64,000 bases of DNA from an uncultured Thermoleophilia bacterium (GCA_963699725.1 CAVOVA010000001.1:5836-69835), one strand, 5' to 3'; shown: positions 1 through 64,000, counted from the first letter of the stretch. Notes: generated by a model not told the origin, from the sequence alone. Numbers and translations are program-made.

Positions 1-714
1 GGCGGCCGCGACGACCGCCCCGACGTCGAGGGGCTTGACGGTGTGGACGTGCACCAGGTGCACCGAGACGCCCTCGGCGGCGAGTAGCTCGGCGGCCTCC
101 ACGGCGCGGCCGACCATGATGCCCGTGGTGAGCACCGTCACGTCGGTGCCCTCGCGCACCAGGACGGCGCGGCCGATCTCGAACGGGTCGCTCTCGGCGA
201 ACACCACGGGGCTGGGATCACGTGTCGCCCGAAGGTACACGGGGCCCTCCCAGGCGGCGACGGCGTGCACGGCCTTGCCCATCTCGACGCCGTCGCCGGG
301 CGACACCACGGTCATGTTGGGCATGGACCGCATGAGGGCGACGTCCTCGATCGCCTGGTGCGTCTTGCCGGTCTTGCCGGCGAGCAGGCCGCTGTAGGCG
401 CCGGCGATCTTGACCGGCAGGCCCGGCTGAGCGATCGAGACGCGGATCTGGTCGGCGGCGCGCAGCGTCGCGAACACGGCGAAGGAGTTGGTGAAGGGCA
501 CGAAGCCCATCGCCGCGAGACCGGCGGCGGCGCCGGTCATGTTGGCCTCGGCGACGCCCATCTGGAAGAACCGCCGCGGGTACGCTTCGGCGAACAGGAT
601 CATCTTGCTCGACGAGGCAAGGTCGGCGTCGAGGCAGACGACGCGCTCGTCACGCGCGCCCAGCTCGACCAGCGCCTTGCCGAAGGCGTCGCGCTGTGCC
701 ATCAGCTCCGTCAT
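1..714 (-). CDS. Transketolase, C-terminal (pyrimidine-binding) subunit; 3' end cut by window edge
   Basis: Absent from the ORF track because it has no stop inside the window. My translation of the minus strand from ATG 712-714 gives MTELMAQRDAFGKALVELGARDERVVCLDADLASSSKM...FFQMGVAEANMTGAAAGLAAMGF...MRSMPNMTVVSPGDG. ATGA start/stop overlap with the upstream N-terminal subunit gene. Confidence 0.85.
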   Translation of the reverse strand, partial: MTELMAQRDAFGKALVELGARDERVVCLDADLASSSKMILFAEAYPRRFFQMGVAEANMTGAAAGLAAMGFVPFTNSFAVFATLRAADQIRVSIAQPGLPVKIAGAYSGLLAGKTGKTHQAIEDVALMRSMPNMTVVSPGDGVEMGKAVHAVAAWEGPVYLRATRDPSPVVFAESDPFEIGRAVLVREGTDVTVLTTGIMVGRAVEAAELLAAEGVSVHLVHVHTVKPLDVGAVVAAA

Positions 715-1553
715 CCGCCCTCCTCGCCGGCGCACAGCTCAGACAGCGCCCGATCGGCCAGGTCCTGCGAGATGGGTGCGGCGTGCCAGGCGCAGGTGTC
801 CTCCATGAAGGACACTCCCTTGCCCTTGACGGTATGGGCGACGATGACGCTGGGCCGGTCGCCGTCCTCTCGCGCCGCTTCGCAGGCCTCGGCCACGGCG
901 GTCGCGTCGTGGCCGTCCACCTCGGACACGAGCCAGTTGAAGGCGCGCCATTTGTCCGCGATGGGGTCGACCGGCATGACCGCACAGGTGTCGCCCATCA
1001 GCTGGATGCGGTTGTCGTCGACGATGGCGATGAGGTTGCCCAGCTCGAACTTGGGCGCCGCCATGGCGGCCTCCCACACCTGACCTTCCTGAAGCTCGCC
1101 GTCGCCGAGGAGCACGAAGATGCTCGTCTCGTCCAGGCCCCTGAGGCGCGCGCCGAGCGCCATGCCGAGTCCTGACGAGAGCCCCTGGCCGAGCGACCCG
1201 GAACTCATGTCCACGCCAGGGCAGTGCATGTCGGGGTGGGCCTGCAACAGTGAGTCCAACTCGTCGTAGGTCTCGAGCAGGGTCGTGGGGAAGTACCCGC
1301 GAAGGGCGAGAGCCGCGTAGTAGGCCGCCGCCGCGTGCCCCTTGGAGAGCACGAAGCGGTCGCGGCCGTCCCACTCGGGGTCCGCCGGATCGATGCGCAG
1401 GACGCGGAAGAACAGCGCAGTCAGGATCTCCACCGCACTCAGCGAGCCGCCGGGATGGCCGGCCTGGGCGCGGCACAGCGTTGCGACGATCAGCTTGCGC
1501 AGGTGGTTCGCGGTCTCCTGCAGGTCGGCCGCCGGGAGGGAGGATTCAGGCAA
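711..1553 (-). CDS. Transketolase, N-terminal (thiamine-diphosphate-binding) subunit
   Basis: ORF 711-1739. GHPGGSLS and GDGELQEG ThDP motifs. Start placed at TTG 1553, with GAGGAG 7 nt upstream; ATG 1592 is the alternative. Confidence 0.85.
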   Translation of the reverse strand: MPESSLPAADLQETANHLRKLIVATLCRAQAGHPGGSLSAVEILTALFFRVLRIDPADPEWDGRDRFVLSKGHAAAAYYAALALRGYFPTTLLETYDELDSLLQAHPDMHCPGVDMSSGSLGQGLSSGLGMALGARLRGLDETSIFVLLGDGELQEGQVWEAAMAAPKFELGNLIAIVDDNRIQLMGDTCAVMPVDPIADKWRAFNWLVSEVDGHDATAVAEACEAAREDGDRPSVIVAHTVKGKGVSFMEDTCAWHAAPISQDLADRALSELCAGEEGG

Positions 1554-1766
1554 TGAAGATCTCCTCGGTGTTCCGTAGAACGGAACAAGCATCCGAATGG
1601 TGGAATAGTCTGCATGATAGTCCCCTCGCGTGAGAAAGCAAGTGTTGGGGAATCTCGCGGGCCGACGGTCCAAGGCGCCCGCGCCGGAGAGGGCGCCGCG
1701 GCCTACGCGGCCGGGACAGGTCCACCCAGTGTCCCGCAAGCCGACCTGACATCAGCCCGGAACGCG

Positions 1767-2315
1767 ATGTTGGAGCCCCGCGGGTTCGAGAATGGCTTCT
1801 CGCCCGCCTGGGTGACCCAGCTCCTGCAGAACACCATGTTTCCCTCCTACGTCCTCTTCGTGAAGAGCCCGGGCCGCCTCCAGCCCGCCCTCGACCAGGC
1901 CATGTACCTGCGGGAGCACATGGTGCCGCTGCTGGTCGCCTCGGACGTGCATGATCTGAAGCTCGCACACGAGACGAAGAACATGCTGCTCAACGCCGAG
2001 ATGAAGCTGCGCGCCTCGCTGTTCCGCTCCGAGAGCCGGGGAACGCACTACCACGAGGACCGCCCGGCCCGCGACGACAAGAAGTGGCCTGCCTGGGTGC
2101 TGCTGCAGCGTGGAGACACGGGAGACATGAACCTGCGCAAACAGGCGATCCCGGCGGCGTGGAAAGCCGACCTGAGCACGTCATACACGACCCGCTACGC
2201 GCAGCGATTCCCGGGTGAGCTCGCGTATCTCGGTCTCGAGCAGGAAGGAAGGCGCCAATGGCTGTTCAGCAAGCCGACCACCGCCGCTGCATCGGCTGCA
2301 AGATCCGCCACGTGA
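1767..2315 (+). pseudogene. C-terminal fragment of an SdhA/FrdA/AprA-type FAD flavoprotein (N-terminal FAD domain missing)
   Basis: Only the C-terminal helical-domain signature is present (LNAEMKLRASLFRSESRGTHYHEDRPARDD). There is no room for a ~400-aa FAD domain before the divergent transketolase gene. The tail overlaps the next gene by 58 nt. Confidence 0.45.
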
Positions 2316-2479
2316 CCTGCCCGGCCGATGTGTTCCGCATCGAGTCCGGGACCGGGCGAGCGATCGCCAAGTATGCTACGGAGTGTCAGATCTGTCGCAG
2401 GTGTGAGAGCTTGTGCCCCGTCGGCGCTTCGTCCATCACGTCCGGCAGGTACATGCCGGACGTGACCTGCTGGGGGTAG
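2258..2479 (+). CDS. Small 4Fe-4S ferredoxin-domain protein
   Basis: 73 aa. One canonical CQICRRCESLCP group plus a degenerate CIGC...CP group. GGAAGGAAGG RBS just upstream of the ATG. Confidence 0.6.
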   Translation: MAVQQADHRRCIGCKIRHVTCPADVFRIESGTGRAIAKYATECQICRRCESLCPVGASSITSGRYMPDVTCWG

Positions 2480-2521
2480 CCGCCAGGAGGCTCAGGGGCG
2501 TCCGTCTCATCTCAAGGAGGA

Positions 2522-3217
2522 GTGCCAAACGTGGACTACGAGAGTCTCATGCGCGTCATCGGCAGCAGGCGCAGCTCCTGGCACTTCCGGTCAGACCCGG
2601 TACCCGACGCCGACATCGAGAGGATCGTCGACGCCGCCAGATACGCGCCCTCCGGGTTCAACAGCCAGCTCTGGGAGTTCGTGGTGATCACGGACCCGGG
2701 GCTGCGGAGCAGCGTCGTCGACATCGTGGCAGAGTCGGTGCCGCGGCCCCCGGCGGGGCGGGACTCGGCCCCGGCGCCGCGAGGCGAAGGCAGGATCCCG
2801 GTCAAGGACCCGTTGGGGTTCAGGACGGCCCCGGTGTTCATCCTCGTGCTCGGCGACACGAGAGTGAGACCGTTCGGCCCTCCTCCAGTGCGGGCGAACG
2901 ACAAGGCCTGGCATACCGTGTTCACGAGCACGCTCGCGGTGGCATACGAGCATATGCACCTGGCCGCCGCCGCTCTGGGGCTGGCGACGAGGTGGGTGTC
3001 GGCCGCGGGTGGCGCTCCGACTGCCTCGGCGATCCAGGGAGTGCTCGGCATCCCGGACGAACTCATGTTGTACGACATGATGGCGCTCGGCTTCTCGGAC
3101 TTCGAGCCCCTTCCCAAGAAGCTGCGGCCCCTCTCCGAGGTCCTCCACTACAATGCGTGCGGTAGCGGCGAGTTCCGGTCGCAGGCCGAGATCGAGGAGT
3201 ACTTCGCCGGGCGATGA
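2522..3217 (+). CDS. Nitroreductase-family protein
   Basis: 231 aa. RRSSWHF and RYAPSGFNSQLWEF blocks typical of the nitroreductase fold. AAGGAGG RBS before the GTG start. Confidence 0.8.
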   Translation: MPNVDYESLMRVIGSRRSSWHFRSDPVPDADIERIVDAARYAPSGFNSQLWEFVVITDPGLRSSVVDIVAESVPRPPAGRDSAPAPRGEGRIPVKDPLGFRTAPVFILVLGDTRVRPFGPPPVRANDKAWHTVFTSTLAVAYEHMHLAAAALGLATRWVSAAGGAPTASAIQGVLGIPDELMLYDMMALGFSDFEPLPKKLRPLSEVLHYNACGSGEFRSQAEIEEYFAGR

Positions 3218-3245
3218 CCGCGGCCCCGCGCGCGTGACCATCGGC

Positions 3246-3279
3246 GAGAGGGGCCGGGCCTTGCGGCCCGGCCCCTCTC
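3246..3279 (+). terminator. Perfect 15-bp GC-rich hairpin (loop TTGC) after the nitroreductase gene
   Basis: GAGAGGGGCCGGGCC-TTGC-GGCCCGGCCCCTCTC lies between convergent genes. There is no clear U-tract. Confidence 0.45.
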
Positions 3280-3320
3280 GGCTGCTCTACCAGAGGCACC
3301 GTCCGGCGCCCGAAGCACAC

Positions 3321-3352
3321 AAGGGCCCGGCTCCCAAAGGAGCCGGGCCCTT
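3321..3352 (-). terminator. Perfect 14-bp hairpin (loop CAAA) after the beta-subunit gene
   Basis: AAGGGCCCGGCTCC-CAAA-GGAGCCGGGCCCTT, located 17 nt downstream of the minus-strand stop at 3369. Confidence 0.45.
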
Positions 3353-3368
3353 CCCCCGATACTTCGGG

Positions 3369-4199
3369 TCAGGCCTTCCAGACCGCGATGTCGCCGACGT
3401 TGATGTCCTTGCTCGCGTCGACCGGGCCCATCTTCTGCGGCAGGTAGCCGTCTTTCTCGACGAGCACCGTGTACTCACCGGGCTCCACGTCGCGCAGCCA
3501 GAAGTCGCCGTAGCTGTCGGTGACGGCCTCGTACACTTTGCCGTTACCGACCTTCATGGCCTTGACCCTGGCGCCCTCGGTGCACTCGTCCACCTCAGGC
3601 TCGAACACGGCGCCGGCGATGAACGGCCTGGGCAGGCCGATGTAGTAGACCCGCGGCTTGACGTCGAGCTCCGGCTTGAGCGGCTCGGCCTTGACCACCA
3701 GTTCCTTGATCGCCGGGTCGTCCTCGTCGCCGAACGTGAACGCCCCGGTCGGGCAGGCGTCCACGCAGCGCGGCTCGGTCCAGCCGTCGTCCAGGAGGTG
3801 CGCGCAGAACGTGCACTTCTGGGCGATGTTCAGCGAGTCGTTGAAGTAGATGACGTCCTCGTACGGACACGCCTCGAGGCACAGCTGGTTGCCGCGACAG
3901 CGGTCGGGGTCGATGATCACGGCCCCGTCGTCGCGGCGGTAGATCGCCTCGACGTTGCAGGCCGGGATGCACGGCGCGTCGTCGCAGTGCTGGCAGATGC
4001 TGTGCATGTAGGTGACCTTGACCTTGGGCACCTGGCCGCGCTCGAGGTCGGTGATCTTGTTCCAGAACTGCCCCGTGTCCGGCTGGGGCTTCGCGATGGG
4101 CGACCAGTCGTTGCCGACGTGCTCGTCCTTGCAGGCCACCTGGCAGTTGTAGCAGCCGTTGCAGATGTTGAGATCGATGACGAGGACCTTGCCCATCAC
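3369..4199 (-). CDS. Fe-S beta subunit of a DMSO-reductase-family enzyme with a C-terminal beta-sandwich extension (BthL / resorcinol-hydroxylase small-subunit-like, divergent paralog)
   Basis: 276 aa. Cys groups CNGCYNCQVAC, CQHCDDAPCIPAC, CRGNQLCLEACP and CTFCAHLLDDGWTEPRCVDACP, followed by a ~90-aa non-Cys tail. GTGATG overlap with the alpha-subunit stop. Confidence 0.8.
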   Translation of the reverse strand: MMGKVLVIDLNICNGCYNCQVACKDEHVGNDWSPIAKPQPDTGQFWNKITDLERGQVPKVKVTYMHSICQHCDDAPCIPACNVEAIYRRDDGAVIIDPDRCRGNQLCLEACPYEDVIYFNDSLNIAQKCTFCAHLLDDGWTEPRCVDACPTGAFTFGDEDDPAIKELVVKAEPLKPELDVKPRVYYIGLPRPFIAGAVFEPEVDECTEGARVKAMKVGNGKVYEAVTDSYGDFWLRDVEPGEYTVLVEKDGYLPQKMGPVDASKDINVGDIAVWKA

Positions 4200-6793
4200 G
4201 CCCTCCCCCAGATGCAGGCTTCCAAGCCGGGACCGGCACAGGGGTGGAACGGCTTCTCGAACGCTTCCGGATACTTGGCCTTGAGCTCTTCCATGTCGGT
4301 CTTCTCACAGTCGGCGAGGAAGCCGCTCACGGCGTGACCCACGGCGTTCTTGGAGGTGGTACCGCGGGGCACGATGGTGTTGATCGCGCCGCCGCGGTCG
4401 ATCTCGCCGGGGACGATGGGGTCCCACTTGGCGCCGTGGTCGATGTAGATCACGCCGGGCATGATGCGCTCGGTGATGTACGCGCCGGCGAGCACGACGC
4501 CGCGGTCGTTGAAGATGCTGACCACATCGCCGTCCTTGATGCCACGCTTCTCGGCCTCGGACGGGTGGAGCCAGATCGGGTGGTACTGGTAGCCGTCGGG
4601 ACCGGTGACCTTGCAGGTCTTGATCTCGCGCAGCCAGGTGATGTCCTCGTGCTGGCTGTGGACGCTCCAGCGCGGGTGGTTGGAGCACACGAGCAGCGGA
4701 TACCGCTTGGAGCGCTCCGTACCGATGGTCTCCTCGTGCGTGACGCCCTGGGCGACCCACTTGGGCACCGGCGGCCGCTCGAGGTCGTTGGGGAAGTGCT
4801 CGACCAGGCCCGACGCCTCGAACTCGAGCTTGCCGGTCGGGGTGCTGAGCGGGTACTTCTCCGGGTCTTTGTAGAAGTTGTAGAAGCCGGCCGGCACCTC
4901 CTCCCAGCCGTTGTCGGTCGGGACCGCGTAGTAGCCCTTCTCATTGAGCTCTTCCCAGCTGATGAGGTCCTCACAGCGCGAGGTCTCGTAGCCGTACTTG
5001 ATGAGCTCGGGGATGGTCTTGCCGCCGGTGTACTCCTCCTTGAGGCCGAGGCGCTCGGAGAGCATGACGGCGATCTCGTAGTCGCTGTAGCTCTCACCGA
5101 GCGGCTCGATGCACTTCTGCTCGGGGAAGAGCAGGTTGTACTGGCCGCTGAAGATGTCGCCGGCGATGTCGTCCTCTTCGAGCTTGGTGTTCACGGGGAG
5201 GATGATGTCGGCCATCAGGCAGTCGTTCTCGAGCCAGGGGTGCTGGGCGAACATGAACTCGATGTCCGGGTGGCGCATGGCCTTGACGTAGTCGTTGCCG
5301 GCGTTCCAGCAGGTGATCCAGCTCGGCGAGTCGGTCCACACCATGTGGATCCTGGAGCAGCCATCGGCCGGGTACTTGTAGTGCTCGAACTGGTTGACGC
5401 GGTCGGCGGTCTCGGACTCGCAGCCCCACCAGTCGCACTCGCCCTCGAGGATGGCCTTGGGCACGTACGTCTTGGGCAGGAACGACGGGTGGTTGGACTC
5501 GTCCGGGTGACCGCCCGTGTAGGCCTTGCGCAGGTACGGCACGCGCAGCGGCTTGGGCTGGGCGTACTGGTCGGGCTTGTCGAACAGGCCCCACTCGATC
5601 ATCTTGGCCTGGTTCTGACCCGGCTTGCCCAGGCCCTGCATGGCGAGGCAGATGCCCTGCAGGCGGGCCGGTTCGGTGGCGTACGGGCCGCGGATGCCGG
5701 GGCCGCCGTTGCCGATGACGACCGTCGTGCGCTTGCTCGCCCACTCGTCGGCGAGGGCCTTGATGACGCGCGCTTTGACGCCGCAGATGGGCTCCGCCCA
5801 CTCCGGCGATTTCTCGACGCCGTCCTCTTCGCCCATGACGTAGGCCTCGTACTTGTCGACGCCCACGGCGTGCGTGGCGAGGTACTCCTTGTCGTAGGTG
5901 CCCTTCTTGAACCAGCGGTGCGTGATCGCCAGGTAGAGCGCGGCGTCGGTGTTGGGGAGCACCGGGATCCAGCGGTCGGCGTGCACGGCGGCGGCGTAGT
6001 TGAGGTCGGGGCACACGTAGATCTGCTTGATGCCGATCTCGCTCCACCAGTAGCTCAGGCGGCTCGGGAGCTGGCCCTGCCAGCCCCACGGGGTCGTCTC
6101 CTGGTCGCAGCCCCAGAACAGCAGCAGCTCGGCGTTCTTGGAGATGTCCCAGAGCAGGTTGCTCTGCTGGCCCTGGCCGACGGGCTCGCAGCCCCAGAAG
6201 TGCTTGTTGCCCCACCACCAGCCTTCCCAGCTGTCCGGCTGGCGGATCTGGAGGGTGAAGCCGCCCCACGCGCGCAGCAGCTTGCGGCCGGCGCCGTGGC
6301 AGGCCTGGACGACCTTGTTCTCGCCGTGCTGGTCGCACTGGTAGAGCAGGGCCGTGGGGCCGTACTTCTCCTTGATGCGCCGCATCTCGCTGGTGACGAC
6401 GTCCAGCGCCTCGTCCCAGGAGATGCGCTTGTACTTGCTGACGCCGCGGTTCTGCGGGTTGCGCTCACCGTTCGGATCGAAGTCGACGCGCATCATCGGG
6501 TAGCGGATGCGCGCGGGGGAGTAGACACGCTTCTTGTAGGCGATGCTGTACGGTGGGATCAAGGTCTTCATGCTGGGTTCGAACGTGCTGCCGCGCACCT
6601 CGAACTTCCAGGGGTTCAGGTCCGCCTTCTTGTACTTCCAGTCGTAGTGCATCGGACGGATGCGGACGATCCTGCCGTCCTTGACGTCCACCATCGATGC
6701 ATTGGAGCCGTTCTCCGGGACGCCGCAGAAACTGATGTCTCTGATGAGCGTCTTCTCGCCGGAGGCTCCGGATGTCGTTCTGTCTTCCGCCAT
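4196..6793 (-). CDS. Molybdopterin (bis-MGD) oxidoreductase large subunit, transhydroxylase / resorcinol-hydroxylase-like (divergent paralog)
   Basis: ORF 4196-6868. Start set at ATG 6793 (GGAGG 7 nt upstream). Shares blocks with the 37695-40298 protein: DGRIVRIRPM, NPQNRGVSKY..ISWDEALD, PDSWEGWWWG, KCIEPLGESYSDYEI and NHPRWSVHSQ. No twin-arginine signal and no N-terminal Fe-S Cys motif. Confidence 0.8.
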   Translation of the reverse strand: MAEDRTTSGASGEKTLIRDISFCGVPENGSNASMVDVKDGRIVRIRPMHYDWKYKKADLNPWKFEVRGSTFEPSMKTLIPPYSIAYKKRVYSPARIRYPMMRVDFDPNGERNPQNRGVSKYKRISWDEALDVVTSEMRRIKEKYGPTALLYQCDQHGENKVVQACHGAGRKLLRAWGGFTLQIRQPDSWEGWWWGNKHFWGCEPVGQGQQSNLLWDISKNAELLLFWGCDQETTPWGWQGQLPSRLSYWWSEIGIKQIYVCPDLNYAAAVHADRWIPVLPNTDAALYLAITHRWFKKGTYDKEYLATHAVGVDKYEAYVMGEEDGVEKSPEWAEPICGVKARVIKALADEWASKRTTVVIGNGGPGIRGPYATEPARLQGICLAMQGLGKPGQNQAKMIEWGLFDKPDQYAQPKPLRVPYLRKAYTGGHPDESNHPSFLPKTYVPKAILEGECDWWGCESETADRVNQFEHYKYPADGCSRIHMVWTDSPSWITCWNAGNDYVKAMRHPDIEFMFAQHPWLENDCLMADIILPVNTKLEEDDIAGDIFSGQYNLLFPEQKCIEPLGESYSDYEIAVMLSERLGLKEEYTGGKTIPELIKYGYETSRCEDLISWEELNEKGYYAVPTDNGWEEVPAGFYNFYKDPEKYPLSTPTGKLEFEASGLVEHFPNDLERPPVPKWVAQGVTHEETIGTERSKRYPLLVCSNHPRWSVHSQHEDITWLREIKTCKVTGPDGYQYHPIWLHPSEAEKRGIKDGDVVSIFNDRGVVLAGAYITERIMPGVIYIDHGAKWDPIVPGEIDRGGAINTIVPRGTTSKNAVGHAVSGFLADCEKTDMEELKAKYPEAFEKPFHPCAGPGLEACIWGRA

Positions 6794-6865
6794 ACTCTGA
6801 CCTCCGCTCGTCGATGGCCCGGCCGCCGCGGGGCTGGAACGGGAGCCTCCGCGGGACGTTGTCCG

Positions 6866-6925
6866 CAATGCGGATTAGCACGACCGCATCACGGGCATGT
6901 TCCATCGCCCGGAGCTCAGTGTCAA
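6866..6925 (-). promoter_or_regulatory. Candidate promoter (-35 TTGACA) plus palindrome ATGCGG-N10-CCGCAT upstream of the alpha1/beta1 operon
   Basis: The minus strand reads TTGACAC-N..-CCCGTGATGCGGTCGTGCTAATCCGCATTGCGG. The same layout occurs at 37560-37616. Confidence 0.4.
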
Positions 6926-6966
6926 GTGTCCGCGGCGCGGCCGGCGGCGGGGCGCGCCAGGCGCCG

Positions 6967-8046
6967 TCACGCCGGCCCCGGGGCCTGCGGTCCGGGGCCA
7001 GCGGAGTCCCCCTCGAGCCCCAGCAGGTAGTCGCCCGGACGGCTGCCCACCACCAGGCGCGTCGTCTCCCGTCCGTCGCGCCAGATCGCGCGTTCCAGCG
7101 CGCCGTACGCGCGGACCATCTGGCCGAACCGGGCCTGTTCGGCGAAGCGTCCGCGATACGAGATCACTTCACGTACGTCCTCGGCGCGGGCGCCGTCGAG
7201 CGACCGCACTTCATCGAGCGAGTAGCGGCAGGGGGTGAACAACGCGTCGCGGTCGTCGGTCACTCGCGCCTCCACCAGCGCCATGCCTGCCGGCGCGAAG
7301 CGTGGGTCGCCGTAGCGCTCCGGCACCTCGGCCGGCAGCTTGACGAAACGGATGAAATAGGGCCGGCCGGCGAAGCGGCCCTCGTTGACCTTGCGCGCCT
7401 GCAGCCGGACGAAATCGGCGGCGGAGAGCGGCGTGTCTTCGCGGTGTACGGCGTGGATCGCCTCGAGTTCCTCGTCCCGGGGGCGCGCCAGCCCGGACGA
7501 GGGATCCTCCAGCAGGCGCGTGAGCGTCGCGTGCACCCTGCGGCCGTCCTGGTCGCCGTACACGACGAGGTCGATGTCCGACGCCGGCGCGTGGAGGCCG
7601 AAGAGCAGAGAGCCCGTCAGGCCGAAGGCGGCCGGCGACGCACCGGCGGCGTCGCGCAGGAGTTCAGCGAACGCGAGGGCATCTGCCTCGAGCGAGTCGA
7701 CGGGCCCGTCCACGCGGAGGCGCCGCAGCCGCTCGCGGGGGTCGTAGACGCGCACGATCTCCTTCCACGGCACGGCCTCCACCGGGACGCCGAGCTCCGG
7801 ATCCTCGACGCGGTAGGAGAGGTTGCGCGCGCGCAGCGCTTCCTGCTGCTCCGCGACGCTGTAGACGCGGCGAAACCGGTCTCGTCCGCGCGCGCGCTCT
7901 CCGCGGGGATCGAGCACGTACCGCAGGTAGGCGACGACGCGGTCGGGGGGGTGTATCACCCCCTTGACGGTGAACAGCAGGCCGTCGGCGGTCTCGACGG
8001 CGGCGCCTTCTACCGCCGATCCGCGCCACTTCTCGTCCGCGGACAT
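6967..8046 (-). CDS. Pol-beta-superfamily nucleotidyltransferase-domain protein, function unknown
   Basis: ORF 6967-8052. ATG 8046 has GAGGAG 6 nt upstream. GLTGSLLFGLHAPASDIDLVVYG matches the G[SG]-x9-13-DxD NTase motif. N-terminal LLFTVKGVIHPPDRVVAYLRY resembles archaeal predicted nucleotidyltransferases, from memory only. Confidence 0.55.
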   Translation of the reverse strand: MSADEKWRGSAVEGAAVETADGLLFTVKGVIHPPDRVVAYLRYVLDPRGERARGRDRFRRVYSVAEQQEALRARNLSYRVEDPELGVPVEAVPWKEIVRVYDPRERLRRLRVDGPVDSLEADALAFAELLRDAAGASPAAFGLTGSLLFGLHAPASDIDLVVYGDQDGRRVHATLTRLLEDPSSGLARPRDEELEAIHAVHREDTPLSAADFVRLQARKVNEGRFAGRPYFIRFVKLPAEVPERYGDPRFAPAGMALVEARVTDDRDALFTPCRYSLDEVRSLDGARAEDVREVISYRGRFAEQARFGQMVRAYGALERAIWRDGRETTRLVVGSRPGDYLLGLEGDSAGPGPQAPGPA

Positions 8047-8124
8047 TCTCAACTCCTCGCTTGTGTGGTCGCCCGAGGCGCGTGTACGCTGGCGGGCGTC
8101 GAAGAGAGGCGAGTGACGGTCGGC

Positions 8125-8835
8125 ATGGATCTACTCATCAGCGTGATCGACGAGGCCGAAGTCCATCCGGCCGTGGCCGGCGGCGCGGACATCGTAGATG
8201 TGAAGAACCCAAGGGAAGGCTCGCTCGGCGCCAACTTCCCGCATGTGATCCGGCGCATCCGCATGCTCACCCCGGCCGCCGTCCCGGTGAGCGTCGCCAT
8301 CGGGGACTTCCCCAACCTGCCCGGGACGGCCGCTCTGGCCGCGGCGGGGGCCGCCGCTTGCGGCGTGCAGTACGTGAAGGTCGGGCTCCTGGGACCGCAG
8401 GACCACGACGAGGCCTTCGCCGTGCTCTCCGCGGTCTGCCGCGCCGCGCGCGACGAGACTCCCGGCGTCCGCGTCATGGCGGCCGCCTACGCAGAGGCGC
8501 GCGCGACCGGTTCGCTCTCGCCCGGGGAGCTGCCGGCCGTCGCCGCGGCGGCGGGGGCCGACGGCTGCATGATCGACACGCTCGGCAAGGGAGGGGTGAC
8601 GCTGTTCACCGAGTTGGCCGCGGCCGAACTCGAGCGCTTCGTGACCAGCTGCCGGGAGGCGCGGCTCCTGTGCGCCATGGCCGGCTCTCTGAGGGCCTCC
8701 GACGTGCCGCGGCTCCGCGAGCTTGCGCCGGACATCGTCGGCGTGCGCGGCGCCGTCTGCAGCGGCGGTCGCCGCGACGGCAAGCTCGACAGCGAGGCCG
8801 TGCTGCGTCTCAAGGAGCTCGTGGCGCAAGTCTGA
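8125..8835 (+). CDS. mfnB: (5-formylfuran-3-yl)methyl phosphate synthase (MfnB / DUF556, orf20-type)
   Basis: C-terminal 236 aa of ORF 6772-8835, from ATG 8125. MDLLISVIDEAEV..AGGADIVDVKNPREGSLGANFP...VGVRGAVC closely follows M. jannaschii MfnB as I recall it. Confidence 0.8.
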   Translation: MDLLISVIDEAEVHPAVAGGADIVDVKNPREGSLGANFPHVIRRIRMLTPAAVPVSVAIGDFPNLPGTAALAAAGAAACGVQYVKVGLLGPQDHDEAFAVLSAVCRAARDETPGVRVMAAAYAEARATGSLSPGELPAVAAAAGADGCMIDTLGKGGVTLFTELAAAELERFVTSCREARLLCAMAGSLRASDVPRLRELAPDIVGVRGAVCSGGRRDGKLDSEAVLRLKELVAQV

Positions 8836-9475
8836 CCCCCTCCGTGTGTCCCGTCTCGAGCAGTTCCGTGAGCCGTTGCGGATGATCGCCGTCGATCGCC
8901 CAGAGGTCGAACGGCGCATCGCCGAGCAGCTCGGCCAGGTGACCGTCGACGCCGCGGGACGCCGCGATCTCGGCGAGCGTCAAGACGCCCGCGAGGCCGT
9001 CCGCAGCCGCGGCCGCCAGGCTCGCCATGCCGTGGCGATCCTTCAGCAGCACGAGAAGGCGCCCGCGCAGCTGCCGCGTCAGCCACGCCGCGATGGAGTC
9101 CGAGGTCACCGACCAGGTGTGGGGCAGGGGATCGGCCTGCCGCAGCGGCTCCGACGGGAGGAGGACGACGGCGCCACTGCCGTCGGCGAGGCGCTCGCCT
9201 GCCTCGTGGAGGGTGCGCGCAACCTCGGCGCCGGGCGTCAGATCGGCCAGGAGGAGCCCGTACTGGTCCATGGCGAGGATGGCCATCCAGTGGGCGGTGT
9301 CCGGCTGAAGCCCGAACCGCTCGTCGAGATCGCGCACGACGTCGGCGGAAGCTCCGCCGCCGGGCACGACCAGAAGGCCACGGTCACGGCCCGCTGTGGC
9401 CAGGCGCGCACACACAGTCCGCAGGGACGCGGTCCGGGCCAGGCTTCCCCCCACCTTGACGACCGCGTCGATCAC
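8810..9475 (-). CDS. mfnE: Amino-acid-kinase-family protein, MfnE-like ([5-(aminomethyl)furan-3-yl]methyl phosphate kinase, orf21-type)
   Basis: VIDAVVKVGGSL and LVVPGGGASAD motifs. Start is GTG 9475, in a GTGA overlap with the upstream gene stop. Confidence 0.7.
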   Translation of the reverse strand: MIDAVVKVGGSLARTASLRTVCARLATAGRDRGLLVVPGGGASADVVRDLDERFGLQPDTAHWMAILAMDQYGLLLADLTPGAEVARTLHEAGERLADGSGAVVLLPSEPLRQADPLPHTWSVTSDSIAAWLTRQLRGRLLVLLKDRHGMASLAAAAADGLAGVLTLAEIAASRGVDGHLAELLGDAPFDLWAIDGDHPQRLTELLETGHTEGVRLAPRAP

Positions 9476-10563
9476 GGTTGCGCGCCTTGCGGGCCCGGCC
9501 CGCCGCCGGGGTCCGATCCGGCCGCCAGAGCCGCCCCCAGGAGGCGGGCGACGGCGGCGGCCGGCAGGGCGGCGCCCTCCGCCCCCCACAGGGCGCCCGG
9601 GGGCAGCACGTCGAGGCCGAGGCGGCCCGCGATCTCCGTCGCCAGAAAGGCGCCGGCGCCGGCGGGGGCGACGGGGACCGTGGCGGGCTCCCCCCAGCGC
9701 GACAGGACCTGGAGAAGCCCGTCGCCGATCACCTGCAACTGTCGTTCGCTCACGTAGCGCGCGAGCGCGACGATCTCGCCCTCACTCAGCGTCTCGCGAT
9801 CGGCGCAGACGAGGCGCGCCAGCCGCTCGGCGGACGCGGTCCGCGAGACGGCTCGTCCGTCGGGCGTGGTACAGACGTAGTCATCGGCGGCGATCCGCCC
9901 CAGCAGCAGGTAGGCGTCCGCCATCACCGCGAACTGCTCCGCCGCGAGACGGCACGGACGGCCGCGGATGGGCACGGTGGCCGTGAGCGTGTTGGGGTTG
10001 GTGCGCAGGACCCCGGTGTAGATCAGCTCGCCGGCGATGAGGCGGTCGAGGTCCGTGCGTCCTTCGCAGGCGAGACGACCCTCCCGGATCGGGACGATGT
10101 CGGTGGTCGTGCTTCCCACGTCCATGAGGATGCACGCATCGACGCGCGAGGCGGCGAGCAGGGCCGAGGCGACCCAGTTCGTGGCCGCGAACGCGAGCGG
10201 TCGCGTGCGCGCCGCGGGCAGCGGCGTGAGTTGGCCGTCACAGTCGAGCGCGAAGATGCGGCTCCCGGGGAAGGCGTCGACGAGTCCGTCCATCACGAAC
10301 CGCACCCCTTCACGCTTGTCCCGGAACGCGTCCGAGAGTTCGGCCGTCATCGTCAGCGCGTGCGGTGTGGAGTCGTCGACGGCGAGCTCCTCCGCCAGAT
10401 CCTTCAGGACGCCGGGGAGGCGATCGCGTCCGCGCCACATCTCGAGCGCGCGCACGGCGGTCCGCACCACGGGGGGACCGCCGGGCCGTGACTCCACCCG
10501 GGCAGCCTTGACCTGCACGCCACCTACGTCCCATCCGACGGTGACGATGGCCTCAGGGTCCAT
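9472..10563 (-). CDS. mfnF: Hydantoinase/oxoprolinase-like ASKHA protein, H4MPT-linked C1 pathway family (MfnF-like, orf22-type)
   Basis: WDVGGVQVK and MDVGSTTTDIVPI ASKHA phosphate motifs. ATG 10563 has GGAGG 7 nt upstream and lies just before the stop of the upstream gene. Confidence 0.7.
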   Translation of the reverse strand: MDPEAIVTVGWDVGGVQVKAARVESRPGGPPVVRTAVRALEMWRGRDRLPGVLKDLAEELAVDDSTPHALTMTAELSDAFRDKREGVRFVMDGLVDAFPGSRIFALDCDGQLTPLPAARTRPLAFAATNWVASALLAASRVDACILMDVGSTTTDIVPIREGRLACEGRTDLDRLIAGELIYTGVLRTNPNTLTATVPIRGRPCRLAAEQFAVMADAYLLLGRIAADDYVCTTPDGRAVSRTASAERLARLVCADRETLSEGEIVALARYVSERQLQVIGDGLLQVLSRWGEPATVPVAPAGAGAFLATEIAGRLGLDVLPPGALWGAEGAALPAAAVARLLGAALAAGSDPGGGPGPQGAQP

Positions 10564-11596
10564 CACTCCACCTCCCCCCGAACGCCGCCGAAGGCGGTGA
10601 GACGACCGCGGCCGGCAGGACGCCGTCCCGGCACGCGTCCCAGACCGCCGCCGCCATGTTGAGTGCGATCACGCGGCGCAATCCGACATACGACGTCGTC
10701 GGCCGCGGGTTGATCTCGATCAGCCAGCACGTCTCCCTGCCGAGTACCAGATCGACGCCGACATACCCACGCAGGCCGGGCACCAGGGCGACGGCCTTTC
10801 GCGCGAGCTCGCGTGCCTCCTCGCTTCGCGGGTGAGGCAACGAGGCGACCCCGCCATCGTACGCGAACGGCACCCCCGCTCGCACCCGCTGGCTGTTCAG
10901 ACTCAGCGCGATCGAACGCTCCTCGGCGACCAGCAGCGAGACGCTGGCCGCCTGACCCTCCACGTACTTCTGCACGAGCACGGAGGTCGCCGTGAGGAGG
11001 GCGGGCTGACGCAAGGCCCCTCCGAGCGCTGCTTGGTTCGCGGCCAGGCCGACGCCGTCGCACCCGGCGCCGTCGAGCGGCTTGACGACGACGGGGTAGC
11101 CGATAGACGCCGCGGCCGCCGCGGCGTCGGCCGGGACGACGCAGAGCGTCGCCGGCGTCGGCAGGCCGGCGCGCACGAAGCGGCGATGGCACTCCCACTT
11201 GTCCGCGGCGACGGCGACCGCCGCCGCCGGGCTGCCGAGAAGCGCGACGCCGGCGTCCGACAGAAGGTCGCTCACGCGTTCGAGCGCGCCCTCGCCCTCG
11301 GGGGCGACCACCAGCGCCGCTCCGCACTCGCGACCGAGCTCCAGCAGTGTTTCGAGGTACACTTCGGAGTCGACATCGACGATGCGATCGGCGTCCAGTC
11401 CCGGCGTCGGCAGACGCCGGTCGCGCGTGGTCACCACGGTGAATCTGCCCCACGACCGCAGGTCCGCCAGCAGGGCCCGCAAGAGGGCCAGGGCCTCCGT
11501 GGCGAGCCCGTTCGGAATGCGCGGCCCCGGCCATCCGCCGCCGGTGACGTACTCGTGCACGAGGATCGCTGAGGGGAGAGTCGACGTGGATGCCAT
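10553..11596 (-). CDS. mfnD: ATP-grasp ligase, MfnD-like (tyramine-L-glutamate ligase family)
   Basis: ILVHEYVTGGG N-terminus, PVVVKPLDGAGCDGV and WLIEINPRPTTS ATP-grasp blocks. Start is ATG 11596. Confidence 0.6.
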   Translation of the reverse strand: MASTSTLPSAILVHEYVTGGGWPGPRIPNGLATEALALLRALLADLRSWGRFTVVTTRDRRLPTPGLDADRIVDVDSEVYLETLLELGRECGAALVVAPEGEGALERVSDLLSDAGVALLGSPAAAVAVAADKWECHRRFVRAGLPTPATLCVVPADAAAAAASIGYPVVVKPLDGAGCDGVGLAANQAALGGALRQPALLTATSVLVQKYVEGQAASVSLLVAEERSIALSLNSQRVRAGVPFAYDGGVASLPHPRSEEARELARKAVALVPGLRGYVGVDLVLGRETCWLIEINPRPTTSYVGLRRVIALNMAAAVWDACRDGVLPAAVVSPPSAAFGGRWSDGP

Positions 11597-12347
11597 TCCG
11601 GTCCTAGACCTCATGGGAGGTCGAGTGGTGCAGGGCCTCCGCGGCGAGCGGCAGGCCTATCAGCCGGTGCGCAGTGCGCTGGTCGCGGGCTGCGATCCCG
11701 TGACCATCGCGCGGGCGCTGTGCGGCGCCTGCGGCGGCAAGGTCGTGTACATCGCCGACCTCGACGCCATCACGGGCACCGGCGACCATCTCGAGACCGT
11801 CGGGGAACTCGCCGACGGTCTCGGGGTTGAGCCCTGGGTTGACGCGGGCGTCAGCGGCGAGGAGGCCGCGGCCCGGCTGCTCGAGGCGGGCGCCGCGCGC
11901 GTGATCGTCGGCACCGAGACCCTCTCCGAGATCGGGGCGTTGCGCGGGCTTCGCGGCGCCCTGCCCGCGGGGCAGCTCATCGTCAGCCTCGACGTGGGCG
12001 CCGGCGGCGTGATCAGCAGGTGCCCATCGCTGCGCGGCCGTGCGCCGCTGGAAGCACTGGAGGTGCTCGTCGCCGAGGGCGTTGAAGACATCATCCTGCT
12101 CGCCCTGACCCAGGTCGGCACGGGAGCCGGGCCGGACGCCGGGACGCTGAGGGCGGCCCGAGCGGCGTTTCCACGGCTGCGCCTGGTCGCGGCCGGCGGC
12201 GTGCGCGACCCCGGGGACCTGCGTCTCCTCGCGGCGGCCGGCGCCGACGGCGTGCTGCTCGCGACGGCGCTTCATCGCGGCTGGATCACGCCGGCCGATA
12301 TCCGCGCGGCGCGGTCGGACGGTCGCTCGCTCACCAGCGGGCCGTGA
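11586..12347 (+). CDS. HisA/HisF-family (beta/alpha)8 barrel protein of the H4MPT-associated subgroup
   Basis: AIPVLDLMGGRVVQG...VYIADLDAI...AAGGVRDPGDL. GTG 11586 is preceded by GAGGGGAG. Confidence 0.7.
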   Translation: MDAIPVLDLMGGRVVQGLRGERQAYQPVRSALVAGCDPVTIARALCGACGGKVVYIADLDAITGTGDHLETVGELADGLGVEPWVDAGVSGEEAAARLLEAGAARVIVGTETLSEIGALRGLRGALPAGQLIVSLDVGAGGVISRCPSLRGRAPLEALEVLVAEGVEDIILLALTQVGTGAGPDAGTLRAARAAFPRLRLVAAGGVRDPGDLRLLAAAGADGVLLATALHRGWITPADIRAARSDGRSLTSGP

Positions 12348-13224
12348 GGGCGGGCACGTCGCCGAGCAAGCCGCCCTCCGTCAGAGCGACGAACAGCGAC
12401 GCCGCGATGAGGTCGGCCGTCGTGCCGGGGTTCAGCGCGTGAGCCTGATCGCCGAGCTCGGCAGACAGATCGCCGAGGCCGGCGCGTCCCGCGACGGTCG
12501 CGGTTCCTCCGGCGGCGAGGACGCGCGCCGCGCGTCGTGACACGTCCTCCGCCACGGCCACGCCGTTCTTGCGCGCGATCAGCGTGTCGGGGGTCTCGGC
12601 GAGGATCGTGAGGAACGCCGTCAGGACCGCCTCGGAGAACCTGGCGCCGTCGTCCCAGCAGCGCAGGACCGTTTCCGCGCCAAGCGTGAAGGTGAGCTGG
12701 AAATCGGTGACGTACTCACGGGCGATGGCATCGCGCTCGCGCGCTGCGTCCATGGCCTCCAGCAGGGTCACGCTGACCTCACGCTCGTGGACGTCGTGGC
12801 GGTCGGTCTCTCCCATGCCGGCGGGAGCGGCGGCCCGGATGGCCTCGTAAGCCAGGACCGCATCCCGCACCGTCAGCGATCTGAGGACCCCGGCCAGCTC
12901 CCGACGCAGGTCGCCTCCTCCGGCGGGCATACCCGCGGCGGCGTTCGCCAAGGGCGCGAGCAGCAGGATCAGCCCCAGATTGGTGTTGACGGCGACGAGA
13001 CGGCGCGTGTCGGCCGCGGCCCTGGCGATCGTCGCGCCCACCGCGGCCCTCCCGGCGTCGCGCAGCGCGGGACCGATCGCCACCGCGCTGGTCAGGAAGT
13101 CCTCGAAGCGCATGTCGGTGAAGGGGCTGCGTGGCGACACGTTCCCAGGCTTCTCGATGCTGGCCTCGAACAGGCACGCGAGCTGCGCCGCCCACGCGAT
13201 CTCGGCGCTCGTCAGCCGCTTCAT
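12331..13224 (-). CDS. Triphosphoribosyl-dephospho-CoA synthase (CitG/MdcB) family protein, H4MPT-cluster orf7-type
   Basis: LACLFEASIEKPGNVSP...NTNLGLILLLAPL...NPGTTADLIAASLF. ATGA overlap with the upstream mptN stop. Confidence 0.75.
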   Translation of the reverse strand: MKRLTSAEIAWAAQLACLFEASIEKPGNVSPRSPFTDMRFEDFLTSAVAIGPALRDAGRAAVGATIARAAADTRRLVAVNTNLGLILLLAPLANAAAGMPAGGGDLRRELAGVLRSLTVRDAVLAYEAIRAAAPAGMGETDRHDVHEREVSVTLLEAMDAARERDAIAREYVTDFQLTFTLGAETVLRCWDDGARFSEAVLTAFLTILAETPDTLIARKNGVAVAEDVSRRAARVLAAGGTATVAGRAGLGDLSAELGDQAHALNPGTTADLIAASLFVALTEGGLLGDVPALTARW

Positions 13225-14093
13225 GCGGACCCTTCGAGGACGTGGTCGACCAGGCACTGCGCGGCATCGACACCGGTGGCCGCGCGTAGCGCACGCCAGC
13301 CCGGGATCGTGTTGACCTCGATGACGCTGTACTCGCCGTCGTCGCCCGGGAGGATGTCGACGCCGGCGTGCTCGGCGCCCACGACCCGCGTCGCTCGCAG
13401 GCTCAAGGCGGCCACCCGATCATCCGGCTCGAACGGCTCCGCTTTGGCGCCCTGCGCCGCGTTCGTCTTCCAGCCGTCACCGCGGCGCATCATCGCCCCG
13501 ACGACGCGCTCGCCGACGACGAAGACGCGGATGTCCGCGTGGCCGTGAGGCACGAACTCCTGGAGGCAGTAGATGTAGCGGCCCAATTCGAGCGCGCGGA
13601 ACGCGCGGTACGCCGTGTCCGCGTCGGTGAGTCGTACGATGCCCCTGCCCTCGGAGCCGAACAGGGGCTTGACGACGACGTCGCCGCCGAGCGCTTCGTA
13701 GGCAGTCATGGCGTCTTCGAAGCGCTCGGCCACGATGGTGCGCGGCGTCGGCAGGCCGGCGTCGTGAAGCCTCGCGGAGGTGTAGTACTTGTCCACGCCG
13801 TGTTCGATGGCCGTCGCCGAGTTGACCACCCTCGCGCCGGAGTGCTCGAGCATGCGAAGGGCGTCCATGCGGAAGATGACCTGCTCCAGCGAGCCGGCCG
13901 GGATGGCGCGCACGAACACCACGTCGAACCCGTCCAGCGTGACGCCGCCGGCCGTGAGGCGTGGGCTGTGGTCGACGCCGGCGGTCAGCTGCATGACCGG
14001 GTAGCACTCCGTCTCGATGCCCCGGCGTGCCAAGGCCGAGCGGAGGCTCTCGGTGTGCCAGCCTCCCTTCTGGCCCAGGATGGCGGCCTTCAC
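13221..14093 (-). CDS. mptN: RimK-type ATP-grasp, tetrahydromethanopterin:alpha-L-glutamate ligase-like
   Basis: Part of ORF 13221-14573, from GTG 14093 (GTGA overlap with the mch stop). VVKPLFGSEGRGI and VIEVNTIPGW motifs. Confidence 0.75.
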   Translation of the reverse strand: MKAAILGQKGGWHTESLRSALARRGIETECYPVMQLTAGVDHSPRLTAGGVTLDGFDVVFVRAIPAGSLEQVIFRMDALRMLEHSGARVVNSATAIEHGVDKYYTSARLHDAGLPTPRTIVAERFEDAMTAYEALGGDVVVKPLFGSEGRGIVRLTDADTAYRAFRALELGRYIYCLQEFVPHGHADIRVFVVGERVVGAMMRRGDGWKTNAAQGAKAEPFEPDDRVAALSLRATRVVGAEHAGVDILPGDDGEYSVIEVNTIPGWRALRAATGVDAAQCLVDHVLEGSA

Positions 14094-15055
14094 GCGAAGA
14101 AGGACTGCCGGAGGACCTCCGGGTTCACTCCGCCGGCGCGGAAGGTGCGCCCGCTCGTCATGTTGGTGATCGTGACCTCCGCAGGGCTGAACAGCAGTGG
14201 GTCGATCTTGTAGAAGTCGTGGTCGTACCGCCGGAACAGCTCGCCGAAGGTGGTGCCGTAGTCCTTCGACGAGGCGGACGGAAGCTGCTCGATGATGCTC
14301 TCCACCTGCTCGTCGTCGGCCTGCACCGTGTACCAGGCGCGTCCTCCGTAGAGCACCCCGTCGTTCGTGCGGCCGATGGCGGTGAGGTCGTCGGCGGCGA
14401 TCGGCGCCAGCGGGCAGGAACCGAAGCCCGAGCGCAGTGTGCCGATGTCGAACCCCACCTCGTGCATCTTGTGGATGCCGGTCTCGACGACGCGCGCTGC
14501 GATCTGCACCGAGCCGACGATGCAGGCGGTGGGCGCCACCAGCAGGTGGAGCCTGTCCGGAGCCACGCCGCACTTCCCGGCGATCCAGTCGGTCGCCCCG
14601 AGCGGCGGCAGCGTTCTCGACTCCAGGGTGAGGACGGCGGCGTCCGCCGGATCGCGGTACTCGATGTCGGAGAAGATCGGGTCGCCCTGGTAGTGCGCCC
14701 GTGCCGGACCCGAGCCCATCGCGAAGTACGACTTGGTGTCGTCGGTCTTCGGTGTCTTCACGGCCCAGCCGGCGTACTGCGAGGCCATGCAGGCCACTAC
14801 CGGATGGCTCACGCCGACCTCGACGCCGGGCAGCGCCAGGTCATCAAGGTGAAGCTCACGCATCTGGACGCTGCCGAGGCCGCCGAGGCAGATCTCGGCG
14901 AAGAGGCGGCCGGCCGCGAGGGAGCCCCAGGCTTCGATGCCGCAATCGAGGACGGTGACGCCGTTCTCGTACTCCGAGACGGCGACGCCGTACGCCTCCT
15001 CGGCGTCCACGAGTCGCCGGCAGATGTCGCGCGCACGGTCGTTCACGCTAAGCAC
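14090..15055 (-). CDS. mch: Methenyl-tetrahydromethanopterin cyclohydrolase
   Basis: 321 aa. Full-length similarity, recalled, to Mch: VLDCGIEAWGSLAAG...SQYAGW...AMGSGPARA...GRTNDGVLYGG. Confidence 0.9.
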   Translation of the reverse strand: MLSVNDRARDICRRLVDAEEAYGVAVSEYENGVTVLDCGIEAWGSLAAGRLFAEICLGGLGSVQMRELHLDDLALPGVEVGVSHPVVACMASQYAGWAVKTPKTDDTKSYFAMGSGPARAHYQGDPIFSDIEYRDPADAAVLTLESRTLPPLGATDWIAGKCGVAPDRLHLLVAPTACIVGSVQIAARVVETGIHKMHEVGFDIGTLRSGFGSCPLAPIAADDLTAIGRTNDGVLYGGRAWYTVQADDEQVESIIEQLPSASSKDYGTTFGELFRRYDHDFYKIDPLLFSPAEVTITNMTSGRTFRAGGVNPEVLRQSFFA

Positions 15056-15896
15056 GGACCAGCACCTCCCCTCGGCCGCCCGTGTTCATGTCGCCGACAT
15101 AGCGCCGGAAGGTGTCGGCCGTGAGCGCCGTCTCCTCGAGCGAGCCGGAACTCCGCAGGGCGCGCAGGTAGGTCTGCAGGAACACGGGCCTGTACGTGCA
15201 GGCGTACGCGAACGTGGGGAGCATGGGCGGCGCCTCGCCGAAGGCGACGACGGTCCCACGCTTCATGCCGGCTCCGGGGCGTCCGCCGAGCCGGCCGCCC
15301 ACGAAGACAGAGCCGGCGAGCATGCCGGCGCCGGCGAACTCGCCGGAGTCACCGAGCACGACGATGAGGCCGCGTCGCATGCGGCCGCCGACCTCGCGGC
15401 CACACGAGCCCTTCACGATGATCGTCCCGCCGCGCATGCCCTTGGACTCGCCCGAGTACGCGGCGCCGGTGAAGTGGCCGGCGTTCCCCTCGATGACCAC
15501 CCGGCCGCCCGACATGTGGGCGCCGGCCCAGTCGCCGGTGCTGCCCTCCACGACGATCTCCCCGCCCTTCATGAACGCGCCGACGTGGGGGCCGGTGTCG
15601 CCCGCTACGGTGATGCGGCCGAACGTCATGCCGTAGCCGATCTTCTTGACGGCCTTGAGGTCGCCGCGCACGGTGATGTTGTCGGCGCCCGCGCCGTCGA
15701 CCGTGAAGAGGTCGCCCAGCTTCACCTGCCGGCGACCGTAGAAGACCGGCAGCGCCTCGATGTCCACCTGCCCGAGGCCGGCGAAGCGGTCCGGGCAGAT
15801 GCTGTCCGCCTCCACCGGGATCGTGCCCGGTTCCTTGCGCTCGAGCGTGATGCCGTCTCCTTCGAGCACGAGCGCCGCACAAGCTATGCATCCCAT
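15048..15896 (-). CDS. fwdC: Formylmethanofuran dehydrogenase subunit C
   Basis: 282 aa. Repeated G-x-x-G-x-x-M-x-GG-x-I-x-V-x-G beta-helix repeats (GAFMKGGEIVVEG, GAHMSGGRVVIEG, GMRGGTIIVKG). GAGGAGGAGG RBS. Confidence 0.85.
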   Translation of the reverse strand: MGCIACAALVLEGDGITLERKEPGTIPVEADSICPDRFAGLGQVDIEALPVFYGRRQVKLGDLFTVDGAGADNITVRGDLKAVKKIGYGMTFGRITVAGDTGPHVGAFMKGGEIVVEGSTGDWAGAHMSGGRVVIEGNAGHFTGAAYSGESKGMRGGTIIVKGSCGREVGGRMRRGLIVVLGDSGEFAGAGMLAGSVFVGGRLGGRPGAGMKRGTVVAFGEAPPMLPTFAYACTYRPVFLQTYLRALRSSGSLEETALTADTFRRYVGDMNTGGRGEVLVRA

Positions 15897-15942
15897 CGCT
15901 GCTGCCTCCTCCTCATCGCGGGAGCGACCCTCCGCGCGGCGG

Positions 15943-16830
15943 TCACGGGTTCACCAGCTCCCGCAGGGCGAAGTGGAACTGCCCCAGGGAGCCTCCGTAG
16001 TTGCCGGCCGAGATGCGCTTCACCCCGGGCAGGCAGGCCGCCGCGATGCCCACCCTCATCGCTTCCCGTACAGCCTCCTCATCCAGCCCGTCGATGACGA
16101 TCTCGAGGACGGCGTTCTCGCCGTCGCGCAGCGCCGTCTGCTCCTGGGCGCGCAGCGTCGGGCAGTACGGGGTGTTGCTCGACACGCCCTGGCCCTTGTA
16201 GCGGGACGAGACCTTGCTGCCGGAGCGCACCACGCCGCCGGGAAACGGCATGATGGCGCCGGGAACGGCGCGCATGGCGGCCACCGCCGCCTCCGCCGCC
16301 GCCAGCGACGCCTCGAGGGTCTCAGCCATCATGAAGAAGTTGCCGCCGCCGACGCTCTTGGTCACGCCGAAGCTCTCCTCCACGACGAACTCCCCGTCCA
16401 TGACCGGGACGCGCCACAGGCGGCGGCCGTCGAGCAGCTTGCTGCGCTGGAACCCGTCACCGAAGTAGCGCAGCTTGCCGCCGACCTTGAGCTTCTCGTC
16501 AGCGCCCAGTCCGTCGTAGCAGGCCGACGTCGGCGATGTCATGATCGCCTGTCCCACACGGGCCAGCAGCACCGCCTCCATGTTCTTGCGCGAGGTCGCG
16601 AACACGAGCACTGCGATGCCGGGCCGGCCGTCGGGGGTCGTCTCGTCCGCAGCGAGCTCGTTGACGCCCGCCTCGCAGCCGCAGCCGATGATCGACGTGG
16701 CGAAGCCCGTCGCCGCCGCAGCCGCCGTGTGCGCCCACTCGGACGATTCCGCGGTCACGATGAGGCGTGATCCCCACATGCCGAAGGCCTCGGCGAAGGT
16801 GTCCTCTATCTCCACTCCGTTGACGTGCAT
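15943..16830 (-). CDS. ftr: Formylmethanofuran:tetrahydromethanopterin N-formyltransferase
   Basis: 295 aa. N-terminal VEIEDTFAEAFGMWGSRLIVTA, plus FATSIIGCGCEAG and MPFPGGVVRSGSKV, typical of Ftr/FhcD. Confidence 0.9.
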   Translation of the reverse strand: MHVNGVEIEDTFAEAFGMWGSRLIVTAESSEWAHTAAAAATGFATSIIGCGCEAGVNELAADETTPDGRPGIAVLVFATSRKNMEAVLLARVGQAIMTSPTSACYDGLGADEKLKVGGKLRYFGDGFQRSKLLDGRRLWRVPVMDGEFVVEESFGVTKSVGGGNFFMMAETLEASLAAAEAAVAAMRAVPGAIMPFPGGVVRSGSKVSSRYKGQGVSSNTPYCPTLRAQEQTALRDGENAVLEIVIDGLDEEAVREAMRVGIAAACLPGVKRISAGNYGGSLGQFHFALRELVNP

Positions 16831-16836
16831 GAGAGG

Positions 16837-17967
16837 CTAGCTCCTTTCCCAGAAGGGTGCCGGCGCCCGCCCAGCCGACGGGCGGCGGCGCCGGAGAGAT
16901 TCGGTCTCGCTCACGTAGAGATGGTCCAGGACCGAGCCGGAGGCAGAGCGCACCTTCAGCGCATCGACGAGGTCCAGCAGATCGGCGTCGCCGGCCAGTC
17001 CCTGCCCGAGCAGCGCGGCGCCCTGCGCGGCCTCGCTGGCGACGGCGGCGAAACCCCCGACGAGGGTCACGGGGGCGAACCGGGAGAGCCGCTCGGCCAG
17101 AAGCCGATGGATCTCGGGGACGCGGCTGACGCGTCCCGAGAGGAGGATCTCGCGCGGCGCCTCGAGGACGGTCATCTGCGCCGCCACCTGCTTCTCGACG
17201 CCTTCGAGCAGGGCGTCGAGGGCGACGGCCGCGCGCCCTCCTGCGGCGGCGGCCGCGACGAGGTCGTCCGGCGTGCAGTCCGGGTCGCCGCAGATCCAGG
17301 CGGCTCCCCCGCTGGCCAGGACGTCCTTGGGGAAGTCCCGTAGCAGGTACGCGAGCTCGCCGTCCATGGCGCCCATGGCGCGAAGGCCTGCCGCGCCGCT
17401 GGTGCCGCCGGCTCCGTCCAGGATGGCGCCTCCGCCCACGCTGACGACCGCCGTGAAGGCCCCGCCGATCTCGACGAAGACGAACGATGTCGCGCTGCAC
17501 GGCACATCGATCCGGCGCGCCTGGTCCCACACGCCGAGAGCCACCGCGCAGAGCTTGTCGGCCGTTCCCATGTCGATGCGGTTCACCTTGCGATGGTCGG
17601 GGACGGAGGGCAGATGGACGACCGAGGGCGAGAAGCACACCGGCAGGCCGCTCGCCTTGAGCGCATCCACGATGCGTCCCATGCCGCTCACGATCGTCCC
17701 GCGCGGGCCGTCTCCGGCGTCGGCGAGCAGGAGAAGATCGAGTTCCGCCGCTCCGACGTCGCGCGCGTCGGTCCACGGCAAGCCGTAGCCCGACGGCCCC
17801 ACGACGAGATCCAGCGGGCCCGCGGCCTGCAGACACTCGACGAGGATCCCCGGATCGTCGCCGACGGCCGCGGTCGAGAAGGTCTCGTCGAGGAAGAGCG
17901 CGTCGCCGTCTCGTCCGCAGACGTCGAGGCTCACGGTCCCGGGGTCGATGCCGACGGCGCGTGTCAT
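16837..17967 (-). CDS. ASKHA-fold (actin/hexokinase-like) ATPase-like protein, DUF1464-like
   Basis: AVGIDPGTVSLDV, FVEIGGAFT and DGAGGTSG motifs. ATGA overlap with the upstream gene stop. The family name is from memory. Confidence 0.5.
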   Translation of the reverse strand: MTRAVGIDPGTVSLDVCGRDGDALFLDETFSTAAVGDDPGILVECLQAAGPLDLVVGPSGYGLPWTDARDVGAAELDLLLLADAGDGPRGTIVSGMGRIVDALKASGLPVCFSPSVVHLPSVPDHRKVNRIDMGTADKLCAVALGVWDQARRIDVPCSATSFVFVEIGGAFTAVVSVGGGAILDGAGGTSGAAGLRAMGAMDGELAYLLRDFPKDVLASGGAAWICGDPDCTPDDLVAAAAAGGRAAVALDALLEGVEKQVAAQMTVLEAPREILLSGRVSRVPEIHRLLAERLSRFAPVTLVGGFAAVASEAAQGAALLGQGLAGDADLLDLVDALKVRSASGSVLDHLYVSETESLRRRRPSAGRAPAPFWERS

Positions 17968-19379
17968 GCCGGCTCCCACTCGTCCTCGCCGGCCGTCACA
18001 TTGGCCTCGTCGTCGCTCTGCTCGACGTCGGAGGATTCCGCTTGATCGGCGACGTCATCGGGCGGGCTCAGGTAGCCCCAGCGGAGAGGCGACTCCTGCA
18101 TGTACTTCTTGCCGAGGCGCACGGCGAGGGCGGCACGCTCCAGCTCGCGTCCCAGATAGAACGCGTGGCCGGGCTCCTCGACGGCCAAGGCTGCGAACAG
18201 CTCGCCGGGGTCGGTGCCACGCAGGAAGACACCTCGGTTGAAGACGGTGATCGCCTCGTCGTCGGCGAAGATGCGGAAGTTGCGATCGCGCACGTGGCGC
18301 CGCATGTCACGAAGCTCGGTCTCCGAGTAGGTCTCGAAAGGAGGGTCTTTGAGGGCGATCAGCGCGTCGTCGAGATTCTTGGGGAGGGTGCGGTTCTTGA
18401 TCGCGTAATGCATCAGCCTGCGCGCGCGGTCGAGCTCGCGCACGGCGCCGCGCGCCCAGCTGATCACCTCGGTGGTGAGCACGTAGTCGATGCGGAGCTC
18501 CTCGATGACCCCCGCCATGACCGCGTTGATGCCCACGCTGTCCGCGTCCGTGAGCTCGGTCAGGTTGCCGAGGCCCATGAGCATCTCCGCGTCGGGGTGG
18601 CGGCGTCGGACCTCGCAGAAGCGCTCGAGCGACGCGGTGAACCCGAAGCTGAGCGGGTCGAGGATGGGATCGATGACGTAGGCGGCGCCCAGATCGGCGA
18701 CGCGGCTCACGTTGCGCTCGAGCGAATCGAGCCCTTCGCCGAAATCGGGGATCACGACCACCTTGCAGCGCAGGTCGCGAACGATGTCCAGGTTCTGCCC
18801 GTTCACGCTCAGCAGCAGATCGACGCCGGCTTCGTCGGCCTCGCGGATGGTCTCCGTGTGGAACGTGTCGATGCTCACCGTGAGATCGCGCTCCTTGAGG
18901 GCGCGGACCACCTCGCCGACGTGCGGGAACGCCTCCATGGGCGGGCAGCCGAGGTCGATGACATCGGCGCCGCTCGCCAGGAAGTACCCGGCTTGGGCGA
19001 GGATCTCCGGGAGTGGGAGACTCCACGCCTCCACGATCTCGGCGATGATCCGCACGTGATACTCGCCGTAGCCCTCCAGGATGCGCTCCTGGCCGAAGTG
19101 CAGCGGGAGGTCTTTGAGGTCCTTGGGCCCGCGCACGACGGGGACCCCCACGCGGTCCTCGATGAGGCCGAGATCGCCACGACTCAGGCCGGGAATCATG
19201 ACCTGGGCGCAGTCACAGTCGGCCGGGAGGCGACGGGCGATCCACTCCGTACGCATGAGCGCGGCCACCGACCCTCGCAGCTCGGCCACCTCGTAGTCGA
19301 AGTCGAGCTCGAGTCGCGCCAGCGTCGCGCGCAAGGCATCGGCTGCCAGGCGTCCGGTTACGAACAGCGTATCGACCAC
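17964..19379 (-). CDS. Dihydropteroate-synthase-related protein of H4MPT biosynthesis (MJ0301/orf9-type)
   Basis: 471 aa. Pterin-binding barrel blocks GADVIDLG, SIDTF, and MGLGNLTELTDADSVGINAVM, with an acidic C-terminal tail. Confidence 0.75.
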   Translation of the reverse strand: MVDTLFVTGRLAADALRATLARLELDFDYEVAELRGSVAALMRTEWIARRLPADCDCAQVMIPGLSRGDLGLIEDRVGVPVVRGPKDLKDLPLHFGQERILEGYGEYHVRIIAEIVEAWSLPLPEILAQAGYFLASGADVIDLGCPPMEAFPHVGEVVRALKERDLTVSIDTFHTETIREADEAGVDLLLSVNGQNLDIVRDLRCKVVVIPDFGEGLDSLERNVSRVADLGAAYVIDPILDPLSFGFTASLERFCEVRRRHPDAEMLMGLGNLTELTDADSVGINAVMAGVIEELRIDYVLTTEVISWARGAVRELDRARRLMHYAIKNRTLPKNLDDALIALKDPPFETYSETELRDMRRHVRDRNFRIFADDEAITVFNRGVFLRGTDPGELFAALAVEEPGHAFYLGRELERAALAVRLGKKYMQESPLRWGYLSPPDDVADQAESSDVEQSDDEANVTAGEDEWEPA

Positions 19380-19398
19380 GTCAGGCGTCCTCGCCGTC

Positions 19399-20376
19399 TC
19401 AGGAGTAGAGCCACTCGCTCTGCGATGTGTGCTGCGCGGCGAACGCGCGCCCCGTGATCTCCGGGCGTATCTCCGCCAGCGTGCCGAAGCGCTCGGCGAA
19501 GGCGTTGTGCTCGTGGATGCCCTCGAAGTTCTCCTGCCGAGCCAGTACGAACGTGTCGTCGTCGAGGTATCCGTACTCGCCGCATACGCCGTCCAGCATC
19601 TGGCGCACGACGTCTTCGACGAACCGGGGATTGCGGTGCGCCTTCTCGACGACCGCGAGCTCGTCGGGCCGTTTGAGCAGCTCGTAGATCTCGGAGCTCA
19701 TGGATTGCTCCGCGATGCGCAGAAGATCCTCGGCGCGCAAGCGCTGATCGGAGCCCACGATGAGGGTGCCTTTGCCGCGCTGGTTGTGCGAGGCCATCGG
19801 CAGGAGGCCCACGATGCGTTCCGCCTCTTCTTCTCCGTAGCCCTCTTCCACGAGCAGTTCGACCGAGTGCTCGCGCACCATGTCCTGAGCGCACGGGCAC
19901 ACCGTGAGGCCGTTGACTTCGACGCCGACGAGCAGGCGCGTGCGGGCGCGCGTCGCCGCGGCGATGCCCACGAGCGTGTAGAGCTGCTCCGTCGGCCTCT
20001 GGGTGACCGGCGTGATCTTGGTGATCGGCGACTGCGCGCGGATGTGCACCTCCGCGCGCAGCGCGCCCTGGGTCGCGACCACGTCCTCCGCCATACGCCT
20101 CGCGAGCGACTCGATGTCGGCGAACGGAGTGCGCGTGAGCCCCTCGGCGAGATCCTCGACCACTTCGCTGAACCGCGACATGTGCACGCCGGCCTGCTCG
20201 GGACTGAGGTCGGCGTACAGGTCGAGCACGGCGTAGAACAGCTCAGACCTGCCGCCGTCCTTCATGGCGATGATGCGGCGCAGGTTCGTCACCCCTGCGC
20301 GACTCAGCGCCACGCCGACTGCAGGCCGGGCCTGCTGCGTGTCTCTGCTCGGACGGCACTGCTGGTCCGGATCCAT
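19399..20376 (-). CDS. mptA: GTP cyclohydrolase, FolE2/MptA family
   Basis: 325 aa. VHMSRF, TVCPCAQ, and HNQRGKGT blocks characteristic of type IB/MptA cyclohydrolases. GAGGGGA RBS. Confidence 0.8.
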   Translation of the reverse strand: MDPDQQCRPSRDTQQARPAVGVALSRAGVTNLRRIIAMKDGGRSELFYAVLDLYADLSPEQAGVHMSRFSEVVEDLAEGLTRTPFADIESLARRMAEDVVATQGALRAEVHIRAQSPITKITPVTQRPTEQLYTLVGIAAATRARTRLLVGVEVNGLTVCPCAQDMVREHSVELLVEEGYGEEEAERIVGLLPMASHNQRGKGTLIVGSDQRLRAEDLLRIAEQSMSSEIYELLKRPDELAVVEKAHRNPRFVEDVVRQMLDGVCGEYGYLDDDTFVLARQENFEGIHEHNAFAERFGTLAEIRPEITGRAFAAQHTSQSEWLYS

Positions 20377-20386
20377 TCGTATCCCC

Positions 20387-22018
20387 TCAGCCGCAGGCGA
20401 CGGTCTCGGTACACGAGTCCTCGTCGGCCAGCATGGCGTAGTTGTCGTACGAGACCGTGTAGGCTGCTTTGAAGTGGGCGCGCATGTCGTCCTCGATCCG
20501 CGGGTCGTACTCCGGGGCCACCGAGAAGGTGCGCCCCGAGACCTGCTTGAGGACCACGCCGTCGCGGGCCACGAGCTCGCCGCCCTTGTACACGTACCGC
20601 GGCCGGGCGAACATCGCCTCCTTGTCGTCCTGCTCCTCGTACACGGCGATGTCCGCGTCGGCGCCGACGCCGAGGTGCCCCTTGTCCTTCAGACCGAGGG
20701 TTCGGGCGGGACCCGCGCGAGTGATGACGGCGATGTCGCTGAGCGAGTACTCCCGGTCCAGCTCGGCGAGCACCGATCCGTTGCGCGCACGCGCGTGCAC
20801 CGAGGCGAGCATCTCCGCGCGGTAGCCGCGGTCCATGAGCAGGCGGATGATCTGCGGGTAGTTGCTGAAGGTGCCCGCATTGGGGTGGTCGGTCGTCAGG
20901 AACACCTTCCACGGGTCGTCGATGAGGAGGTAGAGCTCCAGGCCGGTGACCCACATGGTCGCGTTGATGGGGTTGCCTGGTGCATAGACGATCGGCACGA
21001 TGCCGCCCCCCGATTCGCCCTCGACGTCGTCGTTCATCCAGCGCCCGCCGGCGGTGTTGTGCAGGTTGTGCTGCAGCGGTCCGTCGCAGGTCATGGTGGT
21101 GGCCCGCCCGAAGACGACCTGGCCGACGTCGACGGTCAGCCTGGGGCTGGCGTTGACGGCCTCCGCGACGGCGACCGCCTCGGACTTGTGCACGTGGCCC
21201 TTGCCGGCGCCGTAGCTGAGGAACTGCAGGTGGCAGAGGTGCGCGCGGTGGCCGTCCAGCGCCTTGATCGTCTCGATGCTGGTGCGGGCGCTCGTGTGCC
21301 GGCCGAGGTTGATGCCGTGGATGTGGACGGCGTGGGGGAGCTCGAGGTCGTCGGCGATCGTCGCCAGGGTCTCCATGATCTGGCGTGGGGTGACGCCGTA
21401 GCCGATGACCTCGTCGTCGAGCTCGGAGACGTTGCTGCCCCACTTCCAGTTCTCGACGCCGCCTGGGTTCACGATCTTGATCGCGTAGCCCTCGCTCGCC
21501 CGCAGCAGCCAGGCGACGTAGTCCTTGGCGCGATCGAACTGCTTGTCGGCGATGCTCTGCATCACGAAGTGGTTGTTGCCCATCACCATGAAGGCGCCGT
21601 TGTCGAGGTTGGGCGTGTCCTCGAGTTCCTCGTGCGTGTGCCGCGCCATCAGCGGTGCGGTCGACGCCTGCATCACCGTGGTGTAGCCGAGCTCGGAGTA
21701 CAGCTGCCCGGTGGCGTAGGTCGAGGGCACCGTGCCCCCGGCGCCCGCCCTCAGCGCTGCGGAATGGGTGCGCTCGTACCCCCGATGATCCTCCGGGCGC
21801 AGCTTGCGGCCGGCGTTGACCTCTCCGCCGACGATGTGCGCGTGGATGTCCACGCCGCCGGCCATGACCACCAGCCCGGCGGCGTCGACGATCTCCGCGT
21901 GCTCGCGGTCGATCTCCTCGGCCGCCACGATGCGACCGTCCTTCACCCAGATGTCGCCGATCTCTCCGGCTTTGCTGTTCTGCGGGTCGTAGACCCGTCC
22001 ACCTATGATGCCCAGCAT
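20387..22018 (-). CDS. fwdA: Formylmethanofuran dehydrogenase subunit A (amidohydrolase)
   Basis: Lower part of ORF 20387-23245, from ATG 22018 (TGATG junction with fwdB). GGVDIHAHI metal motif and HAVHIHG. Confidence 0.9.
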   Translation of the reverse strand: MLGIIGGRVYDPQNSKAGEIGDIWVKDGRIVAAEEIDREHAEIVDAAGLVVMAGGVDIHAHIVGGEVNAGRKLRPEDHRGYERTHSAALRAGAGGTVPSTYATGQLYSELGYTTVMQASTAPLMARHTHEELEDTPNLDNGAFMVMGNNHFVMQSIADKQFDRAKDYVAWLLRASEGYAIKIVNPGGVENWKWGSNVSELDDEVIGYGVTPRQIMETLATIADDLELPHAVHIHGINLGRHTSARTSIETIKALDGHRAHLCHLQFLSYGAGKGHVHKSEAVAVAEAVNASPRLTVDVGQVVFGRATTMTCDGPLQHNLHNTAGGRWMNDDVEGESGGGIVPIVYAPGNPINATMWVTGLELYLLIDDPWKVFLTTDHPNAGTFSNYPQIIRLLMDRGYRAEMLASVHARARNGSVLAELDREYSLSDIAVITRAGPARTLGLKDKGHLGVGADADIAVYEEQDDKEAMFARPRYVYKGGELVARDGVVLKQVSGRTFSVAPEYDPRIEDDMRAHFKAAYTVSYDNYAMLADEDSCTETVACG

Positions 22019-23286
22019 CAGCTCACCGCCTCGATGATCCGGTCGAGGACGTCCTCGTCGGTCGGACGATCCGTCGAGATGACCTGCTTCAGGGGGATCG
22101 GCACGTTGTCCATGCGGTAGGCCGTGCCGCTGGCGTCGACGCCGTAGGCCGCCGTCGGGAAGAGGACCTTGGCCTTCGCGGCCACCACGCTCGGTCCGTG
22201 GTCGAAGACGATCGTCGGGATGCTGTCGAGGTGCGCCGCGGCGGCGGCCGGGAAGTGCGCGCCCGGGTCGGAGGCGATGATCACGGCGGCGTCGGCGGCC
22301 TTGCGCGCCAGCATGTCGACCGCGGTGAACTCGCCCGGCATGAACAGCGGATAGCCGCGCGCGAAGCTGACGGCGAACGGGTAGCCCGTGGTCCACGTGA
22401 GTACCTGGTCGGCGCCGGTGACGTTGCCGTGTCCCCGCATGGGGATGACCGAGAACTTGGCGTGGTTGTTCAGTTCGGCCACGAGGGTGAACAGCTCCGC
22501 GACGTTGAGCTGGCGCGCGGGCGCCATGGTGAGGCCCATGCCCATGAAGGCGACTCCGTAGCGGCACGACTTCATGCGCTCGGCCAGCTCCTTGAGCTCC
22601 GTCACCGGGACGCCGCCGACCACGTCGGCCGACGGCTCGCCGCCCCGCACCAGCAGGCGCAGGGTGGACAGCACTTCGTAGTCGCTGCCGACCTCGATCT
22701 GAAGGAAGTGATCGGCCTTCTTCGAACTGCCTGTGGGCCGCACGTCGACCACGTACATCACGCGGTCGGCGCGTCCGTTGGGGGTGAGCGCGCCTTTCGC
22801 GGTCAGCGAGAAGCGCGGAAAGTGGCGCAGGTGCGAGGCGTCGGGGTTGCAGCCCCAGAACACCACGAGGTCGGCCCGGTCGCGCACCTCCCCCAGCGTG
22901 CAGGTGGGCTCGCCGACCGCCTGCATGGCGAGCCCCGTCGGACCGTGACAGACCGACGATGTGGAGTCGATGACGGCGCCGATCTTGTCGGCGAGCGCGA
23001 CTGCCTTGCGCTGTGCCTCGCTCGCCGACGAGCTGAGCCCGTAGATCAGAGGGCTGTCGGCTGCCGAGAGGATGCTCGCCGCCTCGGCGACGGCTTCGTC
23101 CCACTCCACCTCGCGGCCGTCGACAAGCGGCCGGCGCGAGCGTGGATCGTAATCCATGAAGATGCCCTGTCCGCTGGAACAGGCGAGCTTGACCTTGAGG
23201 ATCTCGTTGTCCTCGGTCTCCACTTTCAGGTCGTCGCACAGGCATCCGCAGAACGGGCAGGCGACGTTCTCGATCGTCGTACTCAC
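22018..23286 (-). CDS. fwdB: Formylmethanofuran dehydrogenase subunit B (Mo/W-pterin binding, Cys type)
   Basis: 422 aa. N-terminal CPFCGCLCDD Fe-S motif and DSTSSVCHGP putative metal-ligand Cys. GTGA overlap with the fwdD stop. Confidence 0.85.
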   Translation of the reverse strand: MSTTIENVACPFCGCLCDDLKVETEDNEILKVKLACSSGQGIFMDYDPRSRRPLVDGREVEWDEAVAEAASILSAADSPLIYGLSSSASEAQRKAVALADKIGAVIDSTSSVCHGPTGLAMQAVGEPTCTLGEVRDRADLVVFWGCNPDASHLRHFPRFSLTAKGALTPNGRADRVMYVVDVRPTGSSKKADHFLQIEVGSDYEVLSTLRLLVRGGEPSADVVGGVPVTELKELAERMKSCRYGVAFMGMGLTMAPARQLNVAELFTLVAELNNHAKFSVIPMRGHGNVTGADQVLTWTTGYPFAVSFARGYPLFMPGEFTAVDMLARKAADAAVIIASDPGAHFPAAAAAHLDSIPTIVFDHGPSVVAAKAKVLFPTAAYGVDASGTAYRMDNVPIPLKQVISTDRPTDEDVLDRIIEAVS

Positions 23287-23636
23287 GTCGAGACCTCCTC
23301 GCCGGGCAGCGGTGTCACGTCGACCTTGAGCCCCTTGAAGCAGGGCATGCCCGTGCCCAGCGTCTCCGTGCCGATGAGCTTGTTGGCCATGGTCCCCATG
23401 GGGACGAACACCAGGCCGGCCGGCACGGTGCCGGCGCGGGCCGTGAGCTCCGCCTCGCCGTCCGCCGTGCGCAGCAGCACCTGCCCGCCTTCGCTGACCT
23501 CGAGGCGGGTCATGTCGTCGGGGTTCATCTCCACGAGCGCGGTGGCTGCGAGATACTCGGCGGAAGCCTTGCCCTTGTGCATCCCGATGGCCTGCTTACG
23601 CGTACGCCCGGTGATCAAGGTGAGTGGGTCGCTCAC
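23283..23636 (-). CDS. fwdD: Formylmethanofuran dehydrogenase subunit D (molybdopterin-dinucleotide-binding beta-barrel)
   Basis: ORF 23283-23702. Start set at GTG 23636 (GGGAGGAG 4-5 nt upstream). LITGRT...MNPDDMTRLEVSEGGQV...FVPMG. Confidence 0.75.
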   Translation of the reverse strand: MSDPLTLITGRTRKQAIGMHKGKASAEYLAATALVEMNPDDMTRLEVSEGGQVLLRTADGEAELTARAGTVPAGLVFVPMGTMANKLIGTETLGTGMPCFKGLKVDVTPLPGEEVST

Positions 23637-24789
23637 GGCTCTCCTCCCTTCGCTCTTCGCTCTCTTCGTGCGCTTGCCCCGCGCGTGCGAGGAGGTCTGC
23701 AAGGCATTCCCGCCGGTCGCGGGACCGCGTCACGACGGTGCATATCGGGTGACCCTTGGCGATCGCCTGCCGGCTGCGCGGCACGTCTCTCACGCCGCGC
23801 GCCAGCCAGGCGTCGGTGTCGGGGGTCGTCACCTGGCGGCGTGCGTAGACGATCGCCTTGCCGAAGAACCCGGGAACGAGCGGCTGCACGACGTCCGCGT
23901 CCGGCAGCTGCCCGGCGCAGGCGTCCACGTGGGCGCTGAAGACGTTGGCGCCGCAGGCATCCTCCAGCAGCTCCATAGAGCCGCTGTAGCGGGGGTTGAC
24001 CTCGATCACGTGCGGGCGCACGATGCCTCTCTGATCCCTGCCGACAACAACATCCATGCCGTTGACGCCTCTCAGGCCAAAGTGCCGCGTGAGCGTGCGC
24101 GCCGCGTGGCGGATCTCCGCGATCACGGTGTCTGACTCCGCAGCGGAGAGGTCGACGGGGTGGATGTTGCCGCACCATCCGAACCCCGAGCTCCCCAGAG
24201 CGGCTAGCCCGATGAGCTGTTCGCTGAGACCGAGGATGCGGCAGTCACGGCCGTCGGCGACGAACGCCACCGACGCGGGCAGTCCATCCACCTCGGATTG
24301 TAGCACGTGGTCCGCGTCGAGCAGCGTCCCGTCCCAGTGTCGCACGCCGTGCCCGCCGCCGCTCCGCACGCGCTTGCGCAGCCAGCGGCCTGGCCCGGCT
24401 TCGGCCTCCTCGCCGGGCAGGAGTGTGACGGGATACGCGATGCCGGATCCTTCGCACACACGTCGCAGCAGCGCCCAGTCCCTGACCTCGAGCAGCACCT
24501 CCGGCGGGTTGCCGAGCACCTCGCACTCGCTCGCGAGTCCTGCCACGACCTCGGCGTGATTCTCGAGGTTGGCGCCGTACACCACGGCGTCCGCGGCGAC
24601 CCGCCGCGCGGCCTGTCCCAGCCCTTCGGCGTTCAACGCCAGCCCGAGGTCGCGTCCCAGAGCGTAGGTCTCGGCCAGGAGGACCTGGTCGCGGTCGGCG
24701 AAGAAGTCAACGGCGACCACGTCGTGGCCGCCGCGGATGGCGGCCGCCGTCATGGCGCGCGTGCTGACAGCGAGGACGAGGATGCGCAC
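23596..24789 (-). CDS. ATP-grasp protein of the H4MPT-associated carboligase-like family (orf17-type)
   Basis: Part of ORF 23596-25077, from GTG 24789 (VRILVLAVS). VIEVNPRYSGSMELLE ATP-grasp block. The 3' end overlaps the fwdD start by 41 nt. Confidence 0.65.
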   Translation of the reverse strand: MRILVLAVSTRAMTAAAIRGGHDVVAVDFFADRDQVLLAETYALGRDLGLALNAEGLGQAARRVAADAVVYGANLENHAEVVAGLASECEVLGNPPEVLLEVRDWALLRRVCEGSGIAYPVTLLPGEEAEAGPGRWLRKRVRSGGGHGVRHWDGTLLDADHVLQSEVDGLPASVAFVADGRDCRILGLSEQLIGLAALGSSGFGWCGNIHPVDLSAAESDTVIAEIRHAARTLTRHFGLRGVNGMDVVVGRDQRGIVRPHVIEVNPRYSGSMELLEDACGANVFSAHVDACAGQLPDADVVQPLVPGFFGKAIVYARRQVTTPDTDAWLARGVRDVPRSRQAIAKGHPICTVVTRSRDRRECLADLLARAGQAHEESEERREESRERPTHLDHRAYA

Positions 24790-25649
24790 TAGCCGGCCAG
24801 CTCCTTGGCGCTCTCCATGATGCCCTCGGCGTCGAGGACGAGGTCGTTGCGCTCGAAGAGGCGGGCGATGGAGCGCTTGTGCACCTTCATCTTGAGATCG
24901 CCGATCCCCAGCGCACCGAAGAGCAGCTTGTCGCCGATCTCCTTGCCGTTCCAGGTCGCCTTGGTGCCCTCGACGCCCAGTGGCGGCACCGCGTTGACGT
25001 CGGCGAGCACGCGGAGCGTCGGGTGCTCCTGCCACAGAGCCTCGGGTACGAGCTGGACACCCTCGACGCCCGTGCACACGACGGCGCAGGCGCCCTCGAG
25101 CGCGGTGGCGGTCGTGCTCTCGTCGGCGGCGACGGCCGGCATCACGTCGGCGCCGAAGCGATCCTTGACGACGGCGCAGGCCGCTTCAGCGCGTTCGATG
25201 GTGCGCGAGGTGAGGGTCACGTGGGCGCCCTCGGCCGCGAGGAGCCCGGCCGCTCGCTGTCCCACGGGGCCGGTCCCCGCCAGCACCACGACCTTCTGTC
25301 CGCTCACCGGCACCGACGAGATCACCTTGACGACGGCGGCCGCCGCGGTGGTGTTGCAGCCGTTGGAGTCGAGCATGACGGAGACGCGCAGCGGGTCGAA
25401 GAACGAGCCGACCGCCTCGCGAAGGATCGCCTCGCCCTTGGCAACGTCGATGCCGCCGATGAAGACGGCCGTGTTCTTGAGATCGGCGGGGCCGCGCGTG
25501 AACATGGCGCCGTAGACGAGGTCGCGCACCTCGCCGGGCTCGATGCCGCCGTACTGCAGGAGCGCGTCGATGCCGGCGTCGTAGGCCGTCACCGCGTCGA
25601 ACACGGCAGCGACGCGGTCGCTGTCGAACTGGATGAGGATCTTCTGCAT
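24789..25649 (-). CDS. NAD(P)-dependent methylene-tetrahydromethanopterin dehydrogenase (MtdA/MtdB family)
   Basis: 286 aa. KILIQFDSD...VFIGG...VVVLAGTGPVGQRAA Rossmann motif. AAGGAGG RBS. Confidence 0.85.
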   Translation of the reverse strand: MQKILIQFDSDRVAAVFDAVTAYDAGIDALLQYGGIEPGEVRDLVYGAMFTRGPADLKNTAVFIGGIDVAKGEAILREAVGSFFDPLRVSVMLDSNGCNTTAAAAVVKVISSVPVSGQKVVVLAGTGPVGQRAAGLLAAEGAHVTLTSRTIERAEAACAVVKDRFGADVMPAVAADESTTATALEGACAVVCTGVEGVQLVPEALWQEHPTLRVLADVNAVPPLGVEGTKATWNGKEIGDKLLFGALGIGDLKMKVHKRSIARLFERNDLVLDAEGIMESAKELAG

Positions 25650-25775
25650 GGGCTCCTACCTCCTTGATTCCGTTGCGTCACATCTCGAGAGCCGGCGCCG
25701 TGCCGGAAGGTATACTCGTCCGGCGCTCCCCGACTTCGTCAACGCCGCGTCACGCGCCGCCGGAGGCACCGCCGC

Positions 25776-26363
25776 ATGAGCCAGCTCCGACAACTCGCCC
25801 TCACGCCCGGCTGGATCTACGAGATCGTCGTGTGTACGTACGTTGAGGGCTCTCCTCACGCATCACCTGCCGGCGCGTGGACGCATGATCTGCGCTCTCT
25901 CTGTATGGAGCTGTACGACACGTCGCATACGCTGCCGGCCCTGCTCGAGGCCGGCGAGTTCGTCGTGGACCTGCCGGTGGACGCCGGGACGTTCTTCCGG
26001 GCGCTGCACGACCCGTCCGCGCTCCGCTTCGAGCGCGCCTCCGTGGTCTCCGCACCTTGCCTGGCCGACGCGAGCGCGACCATCGAGCTGACGGTCACCG
26101 ATGCCACGTCGCGTGAAGGAAGGACGCTCGTCACCGGCGCCGTCCGCCACGTCACGACCCGCGGGGAGGCGCGGCTCATCAATCGTGCCGAGGGATTGCT
26201 GGTCGAGAGCCTCATCGTGGCCTCGCGGTCCGGACTGCGCCCGCGGGAGGACACGCTCGCGCTGCTTGCCGAGAACGCCCGAGTCGTCGAGAAGGTGGCA
26301 CCCGGCTCGGACTTCGCCGAGGCGATGTCCCGCCTGAGGGACGCGTTAGCCTCGGGGTCATAG
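25776..26363 (+). CDS. DUF447-family (split-barrel flavin-binding-like) protein, H4MPT-cluster orf19-type
   Basis: 195 aa. WIYEIVVCTY N-terminus and INRAEGLLVESLIVASR. Family recalled from methylotroph archaeal-like clusters. Confidence 0.6.
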   Translation: MSQLRQLALTPGWIYEIVVCTYVEGSPHASPAGAWTHDLRSLCMELYDTSHTLPALLEAGEFVVDLPVDAGTFFRALHDPSALRFERASVVSAPCLADASATIELTVTDATSREGRTLVTGAVRHVTTRGEARLINRAEGLLVESLIVASRSGLRPREDTLALLAENARVVEKVAPGSDFAEAMSRLRDALASGS

Positions 26364-27326
26364 CGCGTCCTTGCGGATCTCCACCTTGGCGCGAGTGTTG
26401 CGCCCGCGGGCGATGGTCACGGAATCACCCAGGCCGTTGTCCCGCAGGTACTCGCGCATGTGCGACTCGAGCAAGGCGGCCTGGTCTTCGCGCGCGAGTC
26501 CGTAGACGGCCGGCCCCCACGAGCTCTGGCCGGCCCCGAACGCGCCCCCGCGCAGCATGGCGGCGGCGGTCTCGTTCGTGGCTTCGTGGGAGTAGGTCCC
26601 GCCCTGGACATCCGTGAAGTACGCGCCGGTCTTGCGGTCGATCGCGGTCAGGGCGCGCCCGAACGTCTCGATGTCGCGTTCTACCAGCGCCGGCATGAGC
26701 AGGAGCTGCGTGATGCGACACACCTCCTCCGAGATGTGCACGGACGGCGTCAGCGACGCGAACACGCCCTCCTCGCTGTTGCTGCTCAGGCCTTCGCCTC
26801 CGGCCGGGATGGCGATCACGAAGCACCAGTCCGCGGGGAAGTCATGCCGCCACACCACGGTGGGCACGGAGCAGCGCTCGCGAGCGGGCACGCCGCAGCC
26901 GGCGTCGATGAGGAGGCCGCCGCTGCGGAAGGCGGCGATGCCGATACCCGACCGCCGCCCCCGCTGCAGCGCGTACGCGATCTCGCGTACGTCGGCGTCG
27001 ATCCCGCAGACCGCGGCGAGACCGGCGCCGACTGCGAGTGCGAGCTGGGTGCCGGAGCCAAGCCCGACGTGTTCGGGGATGCGCTCCTTCACCTTGATCG
27101 CGACCCTCGGTTCCACGCCGTAGGCGTCGCAGAACCTGCTCACAGCCGCGCGCACCGGTTCCTTGTTGTCGCCGACGATCGTCAGTTCGTCTTGCTCCTC
27201 GAACACGACCGACGTGCCGGGCTGGTCGATCGCCACGCCGATGCTGCCGAAACAGCGGCCGATATCCTCGCTCAGGTTGGTGAACCCGAGGTGAAGCCGG
27301 GAGCCGGTCTCGACGGAGACCCTCAC
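26358..27326 (-). CDS. mptG: Beta-ribofuranosylaminobenzene 5'-phosphate synthase (GHMP family)
   Basis: 322 aa. SRLHLGF and IPEHVGLGSGTQLALAVG GHMP motif. GTGA overlap with the afpA stop. Confidence 0.85.
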   Translation of the reverse strand: MRVSVETGSRLHLGFTNLSEDIGRCFGSIGVAIDQPGTSVVFEEQDELTIVGDNKEPVRAAVSRFCDAYGVEPRVAIKVKERIPEHVGLGSGTQLALAVGAGLAAVCGIDADVREIAYALQRGRRSGIGIAAFRSGGLLIDAGCGVPARERCSVPTVVWRHDFPADWCFVIAIPAGGEGLSSNSEEGVFASLTPSVHISEEVCRITQLLLMPALVERDIETFGRALTAIDRKTGAYFTDVQGGTYSHEATNETAAAMLRGGAFGAGQSSWGPAVYGLAREDQAALLESHMREYLRDNGLGDSVTIARGRNTRAKVEIRKDAL

Positions 27327-27889
27327 GAGGCGGCGTCCCCCCGCTCCGCGCAGGCGCGCAGGATGCCCTCGATCTCAGACGGCGATTCGAACACGGTGAT
27401 GCCCTCCATCGTGCGCAGCTTGTCGGTGTTCTCCACGTCGATCGCGCGGATCTTGAGTTCGAGGCGTTCGCCGCCGGGACGCATGGTCACCGTCGTGCCC
27501 GGGCGAAGGTCGACCGGCATGATGTAGATCGGCGTCGTCGACTTGGCGGTCTGTCCGACGGCGTTGGTCACCATCGTGTCCTCGATGCCGTGCGCTATCT
27601 TGGCAACCGAGTTCGCGGTCGCCGGCGCCACGAGCAGGCAATCGTACTGACCGATCTGCAGGGGCCCGGTGATGAACGGCGAGTTGGCGTCCTTCTCGAT
27701 CTTCACCGACTTGGCGATCTCTTCGACCGTCTCGGTCAGCTTGTACCAGCGCAGCACCCGCACCGCGGCGATAGACATGGCCGCGGTGATCTCCACGTCG
27801 AGCTGTTCCCGGAGAGCCGCCATGGCTGCGACGGTCTCGGGCATCTTGTCGCCCGAACCGGTGATTCCCCACACGACCTTCAGAGTCAT
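27323..27889 (-). CDS. afpA: Archaeoflavoprotein AfpA / DmrA-like flavoprotein (HFCD fold)
   Basis: 188 aa. VVWGITGSGD N-terminus and LLVAPATANSVAKIAHGI. GAGGAGG RBS. Confidence 0.7.
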   Translation of the reverse strand: MTLKVVWGITGSGDKMPETVAAMAALREQLDVEITAAMSIAAVRVLRWYKLTETVEEIAKSVKIEKDANSPFITGPLQIGQYDCLLVAPATANSVAKIAHGIEDTMVTNAVGQTAKSTTPIYIMPVDLRPGTTVTMRPGGERLELKIRAIDVENTDKLRTMEGITVFESPSEIEGILRACAERGDAAS

Positions 27890-27902
27890 CGCCTCGACCT
27901 CC

Positions 27903-28523
27903 TCACTCGGGACGGCCTGCGAGAAGCCGCGTTACTTCTACCAGACGGTCGACAACCTTGTGGATGGCGTCCAGGCCCACCTCGTCTGCCTGCACGCCGG
28001 CCGCGCCCTTGTCACGCGACCAGACGGCGGCGCCGAGATTGGCGCCGAAGGCGCCGCCGCCCACGGGGATCATCTCGTTGATGAGGTAGAATCCCGCGAT
28101 CGTCAGCAGCGTCGGCTCCTGACCCCCGCTGCGGTCGCCACCGACGGCGATGCCTGTCCCCACCTTGCCGCGAAACACCCCTGGTTCGCTGGCGACAACG
28201 GCCCGGCAGCGGTCGAGGATCGTCTTGAGCTGGCCGCTGATCTGGCCCTGGTACACCGGCGTGCCGAGGATCCAGGCGTCGGCCCATTTGAGCTTCGAAT
28301 ACAGATCTTCCATGTCGTCCTTGAAGGCGCACCCCTGTCGCTTGCGGATGCAGGCGTCGCAGTGCACGCAGAACCCGATGGTCTTGCGATGGGCGCTGAA
28401 GTAGTCGACGCTCGCGCCGTGCTGCTCTTGAGCGTGCCGGAGCGCCTCGTTCACTGCGAAGTCGGTGGCCTTTCGGCGTGAGCTTCCCGAGATGCCGAGA
28501 AGTCTGATGCCGCTCTCGTTCAT
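27903..28523 (-). CDS. Iron-sulfur flavoprotein (Isf-like NADPH-dependent FMN reductase fold)
   Basis: Part of ORF 27903-28793, from ATG 28523. LLGISGSSR flavodoxin-like start. Compact CVHCDACIRKRQGC (CxxCxxCx6C) motif as in Methanosarcina Isf. Confidence 0.7.
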   Translation of the reverse strand: MNESGIRLLGISGSSRRKATDFAVNEALRHAQEQHGASVDYFSAHRKTIGFCVHCDACIRKRQGCAFKDDMEDLYSKLKWADAWILGTPVYQGQISGQLKTILDRCRAVVASEPGVFRGKVGTGIAVGGDRSGGQEPTLLTIAGFYLINEMIPVGGGAFGANLGAAVWSRDKGAAGVQADEVGLDAIHKVVDRLVEVTRLLAGRPE

Positions 28524-28668
28524 CGCTTCTCCGTACTTCCCGTTCGAGGACAGCGCCCAATGGACGACGAGGGCGGGGGTGCCGATACTCTTCAGCGAGC
28601 CCCCCCGCCCTCGGCCTTCTTCGTCATGGACCGGCAGGTCTGCCGCCGGTCCGGGACAAGAGGTCCTG

Positions 28669-29409
28669 TTACTCTGCGGCCTTGTTCTTGATCCCCGAGA
28701 TGTAGTCGTACAAGAAGGCGGCGATGAGACCGCCGGCGATCGGGCCGATGATGTAGATGGGGAAGTTGCCCCAATCGGCGATCGACGCTCCATCCGCGGC
28801 CTTGCCGCCGTACAGCGTCTCGACCAGGTAGGGACCGAAGGAGCGCGCCGTGTTCATCGAGGCGCCGGCGATCGGGCCGGTGACGATGATGTCCGCCGCG
28901 ACCACGATACCGATCGCGACGCCGGCGAAGCCGCTCGGCGCCCGGCTGTCCACGGCGGAGCCCCAGATGACGAGCACCAGGAAGGCGGTGGTCACGAGTT
29001 CGACGAGGATCGCCTGCCAGTAGCTCACGTCTGCGCCCGGCGCGGTGATGCCGAGACCCGCGTCGACCGCTCGCTGCCCCCAGATCCAGACGATCACGAG
29101 GGATGCCGCGGCGGCGCCGATCAGCTGCGCGATCACGTAGTAGATCATGTCCTTGGCCGGGAAGCGGCCGGTGGCCCACAGGGTGATGCTCACCACAGGA
29201 TTGATGTGCGTGCCCGAGATGTGCCCAAAGGCGTAGATCATGACCAGGACGGCGAAGCCGAAGGCGAGGCCGATCAGGAGCAGGCCGGCCATGTCGGGCC
29301 CCTCGAAGACCGTGACCATGGTCACGACGGAGCCGGTGCCCAGGAACACGAGCACGAAAGTACCGATCAACTCCGCGAGAGCCCGCTTCGCGAGGGTGGG
29401 TTGTGGCAC
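28669..29409 (-). CDS. MIP-family channel (aquaporin/glycerol-facilitator fold) with non-canonical NPA boxes
   Basis: 246 aa, six hydrophobic segments. First box HISGTHINPVVS (NPV), second box GASMNTARSFGP (NTA). GGAGGTGA RBS before GTG 29409. Confidence 0.85.
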   Translation of the reverse strand: MPQPTLAKRALAELIGTFVLVFLGTGSVVTMVTVFEGPDMAGLLLIGLAFGFAVLVMIYAFGHISGTHINPVVSITLWATGRFPAKDMIYYVIAQLIGAAAASLVIVWIWGQRAVDAGLGITAPGADVSYWQAILVELVTTAFLVLVIWGSAVDSRAPSGFAGVAIGIVVAADIIVTGPIAGASMNTARSFGPYLVETLYGGKAADGASIADWGNFPIYIIGPIAGGLIAAFLYDYISGIKNKAAE

Positions 29410-29531
29410 GGTGTCACCTCCAAAGACGTTTGTGACGAACGGAAGGTCCTGTCGGGGACCGGGAGACTGCGCTCCCGGTCCCCGATCGTCTCACGAGAAT
29501 CCTGAATCAGTTCCTCGCGGACCTCCTTCGG

Positions 29532-31064
29532 TCAGACGGCCACGTTCCACTGGCAGTAGCCCACTGAGCCGGAACCACGGCCCGTCGCCATCGGGACGTT
29601 CCTCTTGATGAGGGCGCAGGTAGCGCAGTCCTTGCAGGCACGGACCGGGGCGCCCGGCGTGCCGGGAGCGACCGCGATGGCATTGGTCATGAGGGTCGCG
29701 GTGGTGCACTCCGGCGTGAGGAAGCAGGGGAAGTCGGACAGCGTCATCAGGGCAGCGAAGCGCTGGGTGATGGCGCAGGCCGGATACGTGTAGCGCTGCG
29801 GGTTGCTGATCACGTCGTTGCTGTCGACGGTGCTCAGGTCGACCGCGACGCCCTTGACCTTGCCGCCGGCGCCGATCGGCTTGATGTCGAGGATGGCCTC
29901 GCCGCGCTTGAGGATGTCCATGAAGTCGACGTTGTGCAGCTCGTCGGCCTCGCCGCGGTCCGGATGCATGGCGGCGTAGTTGTGGAAGCGCTTGTTGAGC
30001 AGGTCGATCACCATCGGGACGGTGAAGCTGTCCTTCCACAGGATGTACGCCGTGGCGCAGGCCGTCGAGCCGGTGGCGACGGAGAGCACGTCGTACGGGC
30101 TCTTGAAGGCATCGGCCTTGAGGGCGGCGTTCAGCGTGTTCTCGAGCACGCCGGTGACGGCCTCGTAGATCGCGAACACCATGTCGTCGTTGAACATGTT
30201 GTAGGCCGACTGCGCGATGTGGTGGGCGACGTCGCCGACGCAGTACGCGGGGACGGCGGTGATGTTGGCGTAGTGCACGCCGGCCTTCATCGCGGCGACG
30301 ATGGTCGGGCGCATCTTCTCTTTGTAATCCGCCATGTACTTGCTGACGTCGAACGAGCTGTGCGGGCCGTGGCCACCGAGGTTATGCGTGGCCATGAGCT
30401 GCGCCTGAGCGGCGGACGGCTCGCGGTACACGAACTGCAGCATGTCGACCTCGGCCTGCTCGGCGTCGGCCAGGGTCTTGCCCGACTCGACGGCGGCGCG
30501 GAACGCGCCGGCGAGGCCGTAGGAGGTGTTCATGCCCCACGACTTGCAGGCGAGGATGGTCTTCTTGTGGTCGGCCGGGATGTCCAGGGGAACCAGGATC
30601 TGGTTCACGAGGTTCGGCACCGAGCCGACCGACATGGCGAAGTCGACGACACAGGTGGGGCCGTACATGCCGCCGTAGCGACGCGCGGCCTCCATGCCGA
30701 CGAGGGCCTTGTTCGCCGCGATGGCGTCGATGAACTTCCACATCGAAGCCTTGAACGCGGGATCCTCTTCGTACATGATCTCGAGGATCGGCGGCGTCTG
30801 ATAGTGCTCGACGAACGGATCGTCCTCGGGACGTACGGTGTCGGTGAGGGACGTCATGACGTCGAAGTGAGCGTTCACGGACTTCACGTGCAGGTCGATG
30901 ACTTCCTGCGACTGCCCCTCATAGGCCGTCATCTTGTTCACGGCGTCGACGTACGGCTTCGCGTCCGTCACCTTGAAGGTACCACCGCGGTTGGCCTTGT
31001 TGACGCCGAATACCGCTTTGGTGGCGCCCACTGCCTCGGTTATCATCTTCTCGTAAAGCGACAT
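29532..31064 (-). CDS. Hypothetical 510-aa Cys-rich protein, no family recognised
   Basis: Long ORF with GGAGG 5 nt before the ATG and composition like its neighbours. No Rossmann, P-loop, CxxCH, radical-SAM or DxHxxG motif seen. Seven Cys in the last ~85 aa (YPACAI, FPCFLTPEC, ACKDCATCA, GYCQW). Confidence 0.8.
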   Translation of the reverse strand: MSLYEKMITEAVGATKAVFGVNKANRGGTFKVTDAKPYVDAVNKMTAYEGQSQEVIDLHVKSVNAHFDVMTSLTDTVRPEDDPFVEHYQTPPILEIMYEEDPAFKASMWKFIDAIAANKALVGMEAARRYGGMYGPTCVVDFAMSVGSVPNLVNQILVPLDIPADHKKTILACKSWGMNTSYGLAGAFRAAVESGKTLADAEQAEVDMLQFVYREPSAAQAQLMATHNLGGHGPHSSFDVSKYMADYKEKMRPTIVAAMKAGVHYANITAVPAYCVGDVAHHIAQSAYNMFNDDMVFAIYEAVTGVLENTLNAALKADAFKSPYDVLSVATGSTACATAYILWKDSFTVPMVIDLLNKRFHNYAAMHPDRGEADELHNVDFMDILKRGEAILDIKPIGAGGKVKGVAVDLSTVDSNDVISNPQRYTYPACAITQRFAALMTLSDFPCFLTPECTTATLMTNAIAVAPGTPGAPVRACKDCATCALIKRNVPMATGRGSGSVGYCQWNVAV

Positions 31065-31180
31065 CTCTACCTCCGTGCCTCGATTGACCGGTTTCCGTTG
31101 GTGGTTGTGCCGGGATGGGCCACCGATCGACGGGCCTCCCGGTGGCCGGCGGGGCTGAGTACGCCCCCTTCAGACCGCGC

Positions 31181-31384
31181 CTACTCGAGCACCTCTTTGC
31201 ATTCCGCGCAGAGGATGCGCGGCAGCTTCTTCCGGGACTTCTTGTTCGGGAACGGGTAGCCGCCCTCCCAGAAGTCGACATCCTCACGGAGCGCGTGATC
31301 CATGCAGAGACCCATGCCGCACACGATACAGATGCCGACCGCCTCGGTCTGCTTGCCGGCCTTCGCGCACACATAACACTGCAT
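31181..31384 (-). CDS. DUF2180-like small zinc-ribbon protein
   Basis: 67 aa from ATG 31384 (GGAAGGAGGG RBS). MQCYVCAKAGKQTEAVGICIVCGMGLCMDH...CAEC, giving three CxxC pairs. Resembles archaeal DUF2180 proteins as I recall them. Confidence 0.6.
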   Translation of the reverse strand: MQCYVCAKAGKQTEAVGICIVCGMGLCMDHALREDVDFWEGGYPFPNKKSRKKLPRILCAECKEVLE

Positions 31385-31569
31385 ACCTGACCCTCCTTCC
31401 TGTTGGTGAGTGTCATCCATTTCTAACACTTCCGCGACGAGGACTTGCCGTTGTGCTTGTCGCCGTCGCCCGCGCGGTGACGGGACGTGCTGCCGCCTGC
31501 GAGCCACTTCATTCGAGTGACGCCTCACCTCCTTGTCGTTCTCCGCTCTGAGGCTGACTCCGAAAGCAA

Positions 31570-31611
31570 GACAGCCGGGCTGCCGAGAACGATCTCGGCA
31601 GCCCGGCTGTC
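31570..31611 (-). terminator. Perfect 19-bp hairpin (loop ACGA), followed on the minus strand by TTGCTTTCGG
   Basis: GACAGCCGGGCTGCCGAGA-ACGA-TCTCGGCAGCCCGGCTGTC. It separates the mod operon side from the DUF2180 promoter region. Confidence 0.5.
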
Positions 31612-31873
31612 GGGGCGCGGGGGTAAGAATACAGCCGGACTATCCCTTCCGCAGGGTAGCCACTCTACGGTGCAGCGGTACTCTACGAGGTGGGTAGGAC
31701 TAGTGTCAACGTACTCGTTCCAATGTACGGACCGTCGGCGACGTTACAGTACTCCGTCGGAGCGCATTCAGTCTGCGCTGAAGCGCTTCTCGACGCCGGC
31801 GCGGCGGCTGCTGCCGCCGGCGTGGAGCACGCCGACCCGAACCGGGTGGTCGCCAGGGATCGTCGCCGGCGCA

Positions 31874-32938
31874 TCAGGCGGGGTACGTGACGATCTCGGT
31901 CGCCTTCACCGAGGCGTACACGGGACCGCCCTCACCGAGGTGGAGCGCGGCCACGGCCGCCGGTGTGACCTCGGCGACGATCGGCATGGGCCCCGAGACG
32001 TGCACGCGGATACGCTCACCAGCTACGTCCAGTTCACCGGCCGTACCCGACCACACGTTGCGCCGCGAACCCTCGGGATGCGCGCGGTGAAGCGCCACCG
32101 CCCCCGGAGGGATGACGGCGAAGACGTCGCCCTCCCGTGGGACGGTCTCGGCCGTGACGATACGCTGGCCCGCGGGGAGCTCCACGACGTGCCCCGCACC
32201 CTGCCCCCGGTAGAGGTTGAGGCCGACGAGGTCGGCGACGTAGCGCGAGCGCGGGTGGGCGCTGAGCTCCTCAGGCGCGCCCACCTGGACCACGCGACCG
32301 TCTTCGAGAACGACCAGCAGGTCGGCCAGGGTCATCGCCTCGATCGGGTCGTGGGTGACGAGCAGGCAGGTGCCGCTGTACGAGCCGAGGTGCCGGTTGA
32401 GTTCCCGGCGGAGCTCCGCCCGCGCACCCGCGTCCATGGCCGACAGCGGCTCATCGAGGAGGAGCAGGCGTGGGTCCGTGGCCAGCGCGCGTGCCAGAGC
32501 GGCGCGCTGGGCCTGCCCTCCGGAGAGGGCCTTCGGCCGCTCCAGGGCGCAGGCTGCGAGGTCGACTCGTTCCAGCCACTCCGTCGCGACCCGGCGCGCG
32601 GTTCTCCGGTGCAGTCCGCGGGCACGCAGGCCGAAGGCCACGTTCTCGAGCACGTTGAGGTGGGGGAACAGCAGATAGTCCTGGAACACGACCCCGACCG
32701 GCCGGTGCTCCGGCGGGACGCGGACGCCGGCGGACACGTCTTCGAGCACTCGCCCATCGAGCACGACCTTTCCGGTTTCGAGGGGTATGAGGCCCGCCAG
32801 GGCGCGCAGGAGCGTCGTCTTGCCGGCGGCGTTCGGGCCCAGCAGGACGACGACCTGGTCGTCGGCGACCGCCAGCTCGGCCTCGAGATCGAGGGCTCCC
32901 TTGTGCAGAGCCACCTGTGCCTCGAGACTCATGCCCAT
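31874..32938 (-). CDS. modC: Molybdate/tungstate ABC transporter ATP-binding protein with C-terminal TOBE-like domain
   Basis: Walker A GPNAAGKTT, signature LSGGQAQR, Walker B LLLLDEP, and a ~120-aa C-terminal extension. Confidence 0.85.
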   Translation of the reverse strand: MGMSLEAQVALHKGALDLEAELAVADDQVVVLLGPNAAGKTTLLRALAGLIPLETGKVVLDGRVLEDVSAGVRVPPEHRPVGVVFQDYLLFPHLNVLENVAFGLRARGLHRRTARRVATEWLERVDLAACALERPKALSGGQAQRAALARALATDPRLLLLDEPLSAMDAGARAELRRELNRHLGSYSGTCLLVTHDPIEAMTLADLLVVLEDGRVVQVGAPEELSAHPRSRYVADLVGLNLYRGQGAGHVVELPAGQRIVTAETVPREGDVFAVIPPGAVALHRAHPEGSRRNVWSGTAGELDVAGERIRVHVSGPMPIVAEVTPAAVAALHLGEGGPVYASVKATEIVTYPA

Positions 32939-32969
32939 GCCCTCCCGCGCGCGTGTCCCTCGGGCGTCG

Positions 32970-33929
32970 TCATCGCGAAGGGAACCAGCGGTCGCGCAGC
33001 GCGATGAGCACGGCGAGGCAGATGACCAGCATGATCAGGCTCAGCGTGATCGCCGCATCGGGGTTGTTCTGCAGGGCGAGATAGACGGCCAGCGGGATCG
33101 TCTGCGTCCTCCCCGGCAGGTTGCCGGCGAAGGTGATGGTGGCGCCGAACTCGCCCAGCGCCCGCGCCCAGCACAGGGCGGCGCCGGCGCCGAGCGCCGG
33201 CGCGATCAGCGGCAGCGTGACCCGTCGGAAGGTCGTCCAGTGCCCGGCGCCCAGCGTCGCCGCCGCGTCCTCGTACCGCCGGTCCATGGAGCGGATGCCG
33301 GCCTCCACGGTGATCACCAGGAACGGCATGGCGACGAAGGTCTCGGCGAGGATCGCGGCGGTCGTGGTGAACGGCAGGGTCAGGCCGAACGCCCGGTCGA
33401 GCCACTGCCCGACGATGCCGCTCCGCCCGAAGGCGAGCAGCAGGGCCACGCCGCCGACCACCGGCGGAAGCACCATGGGGAGCGTCACCACGGCGCGCAC
33501 CACGTTGCGGCCACGGAAGGGCACGCGCGCGAGCAGCCACGCGAGGGGTACGCCGAGAACGACGGAGAGGGCGACGGCGCCGAAGGAGCAGACGAGGGAG
33601 AGCCGCAGGGCGGTGAGTACACCGGGCGCCGTGAGATCCTCCGGGAGATGGCGCCAGGGAACGCGGGCTACGAGCGCGACCACCGGCAGGGCGAGAAAGG
33701 CGATGCCGATCGCCGCCAGCGGCACGAAGCCGAACGGAGCGCGGCCACCCCGCCGAGCTTGTGCCGGCCGCCGTGAGGCTGCGGGGGCGGGCGGGACCGT
33801 CCAGGGGACCGGCGCCCGCCCGGCGCGCCCGGTGACGAGCGAGTCGCCGGCGACGACGGCGAGCTTGCCCGTGCCGTCCGGCCGGGGGCCGCCCGCGCCC
33901 TCCGGGCTCGTGCTCTCGTGGTCGCTCAC
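32970..33929 (-). CDS. modB: Molybdate ABC transporter permease
   Basis: ALGEFGATITFAGNLPGRTQT, the characteristic ModB loop. The N-terminal ~70 aa are low complexity, so the start is uncertain. Confidence 0.85.
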   Translation of the reverse strand: MSDHESTSPEGAGGPRPDGTGKLAVVAGDSLVTGRAGRAPVPWTVPPAPAASRRPAQARRGGRAPFGFVPLAAIGIAFLALPVVALVARVPWRHLPEDLTAPGVLTALRLSLVCSFGAVALSVVLGVPLAWLLARVPFRGRNVVRAVVTLPMVLPPVVGGVALLLAFGRSGIVGQWLDRAFGLTLPFTTTAAILAETFVAMPFLVITVEAGIRSMDRRYEDAAATLGAGHWTTFRRVTLPLIAPALGAGAALCWARALGEFGATITFAGNLPGRTQTIPLAVYLALQNNPDAAITLSLIMLVICLAVLIALRDRWFPSR

Positions 33930-33992
33930 GGCTTGTCTCTCATGCGTCGCCGATCGGGCTCGTGGCCGTCGGCCGCGCGGGCATCGTCGTTC

Positions 33993-34868
33993 TCATTCGC
34001 CCGGCGGCGGCAGGAAGCCGTAGTCGGTGAGCACCGCCCGGCCCTCGCGGGAGAGCACGAAGTCGACGAACTCGCGTGCCAGGGTCCGGTTGCCGCCTCC
34101 GGTGACCGTCGCGATGGGATAGGCGGCGACCACGTTCTCCGGTCGGGGGATCGCGACGGCGGCGATGTCGCCGCCGGCTGCCGTGACGTCGGTCACGTAC
34201 ACGAGGCCGGCGTCGGCCTCGCCGAGCGCGATCTTGGTGACCACGCCCTTGACCGAGACCTCCAGGGAGACCGGGCTCACGCTGACGCCGGCCCGGTCGA
34301 GGATCTCGCGACCGTACTTGCCGGCCGGCACCTCGGGAGCCGCGAGTACCACCTTGAGATCCGAGCGGCTCAGGTCCGACAGCTCGTCGATGCTCTCGGG
34401 ATTCCCCGGCGCCACGGCGATGGCGAGCTGGTTGCCGGCGAACGCTCTCGGATCGTCCACGAGGTCGCCGGCTTGGTCCATGTTCACGGTGTCGGCGGAC
34501 GCGAAGACGTCGGCCGGCGCGCCCTGCCGGATCTGGGCGACGAGGTCGTTGCTGCCCGCGAAGTTGAGCGCTACGTCGACTCCGGGATGAGCGGCGATGA
34601 ACGCGTCACCGAGCTGCGCGAAGGCCTCGGTGAGCGAGGCCGCGGCGAAGACGTTGACGGTCGCCGTCGAGTGCGCGTCTCCGGCGCCGGCCTCGCCGCC
34701 GCATGCGGACGCCGTGAGAAGCACGACGGCGAGCAGGGAGACCAGGATGCCTGCCGGGCGCCCGCGCGTGACGCCGCGGGATACGCGAGCGCTGCGGATC
34801 GCCGGGCGATCGGCGTCACGCGGCGCGGTCACGGCGGTGCGACCACGCCGAGCCGGACAGGCAGCCAC
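33993..34868 (-). CDS. modA: Molybdate-binding periplasmic lipoprotein
   Basis: Part of ORF 33993-35036. LLTASAC lipobox, FAGSNDLVAQI and GEADAGLVYVTD blocks. Start placed at GTG 34868 after AAAGGAG; ATG 34958 is an alternative. Confidence 0.8.
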   Translation of the reverse strand: MAACPARRGRTAVTAPRDADRPAIRSARVSRGVTRGRPAGILVSLLAVVLLTASACGGEAGAGDAHSTATVNVFAAASLTEAFAQLGDAFIAAHPGVDVALNFAGSNDLVAQIRQGAPADVFASADTVNMDQAGDLVDDPRAFAGNQLAIAVAPGNPESIDELSDLSRSDLKVVLAAPEVPAGKYGREILDRAGVSVSPVSLEVSVKGVVTKIALGEADAGLVYVTDVTAAGGDIAAVAIPRPENVVAAYPIATVTGGGNRTLAREFVDFVLSREGRAVLTDYGFLPPPGE

Positions 34869-34871
34869 GTC

Positions 34872-35015
34872 CTTCGCTCCTTTCCAAGCACGGGGAGGTC
34901 CGGGCGTTTCCGCCGCGGGCCCACGACAGCGGCGATCGCTGCCCCATGGTCTATCCATGGTACGGCCCGGCGCCCCTAGCGGATGCCGTAGGGCGGAGGG
35001 CTTGGAGTCGGACTG
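34872..35015 (-). promoter_or_regulatory. Candidate Moco (molybdenum cofactor) riboswitch in the modA leader
   Basis: The minus strand reads GACTCCAAGCC (compare the conserved CUCCGAGCC), then hairpins CGCCC..GGGGCG and CCATGG-ATAGA-CCATGG, then a GGCG-GAAA-CGCC tetraloop, then CCTCCCC..GGAAAGGAGCG holding the RBS. The consensus is recalled, not computed. Confidence 0.4.
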
Positions 35016-35102
35016 CGCGAAGCGTAGCACGGCCATCAGAACCGAGGCCAGTCCAATGCGGGCGGGCGGCGCGCGGACCGCGTTGCCCGCCGCCGGTCGG
35101 AT

Positions 35103-36239
35103 CTACTTCACGTCCGGGTTCGGCAGCATGAACTCGCGGACCACCGCCACCAGATCGTGATACGAGGTGATGAAGCCGCGCAGCGTGCGCGCCGTCGCGC
35201 CGTAGGAGTCGAACTCCGCGGGAGTCATCCCGTCCGCGTCGTAGGCGCGTCTGAAATCGGGGAAACGGTCGTAGAGCTCCTTCACCATCTCCGCCGGGAC
35301 GGGGTCGTCCATGCGCGGCACGACCGCGATGTCGGATTCGTTGAAGAGGCGCTGCCAGCTGTAGGGGATCGTCAGCACGACGTCGCCGCCGATGAGCTCT
35401 GACCAGTGCAGATGATGACGGTACGCGGCGGCGAGCAGGCGCGTACGGTAGCCGCGCTCGCGCGCGATGGCGTAGGCCTTCTTCATGCAGGCGAGGCCGG
35501 CCCACGGCACGCAGCCGGGGTCGGCGACCACGCCGTCGCGCTTCATCAGGACCTGCATCCAGTCGTCGAGACGGCCGACCATCAGGGTGCAGACGGGAGT
35601 CATGGACGAGACGTCCTCGCCGGCGGCCTCACGCCGCTGCAGGCCGCGCTCGACCGCTTCGGCGACGGCGAGCGCCTGCGGAACCGTGAAGCAGACCGTG
35701 GCGTTGATGTTGACGCCGGCCGCCGTCACCGTCTCGATCGCCCGCACGCCCGCCTCGGTCACAGGGATCTTCACCTGCATGTTGGGGGCGAGGGCGCCGA
35801 ATCGTAGGGCCTGTTCCGCGATGCGCGCGGCGTCGCGATACAGCCTCGGGTCCGTCTGGATGGAGAGCCGCCCCTTCTTGCCGCCCTCGCGCTCGAATAC
35901 GGGGAGCAGGAGCTCGGCCCCGCGCATCGCCATCTCCTCGATCAGCTGCCAGGTGATCTCGTCTTCGGACCAGGTCGAGTTCTGCTCGACGATCTCCGCG
36001 ATGCGTTCGCGCCAGAGGTGCATCTCCTTCTTCAGCACATCGCCGACGATCGTCGGGTTCGTCGTGGCTCCGACTGCTCCGCGCTCGATCGCGTAGGTGA
36101 GCTCCTCGACGGAACAGGAATCGTTCCAGTAGTCGGTCGCCGTCGTCGCGGTCGTCTGGTACAGACGGGCGTCGCGGGCGGTCGCCGGCGCGTCGTCCGG
36201 CGTGCCGGCCGGTGAGGATAGTGGGGGTGCGGCGGACAT
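35103..36239 (-). CDS. tal: Transaldolase (long form)
   Basis: 378 aa. GATTNPTIV, RLSIQTDP and KIPVT blocks. Confidence 0.85.
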   Translation of the reverse strand: MSAAPPLSSPAGTPDDAPATARDARLYQTTATTATDYWNDSCSVEELTYAIERGAVGATTNPTIVGDVLKKEMHLWRERIAEIVEQNSTWSEDEITWQLIEEMAMRGAELLLPVFEREGGKKGRLSIQTDPRLYRDAARIAEQALRFGALAPNMQVKIPVTEAGVRAIETVTAAGVNINATVCFTVPQALAVAEAVERGLQRREAAGEDVSSMTPVCTLMVGRLDDWMQVLMKRDGVVADPGCVPWAGLACMKKAYAIARERGYRTRLLAAAYRHHLHWSELIGGDVVLTIPYSWQRLFNESDIAVVPRMDDPVPAEMVKELYDRFPDFRRAYDADGMTPAEFDSYGATARTLRGFITSYHDLVAVVREFMLPNPDVK

Positions 36240-36280
36240 ATGGTCTCCTCGGGACTTGCTCCTGATGACTCGTGCGCCGG

Positions 36281-36309
36281 ATTGTAGTCCTATTCCGTAG
36301 CGCGGTCGA
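36281..36309 (-). promoter_or_regulatory. Candidate tal promoter (-35 TCGACC, 17-nt spacer, -10 TACAAT)
   Basis: Read on the minus strand about 45 nt upstream of the tal ATG. Confidence 0.3.
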
Positions 36310-36368
36310 GGGCGTTCCGTCTTGCGGAACGACCCGGCGATCGCCGGCGCCGGCGGCAGGCCGCCGTG

Positions 36369-37490
36369 TCAGGGGCGCCGGCGACCCAGCCCGAGCGTCT
36401 CTACGAGGCAGGCGGCGACGCCGGCGGCGTCATCGAGCGCGAAGCGGCGACGGTGGGGAAGATCGGTGTCGGTCACGACCGCGAGCAGTTCCTCGGGCGA
36501 ATACTTCGTCTCCGCGTACCCCGCAGCGCCGCGCACGACCTCGATCACGTGCGTCGTCTCGTGCCGATAGCCTTCGCAGACGACGATGTCGTAGCCGGAG
36601 AAGTACCGCTCGGCGAGCTCGGCCAGGGTCGTGGTCTCCCGCTGCGTGGTCACGAAGGCGAACTGCGCCGGCGAACCCACCGCGTAGGCCTCCGCGCCGG
36701 CCTGACCGTGACGCCAGGAGTCCTTGCCGGGGGTGTCGATGTCGAAGTGGGCGACGCTCTTGATCGCCCCCACCGTGTAGCCGAGACCGACGAGCTCGGG
36801 GATCAAGCGCTCGATCAACGTCGTCTTGCCGCTGTTCGGCCGCCCGACGACGCCGATCACGACCGGCGGCCCGGGTTCGGCGGTCTCCACGGCGGCACGC
36901 TGGCGGCGGCGAGCCTCCTCCCAATCGTCCGGGGAGTTCACGTTGAAGAACGGCTCTGCGCGCGAGAAGGGCACGGTCCGCACGCGCACCTCAGGCAGCA
37001 GGTCCAGGAGGCTGTGCGCGCCCCGGTCGAGAAGGCTCTTCAGGTGCGGCGCGCAGGCTGGGCCGTACACGGCGTGCAGGGGCTCCAGGTGGTCGCCGAC
37101 GATCGGCAACGCCACATCCACGCCGTCGAAGGCCGCGACGACGCGCTCGACGGTCGCGCGCTCGGGGAACGCCACGTCGGCGGCGAGAGTGAAGATGGGT
37201 TCGTGGTAGCGGGCCAGGAGGGAAGCGAGCCCCGCAAGCGGCGAGCCCGTCACCACGTCGGTCACGGTCTCCACACCGGCGGGCAGTGACGCCGGGATCT
37301 GGGCGGCGTCACGCACCGAGAGCGCGACCGTCGGGAAGAGGTCGCCGAGAAAGACCAGATTGCGCTCCAGAAGTGTGGTCCCGGCGAGACGCAGCAGACG
37401 CTTGTCGCGCCCCATACGCCTTGCCTCGCCACCGGCGAGGAGGGCGCCGACGCGGATACGTCGCGGGGTTCTCGAGAGGTCGATGGTCAC
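36369..37490 (-). CDS. Fused MobA (molybdenum cofactor guanylyltransferase) - MobB (MGD biosynthesis adapter, P-loop)
   Basis: N-terminal LLAGGEARRMGRDK MobA motif. C-terminal half has VVGRPNSGKTTLIERL, the MobB P-loop. Single 373-aa ORF from GTG 37490. Confidence 0.8.
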   Translation of the reverse strand: MTIDLSRTPRRIRVGALLAGGEARRMGRDKRLLRLAGTTLLERNLVFLGDLFPTVALSVRDAAQIPASLPAGVETVTDVVTGSPLAGLASLLARYHEPIFTLAADVAFPERATVERVVAAFDGVDVALPIVGDHLEPLHAVYGPACAPHLKSLLDRGAHSLLDLLPEVRVRTVPFSRAEPFFNVNSPDDWEEARRRQRAAVETAEPGPPVVIGVVGRPNSGKTTLIERLIPELVGLGYTVGAIKSVAHFDIDTPGKDSWRHGQAGAEAYAVGSPAQFAFVTTQRETTTLAELAERYFSGYDIVVCEGYRHETTHVIEVVRGAAGYAETKYSPEELLAVVTDTDLPHRRRFALDDAAGVAACLVETLGLGRRRP

Positions 37491-37559
37491 GATCCGTCAG
37501 TGTAGCTCAAGCGCCCGCGCACGCGCCGCCGGCGCCTCCCGCGGCAACAGCTGGAGCGG

Positions 37560-37616
37560 TTGACACGAACACGCGCCACGGTAGGATTTCCGTGATGCGG
37601 GCAGAGGCATCCGCAT
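37560..37616 (+). promoter_or_regulatory. Candidate promoter (-35 TTGACA, 16-nt spacer, -10 TAGGAT) plus palindrome ATGCGG-N10-CCGCAT
   Basis: TTGACACGAACACGCGCCACGGTAGGATTTCCGTGATGCGGGCAGAGGCATCCGCAT. Same layout as 6866-6925 on the other strand. Confidence 0.45.
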
Positions 37617-37694
37617 CGTGGATGCTACCGCGCCCGCCCGCGCCGGACGGGCTCGGGTCCGCCAATCCCCAGCCGTGAGCGGAGGTCGGAGAGT

Positions 37695-40298
37695 ATGGGT
37701 CACACGGAGAGGCTCACCAACTGCACCACAGGCGGACCCGTCTTCGTGGATGTGGAAGACGGCCGGATCGTGCGCATGACGCCGATCGACCTCGCCGACG
37801 ACGACAAGGGCGACTGGGTCATCGAGGCGCGGGGTCGCAGGTTCACCCCGCCGCGCCGCACCACGCTCTCGCCGCATGCCCAGGCGCAGCGCTCGATGGT
37901 GTACTCGCCGAAGCGCATCCTCACACCGCTCAAGCGTGTTGACTGGGATCCCGACGGCGAGCGCAACATCCAGAACCGCGGCGTCTCCGGGTACGAGGCG
38001 ATCAGCTGGGACGAGGCGCTCGACCTTGTGACCACGGAGATGATCCGCGAGAAGCGCGAGCACGGTCCCGGCTCCATTCTCACCACGTGCAGCTCGCACC
38101 ATCTGTGGGGCAATATCGGCTACCGCCACAGCGCCTACTACCGCTTCCTCAACCTGATGGGCATGGTCCACTCGGCGCACAATCCCGACAGCTGGGAGGG
38201 CTGGCACTGGGGCGCCATGCCGATGTGGGGCAACAGCCACCGGCTCGGCATCCCGGAGCAGTACGACCTGCTCGAGGACGCGCTCAAGCACACCGAGATG
38301 GTCGTCTTCTGGTCTTCCGATCCTGAGACCACCGGCGGCGGCATCTACTCCGCCTTCGAGAGCACCTCACGCCGCTACTGGATGAAGGAGCTCGGGATCA
38401 AGATGGTGTTCGTCGATCCCTACTTCAACCCGACCGCCGAGCTGTTCTCGGACAAATGGTTCGCGCCGCGGCTCGGCACCGACGTCGCCTTCGGACTCGC
38501 CATCGCGCACACGTGGCTGGCCGAGGGCACCTACGACAAGGAGTACGTCGCCGAGCGCACGTCGGGCTTCGACGAGTGGAGCGACTACGTCCTCGGCAAG
38601 TCCGACAACGTGCCCAAGACGCCGGAGTGGGCGGAGGGCGAGTGCGGCGTCCCCGCCCGCCAGATCCGCGCCCTGGCTCGCGAGTGGGGCGCCAAGAAGA
38701 CGATGCTCGCCGCCGGCGGCCTCGGCGGCTGGGGCGGCGCCTGCCGATCGGCGACCGGCAACGAGTGGGCCCGGACGATGATCGCCCTGGCGGCGATGCA
38801 GGGCTACGGCAAGCCGGGCGTCAACATCTGGGGCACCTCGCAGGGCGCCCCGTCCGACTGCTCGTTCGTGTTCCCCGGCTACGCCGAAGGCGGCATCTCC
38901 GGCGATCCCGAGAAGACGGCGGCGGCCTACCGCTTCCTGTACCGCATGTTCCCGCACAGCTCGGGCCGGAAGCCGACGGTGAACGTCCACGACTCCACCG
39001 AGGGTCAGGCCATCCCTCGGCTGCGCATCCCCGAGGCGATGATGCACGAGCGCTTCGAGTGGCGCGGCAAGGGTTTCTCGGGCTCTTCGATCCAGAGCCA
39101 GATGCAGAAGTACCAGTACCCGGCGCCGGGCTACCCGTTCGTCACCATGTACTGGCGGTACGGTGGCTCGTTCTTCGGCACCATGCAGCAGACGAACCGC
39201 TACGTGAAGGCGTATCGCGAGGGTGGAGTGCGCACCGTGGTCAACCAGTCGATCTGGATGGAGGGCGAGGCCAAGTACGCCGACATCGTGTTGCCGGCCT
39301 GCACCAACTTCGAGCGCTGGGACATGAGCGAGTTCGGCAACTGCTCGGGCTACATCCCGGACAACCACAACCAGACCAACCACCGCGTGATCGTCCTCCA
39401 GAAGAAGTGCGTCGAGCCGCTCGGCGAGAGCAAATCCGACTACGACATCTTCGCGGCCGTCGCCGGGCGCATGGGCATGGGCGATGTCTTCACCGAGGGC
39501 GGCATGGACGAGTACGACTGGTGCAAGGCCTACTTCCACGCCACCGACCTCCCCAAGGGCATCACCTGGGAGGAGTTCGAGAAGAAGGGCTACTACGTCG
39601 TGCCGATCCCCGAAGACTACAAGTCGACGCCGGCGATGCGCTGGTTCGCCGAGGGGCGCAAGCGCGACACGCCCGACTGGGGTCCGCGACCCGGCGACAC
39701 GGTCGGCTTCGAGGGGCTGCAGACGGCGTCCGGCAAGATCGAGTTCGTGAGCTCGGCGATCAAGCGCCTGGAGATGGACGTGGTCGACCCCGAGCGCCCG
39801 GCCATGGGCCCGCAGTTCATCCCGAGCTGGGAAGGCCACCACACGACGGAGCTCTACGAGAAGTACCCGCTGCAGATGGTCAGCCCGCACCCGCGCTTCA
39901 GCTTCCACACCATGGGTGACTCCAAGGAGAGCTGGCTGAACGAGGTCGACGAGCATCGCATCCTCCACGACGACGGGCACTACTACTGGGTCATGCGCCT
40001 GAACAGCAAGGACGCGGAGGCGCGGGGGATCGCCGAGGGCGATCTGATCCGCGCCTTCAACGACCGCGGCGCCGTGATCCTCTCGGCGCAGCTCACCGAG
40101 CGTGTGGCGCCGGGGACCGTGCACTCCTACGAGAGCTGCGCCGAGTACACGCCGCTCGGCGAACCCGGTGACTCCCCCGACATCGCGGGCTGCGTCAACA
40201 TCCTCACCAACAAGCGCTACATCACGCCGACCTCGACGGCGATGTCCAACAACTCGTGTCTGATCCAGGTCGAGAAGTGGGAGGGGGAGGCCCGATGA
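37695..40298 (+). CDS. athL: Pyrogallol-phloroglucinol transhydroxylase large (Mo-bisMGD) subunit homolog
   Basis: 867 aa. No TAT signal and no N-terminal Fe-S motif. LTNCTTGGPVFVDVEDGRIVRMTPID, CSSHHLWGNIGYRHS, NPDSWEGWHWG, LPACTNFERWD and SPHPRFSFHTMGD match Pelobacter acidigallici AthL (875 aa) as I recall it. Confidence 0.85.
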   Translation: MGHTERLTNCTTGGPVFVDVEDGRIVRMTPIDLADDDKGDWVIEARGRRFTPPRRTTLSPHAQAQRSMVYSPKRILTPLKRVDWDPDGERNIQNRGVSGYEAISWDEALDLVTTEMIREKREHGPGSILTTCSSHHLWGNIGYRHSAYYRFLNLMGMVHSAHNPDSWEGWHWGAMPMWGNSHRLGIPEQYDLLEDALKHTEMVVFWSSDPETTGGGIYSAFESTSRRYWMKELGIKMVFVDPYFNPTAELFSDKWFAPRLGTDVAFGLAIAHTWLAEGTYDKEYVAERTSGFDEWSDYVLGKSDNVPKTPEWAEGECGVPARQIRALAREWGAKKTMLAAGGLGGWGGACRSATGNEWARTMIALAAMQGYGKPGVNIWGTSQGAPSDCSFVFPGYAEGGISGDPEKTAAAYRFLYRMFPHSSGRKPTVNVHDSTEGQAIPRLRIPEAMMHERFEWRGKGFSGSSIQSQMQKYQYPAPGYPFVTMYWRYGGSFFGTMQQTNRYVKAYREGGVRTVVNQSIWMEGEAKYADIVLPACTNFERWDMSEFGNCSGYIPDNHNQTNHRVIVLQKKCVEPLGESKSDYDIFAAVAGRMGMGDVFTEGGMDEYDWCKAYFHATDLPKGITWEEFEKKGYYVVPIPEDYKSTPAMRWFAEGRKRDTPDWGPRPGDTVGFEGLQTASGKIEFVSSAIKRLEMDVVDPERPAMGPQFIPSWEGHHTTELYEKYPLQMVSPHPRFSFHTMGDSKESWLNEVDEHRILHDDGHYYWVMRLNSKDAEARGIAEGDLIRAFNDRGAVILSAQLTERVAPGTVHSYESCAEYTPLGEPGDSPDIAGCVNILTNKRYITPTSTAMSNNSCLIQVEKWEGEAR

Positions 40299-41128
40299 AG
40301 AAATGGCACATGGTCATCGACGTGGCGCGCTGCCACGACTGCAACGACTGCTTCCTCGCCGACAAGGACGAGTTCGTCGACAACGAGTTCCCGCCGTATT
40401 CGGCGGCGCAGCCGTGGCACGGCCACCGCTGGATGAACATCAAGCGCAAGGAGCGCGGCCAGTACCCCCTGGTGCAGACCGCGTACCTGCCGATGCCGTG
40501 CATGCACTGCGACGAGGCTCCCTGTCTCACCGCCGACGGCGCCGTCTACCGGCGCGAGGACGGGATCGTGATCATCGACCCGGTGAAGGCCAAGGGCCGC
40601 AAGGAGATCGTCGCCAGCTGCCCGTACTCGGCCATCTACTGGAACGAGGAGAAGGAGCTGGCGCAGAAGTGCACCGGCTGCGCCCACCTGCTCGACGACG
40701 GCTGGACCGAGACGCGCTGCAGCCAGGTCTGTCCGACCGAGGCGATCAAGCTGGTGATGGCCGAGGAAACGGAGATCGAAGCCCTGGTGGCGGCGGAGGG
40801 TCTCGAACGCTACCGCGACGCGCTCGGCGCCAGGCCGCGCGTGTACTACAAGAACCTGCACCGCTGGGAGAAGGCGTTCGTCGGAGCCAGCGTCGTGTTC
40901 GGCGACACCGACGAGTGCGCCGAGGGGGCGGCCGTCACCGTCATGCGCGACGGCGCCGTCGTCGGTGAGGGCACGACCGATCTCTTCGGCGAGGTGGCCG
41001 TGGATCACCTCGAGCCCGGCCACGAGTATGTCGTGCGCATCGCCGCGGACGGCTACCAGCCGATCGAGCTGACCGTCCAGATTGACGCCAGCCTCAACGC
41101 CGGGACGGTGTTCCTGGAGAAGGCCTAG
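40295..41128 (+). CDS. bthL: Transhydroxylase small (Fe-S) subunit homolog with C-terminal beta-barrel domain
   Basis: 277 aa, against 274 aa for BthL. ATGA overlap with the alpha stop. Cys groups CHDCNDC, CMHCDEAPC, SCP and CTGCAHLLDDGWTETRCSQVCP, plus a ~95-aa C-terminal domain. Confidence 0.85.
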   Translation: MKKWHMVIDVARCHDCNDCFLADKDEFVDNEFPPYSAAQPWHGHRWMNIKRKERGQYPLVQTAYLPMPCMHCDEAPCLTADGAVYRREDGIVIIDPVKAKGRKEIVASCPYSAIYWNEEKELAQKCTGCAHLLDDGWTETRCSQVCPTEAIKLVMAEETEIEALVAAEGLERYRDALGARPRVYYKNLHRWEKAFVGASVVFGDTDECAEGAAVTVMRDGAVVGEGTTDLFGEVAVDHLEPGHEYVVRIAADGYQPIELTVQIDASLNAGTVFLEKA

Positions 41129-41347
41129 AGAGAGCGGCCGGCGCCGGCCGCTGGAGCGGCGCCGGCCTTGCGTCGCCGCGGCCTTCCGGAGAGCCGACCC
41201 CCCGGCTGCAGCTGCTCCGGCGCCGCGGCGCACGTTCGGCGCGCGCATCGGCTCTTGCATCGTGGCCCGGCATGCGGCACACTGAGCGGCATTCTCAGCA
41301 TGCGATACCGAGATACCATTCCCTTCGGGCGAGAAAGGGAGACACTC

Positions 41348-43060
41348 ATGCCTGACCTTCTTCACGTCGATCTGACCGAGCGGACCGCGGCCAAAGGACC
41401 GTTGCCCGCAGACCACGAGATGCTCGGTGGGCACGCGCTCACGTCGGCGATCGTCGCCGCAGAGGTCGATCCCACGTCGGACCCGCTGGGTCCGGACAAC
41501 GTGCTGGTCTTCGCCGCCGGGCTGTACGCGGGCACCATGGTGCCGAACGGCGGCAGGCTCTCGGCCGGCGCCAAGAGTCCCCTCACGGGCGGCATCAAGG
41601 AGGCCAACTCCGGGGGTTCCACCGCGCGCACCATGTCGCGGCTGGACCTGCGCGGCATCAAGCTCACCGGCCGCGCGGACTCGCTCAGCGTGGTCGAGAT
41701 CGACGCGGGCGGCGCCAGGATCGTCCCTGCCGCGGATCTGCAGGGGGCGGGCTCGTATGAGACGGTGGCCCGCCTGCGCGAGAAGTACGGCGACAAGGTA
41801 TCGATCATCTGCATCGGACCCGCCGGCGAGATGGGCCTCAAGGCGGCGGCGATCATCACCACCACCCCGGACTTCTACCTGCGCGCGGCGGCCCGCGGCG
41901 GCCTCGGCGCCGTCATGGGCGCGAAGAACGTCAAGGCCATCGTCGTCGACGGCGCCGGCGGCTCGGGCGTGACGGTCGCCGACAAGGCAGCGCTGAAGGC
42001 GGCGTCCGCAGCGCTCAACAAGGGCATCCTCTCCCACCCGGCCATGGCCGCCCTCGAGGCGCTGGGATCCGCGTTCCTGGTCAATGTCAGCCAGTCCATC
42101 GGCTGTCTCACCACGAAGAACTTCTCCGTCGGGCAGTACGACGATGCCCAGGCGATCAGTGGCGAGCACATGGCCGAGCTGCTTACCGGGCGACCGAACG
42201 GCGCCACCAAGCACAGCTGCATGGCCGGCTGCATCGTCAACTGCTCCCAGGTCTACACGGACGCCGACGGCAACGTCGTCACGTCCGGTCTCGAGTACGA
42301 GACGATCGGCCTTATCGGCGCCAACTGCGCCATCGACGACCTCGATCACATCGCCCGGATCGACCGGCTGTGCGACGACCTGGGCCTCGACACCATGGAG
42401 ATCGGCGCTGCCCTGGGCGTCGCCATGGAGGGCGGCCTCATCGACTGGGGCGACGGCGTCGCCGTGTGCGCGCTGCTGGAGAAGCTGACCGACGGCGACG
42501 CCGACGCGGCGCTCATCGCCAACGGCTGCGTCGCGACGGGCGCCAGGCTCGGCGTCACCCGCGTGCCGGCCTGCAAGGGCCAGGGCATGGCCGCCTACGA
42601 CCCACGCGTCCTCAAGGGGACGGGTACGACCTACGTGACCACGCCGCAGGGCGCCGACCACACGGCCGGCAACGCGCTGCCGAGTCCGGCCAACCCGGAC
42701 TACGACCCCGGTTCGCCGGAGGGCCAGGCCCAGATGTCAGAGTTTCTCCAGGCGTACTTCGCCGCGATCGACTCGCTCGGCATGTGCCTCTTCGCCACGC
42801 TGCCGGCGCTCGACATGCCGGAGCTCCAGGGCCACTTCGTCGCGGCGGCGTCCGCGATCCTGGGCAAGGACCTGCCGGAGGACTATCTCACCAGCATGGG
42901 CAGGGACGTCGTGCTGATGGAGCGGGACTTCAACCGTCGCGCCGGGTTCACCGCCGCCGACGACCGGATGCCCGCGTTCCTGTGCGAGGAGCCGGTCGCG
43001 CCCAGCGGCAACGTGTACGACGTCGACGAGGCCGATCTGGACGCCATGTTCACGTCGTGA
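41348..43060 (+). CDS. Aldehyde:ferredoxin oxidoreductase (AOR) family tungsto/molybdopterin enzyme
   Basis: Part of ORF 41168-43060, from ATG 41348 (AAGGGAG RBS). NGGRLSAGAKSPLTGG, GLGAVMGAKNVKAIVV, HSCMAGCIVNCS and EYETIGLIGANC blocks. Confidence 0.85.
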   Translation: MPDLLHVDLTERTAAKGPLPADHEMLGGHALTSAIVAAEVDPTSDPLGPDNVLVFAAGLYAGTMVPNGGRLSAGAKSPLTGGIKEANSGGSTARTMSRLDLRGIKLTGRADSLSVVEIDAGGARIVPAADLQGAGSYETVARLREKYGDKVSIICIGPAGEMGLKAAAIITTTPDFYLRAAARGGLGAVMGAKNVKAIVVDGAGGSGVTVADKAALKAASAALNKGILSHPAMAALEALGSAFLVNVSQSIGCLTTKNFSVGQYDDAQAISGEHMAELLTGRPNGATKHSCMAGCIVNCSQVYTDADGNVVTSGLEYETIGLIGANCAIDDLDHIARIDRLCDDLGLDTMEIGAALGVAMEGGLIDWGDGVAVCALLEKLTDGDADAALIANGCVATGARLGVTRVPACKGQGMAAYDPRVLKGTGTTYVTTPQGADHTAGNALPSPANPDYDPGSPEGQAQMSEFLQAYFAAIDSLGMCLFATLPALDMPELQGHFVAAASAILGKDLPEDYLTSMGRDVVLMERDFNRRAGFTAADDRMPAFLCEEPVAPSGNVYDVDEADLDAMFTS

Positions 43061-43138
43061 GGGCGCGCGGGGGCGGGGGCGCCTTCACATGACGGTATAC
43101 TGATACCAGATAGGGGCCTACGGGGAGAAAGGACGCCG

Positions 43139-43984
43139 ATGTCACCGCGTCGATCCAGCAGTCAGACCAAGCGCGGCCGCGGCAGGGAGGCCGGAGACCG
43201 CGGCGAGAGCCAGTTCGTCGTCCAGGCGTTGGCCAAGGGACTGGCCGTGCTCTCGCTCTTCGACGCCGAGAACCGGGAGTGGAGCCTCGACGAGATCACG
43301 GCGGAGCTCGGGCTGCCGCGCATGACTGCCTATCGCATGGCCCGGACCCTTCTGGGCGCCGGCTATCTGGTCACCGACCAGGTGTCCGGCAAGTATCGCC
43401 TCGGACCGGCGCTGCTCGCGTCGACGTATCTCTCCGAGGGCTACGCGGAGCTGGTCGCGATGGCCCAGCCGTATCTCCGGTCGCTGGTGGATGAGACGGG
43501 GGAGTCGGCCACGCTGGCGGTGGAGGTCGACGGCGTGGCCGTCTGCGTCGCCATGCTCGAATCGATCCGCCCGCATCGGAGAGAGGTGGCGGTCGGCCGC
43601 ATCATCGGCGACACGGCGAACGCGCACGGCAAGATGTTCGCGGCGTGCAAGTCGGAGAAGGAGCGCGAGGCGATCGTCACCTCGGAGCTCGAGCGGCGCA
43701 CGCCCGAGACGATCACCGACCCTGAAGAGTTGCGTCAGAAGCTCGAGGAGGCACGGCGGCAGGGCGTCGCCTTCGACCTCGAGGAGCGCGACGCGGGCAC
43801 CTGCGCCTGCGCCGCGCCCGTTCGCGACCAGACCGGCAAGGTCATCGCCACGCTGGCCGTCGTCGTGCCGACGGGGCGGTTCGACGCCGAGGCCCGGGAG
43901 AACTGCGCCGCCGCCGTCAAGAGCGTGGCGGCTTCGTTCTCAGCCTTCTTCGGCTACTCCGCGACGAGCGACGACACGCAGTAG
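43139..43984 (+). CDS. IclR-family transcriptional regulator (paralog 1)
   Basis: 281 aa. wHTH WSLDEITAELGLPRMTAYRMARTL and an IclR effector domain. Highly similar to 53451-54314. Confidence 0.85.
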   Translation: MSPRRSSSQTKRGRGREAGDRGESQFVVQALAKGLAVLSLFDAENREWSLDEITAELGLPRMTAYRMARTLLGAGYLVTDQVSGKYRLGPALLASTYLSEGYAELVAMAQPYLRSLVDETGESATLAVEVDGVAVCVAMLESIRPHRREVAVGRIIGDTANAHGKMFAACKSEKEREAIVTSELERRTPETITDPEELRQKLEEARRQGVAFDLEERDAGTCACAAPVRDQTGKVIATLAVVVPTGRFDAEARENCAAAVKSVAASFSAFFGYSATSDDTQ

Positions 43985-44070
43985 CCGCGGTTCGCCCCGG
44001 TCCAGGGGCGGACCGGCACGAAGCGCCACCGTCACGACGCCGCGCCAAACGTTCGGATCGCGATCGCACG

Positions 44071-44114
44071 TTGCCGTACGGTATGCGCATGAGATAATCT
44101 GATATGCGAATACC
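44071..44114 (+). promoter_or_regulatory. Candidate promoter (-35 TTGCCG, -10 TAATCT) overlapped by an 11-bp inverted repeat GGTATGCGCAT-N13-ATGCGAATACC
   Basis: AT-rich island in high-GC DNA, 50-90 nt upstream of the dehydrogenase start. One mismatch between the arms. Confidence 0.4.
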
Positions 44115-44163
44115 ATTGCGCCCGCCGAGCGGCAGGGCGGCGTCGAGTGCGAGGAGCTTCGGA

Positions 44164-45123
44164 GTGGGTGTCGGGGACGTCCGGAAGGTGGCGGTGATCG
44201 GTGCTGGCACGATGGGACCTGGCCTCGCCCAGGTCTTCGCCGGCGCCGGGTATCCGGTCTCACTCTTCTCTCGCTCGGAGGCGACGCTGACGAAGGCCAT
44301 GTCCGTCGCCGCCGCCAACGTGGAGACGTTCGTGAGGCACGGCCTCTTCGACGCCGACGAGGCGACCGCCGTCGTGACCCGCATCAGCCCGACGCAACGG
44401 CTGGAGGAGGCGGGGACCGGCGCAGACCTCGTCGTCGAGGCGATCGCCGAGGACATGGACGCAAAGGGCGCCGTGTTCGCCGAGCTCGACGCGGTGTGCC
44501 CCGACGACGCCGTGCTCACGAGTACCACGTCGTACCTCGACATCTACGAGGTCGTCCCCCCACGGCGGCTCCCGAACACGGTCATCGCCCACTGGTTCGC
44601 GCCGCCGCACATCGTCCCGCTGGTCGAGGTGGTCAAAGGAGAGATGACGAGTGAGGACACCGTGGTCGCGCTACTCGCGCTGCTCACGCGTCTGGGAAAG
44701 ACGCCGGTCGTCATGGAGCGCTTCGTGCCCGGGTTCTGCATCAACCGTCTGCTGCGCAGTATCGGGCGCGAGGTCTTCTTCCTGCTCGACAACGGCTACG
44801 TGACGCCGGAGCAGCTGGACCTCGCGGTCAAGTCCAGCCTCGTGCCCCGGGCCATGGTGCTCGGGTTCGTCCAGCGGTACGACTTCACGGGGCTGGACCT
44901 CAGCCTGGCCAACCTGCGCAATCCCCACTACGTAGAGCCGCCGCGGGACGACGCGCCGCCCAGCCTCGCCACTCGCGTCGAGAGGGGCGAGTTGGGCGTC
45001 AAGACCGGCAAGGGCTTCTTCGACTACGGCGGCCGGGAGCTCGAGGAGATCCTGGCGGCGCGCGACGACGAGCTCATCCGGGCGGTCGCGGCGACCCGCG
45101 GCCTCGTGAAGGAGCCGGCGTGA
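44164..45123 (+). CDS. 3-hydroxyacyl-CoA dehydrogenase-family NAD-dependent dehydrogenase
   Basis: ORF 44104-45123. Start set at GTG 44164 (GAGGAG 7 nt upstream). VAVIGAGTMGPGLAQVFA Rossmann motif. HWFAPPHIVPLVEV. Confidence 0.8.
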   Translation: MGVGDVRKVAVIGAGTMGPGLAQVFAGAGYPVSLFSRSEATLTKAMSVAAANVETFVRHGLFDADEATAVVTRISPTQRLEEAGTGADLVVEAIAEDMDAKGAVFAELDAVCPDDAVLTSTTSYLDIYEVVPPRRLPNTVIAHWFAPPHIVPLVEVVKGEMTSEDTVVALLALLTRLGKTPVVMERFVPGFCINRLLRSIGREVFFLLDNGYVTPEQLDLAVKSSLVPRAMVLGFVQRYDFTGLDLSLANLRNPHYVEPPRDDAPPSLATRVERGELGVKTGKGFFDYGGRELEEILAARDDELIRAVAATRGLVKEPA

Positions 45124-45989
45124 TGGCGGTCAGGAGACTCCCGGCAGGCAGAGTCATCGTCACGGCGGCGCTCAACGGCGCTTTCGTGACCAAGGACGTC
45201 AATCCGAACGTGCCGGAGCAGCCGGAAGAGATCGCGCAGGCGGCGCTCGACTGCCACGACGCGGGCGCAGCCATCGTGCACATCCACGCGCGCGACGAGC
45301 AGGGCAGGCCCTGCGGCTCGCGCGCGCGGTTCGAGGAGATCCTTGCCGCCGTTCGCAGCCGTTGTCCCGACGTCATCGTCAACTTGTCCACCGGCGGGGG
45401 CACCAACCTCACCATCGAAGAGCGGGTCTCGTGCCTGGACGCCGACCCGGAGATGGCCTCGCTCAACATGGGAACGCTCATGCGCCAGTCCGGGCCCAAT
45501 GCCGGCGAGCCCTTCGTCAACATGACCGCCGACATCGAGGCTTGGGCGGCCAAGATGAAGGCGATGCGCATCAAGCCGGAGATGGAGTGCTACTCGCAGA
45601 GCATGTACCGGGACGTGCGCAATCTCATTGCCAAGGGGCTCGTCGAGCCGCCCTTCTACGTCAACTTCGTACTCGGCATGAAGCACCAGGGCGCCGTCGA
45701 GGCGACACCCGAGATGCTGACCTCCATGTACCAGGCGCTTCCCGAAGGCTGCTTCTTCAACGTCACCGCCACCGGCGCCGCGCAGCTTCCGCTCACGACG
45801 ATGGGCATGGTCATGGGCGGCGCCGTGCGCGTAGGCCTCGAGGACAACATCTACTATCGCCGGGGCGAACCCGCCCGCAGCAACGCGCAGCTGGTCGAGC
45901 GCACGGTCCGCCTCGCCCGGGAACTCACCCTCGAACCGGCCACGCCGGACGAGGCCAGGGCCATCCTGGGCGTCGTCAAGAAGAACTAG
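45120..45989 (+). CDS. BKACE-family (DUF849, beta-keto acid cleavage) enzyme
   Basis: 289 aa. VTAALNGA..., AAIVHIHARDEQG and GGAVRVGLEDN blocks. GTGATG junction with the upstream stop. Confidence 0.8.
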   Translation: MMAVRRLPAGRVIVTAALNGAFVTKDVNPNVPEQPEEIAQAALDCHDAGAAIVHIHARDEQGRPCGSRARFEEILAAVRSRCPDVIVNLSTGGGTNLTIEERVSCLDADPEMASLNMGTLMRQSGPNAGEPFVNMTADIEAWAAKMKAMRIKPEMECYSQSMYRDVRNLIAKGLVEPPFYVNFVLGMKHQGAVEATPEMLTSMYQALPEGCFFNVTATGAAQLPLTTMGMVMGGAVRVGLEDNIYYRRGEPARSNAQLVERTVRLARELTLEPATPDEARAILGVVKKN

Positions 45990-46009
45990 CTGACCAGGAG
46001 GACGCACGC

Positions 46010-46780
46010 ATGGAGGATCTCTTCTCTCTCGAGGGCAGGAACGCTGTGGTCCTGGGGGCCGGCGGTATGGGCGCGGCGATCGCCGCCGGCCTGCTGCGCT
46101 TCGGCGCGAGGCTCGAGGTGGCCGATCGTGACGCGGCGGGGCTGGCACGGTGCGCTACGAACCTCGCAGAAGCGGGCTATCCGACCGTTGGCATCCACGA
46201 GGTGGACGCCACTGACGAGAGCAGCATGCAGGCGCTCGTCGAGGCGACGGTGGCGAGCATGGGCAAGGTCGACATCCTCGTCAATGCCCTCGGCTACAAC
46301 TTCAAGGCCAACGCGACCGAGTTCCCGATGGACGAGTGGGACAGGCTGTTCAACGTCAACGTCAGGGCCGTCATGATGGCCTGCAAGCTGTTCGGCGCGC
46401 ACATGGTCGAGCAGGGTGGCGGCAAGATCATCAACCTCTCGTCGGTGCGCGACGATCGCGGCGCGCTTGGCGGCAACGCGGGCTACTGCGCCACCAAGGG
46501 CGCCGTCAAGATGATCACCAGGCAGCTGGGCGTCGAGCTGGCGCCGCACAAGGTCTACGTCAACGCGCTTGGACCCATCATCACCGTGACACCCATGACC
46601 GCCGAACGCATCAAGCAAGACGCCTCTCGTTACGAGCGCATGCTGTTGAACGTGCCGATGGGCCGCATGGCCGACGTGGAGGACCTGGTCGGTCCGGCCG
46701 TGTTCCTCGCGTCGTCCGCGTCGGACTTCATCACCGGTACGGTGCTGTACGTCGATGGCGGCATGATGGCCTACGCCTGA
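46010..46780 (+). CDS. Short-chain dehydrogenase/reductase (SDR)
   Basis: Part of ORF 45362-46780, from ATG 46010 (CAGGAGG RBS). VLGAGGMGAAIA, NALG, and YCATKGAV (YxxxK). Confidence 0.8.
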   Translation: MEDLFSLEGRNAVVLGAGGMGAAIAAGLLRFGARLEVADRDAAGLARCATNLAEAGYPTVGIHEVDATDESSMQALVEATVASMGKVDILVNALGYNFKANATEFPMDEWDRLFNVNVRAVMMACKLFGAHMVEQGGGKIINLSSVRDDRGALGGNAGYCATKGAVKMITRQLGVELAPHKVYVNALGPIITVTPMTAERIKQDASRYERMLLNVPMGRMADVEDLVGPAVFLASSASDFITGTVLYVDGGMMAYA

Positions 46781-46802
46781 GGCAGGACGAGGAACGAGGC
46801 CC

Positions 46803-47996
46803 ATGAACGACGTCGTCATCGTCTCCGCGGTGCGCACCGCGCTCGGCCGGCTCGGCGGGGCGCTCAAGGACGTGCCGCCCGAGGAGCTCGCCAGGGTCGT
46901 GATCGCGGCCGCGGTCGAGCGCGCCGGCGTCGAGCCGGCGGAGGTCGACGAGGTCGTCCTGGGCCAGACCAAGCAGAGCGCCGACGCCGCCAACCTGGCG
47001 CGGGTGGCGGCGCTCAAGGCCGGTTTCCCGGTCGAGGTGCCGGCCTACACCGTCATGCGCCAGTGTGGCTCCGGTCTGCAGGCGGTGGGCAACGCCGTGC
47101 AGGCCATCCGCGCCGGCGACGCCGAGATCGTCGTCGCCGGCGGCGTCGAGAGCATGAGTCTGGCGCCGTACTACCTGCGCGGCGCTCGCTTCGGCTTCGT
47201 CTCCGGCAACAGCGTCCTCGTCGACCCCAACACGGAGAGCCAGCCGCGCTCGCAGCCCTACGAGGTCTACGGAGACCTCACGATGGGACTCACCGCGGAG
47301 AACCTCGCGGAGAAGTTCGCCATCACGCGCGAGGAGCAGGACGCGTACGCGCTGCGCAGCCAGGAGCGCGCCTTCGCCGCCATCCGCGCGGGGAGGTTCG
47401 AGGACGAGATCGTGCCGGTGGAGGTGCCGCAGAAGAAGGGTCCGCCGGCGGACTTCGCCGTCGACGAGTATCCGCGACGCACGAGCCTCGCGCAGCTCGC
47501 CGCTCTCAAGCCGCACTTCAAGGAGGGCGGCACGGTCACCGCCGGGAACGCCTCGGGACGCAACGACGGCGCCGCCTGCCTCGTCCTGATGTCCGCGGAG
47601 GCTGCGCGGGCGCGCGACATCACGCCGCTGGCGACGGTGCGCGCCCACGCGGTCGTCGGCGTCGACCCGCGGTTCATGGGTATCGGGCCCGTCCCCGCCG
47701 CCCGCAAGGCGCTCGAGCGGGCCGGCCTCGCACTCGCGGCGATCGGCCTCGTCGAGATCAACGAGGCCTTCGCGTCGCAGACGATCGCCTGCGTGCGCGA
47801 GCTCGGCCTGGATGAGGACACCCTGAACGTCAACGGAGGCGCCATCGCGCTCGGACATCCCCTGGGCTGCTCCGGCGCCCGCATCCTCACCACCCTGCTC
47901 CACGAGATGCGCAAGCGCGGCACACGCTACGGGCTCGCCGGTATCTGTATCGCCGGCGGTCAGGGCATGGCCACGATCATCGAGACCGCCGGGTAG
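46803..47996 (+). CDS. Acetyl-CoA C-acetyltransferase (thiolase II)
   Basis: 397 aa. MRQCGSGLQA active-site Cys, and NVNGGAIALGHPLGCSGARI. Confidence 0.9.
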   Translation: MNDVVIVSAVRTALGRLGGALKDVPPEELARVVIAAAVERAGVEPAEVDEVVLGQTKQSADAANLARVAALKAGFPVEVPAYTVMRQCGSGLQAVGNAVQAIRAGDAEIVVAGGVESMSLAPYYLRGARFGFVSGNSVLVDPNTESQPRSQPYEVYGDLTMGLTAENLAEKFAITREEQDAYALRSQERAFAAIRAGRFEDEIVPVEVPQKKGPPADFAVDEYPRRTSLAQLAALKPHFKEGGTVTAGNASGRNDGAACLVLMSAEAARARDITPLATVRAHAVVGVDPRFMGIGPVPAARKALERAGLALAAIGLVEINEAFASQTIACVRELGLDEDTLNVNGGAIALGHPLGCSGARILTTLLHEMRKRGTRYGLAGICIAGGQGMATIIETAG

Positions 47997-48038
47997 CCGG
48001 GAGGCCCACCCGTCTTGACCACGTTGAAGGAGAGAGAA

Positions 48039-48845
48039 ATGACAGATGTCGTCACCGATCCCTACTCGGGACTTCAGCTCATCGAGCTGAGCCACGTGTG
48101 GGGCCACGGCGTCCCGTCCGAGCCGGGACAGCTGGACGTGCGCATGGTGCGCGCGGTCAAGCACGCCCAGCACGGCGTGCTCGCCTGGCGGGTCACCACC
48201 AGCCTGCACACCGGCACCCACATGAACGCGCCCATCCACATGGTCCAGCGCGGCGACGACCTGGCCGCCGTCTCCCCGGACCGTCTCTTCGGCAACGCCG
48301 CCGTGCTCGACGTCCCCAAGGGTAGCTGGGAGGTCATCACGGCGGCCGATCTCGAGGCCGCATCGCCGGGCGTCGAGGACGGCGACATCGTCGTCATCGT
48401 CACGGGCTGGCACCACAAGTACTCCGACGGCCTCGAGTACTTCGGCGAAGCTCCGGGTCTCACGAAGGACGCCGCCGAGTGGTTGATAGCGAAGAACCCG
48501 AAGTTCGTGGCCGTCGACACGCCGTTCATCGACGTGCCGCTCGCGACCTCCATGGGCCCGCATCGCGGCGGCCCGCAGATGAAGCGCCTCGCGCCCGCGT
48601 ACAAGGCCGCGACGGGTCGCGACGCCAAGGCCGACTTCCCGGACTGGTTCCCGGCCCACAAGGCCCTCGCCGCCGCCGGCATCCCGACGGTCGAGCAGGT
48701 CGGTGGTGACGTCGACCTCGTGAAGGGCAAGCGGGCCACCATCGCCGCGACCCCCTGGAAGTTCGAGCACGGCGACGCCTGCCCCATCCGCATGGTCGCC
48801 ATGCTCGACCCGTCCGGCAAGCTGCGCGTCGACGCCGGCAACTGA
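48039..48845 (+). CDS. Cyclase-family (kynurenine-formamidase-fold) protein, paralog 1
   Basis: ORF 48015-48845. ATG 48039 follows GAAGGAGAGAG. HTGTHMNAPIH is a variant of the HxGTHxDxPxH metal motif. Confidence 0.75.
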   Translation: MTDVVTDPYSGLQLIELSHVWGHGVPSEPGQLDVRMVRAVKHAQHGVLAWRVTTSLHTGTHMNAPIHMVQRGDDLAAVSPDRLFGNAAVLDVPKGSWEVITAADLEAASPGVEDGDIVVIVTGWHHKYSDGLEYFGEAPGLTKDAAEWLIAKNPKFVAVDTPFIDVPLATSMGPHRGGPQMKRLAPAYKAATGRDAKADFPDWFPAHKALAAAGIPTVEQVGGDVDLVKGKRATIAATPWKFEHGDACPIRMVAMLDPSGKLRVDAGN

Positions 48846-48873
48846 CGATCCGCCGACGAGAAGGGAACCGGAC

Positions 48874-49656
48874 ATGAGTCTGAAGGTCTACAACCTGAGC
48901 CACACGTTCACGCAGTTCATCCCGGAGTGGCCATCCACGCCGAGCGTCAACGTCAAGGTGAGCAAGTTCCACGCCAAGGACGGCGTCTACGAGGTGGAGT
49001 GGGAAGGCATCATGCACCGCTGCACGCACATGGATGCGCCGCTCCACGTCACCGAGAACACGCCGAGCATCGCCGACTACCCGCTCTGGCGCCTGGTCGG
49101 CACCGGCGTCTGCGTCGACATCCCCAAAGGCAAGTGGGGTGTCATCACCCCCGAGGACCTCGAGAACGCGACGCCCACGATCGAAGAGGGCGATATCGTC
49201 ATGATCAACACCGGCTTCCACCGCCTGTGGGCCGACACCGACGAGTACTTCGCCTACGGCTGCGGCATGGGGGCCGATGGCGCCCGATGGCTGGTCGACA
49301 AGAAGGTCAAGCTGGTGGGCTACGGTCATCAGGCCAACGACCACCCGATCGCGACCAAGCTGGTCGACCACGGCCTCGGCCCGAGCCAGCCGCACCTCAT
49401 AGAGGAGTACAAGGCCGAGACCGGCCGCGACCCCAAAGAGGACTTTCCGAGCTGGGAGCCGGCGCACAAGATCCTCATGTGTCAGGGCGGCATCCCCGGC
49501 ATCGAGAACGTCGGCGGCGACCTGGACGAGGTCACCGGCAAACGCTGCACCTTCCTCGCGCTGCCGTGGCGCTGGCCGGGCGGCGACGGCTGCATGGTCC
49601 GCATCCTCGCGGTCGTGGATCCGGACCAGACGTTCCGTTTCGAGACGGGACAGTGA
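48874..49656 (+). CDS. Cyclase-family protein, paralog 2
   Basis: 260 aa. HRCTHMDAPLH motif variant and GDIVMINTGFH. Confidence 0.75.
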   Translation: MSLKVYNLSHTFTQFIPEWPSTPSVNVKVSKFHAKDGVYEVEWEGIMHRCTHMDAPLHVTENTPSIADYPLWRLVGTGVCVDIPKGKWGVITPEDLENATPTIEEGDIVMINTGFHRLWADTDEYFAYGCGMGADGARWLVDKKVKLVGYGHQANDHPIATKLVDHGLGPSQPHLIEEYKAETGRDPKEDFPSWEPAHKILMCQGGIPGIENVGGDLDEVTGKRCTFLALPWRWPGGDGCMVRILAVVDPDQTFRFETGQ

Positions 49657-49667
49657 GAGGGAGTGAC

Positions 49668-50879
49668 ATGACGGACATTCTGGAGGGTGTGAAGGTCATC
49701 GAGATGGGCCACGTCGTGGCCGTCCCTGCGGCCTCGTCGATGATGGGCGACTGCGGCGCCGACGTGATCAAGATCGAGCCGCTCACGGGCGACCAGTCGC
49801 GGACCTTCCGCGGCACCGACATCAACCCGGGCTTCTATCTTCACAACCGCAGCAAGAAGAGCATCGCGATCGACCTCCGGCAGCAGGCCGGCAAGGAGAT
49901 CGTCTACAAGATGGTCGGCGACCACGACGTGTTCCTGACCAACTATCAGGCAGGATCCCTGGAGCGCCTGGGCCTCGACTACGAGACCCTGTGCGGCTAC
50001 AAGAAGAACATCATCTACGGCATCGTCTCGGCCTACGGCACCGTGGGTCCGGACAAGGACATGGCCGGCTATGACTTCGCCGCCGGGTGGGCACGCTCCG
50101 GCATCCAGGACATGCTGAGCGCGCCGGGCACGCCGCCGCCGGCCTCCCGGCCCGGCATCATCGACCGCGTCTCGTCCATGCAGATCTTCGGCGGCATGTG
50201 TGCGGCCCTCTATCACCGGGAGCACACGGGCGAGGGCCAGAAGGTGGAGTTCAACCTGTACCACACCGGCGTGTGGATGGTGGGCGCCGACATCATGGAC
50301 GCCCTCTTCGGGCTGCCGCTGCGGCGGGTGGACCCATCCAAGTCCGACAACCCGTTCTACGACGTCTACGAGTGCAAGGACGGCCGCTGGCTGCAGCTCA
50401 CGGCGGCCGACCGCTACGCCAAGGCGCACGATCCGGCCGGCGCCAAGTTCTGGCAGTCCTTCACGCGTGCCCTCGACCGGCCGGACCTAGCCGAGGATCC
50501 GCGCTTCGCGACCACCGACATGCGCCAGCAGCACCGCGACGTCCTCACGCCGATGCTCAACGACGTGTTCAGGTCGCGCACCTATGCGGAGTGGGAGGAA
50601 CGCCTCCGCGCCGAGAACCTGATGTACGGCCCCATCCTCTCGCCCGAGCAGGTGATCGAGGATCCGCAGGCGCTGGCCAACGACTTCTTCGCCGAGGTCG
50701 ACCAGCCCGGCGTGGGCACGATCCGCACGATCAACTCACCGAACAAGTTCGTGCAGAACCCCGCCTCGATCAAGTCGCTGACGCCGGGTCTCGGCGAGCA
50801 GACGGACGAGATCCTCGGCGAGCTCGGCTACACCACGGGCGGCATCGATGAACTGCGTGAGGCCAAGGTCATCCTCTGA
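49668..50879 (+). CDS. Family III CoA-transferase (CaiB/BaiF type)
   Basis: Part of ORF 48927-50879, from ATG 49668. LEGVKVIEMGHVVAVPAASSMMGDCGADVIKIEP, and the LGEQTDEIL C-terminus. Confidence 0.85.
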   Translation: MTDILEGVKVIEMGHVVAVPAASSMMGDCGADVIKIEPLTGDQSRTFRGTDINPGFYLHNRSKKSIAIDLRQQAGKEIVYKMVGDHDVFLTNYQAGSLERLGLDYETLCGYKKNIIYGIVSAYGTVGPDKDMAGYDFAAGWARSGIQDMLSAPGTPPPASRPGIIDRVSSMQIFGGMCAALYHREHTGEGQKVEFNLYHTGVWMVGADIMDALFGLPLRRVDPSKSDNPFYDVYECKDGRWLQLTAADRYAKAHDPAGAKFWQSFTRALDRPDLAEDPRFATTDMRQQHRDVLTPMLNDVFRSRTYAEWEERLRAENLMYGPILSPEQVIEDPQALANDFFAEVDQPGVGTIRTINSPNKFVQNPASIKSLTPGLGEQTDEILGELGYTTGGIDELREAKVIL

Positions 50880-50916
50880 CCGGACGCCTGTGCAGCGGAC
50901 CCCACAAGGAGCCACG

Positions 50917-51366
50917 ATGACAGACGCGCAGACCAACGAGCAGAAACGGGTGCTCCTCGGAGATGGGCTCTTCACCCCGACAGAGCCGGGTGAAGACGGC
51001 CAGATCATCGCCACGCACTGCAACTCGTGCGGCGACTACTTCTTCCCGCGCAGCTTCACCTGCCACAACCCCGACTGCGAAGAGAAGGACGTCGAGGACG
51101 TCGCCCTCAGCTCCACCGGCACGGTCGACACCTACTCGGACATGAGCTACCCGCCGCCGCCGCCGTTCGTGGCGTCCAAGGAGGACTGGGAGCCCACTCC
51201 GGTGGTCTCGGTGAAGATGCCCGAAGGCATCCACATCATCGGGATGATGGAAGGCTGCACGCCCGAGGAAGTCTCCATCGGCATGCCCGTCAAGACCGTG
51301 ATCCGCGTGCTCTACACCAACAAGAACGGTGAAGAGCTGGTCGGCTGGAAGTTCAGGAGGGTCTGA
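50917..51366 (+). CDS. DUF35 Zn-ribbon/OB-fold protein (thiolase partner)
   Basis: 149 aa from ATG 50917 (AAGGAG RBS). CNSCGDYFFPRSFTCHNPDC rubredoxin-like ribbon followed by an OB-like domain. Confidence 0.75.
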   Translation: MTDAQTNEQKRVLLGDGLFTPTEPGEDGQIIATHCNSCGDYFFPRSFTCHNPDCEEKDVEDVALSSTGTVDTYSDMSYPPPPPFVASKEDWEPTPVVSVKMPEGIHIIGMMEGCTPEEVSIGMPVKTVIRVLYTNKNGEELVGWKFRRV

Positions 51367-51368
51367 CC

Positions 51369-52556
51369 GTGGACGATATCGCCATCATCGGAGCGGGTCT
51401 GCACCCCTGGGGCAAGTTCCCCGAGAAGTTCTGGACCAACATGGCGTCGGACGCGATCTACGAGGCCCTCGAGGATGCCGGCATCACCTGGAAGGACATC
51501 GAGATCGTCGTCTCCGGTTCGCAGAACTGGGGCGGGCGCAAGGGTATCTATGCCGGGAGCTACATCGACGAGGTCATGGGCTACACCGGCGTGCCCACCA
51601 TGAACATCAACAACGCGTGCGCCACGGGCGGCACCTGCATCGCCGTAGCTGCCGCGATGGTCGCCTCGGGCCAGGCCGACATCGTGCTGGCCGTCGCCGC
51701 CGACAAGTCGGCGAAGGGCTTCTTCCCCTTCCTGCCGCCCTACCACGAGGAGCCGGTGCCGGCCGACGACACCATGCGCTGGCTGATGGGCCTGCCGAAC
51801 CCGGTGTACTGGGCGCTCGAGTGCCGCAAGAAGATGGACAGGTTCGGCATCACCGACGAGCACCTCGCCATGGTCAAGGTCGCCACCAGCAAGCACGGCT
51901 CCCTCAACCCGGCGGCGCGCTATCAGAAGGAGTTCACCCTCGAGGAGGTCCTCGCGTCGCCGATGGTGACCAACCCGCTGCGCCTGTACGAGATCTGCGC
52001 GACCAGTGATGGCGCCGGGGCCGTGATCCTCTGCAACGCCAAGAAGGCGAAGCAGTTCACCTCCAAACCCATCACGATCTGCGGCTCCGGCCTCGGCAGC
52101 CCGCTGTACGGCGACCCGACGACGCGCATCCCGGTGCTCGGCTTCCAGCCCAAGGAGGGCATGCCGATCATCAGCGAGAGCTGGGTCGCGGCCCGGGCCG
52201 CCTTCGAGGATGCGGGCATGGGCCCGGAGGACATCGACTTCGTCGAGGTGCCGGACAACAGCTCGTGGCACTACTTCCAGTACCTCGAGACCATGGGCTT
52301 CTTCGAGGAGGGCACGGCTCACCTCGCGCTCGAGCGCGGCGAGACGGTGATCGGCGGCAGACTGCCGGTCTGCCCCAGCGGCGGCTTCTCCAGCTTCGGC
52401 GAGGCCACCATGGCGCAGGGGTTCGCCCAGGTCTACGAGATGGTCCTGCAGCTGCGCGGCCAGTGCGGCGCTCGGCAGGTGGAGGGCGCCAGGGTCGGCA
52501 TGTCCGAGGTCTACGGCATGGCCGGCAACAACGCCGCCCTCATCCTCAAGAACTAG
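51369..52556 (+). CDS. Thiolase-fold protein of the SCP-x/DUF35-associated type
   Basis: 395 aa. NNACATGG active-site Cys, and CPSGGFSSFGEA. Starts 2 nt after the DUF35 stop. Confidence 0.8.
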   Translation: MDDIAIIGAGLHPWGKFPEKFWTNMASDAIYEALEDAGITWKDIEIVVSGSQNWGGRKGIYAGSYIDEVMGYTGVPTMNINNACATGGTCIAVAAAMVASGQADIVLAVAADKSAKGFFPFLPPYHEEPVPADDTMRWLMGLPNPVYWALECRKKMDRFGITDEHLAMVKVATSKHGSLNPAARYQKEFTLEEVLASPMVTNPLRLYEICATSDGAGAVILCNAKKAKQFTSKPITICGSGLGSPLYGDPTTRIPVLGFQPKEGMPIISESWVAARAAFEDAGMGPEDIDFVEVPDNSSWHYFQYLETMGFFEEGTAHLALERGETVIGGRLPVCPSGGFSSFGEATMAQGFAQVYEMVLQLRGQCGARQVEGARVGMSEVYGMAGNNAALILKN

Positions 52557-52567
52557 GGGGAGGCATC

Positions 52568-53350
52568 ATGGCCGACTACGCGACCATCCTCTACGACACG
52601 GCGGATCACGCGGCGTGGATCACGCTGAACAGACCGGAAGTGCTCAACGCGCAGAGCGACGAGCTGCGCGCGGAGGTGACGCAGGCGCTCGAGCGCGCCA
52701 GCCTGGACGACGACGTCCACGTCGTCGTCGTCACGGGCGCCGGGGAGAAGGCCTTCAGCGCCGGCGCCGACATCAGCCAGTTCCCGGAGCGGTACCCGGT
52801 GGACGTGGTCACCGCCAAGGCGCGGCGACGTCCCTACGAGACCATCCGCGAGATGCCCAAACCGGTCGTCGCCGCCGTCAACGGCCTCGCCCTCGGCGGC
52901 GGCTGCGAGCTGGTGCTGGCCTGCGACCTGGTCGTCGCCGCCGACACCGCCAAGTTCGGCCAGCCGGAGATCCGCGTCGGCGTCATTCCCGGCTGCGGCG
53001 GCACGCAGATCCTGCCGCGGCTGATGGGGGAGAAGCGCGCCAAGGAGTTCATCTTCACCGGGCGCATGATGGAGGCCGACGAAGCGCTCGGGTACGGCAT
53101 CGTGAACAAGGTCGTGCCGCTCGCCGAGCTCCGCGAGGCGACGGAGAAGCTCGTCAACGACCTCCTGCGCAACAGCCCGGCGATCCTCAAGCTGGCCAAG
53201 ATCGCCGTCAACAAGTCGCTCGAGACGCCGCTCTCCGTCGGCATGAGCTACGAGCGGGATCTCTTCGCGATGTGCTTCGGCACCGACGATCAGAAGGAGG
53301 GCGCCAAGGCGTTCCTCGAGAAGCGCAAGCCCACCTACACAGGGACATGA
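52568..53350 (+). CDS. Enoyl-CoA hydratase/isomerase (crotonase)
   Basis: 260 aa. VVVTGAGEKAFSAGADI, AAVNGLALGGGCELVLACD, and KEGAKAFLEKRKP. Confidence 0.9.
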   Translation: MADYATILYDTADHAAWITLNRPEVLNAQSDELRAEVTQALERASLDDDVHVVVVTGAGEKAFSAGADISQFPERYPVDVVTAKARRRPYETIREMPKPVVAAVNGLALGGGCELVLACDLVVAADTAKFGQPEIRVGVIPGCGGTQILPRLMGEKRAKEFIFTGRMMEADEALGYGIVNKVVPLAELREATEKLVNDLLRNSPAILKLAKIAVNKSLETPLSVGMSYERDLFAMCFGTDDQKEGAKAFLEKRKPTYTGT

Positions 53351-53367
53351 CCGTGCGCGGCGCAGCC

Positions 53368-53387
53368 GTTGGGGCGGCCGCCCCAAC
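53368..53387 (+). terminator. GC-rich perfect palindrome GTTGGGGCGG/CCGCCCCAAC after the crotonase gene
   Basis: Lies 18 nt after the stop and has no U-tract. Weak call. Confidence 0.3.
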
Positions 53388-53450
53388 TCCCCGCATCAGA
53401 TGCGCGGGAGCGCGGGCGGGGGTGCGACACTGAGCCAGGGGAGAAGGGCG

Positions 53451-54314
53451 ATGGCGAACATCACGGCGGCAGGCGAACGCCGCAAGCGGGAGCATCCCGC
53501 AGACGGCCGGCGGCGCGGCGGCGACGCGCTCGTGCTGCGCACGCTCGCCGGCGGATTGGCGATGCTGGGTCTCTTCGACGCCGAGCATCGCCAGTGGAGC
53601 CTGGACGAGATGGTCGCCCACCTCGGGGTGTCGCGGATGACCGGCTATCGCATGGCACGCACCCTCCAGAGCACCGGGCACCTCGTGTACGAGCCGGAGG
53701 CCGGCAGGTATCATCTCGGGCCGGCCATGCTCGCAGGCATCTATCTGGCGGAGGACTTCGCTCAGCTCGTGACGATCTCGCGGCCGTATCTCGAGTCGCT
53801 GATGAAGGAGACCGGGGAGCTGGCCGCCCTGGCGGTGGAGCTCGACGGCGTCGCGGTCTGTGTCGACCTCGTCGCCTCCGCGCGCCCCTTCGTGCCCGAG
53901 ATCGCCATGGGGCGCACGATCGGAGACACGGCGAACGCCCACGGCAAGATGTTCGCCGCCATGAAACCCGATGCCGAACGGGCGCGGATCGTCGGCAGGC
54001 CGCACGAGCGGCTCACGCCGGCGACGATCACCGACCCCGACGCGCTGGCGGCCGAGCTGGAGAAGATCAGGAGTGATGAACTGGCCTACGACCTCGAGGA
54101 ACACGACCTCGGCACCTGTGCCGTGGTCGCGCCCGTGCGGAACCAGATGGGAGAGGTCATCGCGACGCTTGGCGTCGTGGTCCCCACGGGTCGTTTCGAC
54201 CCCGAGGCAAGAGCGGTGTGCGCCGAGGCGGTGAGGGTCACGGCCGCCTCCCTCTCCGAGTTCTACGGGTACTCGCGACCGGTCGCGCGGCGCGGCGGCG
54301 CCGGTACGCAGTGA
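53451..54314 (+). CDS. IclR-family transcriptional regulator (paralog 2)
   Basis: Part of ORF 53400-54314, from ATG 53451. WSLDEMVAHLGVSRMTGYRMARTL, GRTIGDTANAHGKMFAA and VVVPTGRFDPEARAVCAEAV mirror paralog 1. Confidence 0.85.
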   Translation: MANITAAGERRKREHPADGRRRGGDALVLRTLAGGLAMLGLFDAEHRQWSLDEMVAHLGVSRMTGYRMARTLQSTGHLVYEPEAGRYHLGPAMLAGIYLAEDFAQLVTISRPYLESLMKETGELAALAVELDGVAVCVDLVASARPFVPEIAMGRTIGDTANAHGKMFAAMKPDAERARIVGRPHERLTPATITDPDALAAELEKIRSDELAYDLEEHDLGTCAVVAPVRNQMGEVIATLGVVVPTGRFDPEARAVCAEAVRVTAASLSEFYGYSRPVARRGGAGTQ

Positions 54315-54634
54315 CGGACCCGCTGACCTGGCCGGAGGGTCCGCGCGCCGTCGTTCGCGGCCGTGATCGTCTCCGACCTCCTGGATATGGTCTGGACACC
54401 ACCGTCGTACGCTGACGGCAGGGACGGCCACGTCACGCGGTTCTCCGGGCTGGACCGAGATCCTGCGGACGGCGGATCGACCGGAGCGGCGGTCGGGCGC
54501 TCCAGTCTCAACGACTTCGCCTCGAGCGACTCGTCCAGCGGCGCGGACATGGGCGCCGCCACGCTGCGTGGGTACGGGTTGCGAGTCTCCCGGCATGCAC
54601 GCTCGACCATCGGTACGCAGAATACGATGTGTGC

Positions 54635-54662
54635 TTGCCAACATGCGGTATTTCCGTATCAT
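54635..54662 (+). promoter_or_regulatory. Candidate promoter (-35 TTGCCA, 16-nt spacer, -10 TATCAT)
   Basis: TTGCCAACATGCGGTATTTCCGTATCAT, about 75 nt upstream of the aminotransferase ATG. The spacer contains CGGTAT, as at 60128-60155. Confidence 0.4.
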
Positions 54663-54736
54663 TGTGTCCTACGACCGTCCGCCGCTGAGTCGGCGACGCT
54701 CGACAGAGTCCGCGCAACGACGAGGGGGAGCATGCA

Positions 54737-56113
54737 ATGATCGCCGAGTCCGACCTCCTGGCATTGTCCCATCCGGGCGCGCCCAAGATGGTGACCGAGG
54801 TCCCGGGTCCCAAGGTCAACTCGCTCATGGCCGAGTCGGCCAAGTATGAGTCGTTCACCCGCGGCGGCGGCGGGTTCCCGGTCATCCTCGAGCAGGGCAA
54901 GGGTTCCACCGTGTTCGACGCCGACGGCAACCTCTATATCGACATGGCGGCCGGCGTTGCCGTCAACGCGGTCGGCCGTGGCCATCCCAAGGTCCTCGAG
55001 GCGATCCGGCGCCAGTGCGACGTCATCATGCACACCACGGACATCACCAACCCCAAGCGCATCGAGCTCGCCAAGAAGGTCTCCGGCATCATGCCCGAGG
55101 GTCTCGCCGGGAACTGCCACACTGCTGTCTATCAGGCCGGCAGCGACGCCGTCGAGACGGCCATCAAGTTCGCCCGCGCGTACACCGGCCGTTCGCAGCT
55201 CCTCGCCTTCCACGGCGCCTATCACGGGGTCTGGTGCGGCACCGCGGCGCTCACCACGTCCTACAACTACCGTCACGGCTGGGGTCCGCTGATCGCCGGC
55301 GTGCAGCACCTGCCGTACGCCTACTGTTACCGCTGCCCGTTCGGCAAGGAGTACCCCTCCTGCGACCTGCAGTGCGGCAAGTACGTGGACGACGTCCTCA
55401 ACGGCCCGTACACAGGCGCCGACGACGTCGCCGCCGTGGTGATCGAGTCGCAGCAGGGTGAGGGCGGGTACGTGGCTCCGCCGCCAGAGTTCCTTGAGGC
55501 GGTCAAGACCGCCTGCGAGAAGAACGGCTGCCTCTACATCGCCGACGAGGTGCAGTCCGGAGCGGGCCGCACCGGCAAGATGTGGGCCATTCAGTACTCA
55601 TCGGTGGTCCCCGACATGCTTACCTGGGGAAAGGGCATGGGCGGCGACATGCCGATGGCCGGCGTCACCTATCGCGCCGACATGGAAGAGGCCCTGCGCG
55701 AGGGCTCGCAGCCGAGCACCTTCGCCGGCAACGCCATGGGGTGCGAGGTCGCGATGACCAACATCGACCTCATCACCGACCCGGAGACGGACCTCCTCGG
55801 CCGCGCCGCGGCGCTCGGCGAGGAGATCAAAGGCCTCTTCACCGACGCGATGTCGACCGTCAAGGCCATCGGTGACGTGCGCGGCAACGGCCTGATGGTC
55901 GGCATCGAAGTGGTGGCCGACCGCAAGACCAGGGAGCCGCTGGCCGGCGAGAAGGTCGGCGAGATCGCCTTCAAGCTGCTCAACCGCGGCATCCTCATGA
56001 CGCCATGCGGGCGGCACGGCAACGTCTTCCGCTTCATGCCGCCGCTCACGATCCCGCATGACTATGCCGTGAGCGCGACGGACATCATGCTCGACATCCT
56101 CAAGGAGTACTGA
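54737..56113 (+). CDS. Class III (omega/4-aminobutyrate-type) PLP aminotransferase
   Basis: 458 aa. SGSDAVE-like block QAGSDAVETAIKFAR, DEVQSGAGRTGK, and TWGKGMGG (PLP Lys). Confidence 0.85.
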   Translation: MIAESDLLALSHPGAPKMVTEVPGPKVNSLMAESAKYESFTRGGGGFPVILEQGKGSTVFDADGNLYIDMAAGVAVNAVGRGHPKVLEAIRRQCDVIMHTTDITNPKRIELAKKVSGIMPEGLAGNCHTAVYQAGSDAVETAIKFARAYTGRSQLLAFHGAYHGVWCGTAALTTSYNYRHGWGPLIAGVQHLPYAYCYRCPFGKEYPSCDLQCGKYVDDVLNGPYTGADDVAAVVIESQQGEGGYVAPPPEFLEAVKTACEKNGCLYIADEVQSGAGRTGKMWAIQYSSVVPDMLTWGKGMGGDMPMAGVTYRADMEEALREGSQPSTFAGNAMGCEVAMTNIDLITDPETDLLGRAAALGEEIKGLFTDAMSTVKAIGDVRGNGLMVGIEVVADRKTREPLAGEKVGEIAFKLLNRGILMTPCGRHGNVFRFMPPLTIPHDYAVSATDIMLDILKEY

Positions 56114-56217
56114 GCGGAGCGGCATCCGATCGCGCCGCCGCCCGCGGCCAGTCACACGAGACTGTGGCCCGCCGCGGACCCCGCCGTCCCACGGACGCCC
56201 AAATGGGGAGGGTCGCC

Positions 56218-57036
56218 ATGTCCGACGCGTTGCAGTTCATCCAGGTCGGGGAACTGGCAAGAGGGATCAGCGAAGCCACGCTGCCGCCGGACGGCGGACT
56301 GAGCGGCACCTCGCTGACGCTCCACGGCCAGGACCAGACCGTCACGCGGCTCAACTTCCCGGCCGCCGGCCGCCTCGACTGGGAGGTGCTCGAAGGTCCA
56401 GGAGCCGGCGCGGGCGGCGAGGAGGCGTGCCTCGTCACGCGACCGCGTGACGAGGTCTTCGTGGTCGACTACATCGCCGGTTCGCGACGGGCGACGTCGG
56501 TGACGATCGTGCTCGACCGGGCGCAAGGAGCAGCCACGACCGTCGTCGGGACGCTGCCGACGGAGGAAGAGGCCTCCAGGAGCGCTTACGCGCTCGCCAC
56601 CGAGGGGGCGGAGCTCACCGGTGTCGCGGTCGAGTTCGTGCCTGCCTTCCTGGATCGCCCCTTCGTGCCGGGCGAGCACCCGCATGTGCCGACCGAAGAG
56701 CTCGTGGGCAAACGGGTCCGCTACGTCTACAGCCGGACAGAGGCCTACGAGCACATCTACCTCAACGAGGATCTGTACACGTGGCAGTGCCTCGAGGGCA
56801 GCGAGAAGGGTCTGGCCGACACCGATCGCTGCCACTACCGCAGGATAGGGGACCAGCTCTACCTCTTCGTCTGGCGTGAGAAGATCATCCCCACCCTCGG
56901 CGTCGTGCTCGTGGATTGGCAGGACAAGCGCTCGACCGGAAAGCTCTTCGGCTACGAGGCGAGCGACTTCGGCGCTCTCTCGAACACGCCCATCGCCTCT
57001 ACGGCGACCTTGCTCAACGTGACGAGGTACGCGTGA
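56218..57036 (+). CDS. MoaF-family protein (function unknown)
   Basis: Part of ORF 56164-57036, from ATG 56218 (GGGGAGGG RBS). The C-terminal block YEHIYLNEDLYTWQCLEGSEKGLADTDRCHYRRIGDQLYLFVWREKIIPTLGVVLVD matches MoaF_C as I recall it. Confidence 0.55.
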   Translation: MSDALQFIQVGELARGISEATLPPDGGLSGTSLTLHGQDQTVTRLNFPAAGRLDWEVLEGPGAGAGGEEACLVTRPRDEVFVVDYIAGSRRATSVTIVLDRAQGAATTVVGTLPTEEEASRSAYALATEGAELTGVAVEFVPAFLDRPFVPGEHPHVPTEELVGKRVRYVYSRTEAYEHIYLNEDLYTWQCLEGSEKGLADTDRCHYRRIGDQLYLFVWREKIIPTLGVVLVDWQDKRSTGKLFGYEASDFGALSNTPIASTATLLNVTRYA

Positions 57037-57370
57037 TCACGATGCCGTCGCCAGGAGCCTTTGCCGCCTTCGACCTTTTCCACTATCGTCAGCTGACATT
57101 GTGGCCACCTTGGTCAACTCAGCGCCGGCGGGAGCCGAGCGGCGCCTCGGTTCTTCCCAGCCGGACGAAGGGAGCGAGGATCAGACAGACCATGTGACTT
57201 GAATCGCGACCGGCAGTCCCAGGTCCGCCGCCGTCGGCACTCCGGCCTCCAGTCCCGGAGCGTGAATGGGACGGCAGAATGGGACTCGGACATGCCTCGC
57301 GTACAAGGCCCGCAGCCGTGCAGCGCGGCACGCGGAACGTTCTGAACGACATCAAAGGGGGACAGAGACC

Positions 57371-58597
57371 ATGCAGAGGAAAGTCGCGTACAGTGTTCTG
57401 GCGCTCATGCTGGTGCTGGGAGCACTCGTCCTGGCGGCGTGCGGCTCAGAAGGCGACACAGGGGCTCGCGATGAGTCCGCGACGCCTGCCGCGGAAGCCA
57501 CCGGCGAACCCTTGAAGATGGGGTTCGACGAAGGGTTCACAGGCTTCATGGCCGTCGACGCGGAGATGACCGACAAGGGCATCCAGCTGGCCGTCGAGCA
57601 GCTGGGCGGTCAGGTCGACGGTCGGCCGCTGGAGTACATCAAGGCAGATAACGGTTCCGATCCGGTCCAGGCGGTGGACAAAGCGAGGCAGCTCGTGGAG
57701 AGCGACAAGATCGACGTCATGCTCGGGCCGATCTTCTCGCCGGCGAACGCCGCCGTGACCGACTACCTCGCCAAGAACGGCGGCATCCCGTCCATCTCGA
57801 TCTACGGGCAGCCGATCGACAACATGAAGACGGCCAACGGGCTCTCGTTCGTCCCCAGCGGGCTGTTCTCGTTCGCCGGCTACGAGACCGGCAAGTACGC
57901 CGCCGAGCAGCTCGGGTACAAGACCGCCAACTGCATCAACTACGAGGACACCGCAGGCCGTCAGCTGCAGGAAGGCTTCACCAAGGGCTTCCAGGAAGCC
58001 GGAGGCAAGATCCTCAGCACCCAGTACGTGCCCATCGACGCCGTGGACTTCAGTTCGTACCTCACGAGTCTCAAGGATGCCGACTGCACCTACTGGTGGA
58101 TCTTCGGCAACGGTGCCGCGCCCTTCGTCAAGCAGTACAACGACTACGGCCTCACCGCCCCGCTGATCACGGCAATGGCCAGCAACCTCACCGAGCCGCA
58201 GCTCGCCGACCTCGGCGACGTCTCCCTCGGCCTCATCGGCGGTGAGTTCTACTCGCCGGAGATCGACAACCCCATGAACCAGCAGTTCGTGGATGCGTAC
58301 AAGGCCAAGTACGGCGGAGAATACCCGACCATGCAGTCCTTCGGCGCCTGGTTGGCCGTCAACCTGTTCGTGGAGGCGGTCAAGAAGACCGGCGGCGACA
58401 CGACGCCAACTGCGCTCATCGACGCGATGTCGAGCATCACCATCGACACCCCTGCCGGCCCGTACAGCATGAGCAAGTACCAGCAGATGTACGTCGGTAC
58501 CGGCAACTACTTCATGATGGAGACCAAGAAGGTGGGCGACCGGATCGCGTGGGTGCCCGTGTACACCTTCGAAGGTCTGTTGCACGAGCAGAAATAG
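57371..58597 (+). CDS. ABC transporter substrate-binding lipoprotein, LivJ/type-1 PBP family
   Basis: Part of ORF 57266-58597, from ATG 57371. Signal peptide with LVLAACGS lipobox. GPIFSPANAAV and typical Leu/Ile/Val-binding-family layout. Confidence 0.85.
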   Translation: MQRKVAYSVLALMLVLGALVLAACGSEGDTGARDESATPAAEATGEPLKMGFDEGFTGFMAVDAEMTDKGIQLAVEQLGGQVDGRPLEYIKADNGSDPVQAVDKARQLVESDKIDVMLGPIFSPANAAVTDYLAKNGGIPSISIYGQPIDNMKTANGLSFVPSGLFSFAGYETGKYAAEQLGYKTANCINYEDTAGRQLQEGFTKGFQEAGGKILSTQYVPIDAVDFSSYLTSLKDADCTYWWIFGNGAAPFVKQYNDYGLTAPLITAMASNLTEPQLADLGDVSLGLIGGEFYSPEIDNPMNQQFVDAYKAKYGGEYPTMQSFGAWLAVNLFVEAVKKTGGDTTPTALIDAMSSITIDTPAGPYSMSKYQQMYVGTGNYFMMETKKVGDRIAWVPVYTFEGLLHEQK

Positions 58598-58647
58598 CAC
58601 CTCGGCGGCGTCAAGCGGGCGCGGGACGCCGCAGGTTGGGACGAAGA

Positions 58648-58680
58648 GGGGCTCACGGCGGGATGCCGTGAGCCCCCCTT
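58648..58680 (+). terminator. Perfect 12-bp hairpin GGGGCTCACGGC-GGGAT-GCCGTGAGCCCC followed by CCTT
   Basis: Lies 50 nt after the SBP stop. Confidence 0.5.
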
Positions 58681-58822
58681 CGCATGCGGGAGTCGAGGTG
58701 CCTCGCCCGTCAGGAGGACGCCGGGTGCGCCGTACGGCGCGTGCGTGTCGCGGGCCAGCGTGGTGCCGGCAACGGCTCGTTTCAGGGGAGAAGTGTCACC
58801 GGCCGCACGGAGGTGTGTACAG

Positions 58823-59995
58823 ATGAGCTCCAGATTGGACGGTCTCGAGTTCCTGTCGCCGACCAGGTTCGTCTTCGGGTTCGGTACCTGCGCGCGCCTT
58901 GCCGACGAGGTCAAGGCGCTCGGGGGCACCAAGCCGCTGGTCGTCACCAAGAGGTCCATGGTCGAGCGGGGCGACGTGGCGCCCGCGTTCCGGTCGCTCG
59001 AGGACGGCCGTGTCCCCTTCGCCATCTATGACGGTGTCCTGCCCGACGCTCCTATCGGTCTGGTGGACGAGGCGGTCGAGGTCTTGAGGGCGTCGGGCTG
59101 CGACATCGTCGTCGGCCTCGGCGGTGGCAGCGCGATGGACATCGCCAAGTGCGTGGCCGTCGCGGCGACCAACGACGTAGGTGTGCGCGGGATGCTGGGG
59201 CACGGCAGGGTACCACGCCGCGGCCTCCCCAAGATCGTCGTCTCGACCACGCACGTCGCCGGCGCCGACACCGGCTCGGCGGCGGTGCTGCAGATCGACG
59301 ACCAGACTCACGAGCACGGCGTCGTCGACAGTCGCCACCTCCTGGCCGACACGGTCATCAACGATCCGGAGCTGACGCTGACGATGTCCGCGGAGGCGAC
59401 CATCGACACATGCCTCGACACCCTCGTCACGGGCGTCGAATGTCTCACCGGGTCGCAGGCGAACCCCCTGTCCGACCTCTACAGCGAGAGCATCCTGCGG
59501 ATCTGCGCGACGTATCTGCCGGCGGTCGTGGACGACGGATCTGATCGCGAGGCACGTTACAACCTGGCGCTCGCGGCGAGCATGGGCGGCTGGGCCTACA
59601 TGAGCTCGTTCATCGGCGCCGTCCACGGCATCTCCTACGGCGTCGCCGCGGTCTGCGGGCTCACCCACGGACGCTCGATGGCTGCCATCCTCCCGTCCGT
59701 GATGCGCTACAACCTGCAGACGCGCCCGGCGCCGTTCGTCCGCATCGCCGAGATCCTCGGTATGCGCACAGACGGGATCGCGGACTTCAAGGCGGCCAGG
59801 CACTCGGTGGTAGCGGTCGAGGAGCTTCTCGATCGCGTGGCCGTGGCGCACAGGCTGCGCGACTACGGTCTCAGGCGCGACCAGATCGGAGCCGTCGCCG
59901 ACCTCTCGTGGGGCCAGATAGACGACTTCCTCGAGTCCAACGCACGCCCGTTCGGCCGGGAGGACGTCGAGACCATCCTCAACGATGCATACTGA
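58823..59995 (+). CDS. Iron-containing (group III) alcohol dehydrogenase
   Basis: Part of ORF 58745-59995, from ATG 58823. VVGLGGGSAMDIAK motif and the GAVHGISYG His-cluster region. Confidence 0.85.
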   Translation: MSSRLDGLEFLSPTRFVFGFGTCARLADEVKALGGTKPLVVTKRSMVERGDVAPAFRSLEDGRVPFAIYDGVLPDAPIGLVDEAVEVLRASGCDIVVGLGGGSAMDIAKCVAVAATNDVGVRGMLGHGRVPRRGLPKIVVSTTHVAGADTGSAAVLQIDDQTHEHGVVDSRHLLADTVINDPELTLTMSAEATIDTCLDTLVTGVECLTGSQANPLSDLYSESILRICATYLPAVVDDGSDREARYNLALAASMGGWAYMSSFIGAVHGISYGVAAVCGLTHGRSMAAILPSVMRYNLQTRPAPFVRIAEILGMRTDGIADFKAARHSVVAVEELLDRVAVAHRLRDYGLRRDQIGAVADLSWGQIDDFLESNARPFGREDVETILNDAY

Positions 59996-60127
59996 ACGGC
60001 GGTCGCGGTAACCTCCTGTGAAATACGCATACCACATCACATCGCTTCGGAACGTGGGGCTGCGAGGCTTGACAGACAGGGTCGTGCGAGACTGCGGCAG
60101 GCGCCAAACGATTCCGATTCCGGCGAC

Positions 60128-60155
60128 TTGCAATAATGTGATATCGGTATATCAT
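60128..60155 (+). promoter_or_regulatory. Candidate promoter (-35 TTGCAA, 16-nt spacer, -10 TATCAT)
   Basis: TTGCAATAATGTGATATCGGTATATCAT. It lies about 230 nt upstream of the permease ATG, so a long leader would be implied. Confidence 0.35.
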
Positions 60156-60386
60156 TCGCGATCATGCGTCGCAGGAGCCTGCCGATGGCTGTGCGGTTCG
60201 GCCACCTCGCCGGATGCAGCGCTCGAGGCGTCGTGAAGAGCTCGGCCGGTCGTTCCGCGCACCAGGCGTGGGGCGCCGGTGGTACGGCAGCGTGCGGGAG
60301 GTGAGCGCGGACTCAACGAGATCGACTCTTCCCGTCGGCGCTCGCCGGACCGCTGACGCAGTGCACGTGTCGACGCTAGGGGGCGC

Positions 60387-61247
60387 ATGAGCACTTTCAT
60401 CATCACGACATTGAACGGCGTCTCATACGCCTTCATCCTCTTTCTTCTCGCGGCCGGTTTCTCCCTGACCTTCGGCGTCATGGGGGTCCTCAACCTGGCC
60501 CATGGCGCCCTCTTCGTGCTGGGCGCCTATTTCGGCCTGGCAGTCGTCAGTCAGCTGGATACGTTCTGGTTGGGCATCGTGGTCGCTGCCGCAGGGACCG
60601 GCCTCGTCGGCCTCGGCATCTACTACTTCTTCCTTCGTCACCTCTACGGCAAGATCCCGGAGCAGGCGGTCCTGACGATCGGCCTGGGCTATGCCTTCGC
60701 GAACATCATCCTCTGGGTCTGGGGACCGTTTGCGAAGATGGGCATGACGCCGTCGGCCTTCACCGGCGTCGTTCGCGTCGGTACCCTCGCCTTTCCCATC
60801 TACCGGCTCGTCATCATCGGCATCGGCCTGCTCGTCCTGGTGGTTCTCTGGTGGATGCAGGACAGGACCAGAGTGGGCGCCATCATCCGCGCCGGCATGG
60901 ACAACAAGGAGATGACCCGCAGTCTGGGCATCAACTACGGGGTCGTCAGCACCCTCGTGTTCCTCTTCGGCGCGGCGCTCGCCGGGTTCGCCGGCATCAT
61001 GGGCACCCCCATCCTCGGCGCCTACCCTTCCATGGGTGACGGGTTGCTGTTGCTCACCCTGATGGTCGTGGTGGTCGGCGGCACCGGTTTCATCCAGGGC
61101 ACCATGCTCGGCGCCCTCGTCATCGGGCTGCTCGACACGTTCGGGAAGACGTACGTGCCGTCGGTGGCGTTGTTCACCTCGTACGCGATCTTCATCGCCG
61201 TGTTGCTGGTGCGGCCGAGCGGCCTCATCGGAAGGAAGGTCTTCTGA
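60387..61247 (+). CDS. livH: Branched-chain-amino-acid-type ABC transporter permease (LivH family)
   Basis: 286 aa, multi-TM. NLAHGALFVLGAY and VVGGTGFIQGTMLGAL blocks. Confidence 0.85.
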   Translation: MSTFIITTLNGVSYAFILFLLAAGFSLTFGVMGVLNLAHGALFVLGAYFGLAVVSQLDTFWLGIVVAAAGTGLVGLGIYYFFLRHLYGKIPEQAVLTIGLGYAFANIILWVWGPFAKMGMTPSAFTGVVRVGTLAFPIYRLVIIGIGLLVLVVLWWMQDRTRVGAIIRAGMDNKEMTRSLGINYGVVSTLVFLFGAALAGFAGIMGTPILGAYPSMGDGLLLLTLMVVVVGGTGFIQGTMLGALVIGLLDTFGKTYVPSVALFTSYAIFIAVLLVRPSGLIGRKVF

Positions 61248-62320
61248 TGTCCACACCGATGCGGCCGGCCGGCCTCCTGCTGGGCCGTCTGACGCGAAAG
61301 GCCGTGGCGGCGCCGGTGCCCGCCGAGCGCGGCGGCGCGGCGGCGCTGCTCAAGGCCTGGCTGCCGGCGATCGTCATCCTTGCGCTGCTCCTCGCGCTCC
61401 CCGGGTTCGTCCCGTCGTACATCCAGAGCCTCGTCACCAAGATGATGATCTTCGCCCTCTTCGGCGTGAGCATGAACATCCTCTGGGGCTACGGGGGCAT
61501 CCCGACGTTCGGTCACGCCGCCTACTTCGGCTTCGGCGGCTACGTGTGCGGCATCCTGATCGTCCACGGCGGCATCTCCAACTTCTGGGTCAACCTGCTA
61601 CTGGTGGTCGTGTTCACCGCACTGCTCGGCGCAGGGCTCGGCATCCCGGCCTTCCGCGTCTACGGCGTCGGGGCGTCGGACAACCCGATCTACTTCCTGC
61701 TGGTGACGCTCGCCTTCGGAGAGTTGCTGGTGCGCGTCGCCATCTCGGCGCGGTCGCTCACCGGCGGGTCGACGGGCCTGGCCGGTATCCCGTACCCGGA
61801 CCTCGGCATCCCGGGGATCACCATCAACTCCCACAGCTTCTACTTCCTGGTGCTCGGCATCCTGGCCGTCTGCCTGATCCTCGTCTACCGGCTCGTGAAC
61901 TCCCACTACGGCTACGCGCTCCGCGGCATTCACGACAACGAACGCCGCATGCAGGCGTTGGGCTACAACACGTGGCTGTACAAGTACACGTCGTACATCA
62001 TCGCCGGCGCGTTCGGCGGAGTGGCCGGCTGCCTCTTCGCCTACTTCGGCGGCGTCATGGTGCCGGGCAACATGGGCATGGCGATGACCGACATCGTCTT
62101 CCTCATCGTCATCCTGGGCAGCGCCTCCGTGTACTTCGGTCCGGTCATCGGGGCGGTCGCGGTCGTCGGTATCGAGTATCTGGCCAGCGTGTACGTGCCA
62201 GACCGCTGGCCGCTGATCATGGGCACCATCATCGTCATCGCGATCATGGTGATCCCGAAGGGCGTCGGCGTGATGCTTCTCGACCTGTGGAGGAAGGTGT
62301 TCCGTGGCAGCGCTGCTTGA
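61247..62320 (+). CDS. livM: Branched-chain-amino-acid-type ABC transporter permease (LivM family)
   Basis: 357 aa, multi-TM. ILWGYGGIPTFGHAAYFGFGGY block. TGATG junction with livH. Confidence 0.85.
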   Translation: MSTPMRPAGLLLGRLTRKAVAAPVPAERGGAAALLKAWLPAIVILALLLALPGFVPSYIQSLVTKMMIFALFGVSMNILWGYGGIPTFGHAAYFGFGGYVCGILIVHGGISNFWVNLLLVVVFTALLGAGLGIPAFRVYGVGASDNPIYFLLVTLAFGELLVRVAISARSLTGGSTGLAGIPYPDLGIPGITINSHSFYFLVLGILAVCLILVYRLVNSHYGYALRGIHDNERRMQALGYNTWLYKYTSYIIAGAFGGVAGCLFAYFGGVMVPGNMGMAMTDIVFLIVILGSASVYFGPVIGAVAVVGIEYLASVYVPDRWPLIMGTIIVIAIMVIPKGVGVMLLDLWRKVFRGSAA

Positions 62321-63068
62321 GGTCTCTGGCCTGTCCGTGCACTTCGGTGGTCTCGCCGCCGTCAAGGACGTCAGCTTCACCATCGAAGAGGGCGAGCGGC
62401 TCGGCATGATCGGCCCCAACGGCGCCGGCAAGACGACGCTCTTCAACCTGCTCACGGGGCAGCTCAAGCCGTCGGGCGGCAAGGTCGTCTTCAAGGGCCA
62501 GGACATCACCCACAAGCCGGTCTACGCCCGCACTCAGCTCGGGATCGCGCGGTCGTTCCAGATCACCAGCCTGTTCCCCAACGAGACGGTACTCACCAGC
62601 GCGCTCATCGCGCTGCAGGGCACGCGCGGCGGCCGCTATCGCGTCTGGGGCGTCTTCACGCGCGACAAGGCGCTGCGCGCCGCGGCGCAGGAACTCCTCG
62701 AGTCGATCGACCTGTGGGACAAGCGCCATGAGGTCGTCAGCTCGCTGGCCTACGGCGAGCAGCGCAAGCTCGAGATGGGTTTCAGCCTCGCGAGCGGGCC
62801 CGAGTTGCTCCTGCTCGACGAGCCGAGCTGTGGCCTCACTCCCACGGAGAGCGCCGACATCACCGAGCGCATCCGCGCGCTCGGCAAGAAGATCACCGTG
62901 CTCATGATCGCCCACGACATGGACCTCGTGTTCGGCGTGGCGGAGCGCATCATCCTGCTGCACTTCGGCGAGATCTCCTGCGAGGGCACCTGCGACGAGA
63001 TCCGCGCCAACCAGACCGTCAAGGACATCTACATGGGCTCGCACAAGGCGAGCACCGCGGGTGGGTGA
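62304..63068 (+). CDS. livG: ABC transporter ATP-binding protein (LivG family)
   Basis: Walker A GPNGAGKTT, signature-like LAYGEQRKLE, Walker B LLLLDEP. GTG 62304 follows GGAGGAAGG. Confidence 0.85.
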   Translation: MAALLEVSGLSVHFGGLAAVKDVSFTIEEGERLGMIGPNGAGKTTLFNLLTGQLKPSGGKVVFKGQDITHKPVYARTQLGIARSFQITSLFPNETVLTSALIALQGTRGGRYRVWGVFTRDKALRAAAQELLESIDLWDKRHEVVSSLAYGEQRKLEMGFSLASGPELLLLDEPSCGLTPTESADITERIRALGKKITVLMIAHDMDLVFGVAERIILLHFGEISCEGTCDEIRANQTVKDIYMGSHKASTAGG

Positions 63069-63074
63069 ACGAGG

Positions 63075-63791
63075 ATGCTTGAGATCAACGACATCCACAC
63101 CTGGTACGGCGACAGCTACGTGCTGCAAGGCGTCGACATGGAGGTCAGGGACGGGACCGTGATCGCGCTCCTGGGCCGGAACGGCATGGGCAAGACCACC
63201 ACGGTCCGCTCCATCATGGGCCTCACGCCGCCCCGCAAGGGAAGCATCAAGTTCAACGGGACGGAGCTCGTCGGGCTCTCCCCGAACCGGATAGCGCGCA
63301 CCGGTATCGGTCTCGTGCCGCAGGGCAGGATGATCTTCCCGTCGCTGTCCGTCACCGAGAACCTGACGATGGCGGCGCGTACCGGGGGCAAAGACGACCC
63401 CTGGACCCTGGAGAAGGTGTACGAGACCTTCCCCCGGCTGAAGGAGCGCACCAAGAACAAGGGCAACCTCCTGAGCGGCGGCGAGCAGCAGATGCTCACC
63501 ATCGCCCGCGCGCTCATGACCAACCCCGACCTCATCATGCTCGACGAGCCGTCGGAGGGACTGGCTCCGATCGTGGTCCAGGAGGTGTACCGCATCATCG
63601 AGCGGCTCAAGGCGGCGGGACAGTCCATCCTGCTCGTCGAGCAGGACTTTGGCATGGCCATGAGCGTCGCCGACTACGCCTACATCATGAGCAAGGGAGC
63701 CATCGTCTACAGTTCCAGGCCGGAGGACCTGATCGACAACGAGCCCGTGAAGGCGCAGTACCTCGGGGTCGGCGGCGAGGACGACGTGTGA
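63075..63791 (+). CDS. livF: ABC transporter ATP-binding protein (LivF family)
   Basis: Walker A GRNGMGKTT, LSGGEQQML, and IMLDEPSEGLAP. Confidence 0.85.
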   Translation: MLEINDIHTWYGDSYVLQGVDMEVRDGTVIALLGRNGMGKTTTVRSIMGLTPPRKGSIKFNGTELVGLSPNRIARTGIGLVPQGRMIFPSLSVTENLTMAARTGGKDDPWTLEKVYETFPRLKERTKNKGNLLSGGEQQMLTIARALMTNPDLIMLDEPSEGLAPIVVQEVYRIIERLKAAGQSILLVEQDFGMAMSVADYAYIMSKGAIVYSSRPEDLIDNEPVKAQYLGVGGEDDV

Positions 63792-63900
63792 CCTGACGGA
63801 AGACCCATCGCGCCGCGAGGACCCTTCTCGCGAGGGGATGAAGCCTTCGCATCGAAGAGTCGGCCTGGCCGCGTCGGTCGGCACGAAAGGACGGCAGCAC

Positions 63901-64000
63901 ATGGTGCCAGGCAAGTACGGCAAGTACGTGATCGACGATCCGAAGTTGGTCAGGGATCTCGCCTTCCACGACTTCGGCAGCGTCGGCGGCTTCACGTTCC
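63901..64000 (+). CDS. 5' end of an unidentified CDS running off the window
   Basis: ATG 63901 follows AAAGGA. MVPGKYGKYVIDDPKLVRDLAFHDFGSVGGFTF stays open to the edge. No family assignable from 33 aa. Confidence 0.3.
   Translation, partial: MVPGKYGKYVIDDPKLVRDLAFHDFGSVGGFTF

Follow-up and report, generated by a model that had tools for sequence, protein, structure and literature searches.

A Thermoleophilia gene block most likely encoding the anaerobic conversion of pyrogallol and phloroglucinol to acetyl-CoA

Gene content of the locus

The analyzed window, a 64-kb stretch of DNA from a soil Thermoleophilia actinobacterium, contains a block (positions 37695-54314) in which all genes lie on the plus strand and neighbours overlap or are separated by short gaps. 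Within the operons, genes overlap by 4 nt or lie 2-49 nt apart. Pfam searches recovered every gene family that an earlier sequence-only reading had named here, in the same place or a few codons away. The features of the block and its flank are as follows.

31874..35036, minus strand: molybdate ABC transporter, i.e. ModC with TOBE domain, ModB permease and ModA-type binding protein (ABC_tran+TOBE, BPD_transp_1, SBP_bac_11)
36369..37490, minus strand: MobA-MobB fusion, molybdopterin guanine dinucleotide synthesis (Pfam NTP_transf_3 + MobB)
37560..37587, plus strand: promoter-like site TTGACA-16-TAGGAT upstream of athL (consensus match only)
37695..40298, plus strand: predicted AthL orthologue, large subunit of pyrogallol-phloroglucinol transhydroxylase (AhtL-like_1st domain, match to 4V4C_A)
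40295..41128, plus strand: predicted BthL orthologue, small Fe-S subunit of the transhydroxylase (Fer4_11 and C-terminal CarboxypepD_reg)
41348..43060, plus strand: aldehyde:ferredoxin oxidoreductase (AOR) family protein (AFOR_N/AFOR_C)
43139..43984, plus strand: IclR-family regulator 1 (HTH_IclR + IclR_C)
44071..44098, plus strand: promoter-like site TTGCCG-16-GATAAT with TG, upstream of the HAD gene (consensus match only)
44164..45123, plus strand: 3HCDH-family dehydrogenase (HAD), proposed (S)-3-hydroxy-5-oxohexanoate dehydrogenase, TfD-like (3HCDH_N/3HCDH)
45120..45989, plus strand: BKACE enzyme, proposed triacetate acetoacetate-lyase, TAL-like (PF05853, 315 bits)
46010..46780, plus strand: classical SDR, proposed phloroglucinol reductase (adh_short_C2, context)
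46803..47996, plus strand: canonical acetoacetyl-CoA thiolase (TIGR01930, 471 bits; cutoff 240)
48039..48845, plus strand: Cyc1, degenerate partner subunit of the cyclase pair (PF04199)
48874..49656, plus strand: Cyc2, putative catalytic subunit of dihydrophloroglucinol cyclohydrolase, DPGC (PF04199, CsDPGC match)
49653..50879 (alternative ATG 49668), plus strand: family III CoA-transferase (CoA_transf_3, 324 bits)
50917..51366 (ATG start), plus strand: DUF35 protein with zinc ribbon and OB fold, partner of the thiolase-like protein (OB_ChsH2_C, zf-ChsH2)
51369..52556, plus strand: SCPx-type thiolase-like protein with a non-canonical active site (Thiolase_C_1)
52568..53350 (ATG start), plus strand: crotonase (enoyl-CoA hydratase, ECH; ECH_1, 245 bits)
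53400..54314, plus strand: IclR-family regulator 2, 61% identical to regulator 1

The modABC and mobA-mobB genes adjoin the locus, the latter divergent from athL, and the ModABC transporter is accessory to the molybdenum enzyme. The AOR-family protein matches AOR 9MQX with 262 bits and the benzoyl-CoA reductase BamB with just 66 bits; 11 Thermoleophilia relatives have it too, with 66-85% conservation. The window also contains a second, divergent AthL/BthL-like pair, and pairs of this kind are often found close to the cyclase pair.

Only three genes, namely athL, the HAD gene and an aminotransferase gene further downstream, are preceded by promoter-like sites, the first of these sites being followed by an inverted repeat (37589-37622). 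Because of the site at 44071..44098, the HAD start at 44164 is favoured over ATG 44104. An IclR gene had been noted at each end of the segment 43139-53350 and both were found, the second just outside it, as the segment ends at 53350. The two paralogues probably regulate the operons.

Transhydroxylase and the cyclase pair

The transhydroxylase subunits were compared with the crystallised enzyme of Pelobacter acidigallici (PDB 4V4C). AthL matches 4V4C_A with 1214 bits (59% identity across 99% of the length) and BthL matches 4V4C_B with 270 bits (47% identity). The AthL motifs SSHH, NPDSW and PGYAEGG are intact, and with them the catalytic and Mo-ligand residues His144, Asp174/Ser175 and Tyr404. 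The start of bthL overlaps the athL stop (ATGA). These alignments give good grounds to regard both proteins as full-length orthologues of the Pelobacter enzyme, here without a twin-arginine leader, and agree with the earlier placement of athL/bthL upstream of the remaining genes (37695-41128).

In a Pelobacter-like genome (AthL 96%), the neighbours are genes encoding a cupin, an FMN reductase, a family I CoA-transferase and a LigAB-like protein; neither an SDR nor a cyclase was present within 10 kb of its transhydroxylase (TH) locus. This locus also has a gallate decarboxylase (UbiD/LpdD/UbiX), which is absent from the 64-kb window.

The anaerobic phloroglucinol pathway is already known, and in Clostridium scatologenes its genes form a cluster encoding PGR, DPGC, TfD, TAL, thiolase and CtfAB (Zhou et al. 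2023, PMC10470551). That study also supplied the pathway chemistry and the diagnostic residues used here. The reference sequences of C. scatologenes DPGC (CsDPGC) and CsTfD were machine-read from supplement text, while an uncharacterised Firmicute locus, with a DPGC that shares 83% identity with CsDPGC, supplied proxies for PGR, TfD and TAL. Identity of the locus proteins to characterised phloroglucinol-pathway enzymes is low, about 30-37%.

Cyc2 is 37% identical to CsDPGC (E=1e-49) and Cyc1 29% identical. In a neighbour-joining tree the two are sister clades that are jointly sister to the characterised long DPGCs, which places both, on sequence grounds, within the DPGC lineage. In a PDB search, run with Cyc1 as the sole cyclase query, the solved structures of the cyclase family matched at about 1e-9 at best. 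Cyc2 retains HRCTHMDAP, Trp19 and the His/Glu ligands, with Ser at the position of the CsDPGC substrate residue Tyr22, and its orthologues always have Asp in the metal motif. In Cyc1 this Asp is replaced by Asn (HTGTH[ML]N) in 73 of 77 orthologues, i.e. in every one with a locatable motif, and the equivalent of Trp20 is lost.

Cyc2 relatives were found in 553 species genomes, and 80 loci, with Cyc2 identity of 79-98%, were fetched. Cyc1 and Cyc2 are in tandem in all 80, and natural Cyc1-linker-Cyc2 fusion proteins exist (P0002, P0110). On the basis of DPGC homology, universal pairing and these fusions, we propose that Cyc1 and Cyc2 form a heteromeric cyclohydrolase, whereas the DPGC of C. scatologenes is a single 312-aa protein. 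The assignment of the cyclases to DPGC thus stands as to lineage, but they are no simple duplication: they form a conserved pair in which one partner is degenerate.

Since the two genes are adjacent in every locus and the remaining genes reappear in particular combinations, the clustering is not due to chance. TH-like genes adjoin the cyclase pair in about 27 of the 80 loci; in many, no SDR was present within 10 kb. Zhou et al. 2023 (PMC10470551) list short DPGC homologues (UniRef50_A5U375) of Mycobacterium, Archaeoglobus, proteobacteria and RBG Actinobacteria, which are cyclase-family proteins of 250-290 aa co-located with SDR, 3HCDH and BKACE homologues. One listed entry is from Actinobacteria bacterium RBG_16_64_13, the genome that contains one of our loci (L074); the paper makes no mention of paired or fused cyclases.

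Reductase, dehydrogenase, lyase and CoA module

The SDR had been read as an NADPH-dependent phloroglucinol reductase (PGR), which the comparison did not bear out. It shares 30-31% identity with PGR 5G4K and with the L001 PGR, the outgroups Ga5DH and KduD being equally close, and falls outside the PGR clade. Where PGRs, including that of C. scatologenes, have the NADPH motif TGR(S/N), it has VADRD, and its cofactor may be NADH instead of NADPH. As it shows no PGR affinity above the outgroups and no NADPH motif, the role proposed for the SDR is drawn from gene context: it joins an SDR group (mutual identity 44-78%) that adjoins the cyclase pair in four lineages.

HAD retains the catalytic Ser/His/Asn. 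It lacks Lys56 and Asn221 of the CoA-dependent HBD, as does TfD, carries the TfD-type 3-residue insertion with Arg, and scores 172 bits against canonical TfD and 131 bits against HBD. At the residue level these features are those of the triacetate-forming dehydrogenase (TfD), which works on the free acid, and are consistent with the predicted action on 3-hydroxy-5-oxohexanoate.

The BKACE enzyme has intact Zn ligands and, like the C. scatologenes lyase, lacks the Kce Glu. It scores 300.8 bits against the NCBIfam Kce model (cutoff 382); canonical TAL behaves similarly, with 308. These features speak for its earlier designation as triacetate acetoacetate-lyase; its Phe at the position of Kce Glu14 and TAL Trp16 speaks against it (the C. 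scatologenes enzyme has Trp16). The GTGATG junction described between the two genes is real: the HAD stop TGA occupies 45121-45123, BKACE starts with GTG 45120 or ATG 45123, and AGGAG lies 6-9 nt upstream. From these signals, BKACE is predicted to be translationally coupled to HAD.

The canonical thiolase shows the Cys, GHP and CxG motifs in its translation. The family III CoA-transferase reached the cutoff of no NCBIfam model. The crotonase has both catalytic Glu residues (motifs GGGCEL, GQPE).

The DUF35 and SCPx-type thiolase-fold proteins share a two-gene architecture with the Ltp2-ChsH2(DUF35) steroid aldolase, the benzoylsuccinyl-CoA thiolase BbsAB and PhlC/PhlB. The thiolase-like protein matches BbsB with 119 bits, Ltp2 with 92 and PhlC with 89; its nearest PDB matches are the putative acyl-CoA acyltransferase 4YZO and SCP2 thiolases. 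Unlike these homologues, it keeps the nucleophilic Cys (NACATG) with both catalytic His gone (HDCF to PDNS, GHP to GEA), changes also kept in Desulfobacteraceae orthologues. To our knowledge, no characterised DUF35-partnered thiolase-like protein combines the kept Cys with PDNS and GEA.

This locus and the C. scatologenes cluster each hold the SDR, cyclase, 3HCDH and BKACE families and a thiolase in one operon, and their overall chemistry is expected to be the same. Here the CoA-transferase is of family III instead of family I (CtfAB), the DUF35/thiolase-like pair and crotonase are added, cupin and MFS transporter genes are missing from the cluster, and the regulators are of IclR instead of sigma-54 type.

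Proposed route and alternative readings

In the best reading of the locus, to which we give a probability of about 0.72, pyrogallol would be converted to phloroglucinol, its ring cleaved and the products turned into acetyl-CoA independently of O2. The genes for using both plant phenols anaerobically would most likely lie in one block, as the sequence-only reading held when it traced pyrogallol to central metabolites. AthL/BthL orthology, the DPGC lineage, the TfD/TAL traits, the operon structure and the phloroglucinol-related neighbours of cyclase pairs in other genomes (TH-like genes, L086, L090) favour this reading. The earlier reading is supported in part: among the individual steps, those of transhydroxylase, DPGC lineage, HAD and BKACE held up, the SDR did not, and the cyclase pair and the C4 handling look different. 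The locus version differs from the known pathway in its two-part ring-opening enzyme and a second, candidate CoA-dependent branch.

Judged by orthology, AthL/BthL would isomerise pyrogallol to phloroglucinol, which the SDR, judged by context, may reduce to dihydrophloroglucinol, possibly with NADH rather than NADPH. Cyc2 as catalytic and Cyc1 as degenerate partner would then open the ring to 3-hydroxy-5-oxohexanoate, from which two branches may start. In the first, which follows characterised free-acid chemistry, the TfD-like HAD would oxidise this acid to triacetate, BKACE would cleave triacetate with acetyl-CoA to acetoacetate and acetoacetyl-CoA, and the canonical thiolase would yield acetyl-CoA. 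In the second, the family III CoA-transferase would activate the C6 acid (or acetoacetate), and crotonase and the DUF35/thiolase-like pair would process the CoA ester.

The sequence-only reading had given the CoA-transferase, DUF35/thiolase-like pair and crotonase the handling of acetoacetate, acetoacetyl-CoA and C4 units. Their distribution suggests an alternative branch from the ring-cleavage product instead. Among close relatives, some have only HAD-BKACE-SDR-Thl-Cyc1-Cyc2, some only SDR-Cyc1-Cyc2-CoAT-DUF35-SCPx-ECH, and some both. Desulfobacteraceae loci lack HAD and BKACE; they combine an ADP-forming acyl-CoA synthetase with TH-like genes, cupin, SDR, Cyc1, Cyc2, ECH, DUF35 and SCPx. As the module is separable from HAD-BKACE-thiolase, it looks like a second route. 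This branch is incomplete as proposed, since the HAD-less clusters show no dehydrogenase that would act on the hydroxy acid. A CoA-transferase and thiolase route from triacetate, resembling the window's CoA module, was reportedly proposed on biochemical grounds for Pelobacter acidigallici by Brune and Schink in 1992.

It is conceivable, if rather doubtful, that the module opens no independent branch and merely tidies lyase products (acetoacetate to acetoacetyl-CoA to acetyl-CoA, with C4 interconversion). CtfAB and thiolase of the C. scatologenes cluster do exactly that, the crotonase is a canonical short-chain hydratase, and in the window the module follows immediately on the core genes of its operon. 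However, close relatives and Desulfobacteraceae that bear the module with SDR-Cyc1-Cyc2 but lack HAD, BKACE and thiolase would have no lyase to supply acetoacetate, a canonical thiolase is already in the locus, and the thiolase-like protein lacks the catalytic His needed for ordinary thiolysis.

Less probable still is a substrate other than phloroglucinol for SDR, cyclases, HAD and BKACE, e.g. another reduced phenol or cyclic 1,3-dione (from hydroxyhydroquinone, a resorcinol derivative or an acyl-phloroglucinol). The position of the SDR outside the PGR clade, the altered substrate contacts (Tyr22 to Ser in Cyc2; Trp16 to Phe in BKACE, Gly in L079/L080) and the second AthL/BthL-like pair would fit this. 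Against it, the adjoining molybdenum enzyme retains all catalytic residues of the phloroglucinol-forming transhydroxylase, and a 3-hydroxy acid dehydrogenase coupled with BKACE suits 3-hydroxy-5-oxohexanoate. Moreover, similar cyclase pairs adjoin a phloretin/DAPG hydrolase (L090) and, in Microbaculum (L086), are followed by a genuinely PGR-like SDR, a TfD-like HAD and a cupin.

Finally, we consider it very improbable that HAD-BKACE serves an unrelated beta-hydroxy acid pathway, either that of carnitine or the fermentation of lysine via 3-keto-5-aminohexanoate, and adjoins the other genes fortuitously: although Kce is both the best NCBIfam model and, as 2Y7D, the top PDB match of BKACE, and carnitine dehydrogenase models weakly match HAD, the specificity for such substrates against which the sequence-only reading had cautioned was not seen, the Kce score being below cutoff and the amino-binding Glu14 replaced by Phe, the locus showed no further genes for lysine fermentation or carnitine, and the two genes, apparently co-transcribed, are syntenic with SDR and cyclases in Thermoleophilia, Propionivibrio (L080) and Desulfitobacteriia (L079).

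Gene organization and the predicted transhydroxylase

The window has a G+C content of ~69%, and real genes were chosen by family matches and third-position G+C. The gene content of a phloroglucinol route, which the sequence-only reading had described at 43139-53350 as an apparently complete conversion of phloroglucinol to acetyl-CoA, was confirmed at the locus by family matches, coordinates and orientation. All genes between 37695 and 54314 lie on the + strand.

Genes of the locus, each assigned by family match
37695-40298, +, AthL-like Mo enzyme
40295-41128, +, BthL-like Fe-S subunit
41348-43060, +, AOR-family protein
43139-43984, +, IclR1
44164-45123, +, 3HCDH dehydrogenase (HAD)
45120-45989, +, BKACE
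46010-46780, +, SDR
46803-47996, +, thiolase
48039-48845, +, cyclase Cyc1
48874-49656, +, cyclase Cyc2
49653-50879, +, family III CoA-transferase
50917-51366, +, DUF35
51369-52556, +, SCPx-type thiolase-like protein
52568-53350, +, crotonase (ECH)
53400-54314, +, IclR2

Intergenic spacing inside the blocks ranges from -4 to 49 nt, and the HAD and BKACE genes meet at a GTGATG junction with AGGAG upstream of it. Promoter-like sites were found solely ahead of athL, the HAD gene and a downstream aminotransferase gene (3 observed vs 1.1 expected, counting consensus matches only). ATGCG-containing inverted repeats at 37589-37622 and 44075-44115 overlap or trail the promoter-like sites ahead of the HAD gene and athL, and are at best weak candidates for IclR operators; the search of the intergenic regions for a common IclR operator returned weak ATGCG-bearing palindromes, which are unconvincing.

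Judged from sequence, degradation of pyrogallol or phloroglucinol by this locus has a probability of about 0.7. The locus is a diverged variant of an already known pathway, with a putative two-subunit DPGC (the ring-opening enzyme), a Phe-type lyase, a reductase outside the PGR clade and an extra CoA module. The interpretation as a phloroglucinol-to-acetyl-CoA route is partly supported, with different readings of the SDR, the cyclases and the CoA module. The paired ring-opening enzyme, the divergent reductase and the CoA-dependent module set the variant, present in hundreds of non-Firmicute genomes, apart from the characterised Firmicute version, and annotation tools seeded on Firmicute enzymes may therefore miss or misjudge it. 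No characterised member of the variant was found in the searchable literature, and its enzymes are clear targets for biochemistry. If the reading holds, Thermoleophilia have a full pyrogallol-to-acetyl-CoA capacity. How phenols from tannins and flavonoids are degraded without oxygen matters for the storage of carbon in peat and anoxic soils (the ‘enzyme latch’ idea).

The large subunit encoded in the window (AthL_w) has the domains of the DMSO-reductase family (PF21423, AhtL-type N-terminal; PF00384; PF01568) and matches the crystallised Pelobacter acidigallici large subunit end to end (1214 bits, residues 1-865, 59% identity). It keeps SSHH, NPDSW and PGYAEGG, the stretches containing what we take to be the catalytic residues His144, Asp174 and Tyr404 and the Mo ligand Ser175. 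The small subunit (BthL_w) matches its P. acidigallici counterpart, 4V4C_B, over residues 1-272 (270 bits, 47% identity), and its Fer4_11 and C-terminal CarboxypepD_reg domains fit the expected Fe-S clusters and beta-barrel domain. By domains, residues and full-length similarity, the two proteins are predicted to form a pyrogallol-phloroglucinol transhydroxylase, an enzyme that converts pyrogallol with the help of a tetrahydroxybenzene co-substrate. The earlier placement of athL/bthL upstream of the route was correct. Genes for molybdate uptake (modABC) and mobAB lie directly upstream of the transhydroxylase genes. The transhydroxylase link is common to some relatives (L005, L010, L018, L070 and L079) and to many Desulfobacteraceae loci.

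A second AthL-like/BthL-like Mo-enzyme pair, with an AhtL-like first domain and CarboxypepD_reg, is encoded at 3369-6868 on the - strand. Its proteins share just 34% and 42% identity with their counterparts in the first pair, and the large one contains none of the SSHH, NPDSW and PGYAEGG catalytic motifs; this pair is therefore probably a different hydroxylase or transhydroxylase.

In a Pelobacter-like genome (L088/L089), AthL is 96% identical to the crystallised enzyme. Its gene neighbours encode a cupin, an FMN reductase, TauE, a fused family I CoA-transferase and a LigAB-like protein, and the transhydroxylase is also flanked by a gallate decarboxylase set (UbiD, LpdD, UbiX-like). Neither an SDR nor a cyclase was found within 10 kb of this locus, so the attempt to tie these families to Pelobacter biochemistry failed. 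A small Cupin_2 protein (~110-135 aa) recurs in phloroglucinol/transhydroxylase clusters of several phyla (L001, L060, L086, L088 and 17 of the 80 cyclase-pair loci) and is absent from the cluster in the window.

Proposed reductase, dehydrogenase and lyase

It was not until 2023 that genes for this route to phloroglucinol breakdown were identified, in Firmicutes; they encode four enzymes with diagnostic residues in each (Zhou et al. 2023, PMC10470551). These are PGR, an SDR with a TR(S/N) motif for the 2′-phosphate of NADPH; DPGC, a Mn2+-dependent member of the cyclase family with Trp20 and Tyr22; TfD, a 3HCDH protein without the Lys56 and Asn221 of HBD; and TAL, a BKACE with Trp16 replacing Glu14 of the lysine-fermentation enzyme Kce (PMC10470551). 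The same paper lists, from bioinformatics, gene clusters of this general kind and short DPGC homologues, whose pairing it does not mention (PMC10470551). For comparison, the Clostridium scatologenes sequences CsDPGC and CsTfD were taken from machine-read supplement alignment text and stand in for the exact characterised sequences as proxies. A further source of proxies was L001, a canonical Firmicute cluster (cupin-SDR-3HCDH-cyclase-BKACE-CtfAB), and its DPGC is 83% identical to CsDPGC. An NCBIfam scan of all locus proteins matched no PGR or DPGC model, and BKACE models scored under their cutoffs, so the scan yielded no direct naming. The locus showed no aldolase of the DeoC type.

The dehydrogenase has the 3HCDH fold and keeps the catalytic residues at the Ser117, His138 and Asn188 positions of HBD (TTSYL, AHWF and INRLL), with Gly and Ala at the CoA-contacting Lys56 and Asn221 positions. 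A 3-residue insertion with Arg, common to TfDs and missing from CoA-dependent HBDs, is also present. BLAST favours the L001 TfD (172 bits) over HBD 4KUH (131 bits); alignment identity, at 33% vs 34%, does not separate the two. The residue pattern and the insertion agree with a proposed triacetate-forming dehydrogenase.

The BKACE (PF05853, 315 bits) conserves the Zn-ligand HIH and the Glu of GLEDN. At the position of Kce Glu14, which binds the 5-amino group, and of TAL Trp16 it has Phe; Gly occurs there in two relatives, L079 and L080. On the Kce model it scores 300.8 bits, below the NCBIfam equivalog cutoff of 382, and the canonical TAL proxy scores 308. A lysine-fermentation or carnitine role for the HAD-BKACE pair, which had been named as one outcome that would overturn the assignment, is rejected, given the Phe in place of Glu14 and a Kce score below the cutoff and close to that of the TAL proxy. 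A triacetate acetoacetate-lyase is proposed for the BKACE because the Glu is missing, its gene is translationally coupled to that of a free-acid dehydrogenase, and the context fits; the Zn ligands are kept, but the residue in place of the Glu is Phe and not the Trp of TAL.

The SDR belongs to the adh_short_C2 family, and its YCATK (Tyr-x3-Lys motif) aligns with YCTSK/YCTAK of PGRs. It does not carry the NADPH motif: VADRD replaces TGRN of 5G4K and TGRS of L001, with ADVN or SSRN/ASRN at this position in its relatives. VADRD in place of TGR(S/N) suggests, at the level of sequence, that the window SDR uses NADH. A PDB sequence search was undiscriminating, as the PGR 5G4K scored no better than gluconate dehydrogenases, ranking 15th with 122.9 bits vs 141.9 for the best match; a true PGR scores 344 bits to 5G4K vs ~123 for the window SDR. 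Identity is 30-31% to 5G4K and the L001 PGR vs 33-34% to Ga5DH and KduD, and the protein does not cluster with characterised PGRs over other SDR specificities. It belongs instead to a coherent group (44-78% mutual identity) encoded beside the cyclase pair in Thermoleophilia, Desulfobacterales, a Desulfitobacteriia MAG and Propionivibrio. Members of this group share 30-36% identity with 5G4K and the L001 PGR, no more than with the gluconate 5-dehydrogenase and KduD outgroups. An SDR match lies within 10 kb of the cyclase pair in ~48 of the 80 loci. The Microbaculum SDR, unlike that of the window, is PGR-like (38-42% identical, with a PTVFRS motif). Gene position alone thus points to the window SDR as the phloroglucinol reductase. 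Of the NADPH phloroglucinol reductase proposed earlier, a classical SDR adjacent to the putative DPGC is retained, but it falls outside the PGR clade and lacks the NADPH motif.

The cyclase pair and the CoA module

CsDPGC shares 37% identity with Cyc2 (E=1e-49) and 29% with Cyc1 (E=1e-29), whereas a PDB search, with Cyc1 as the only cyclase searched, returned kynurenine formamidases and isatin hydrolases at ~1e-9 at best. By sequence, both proteins are closer to characterised DPGC than to either of these families. In a neighbour-joining tree with isatin hydrolase as outgroup, the Cyc1 and Cyc2 clades are sisters, and jointly sister to the long Firmicute DPGCs. The two proteins share 41% identity, and their genes are adjacent in all 80 fetched loci, so the putative DPGC is not a single gene here. 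A degenerate-pattern scan derived from the Cyc2 alignment found Cyc2 relatives in 553 species genomes (one genome per species).

Cyc2 has all the metal ligands His, His, Asp, His and Glu (HRCTHMDAPLH; WEPAH; IENVGG), and its orthologues always show HR[CG]THMDAP and keep the Trp in EWPS, the Trp20 equivalent. At the Tyr22 position Cyc2 has Ser, which is invariant across a 20-sequence alignment (A1). Cyc1 orthologues show HTGTH[ML]NAP, with Asn for the metal Asp, in every sequence in which this motif was identifiable (73 of 77); Cyc1 has equivalents of neither Trp20 nor Tyr22. Natural single-chain Cyc1-Cyc2 fusions (P0002 and P0110) join an Asn-motif domain to an Asp-motif domain through a Ser/Lys-rich linker of ~30 residues. 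We infer from these patterns that short-form DPGC would be a heteromer of one catalytic (Cyc2) and one degenerate (Cyc1) subunit. The assignment of the cyclases to DPGC is supported in that both fall nearer to DPGC than to kynurenine formamidases and isatin hydrolases, but two paralogues, one of them degenerate, take the place of a single enzyme.

The cyclase pair is linked to phloroglucinol in other genomes by the TH-like genes beside it in many loci, by a phloretin/DAPG hydrolase adjoining it in L090 and by the Microbaculum gene order Cyc-Cyc-SDR-3HCDH-cupin.

Among close relatives the locus takes three forms: like the window, some have both modules, others have just HAD-BKACE-SDR-Thl-Cyc1-Cyc2, and others again just SDR-Cyc1-Cyc2-CoAT-DUF35-SCPx-ECH. 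Desulfobacteraceae MAG clusters encode IclR, TH-like proteins, cupin, SDR, Cyc1, Cyc2, an ADP-forming acyl-CoA synthetase, ECH, DUF35 and SCPx, and neither HAD nor BKACE was found in them. Since a CoA-activating enzyme is present in lyase-less clusters, we argue that its substrate may be the ring-cleavage product itself. The module has a canonical crotonase. The SCPx-type protein (51369-52556) lacks the complete Cys, HDCF and GHP set of canonical thiolases: its Cys is kept (NACATG), HDCF is changed to PDNS and GHP to GEA, and both changes are conserved across orthologues and phyla. A handling of acetoacetate and C4 units by the CoA-transferase, the DUF35/thiolase pair and the crotonase, as first proposed, may apply in the window itself, but the module occurs without the lyase in relatives.

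A tentative joint reading, which we regard as possible though doubtful, is that short DPGC is an obligate heteromer and the CoA module a second route from the ring product to acetyl-CoA. Catalytic Cyc2 would pair with a Cyc1 lacking the metal-binding Asp and the substrate Trp, the two being fused in some genomes. The second route would consist of a family III transferase or ADP-forming ligase, the crotonase, DUF35 and the thiolase-like protein with Cys and no catalytic His; it would be BKACE-independent and common to Actinomycetota and Desulfobacterota. A complete reaction sequence for the CoA branch cannot be written because no dehydrogenase is visible in HAD-less clusters. Direct phloroglucinol hydrolysis by the cyclase pair, which would dispense with a dehydrogenase there, found no supporting evidence. 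A CoA-dependent route was reportedly proposed decades ago from enzyme assays; the joint reading, if true, supplies genes for it, and the two-subunit cyclohydrolase and the CoA module would then be new enzymology.

Relatives and genome neighbourhood

The nearest relatives retrieved are uncultured Thermoleophilia MAGs from soil and groundwater (Cyc2 identity 91-98%). One of them, L005, has the order BthL-AOR-IclR-HAD-BKACE-SDR-Thl-Cyc1-Cyc2-CoAT-DUF35-SCPx-ECH-IclR, matching the window. Identities to the window are mosaic among Thermoleophilia relatives L003-L018 (SDR 66-69% or 79-92%; Cyc1 76-79% or 84-94%), and these classes do not follow the genes on either side, a pattern that points to recombination between types of cluster. 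In L015 the CoAT-DUF35-SCPx genes are tandemly duplicated. In the cultured Propionivibrio dicarboxylicus DSM 5885 (L080) the order is HAD-SDR-thiolase-Cyc1-Cyc2-BKACE, and its BKACE has Gly where Kce has Glu14; the strain is a tractable organism for testing the pathway variant.

The AOR gene (41348-43060), between the transhydroxylase and IclR1, is 66-85% conserved in 11 Thermoleophilia relatives. A reading of its product as a BamB-like ring reductase was rejected (66 bits to BamB vs 262 to aldehyde oxidoreductases). Aldehydes are not among the intermediates of the accepted phloroglucinol pathway.

A tetrahydromethanopterin/methanofuran C1-transfer module occupies ~6772-27889 (Mch, Ftr, Fhc-like GXGXG, MtdB-like Mpt_N, 4-HFC-P synthase and FolE2, with pterin and CitG-like biosynthetic genes). 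Its presence beside a phenol locus in an actinobacterium is unexpected, and it may process formaldehyde from methoxylated aromatics. On the - strand at 28669-31064, after this module and before the molybdate transporter genes, a MIP-family channel adjoins a DUF2193 protein (746 bits), of a family described as archaeal. Downstream of IclR2, the region 54737-63791 encodes a class III aminotransferase (86-96% conserved in relatives), MoaF, a Peripla_BP_6 binding protein, an Fe-alcohol dehydrogenase and a Liv-type ABC transporter, which may serve uptake and side reactions for the same substrates.
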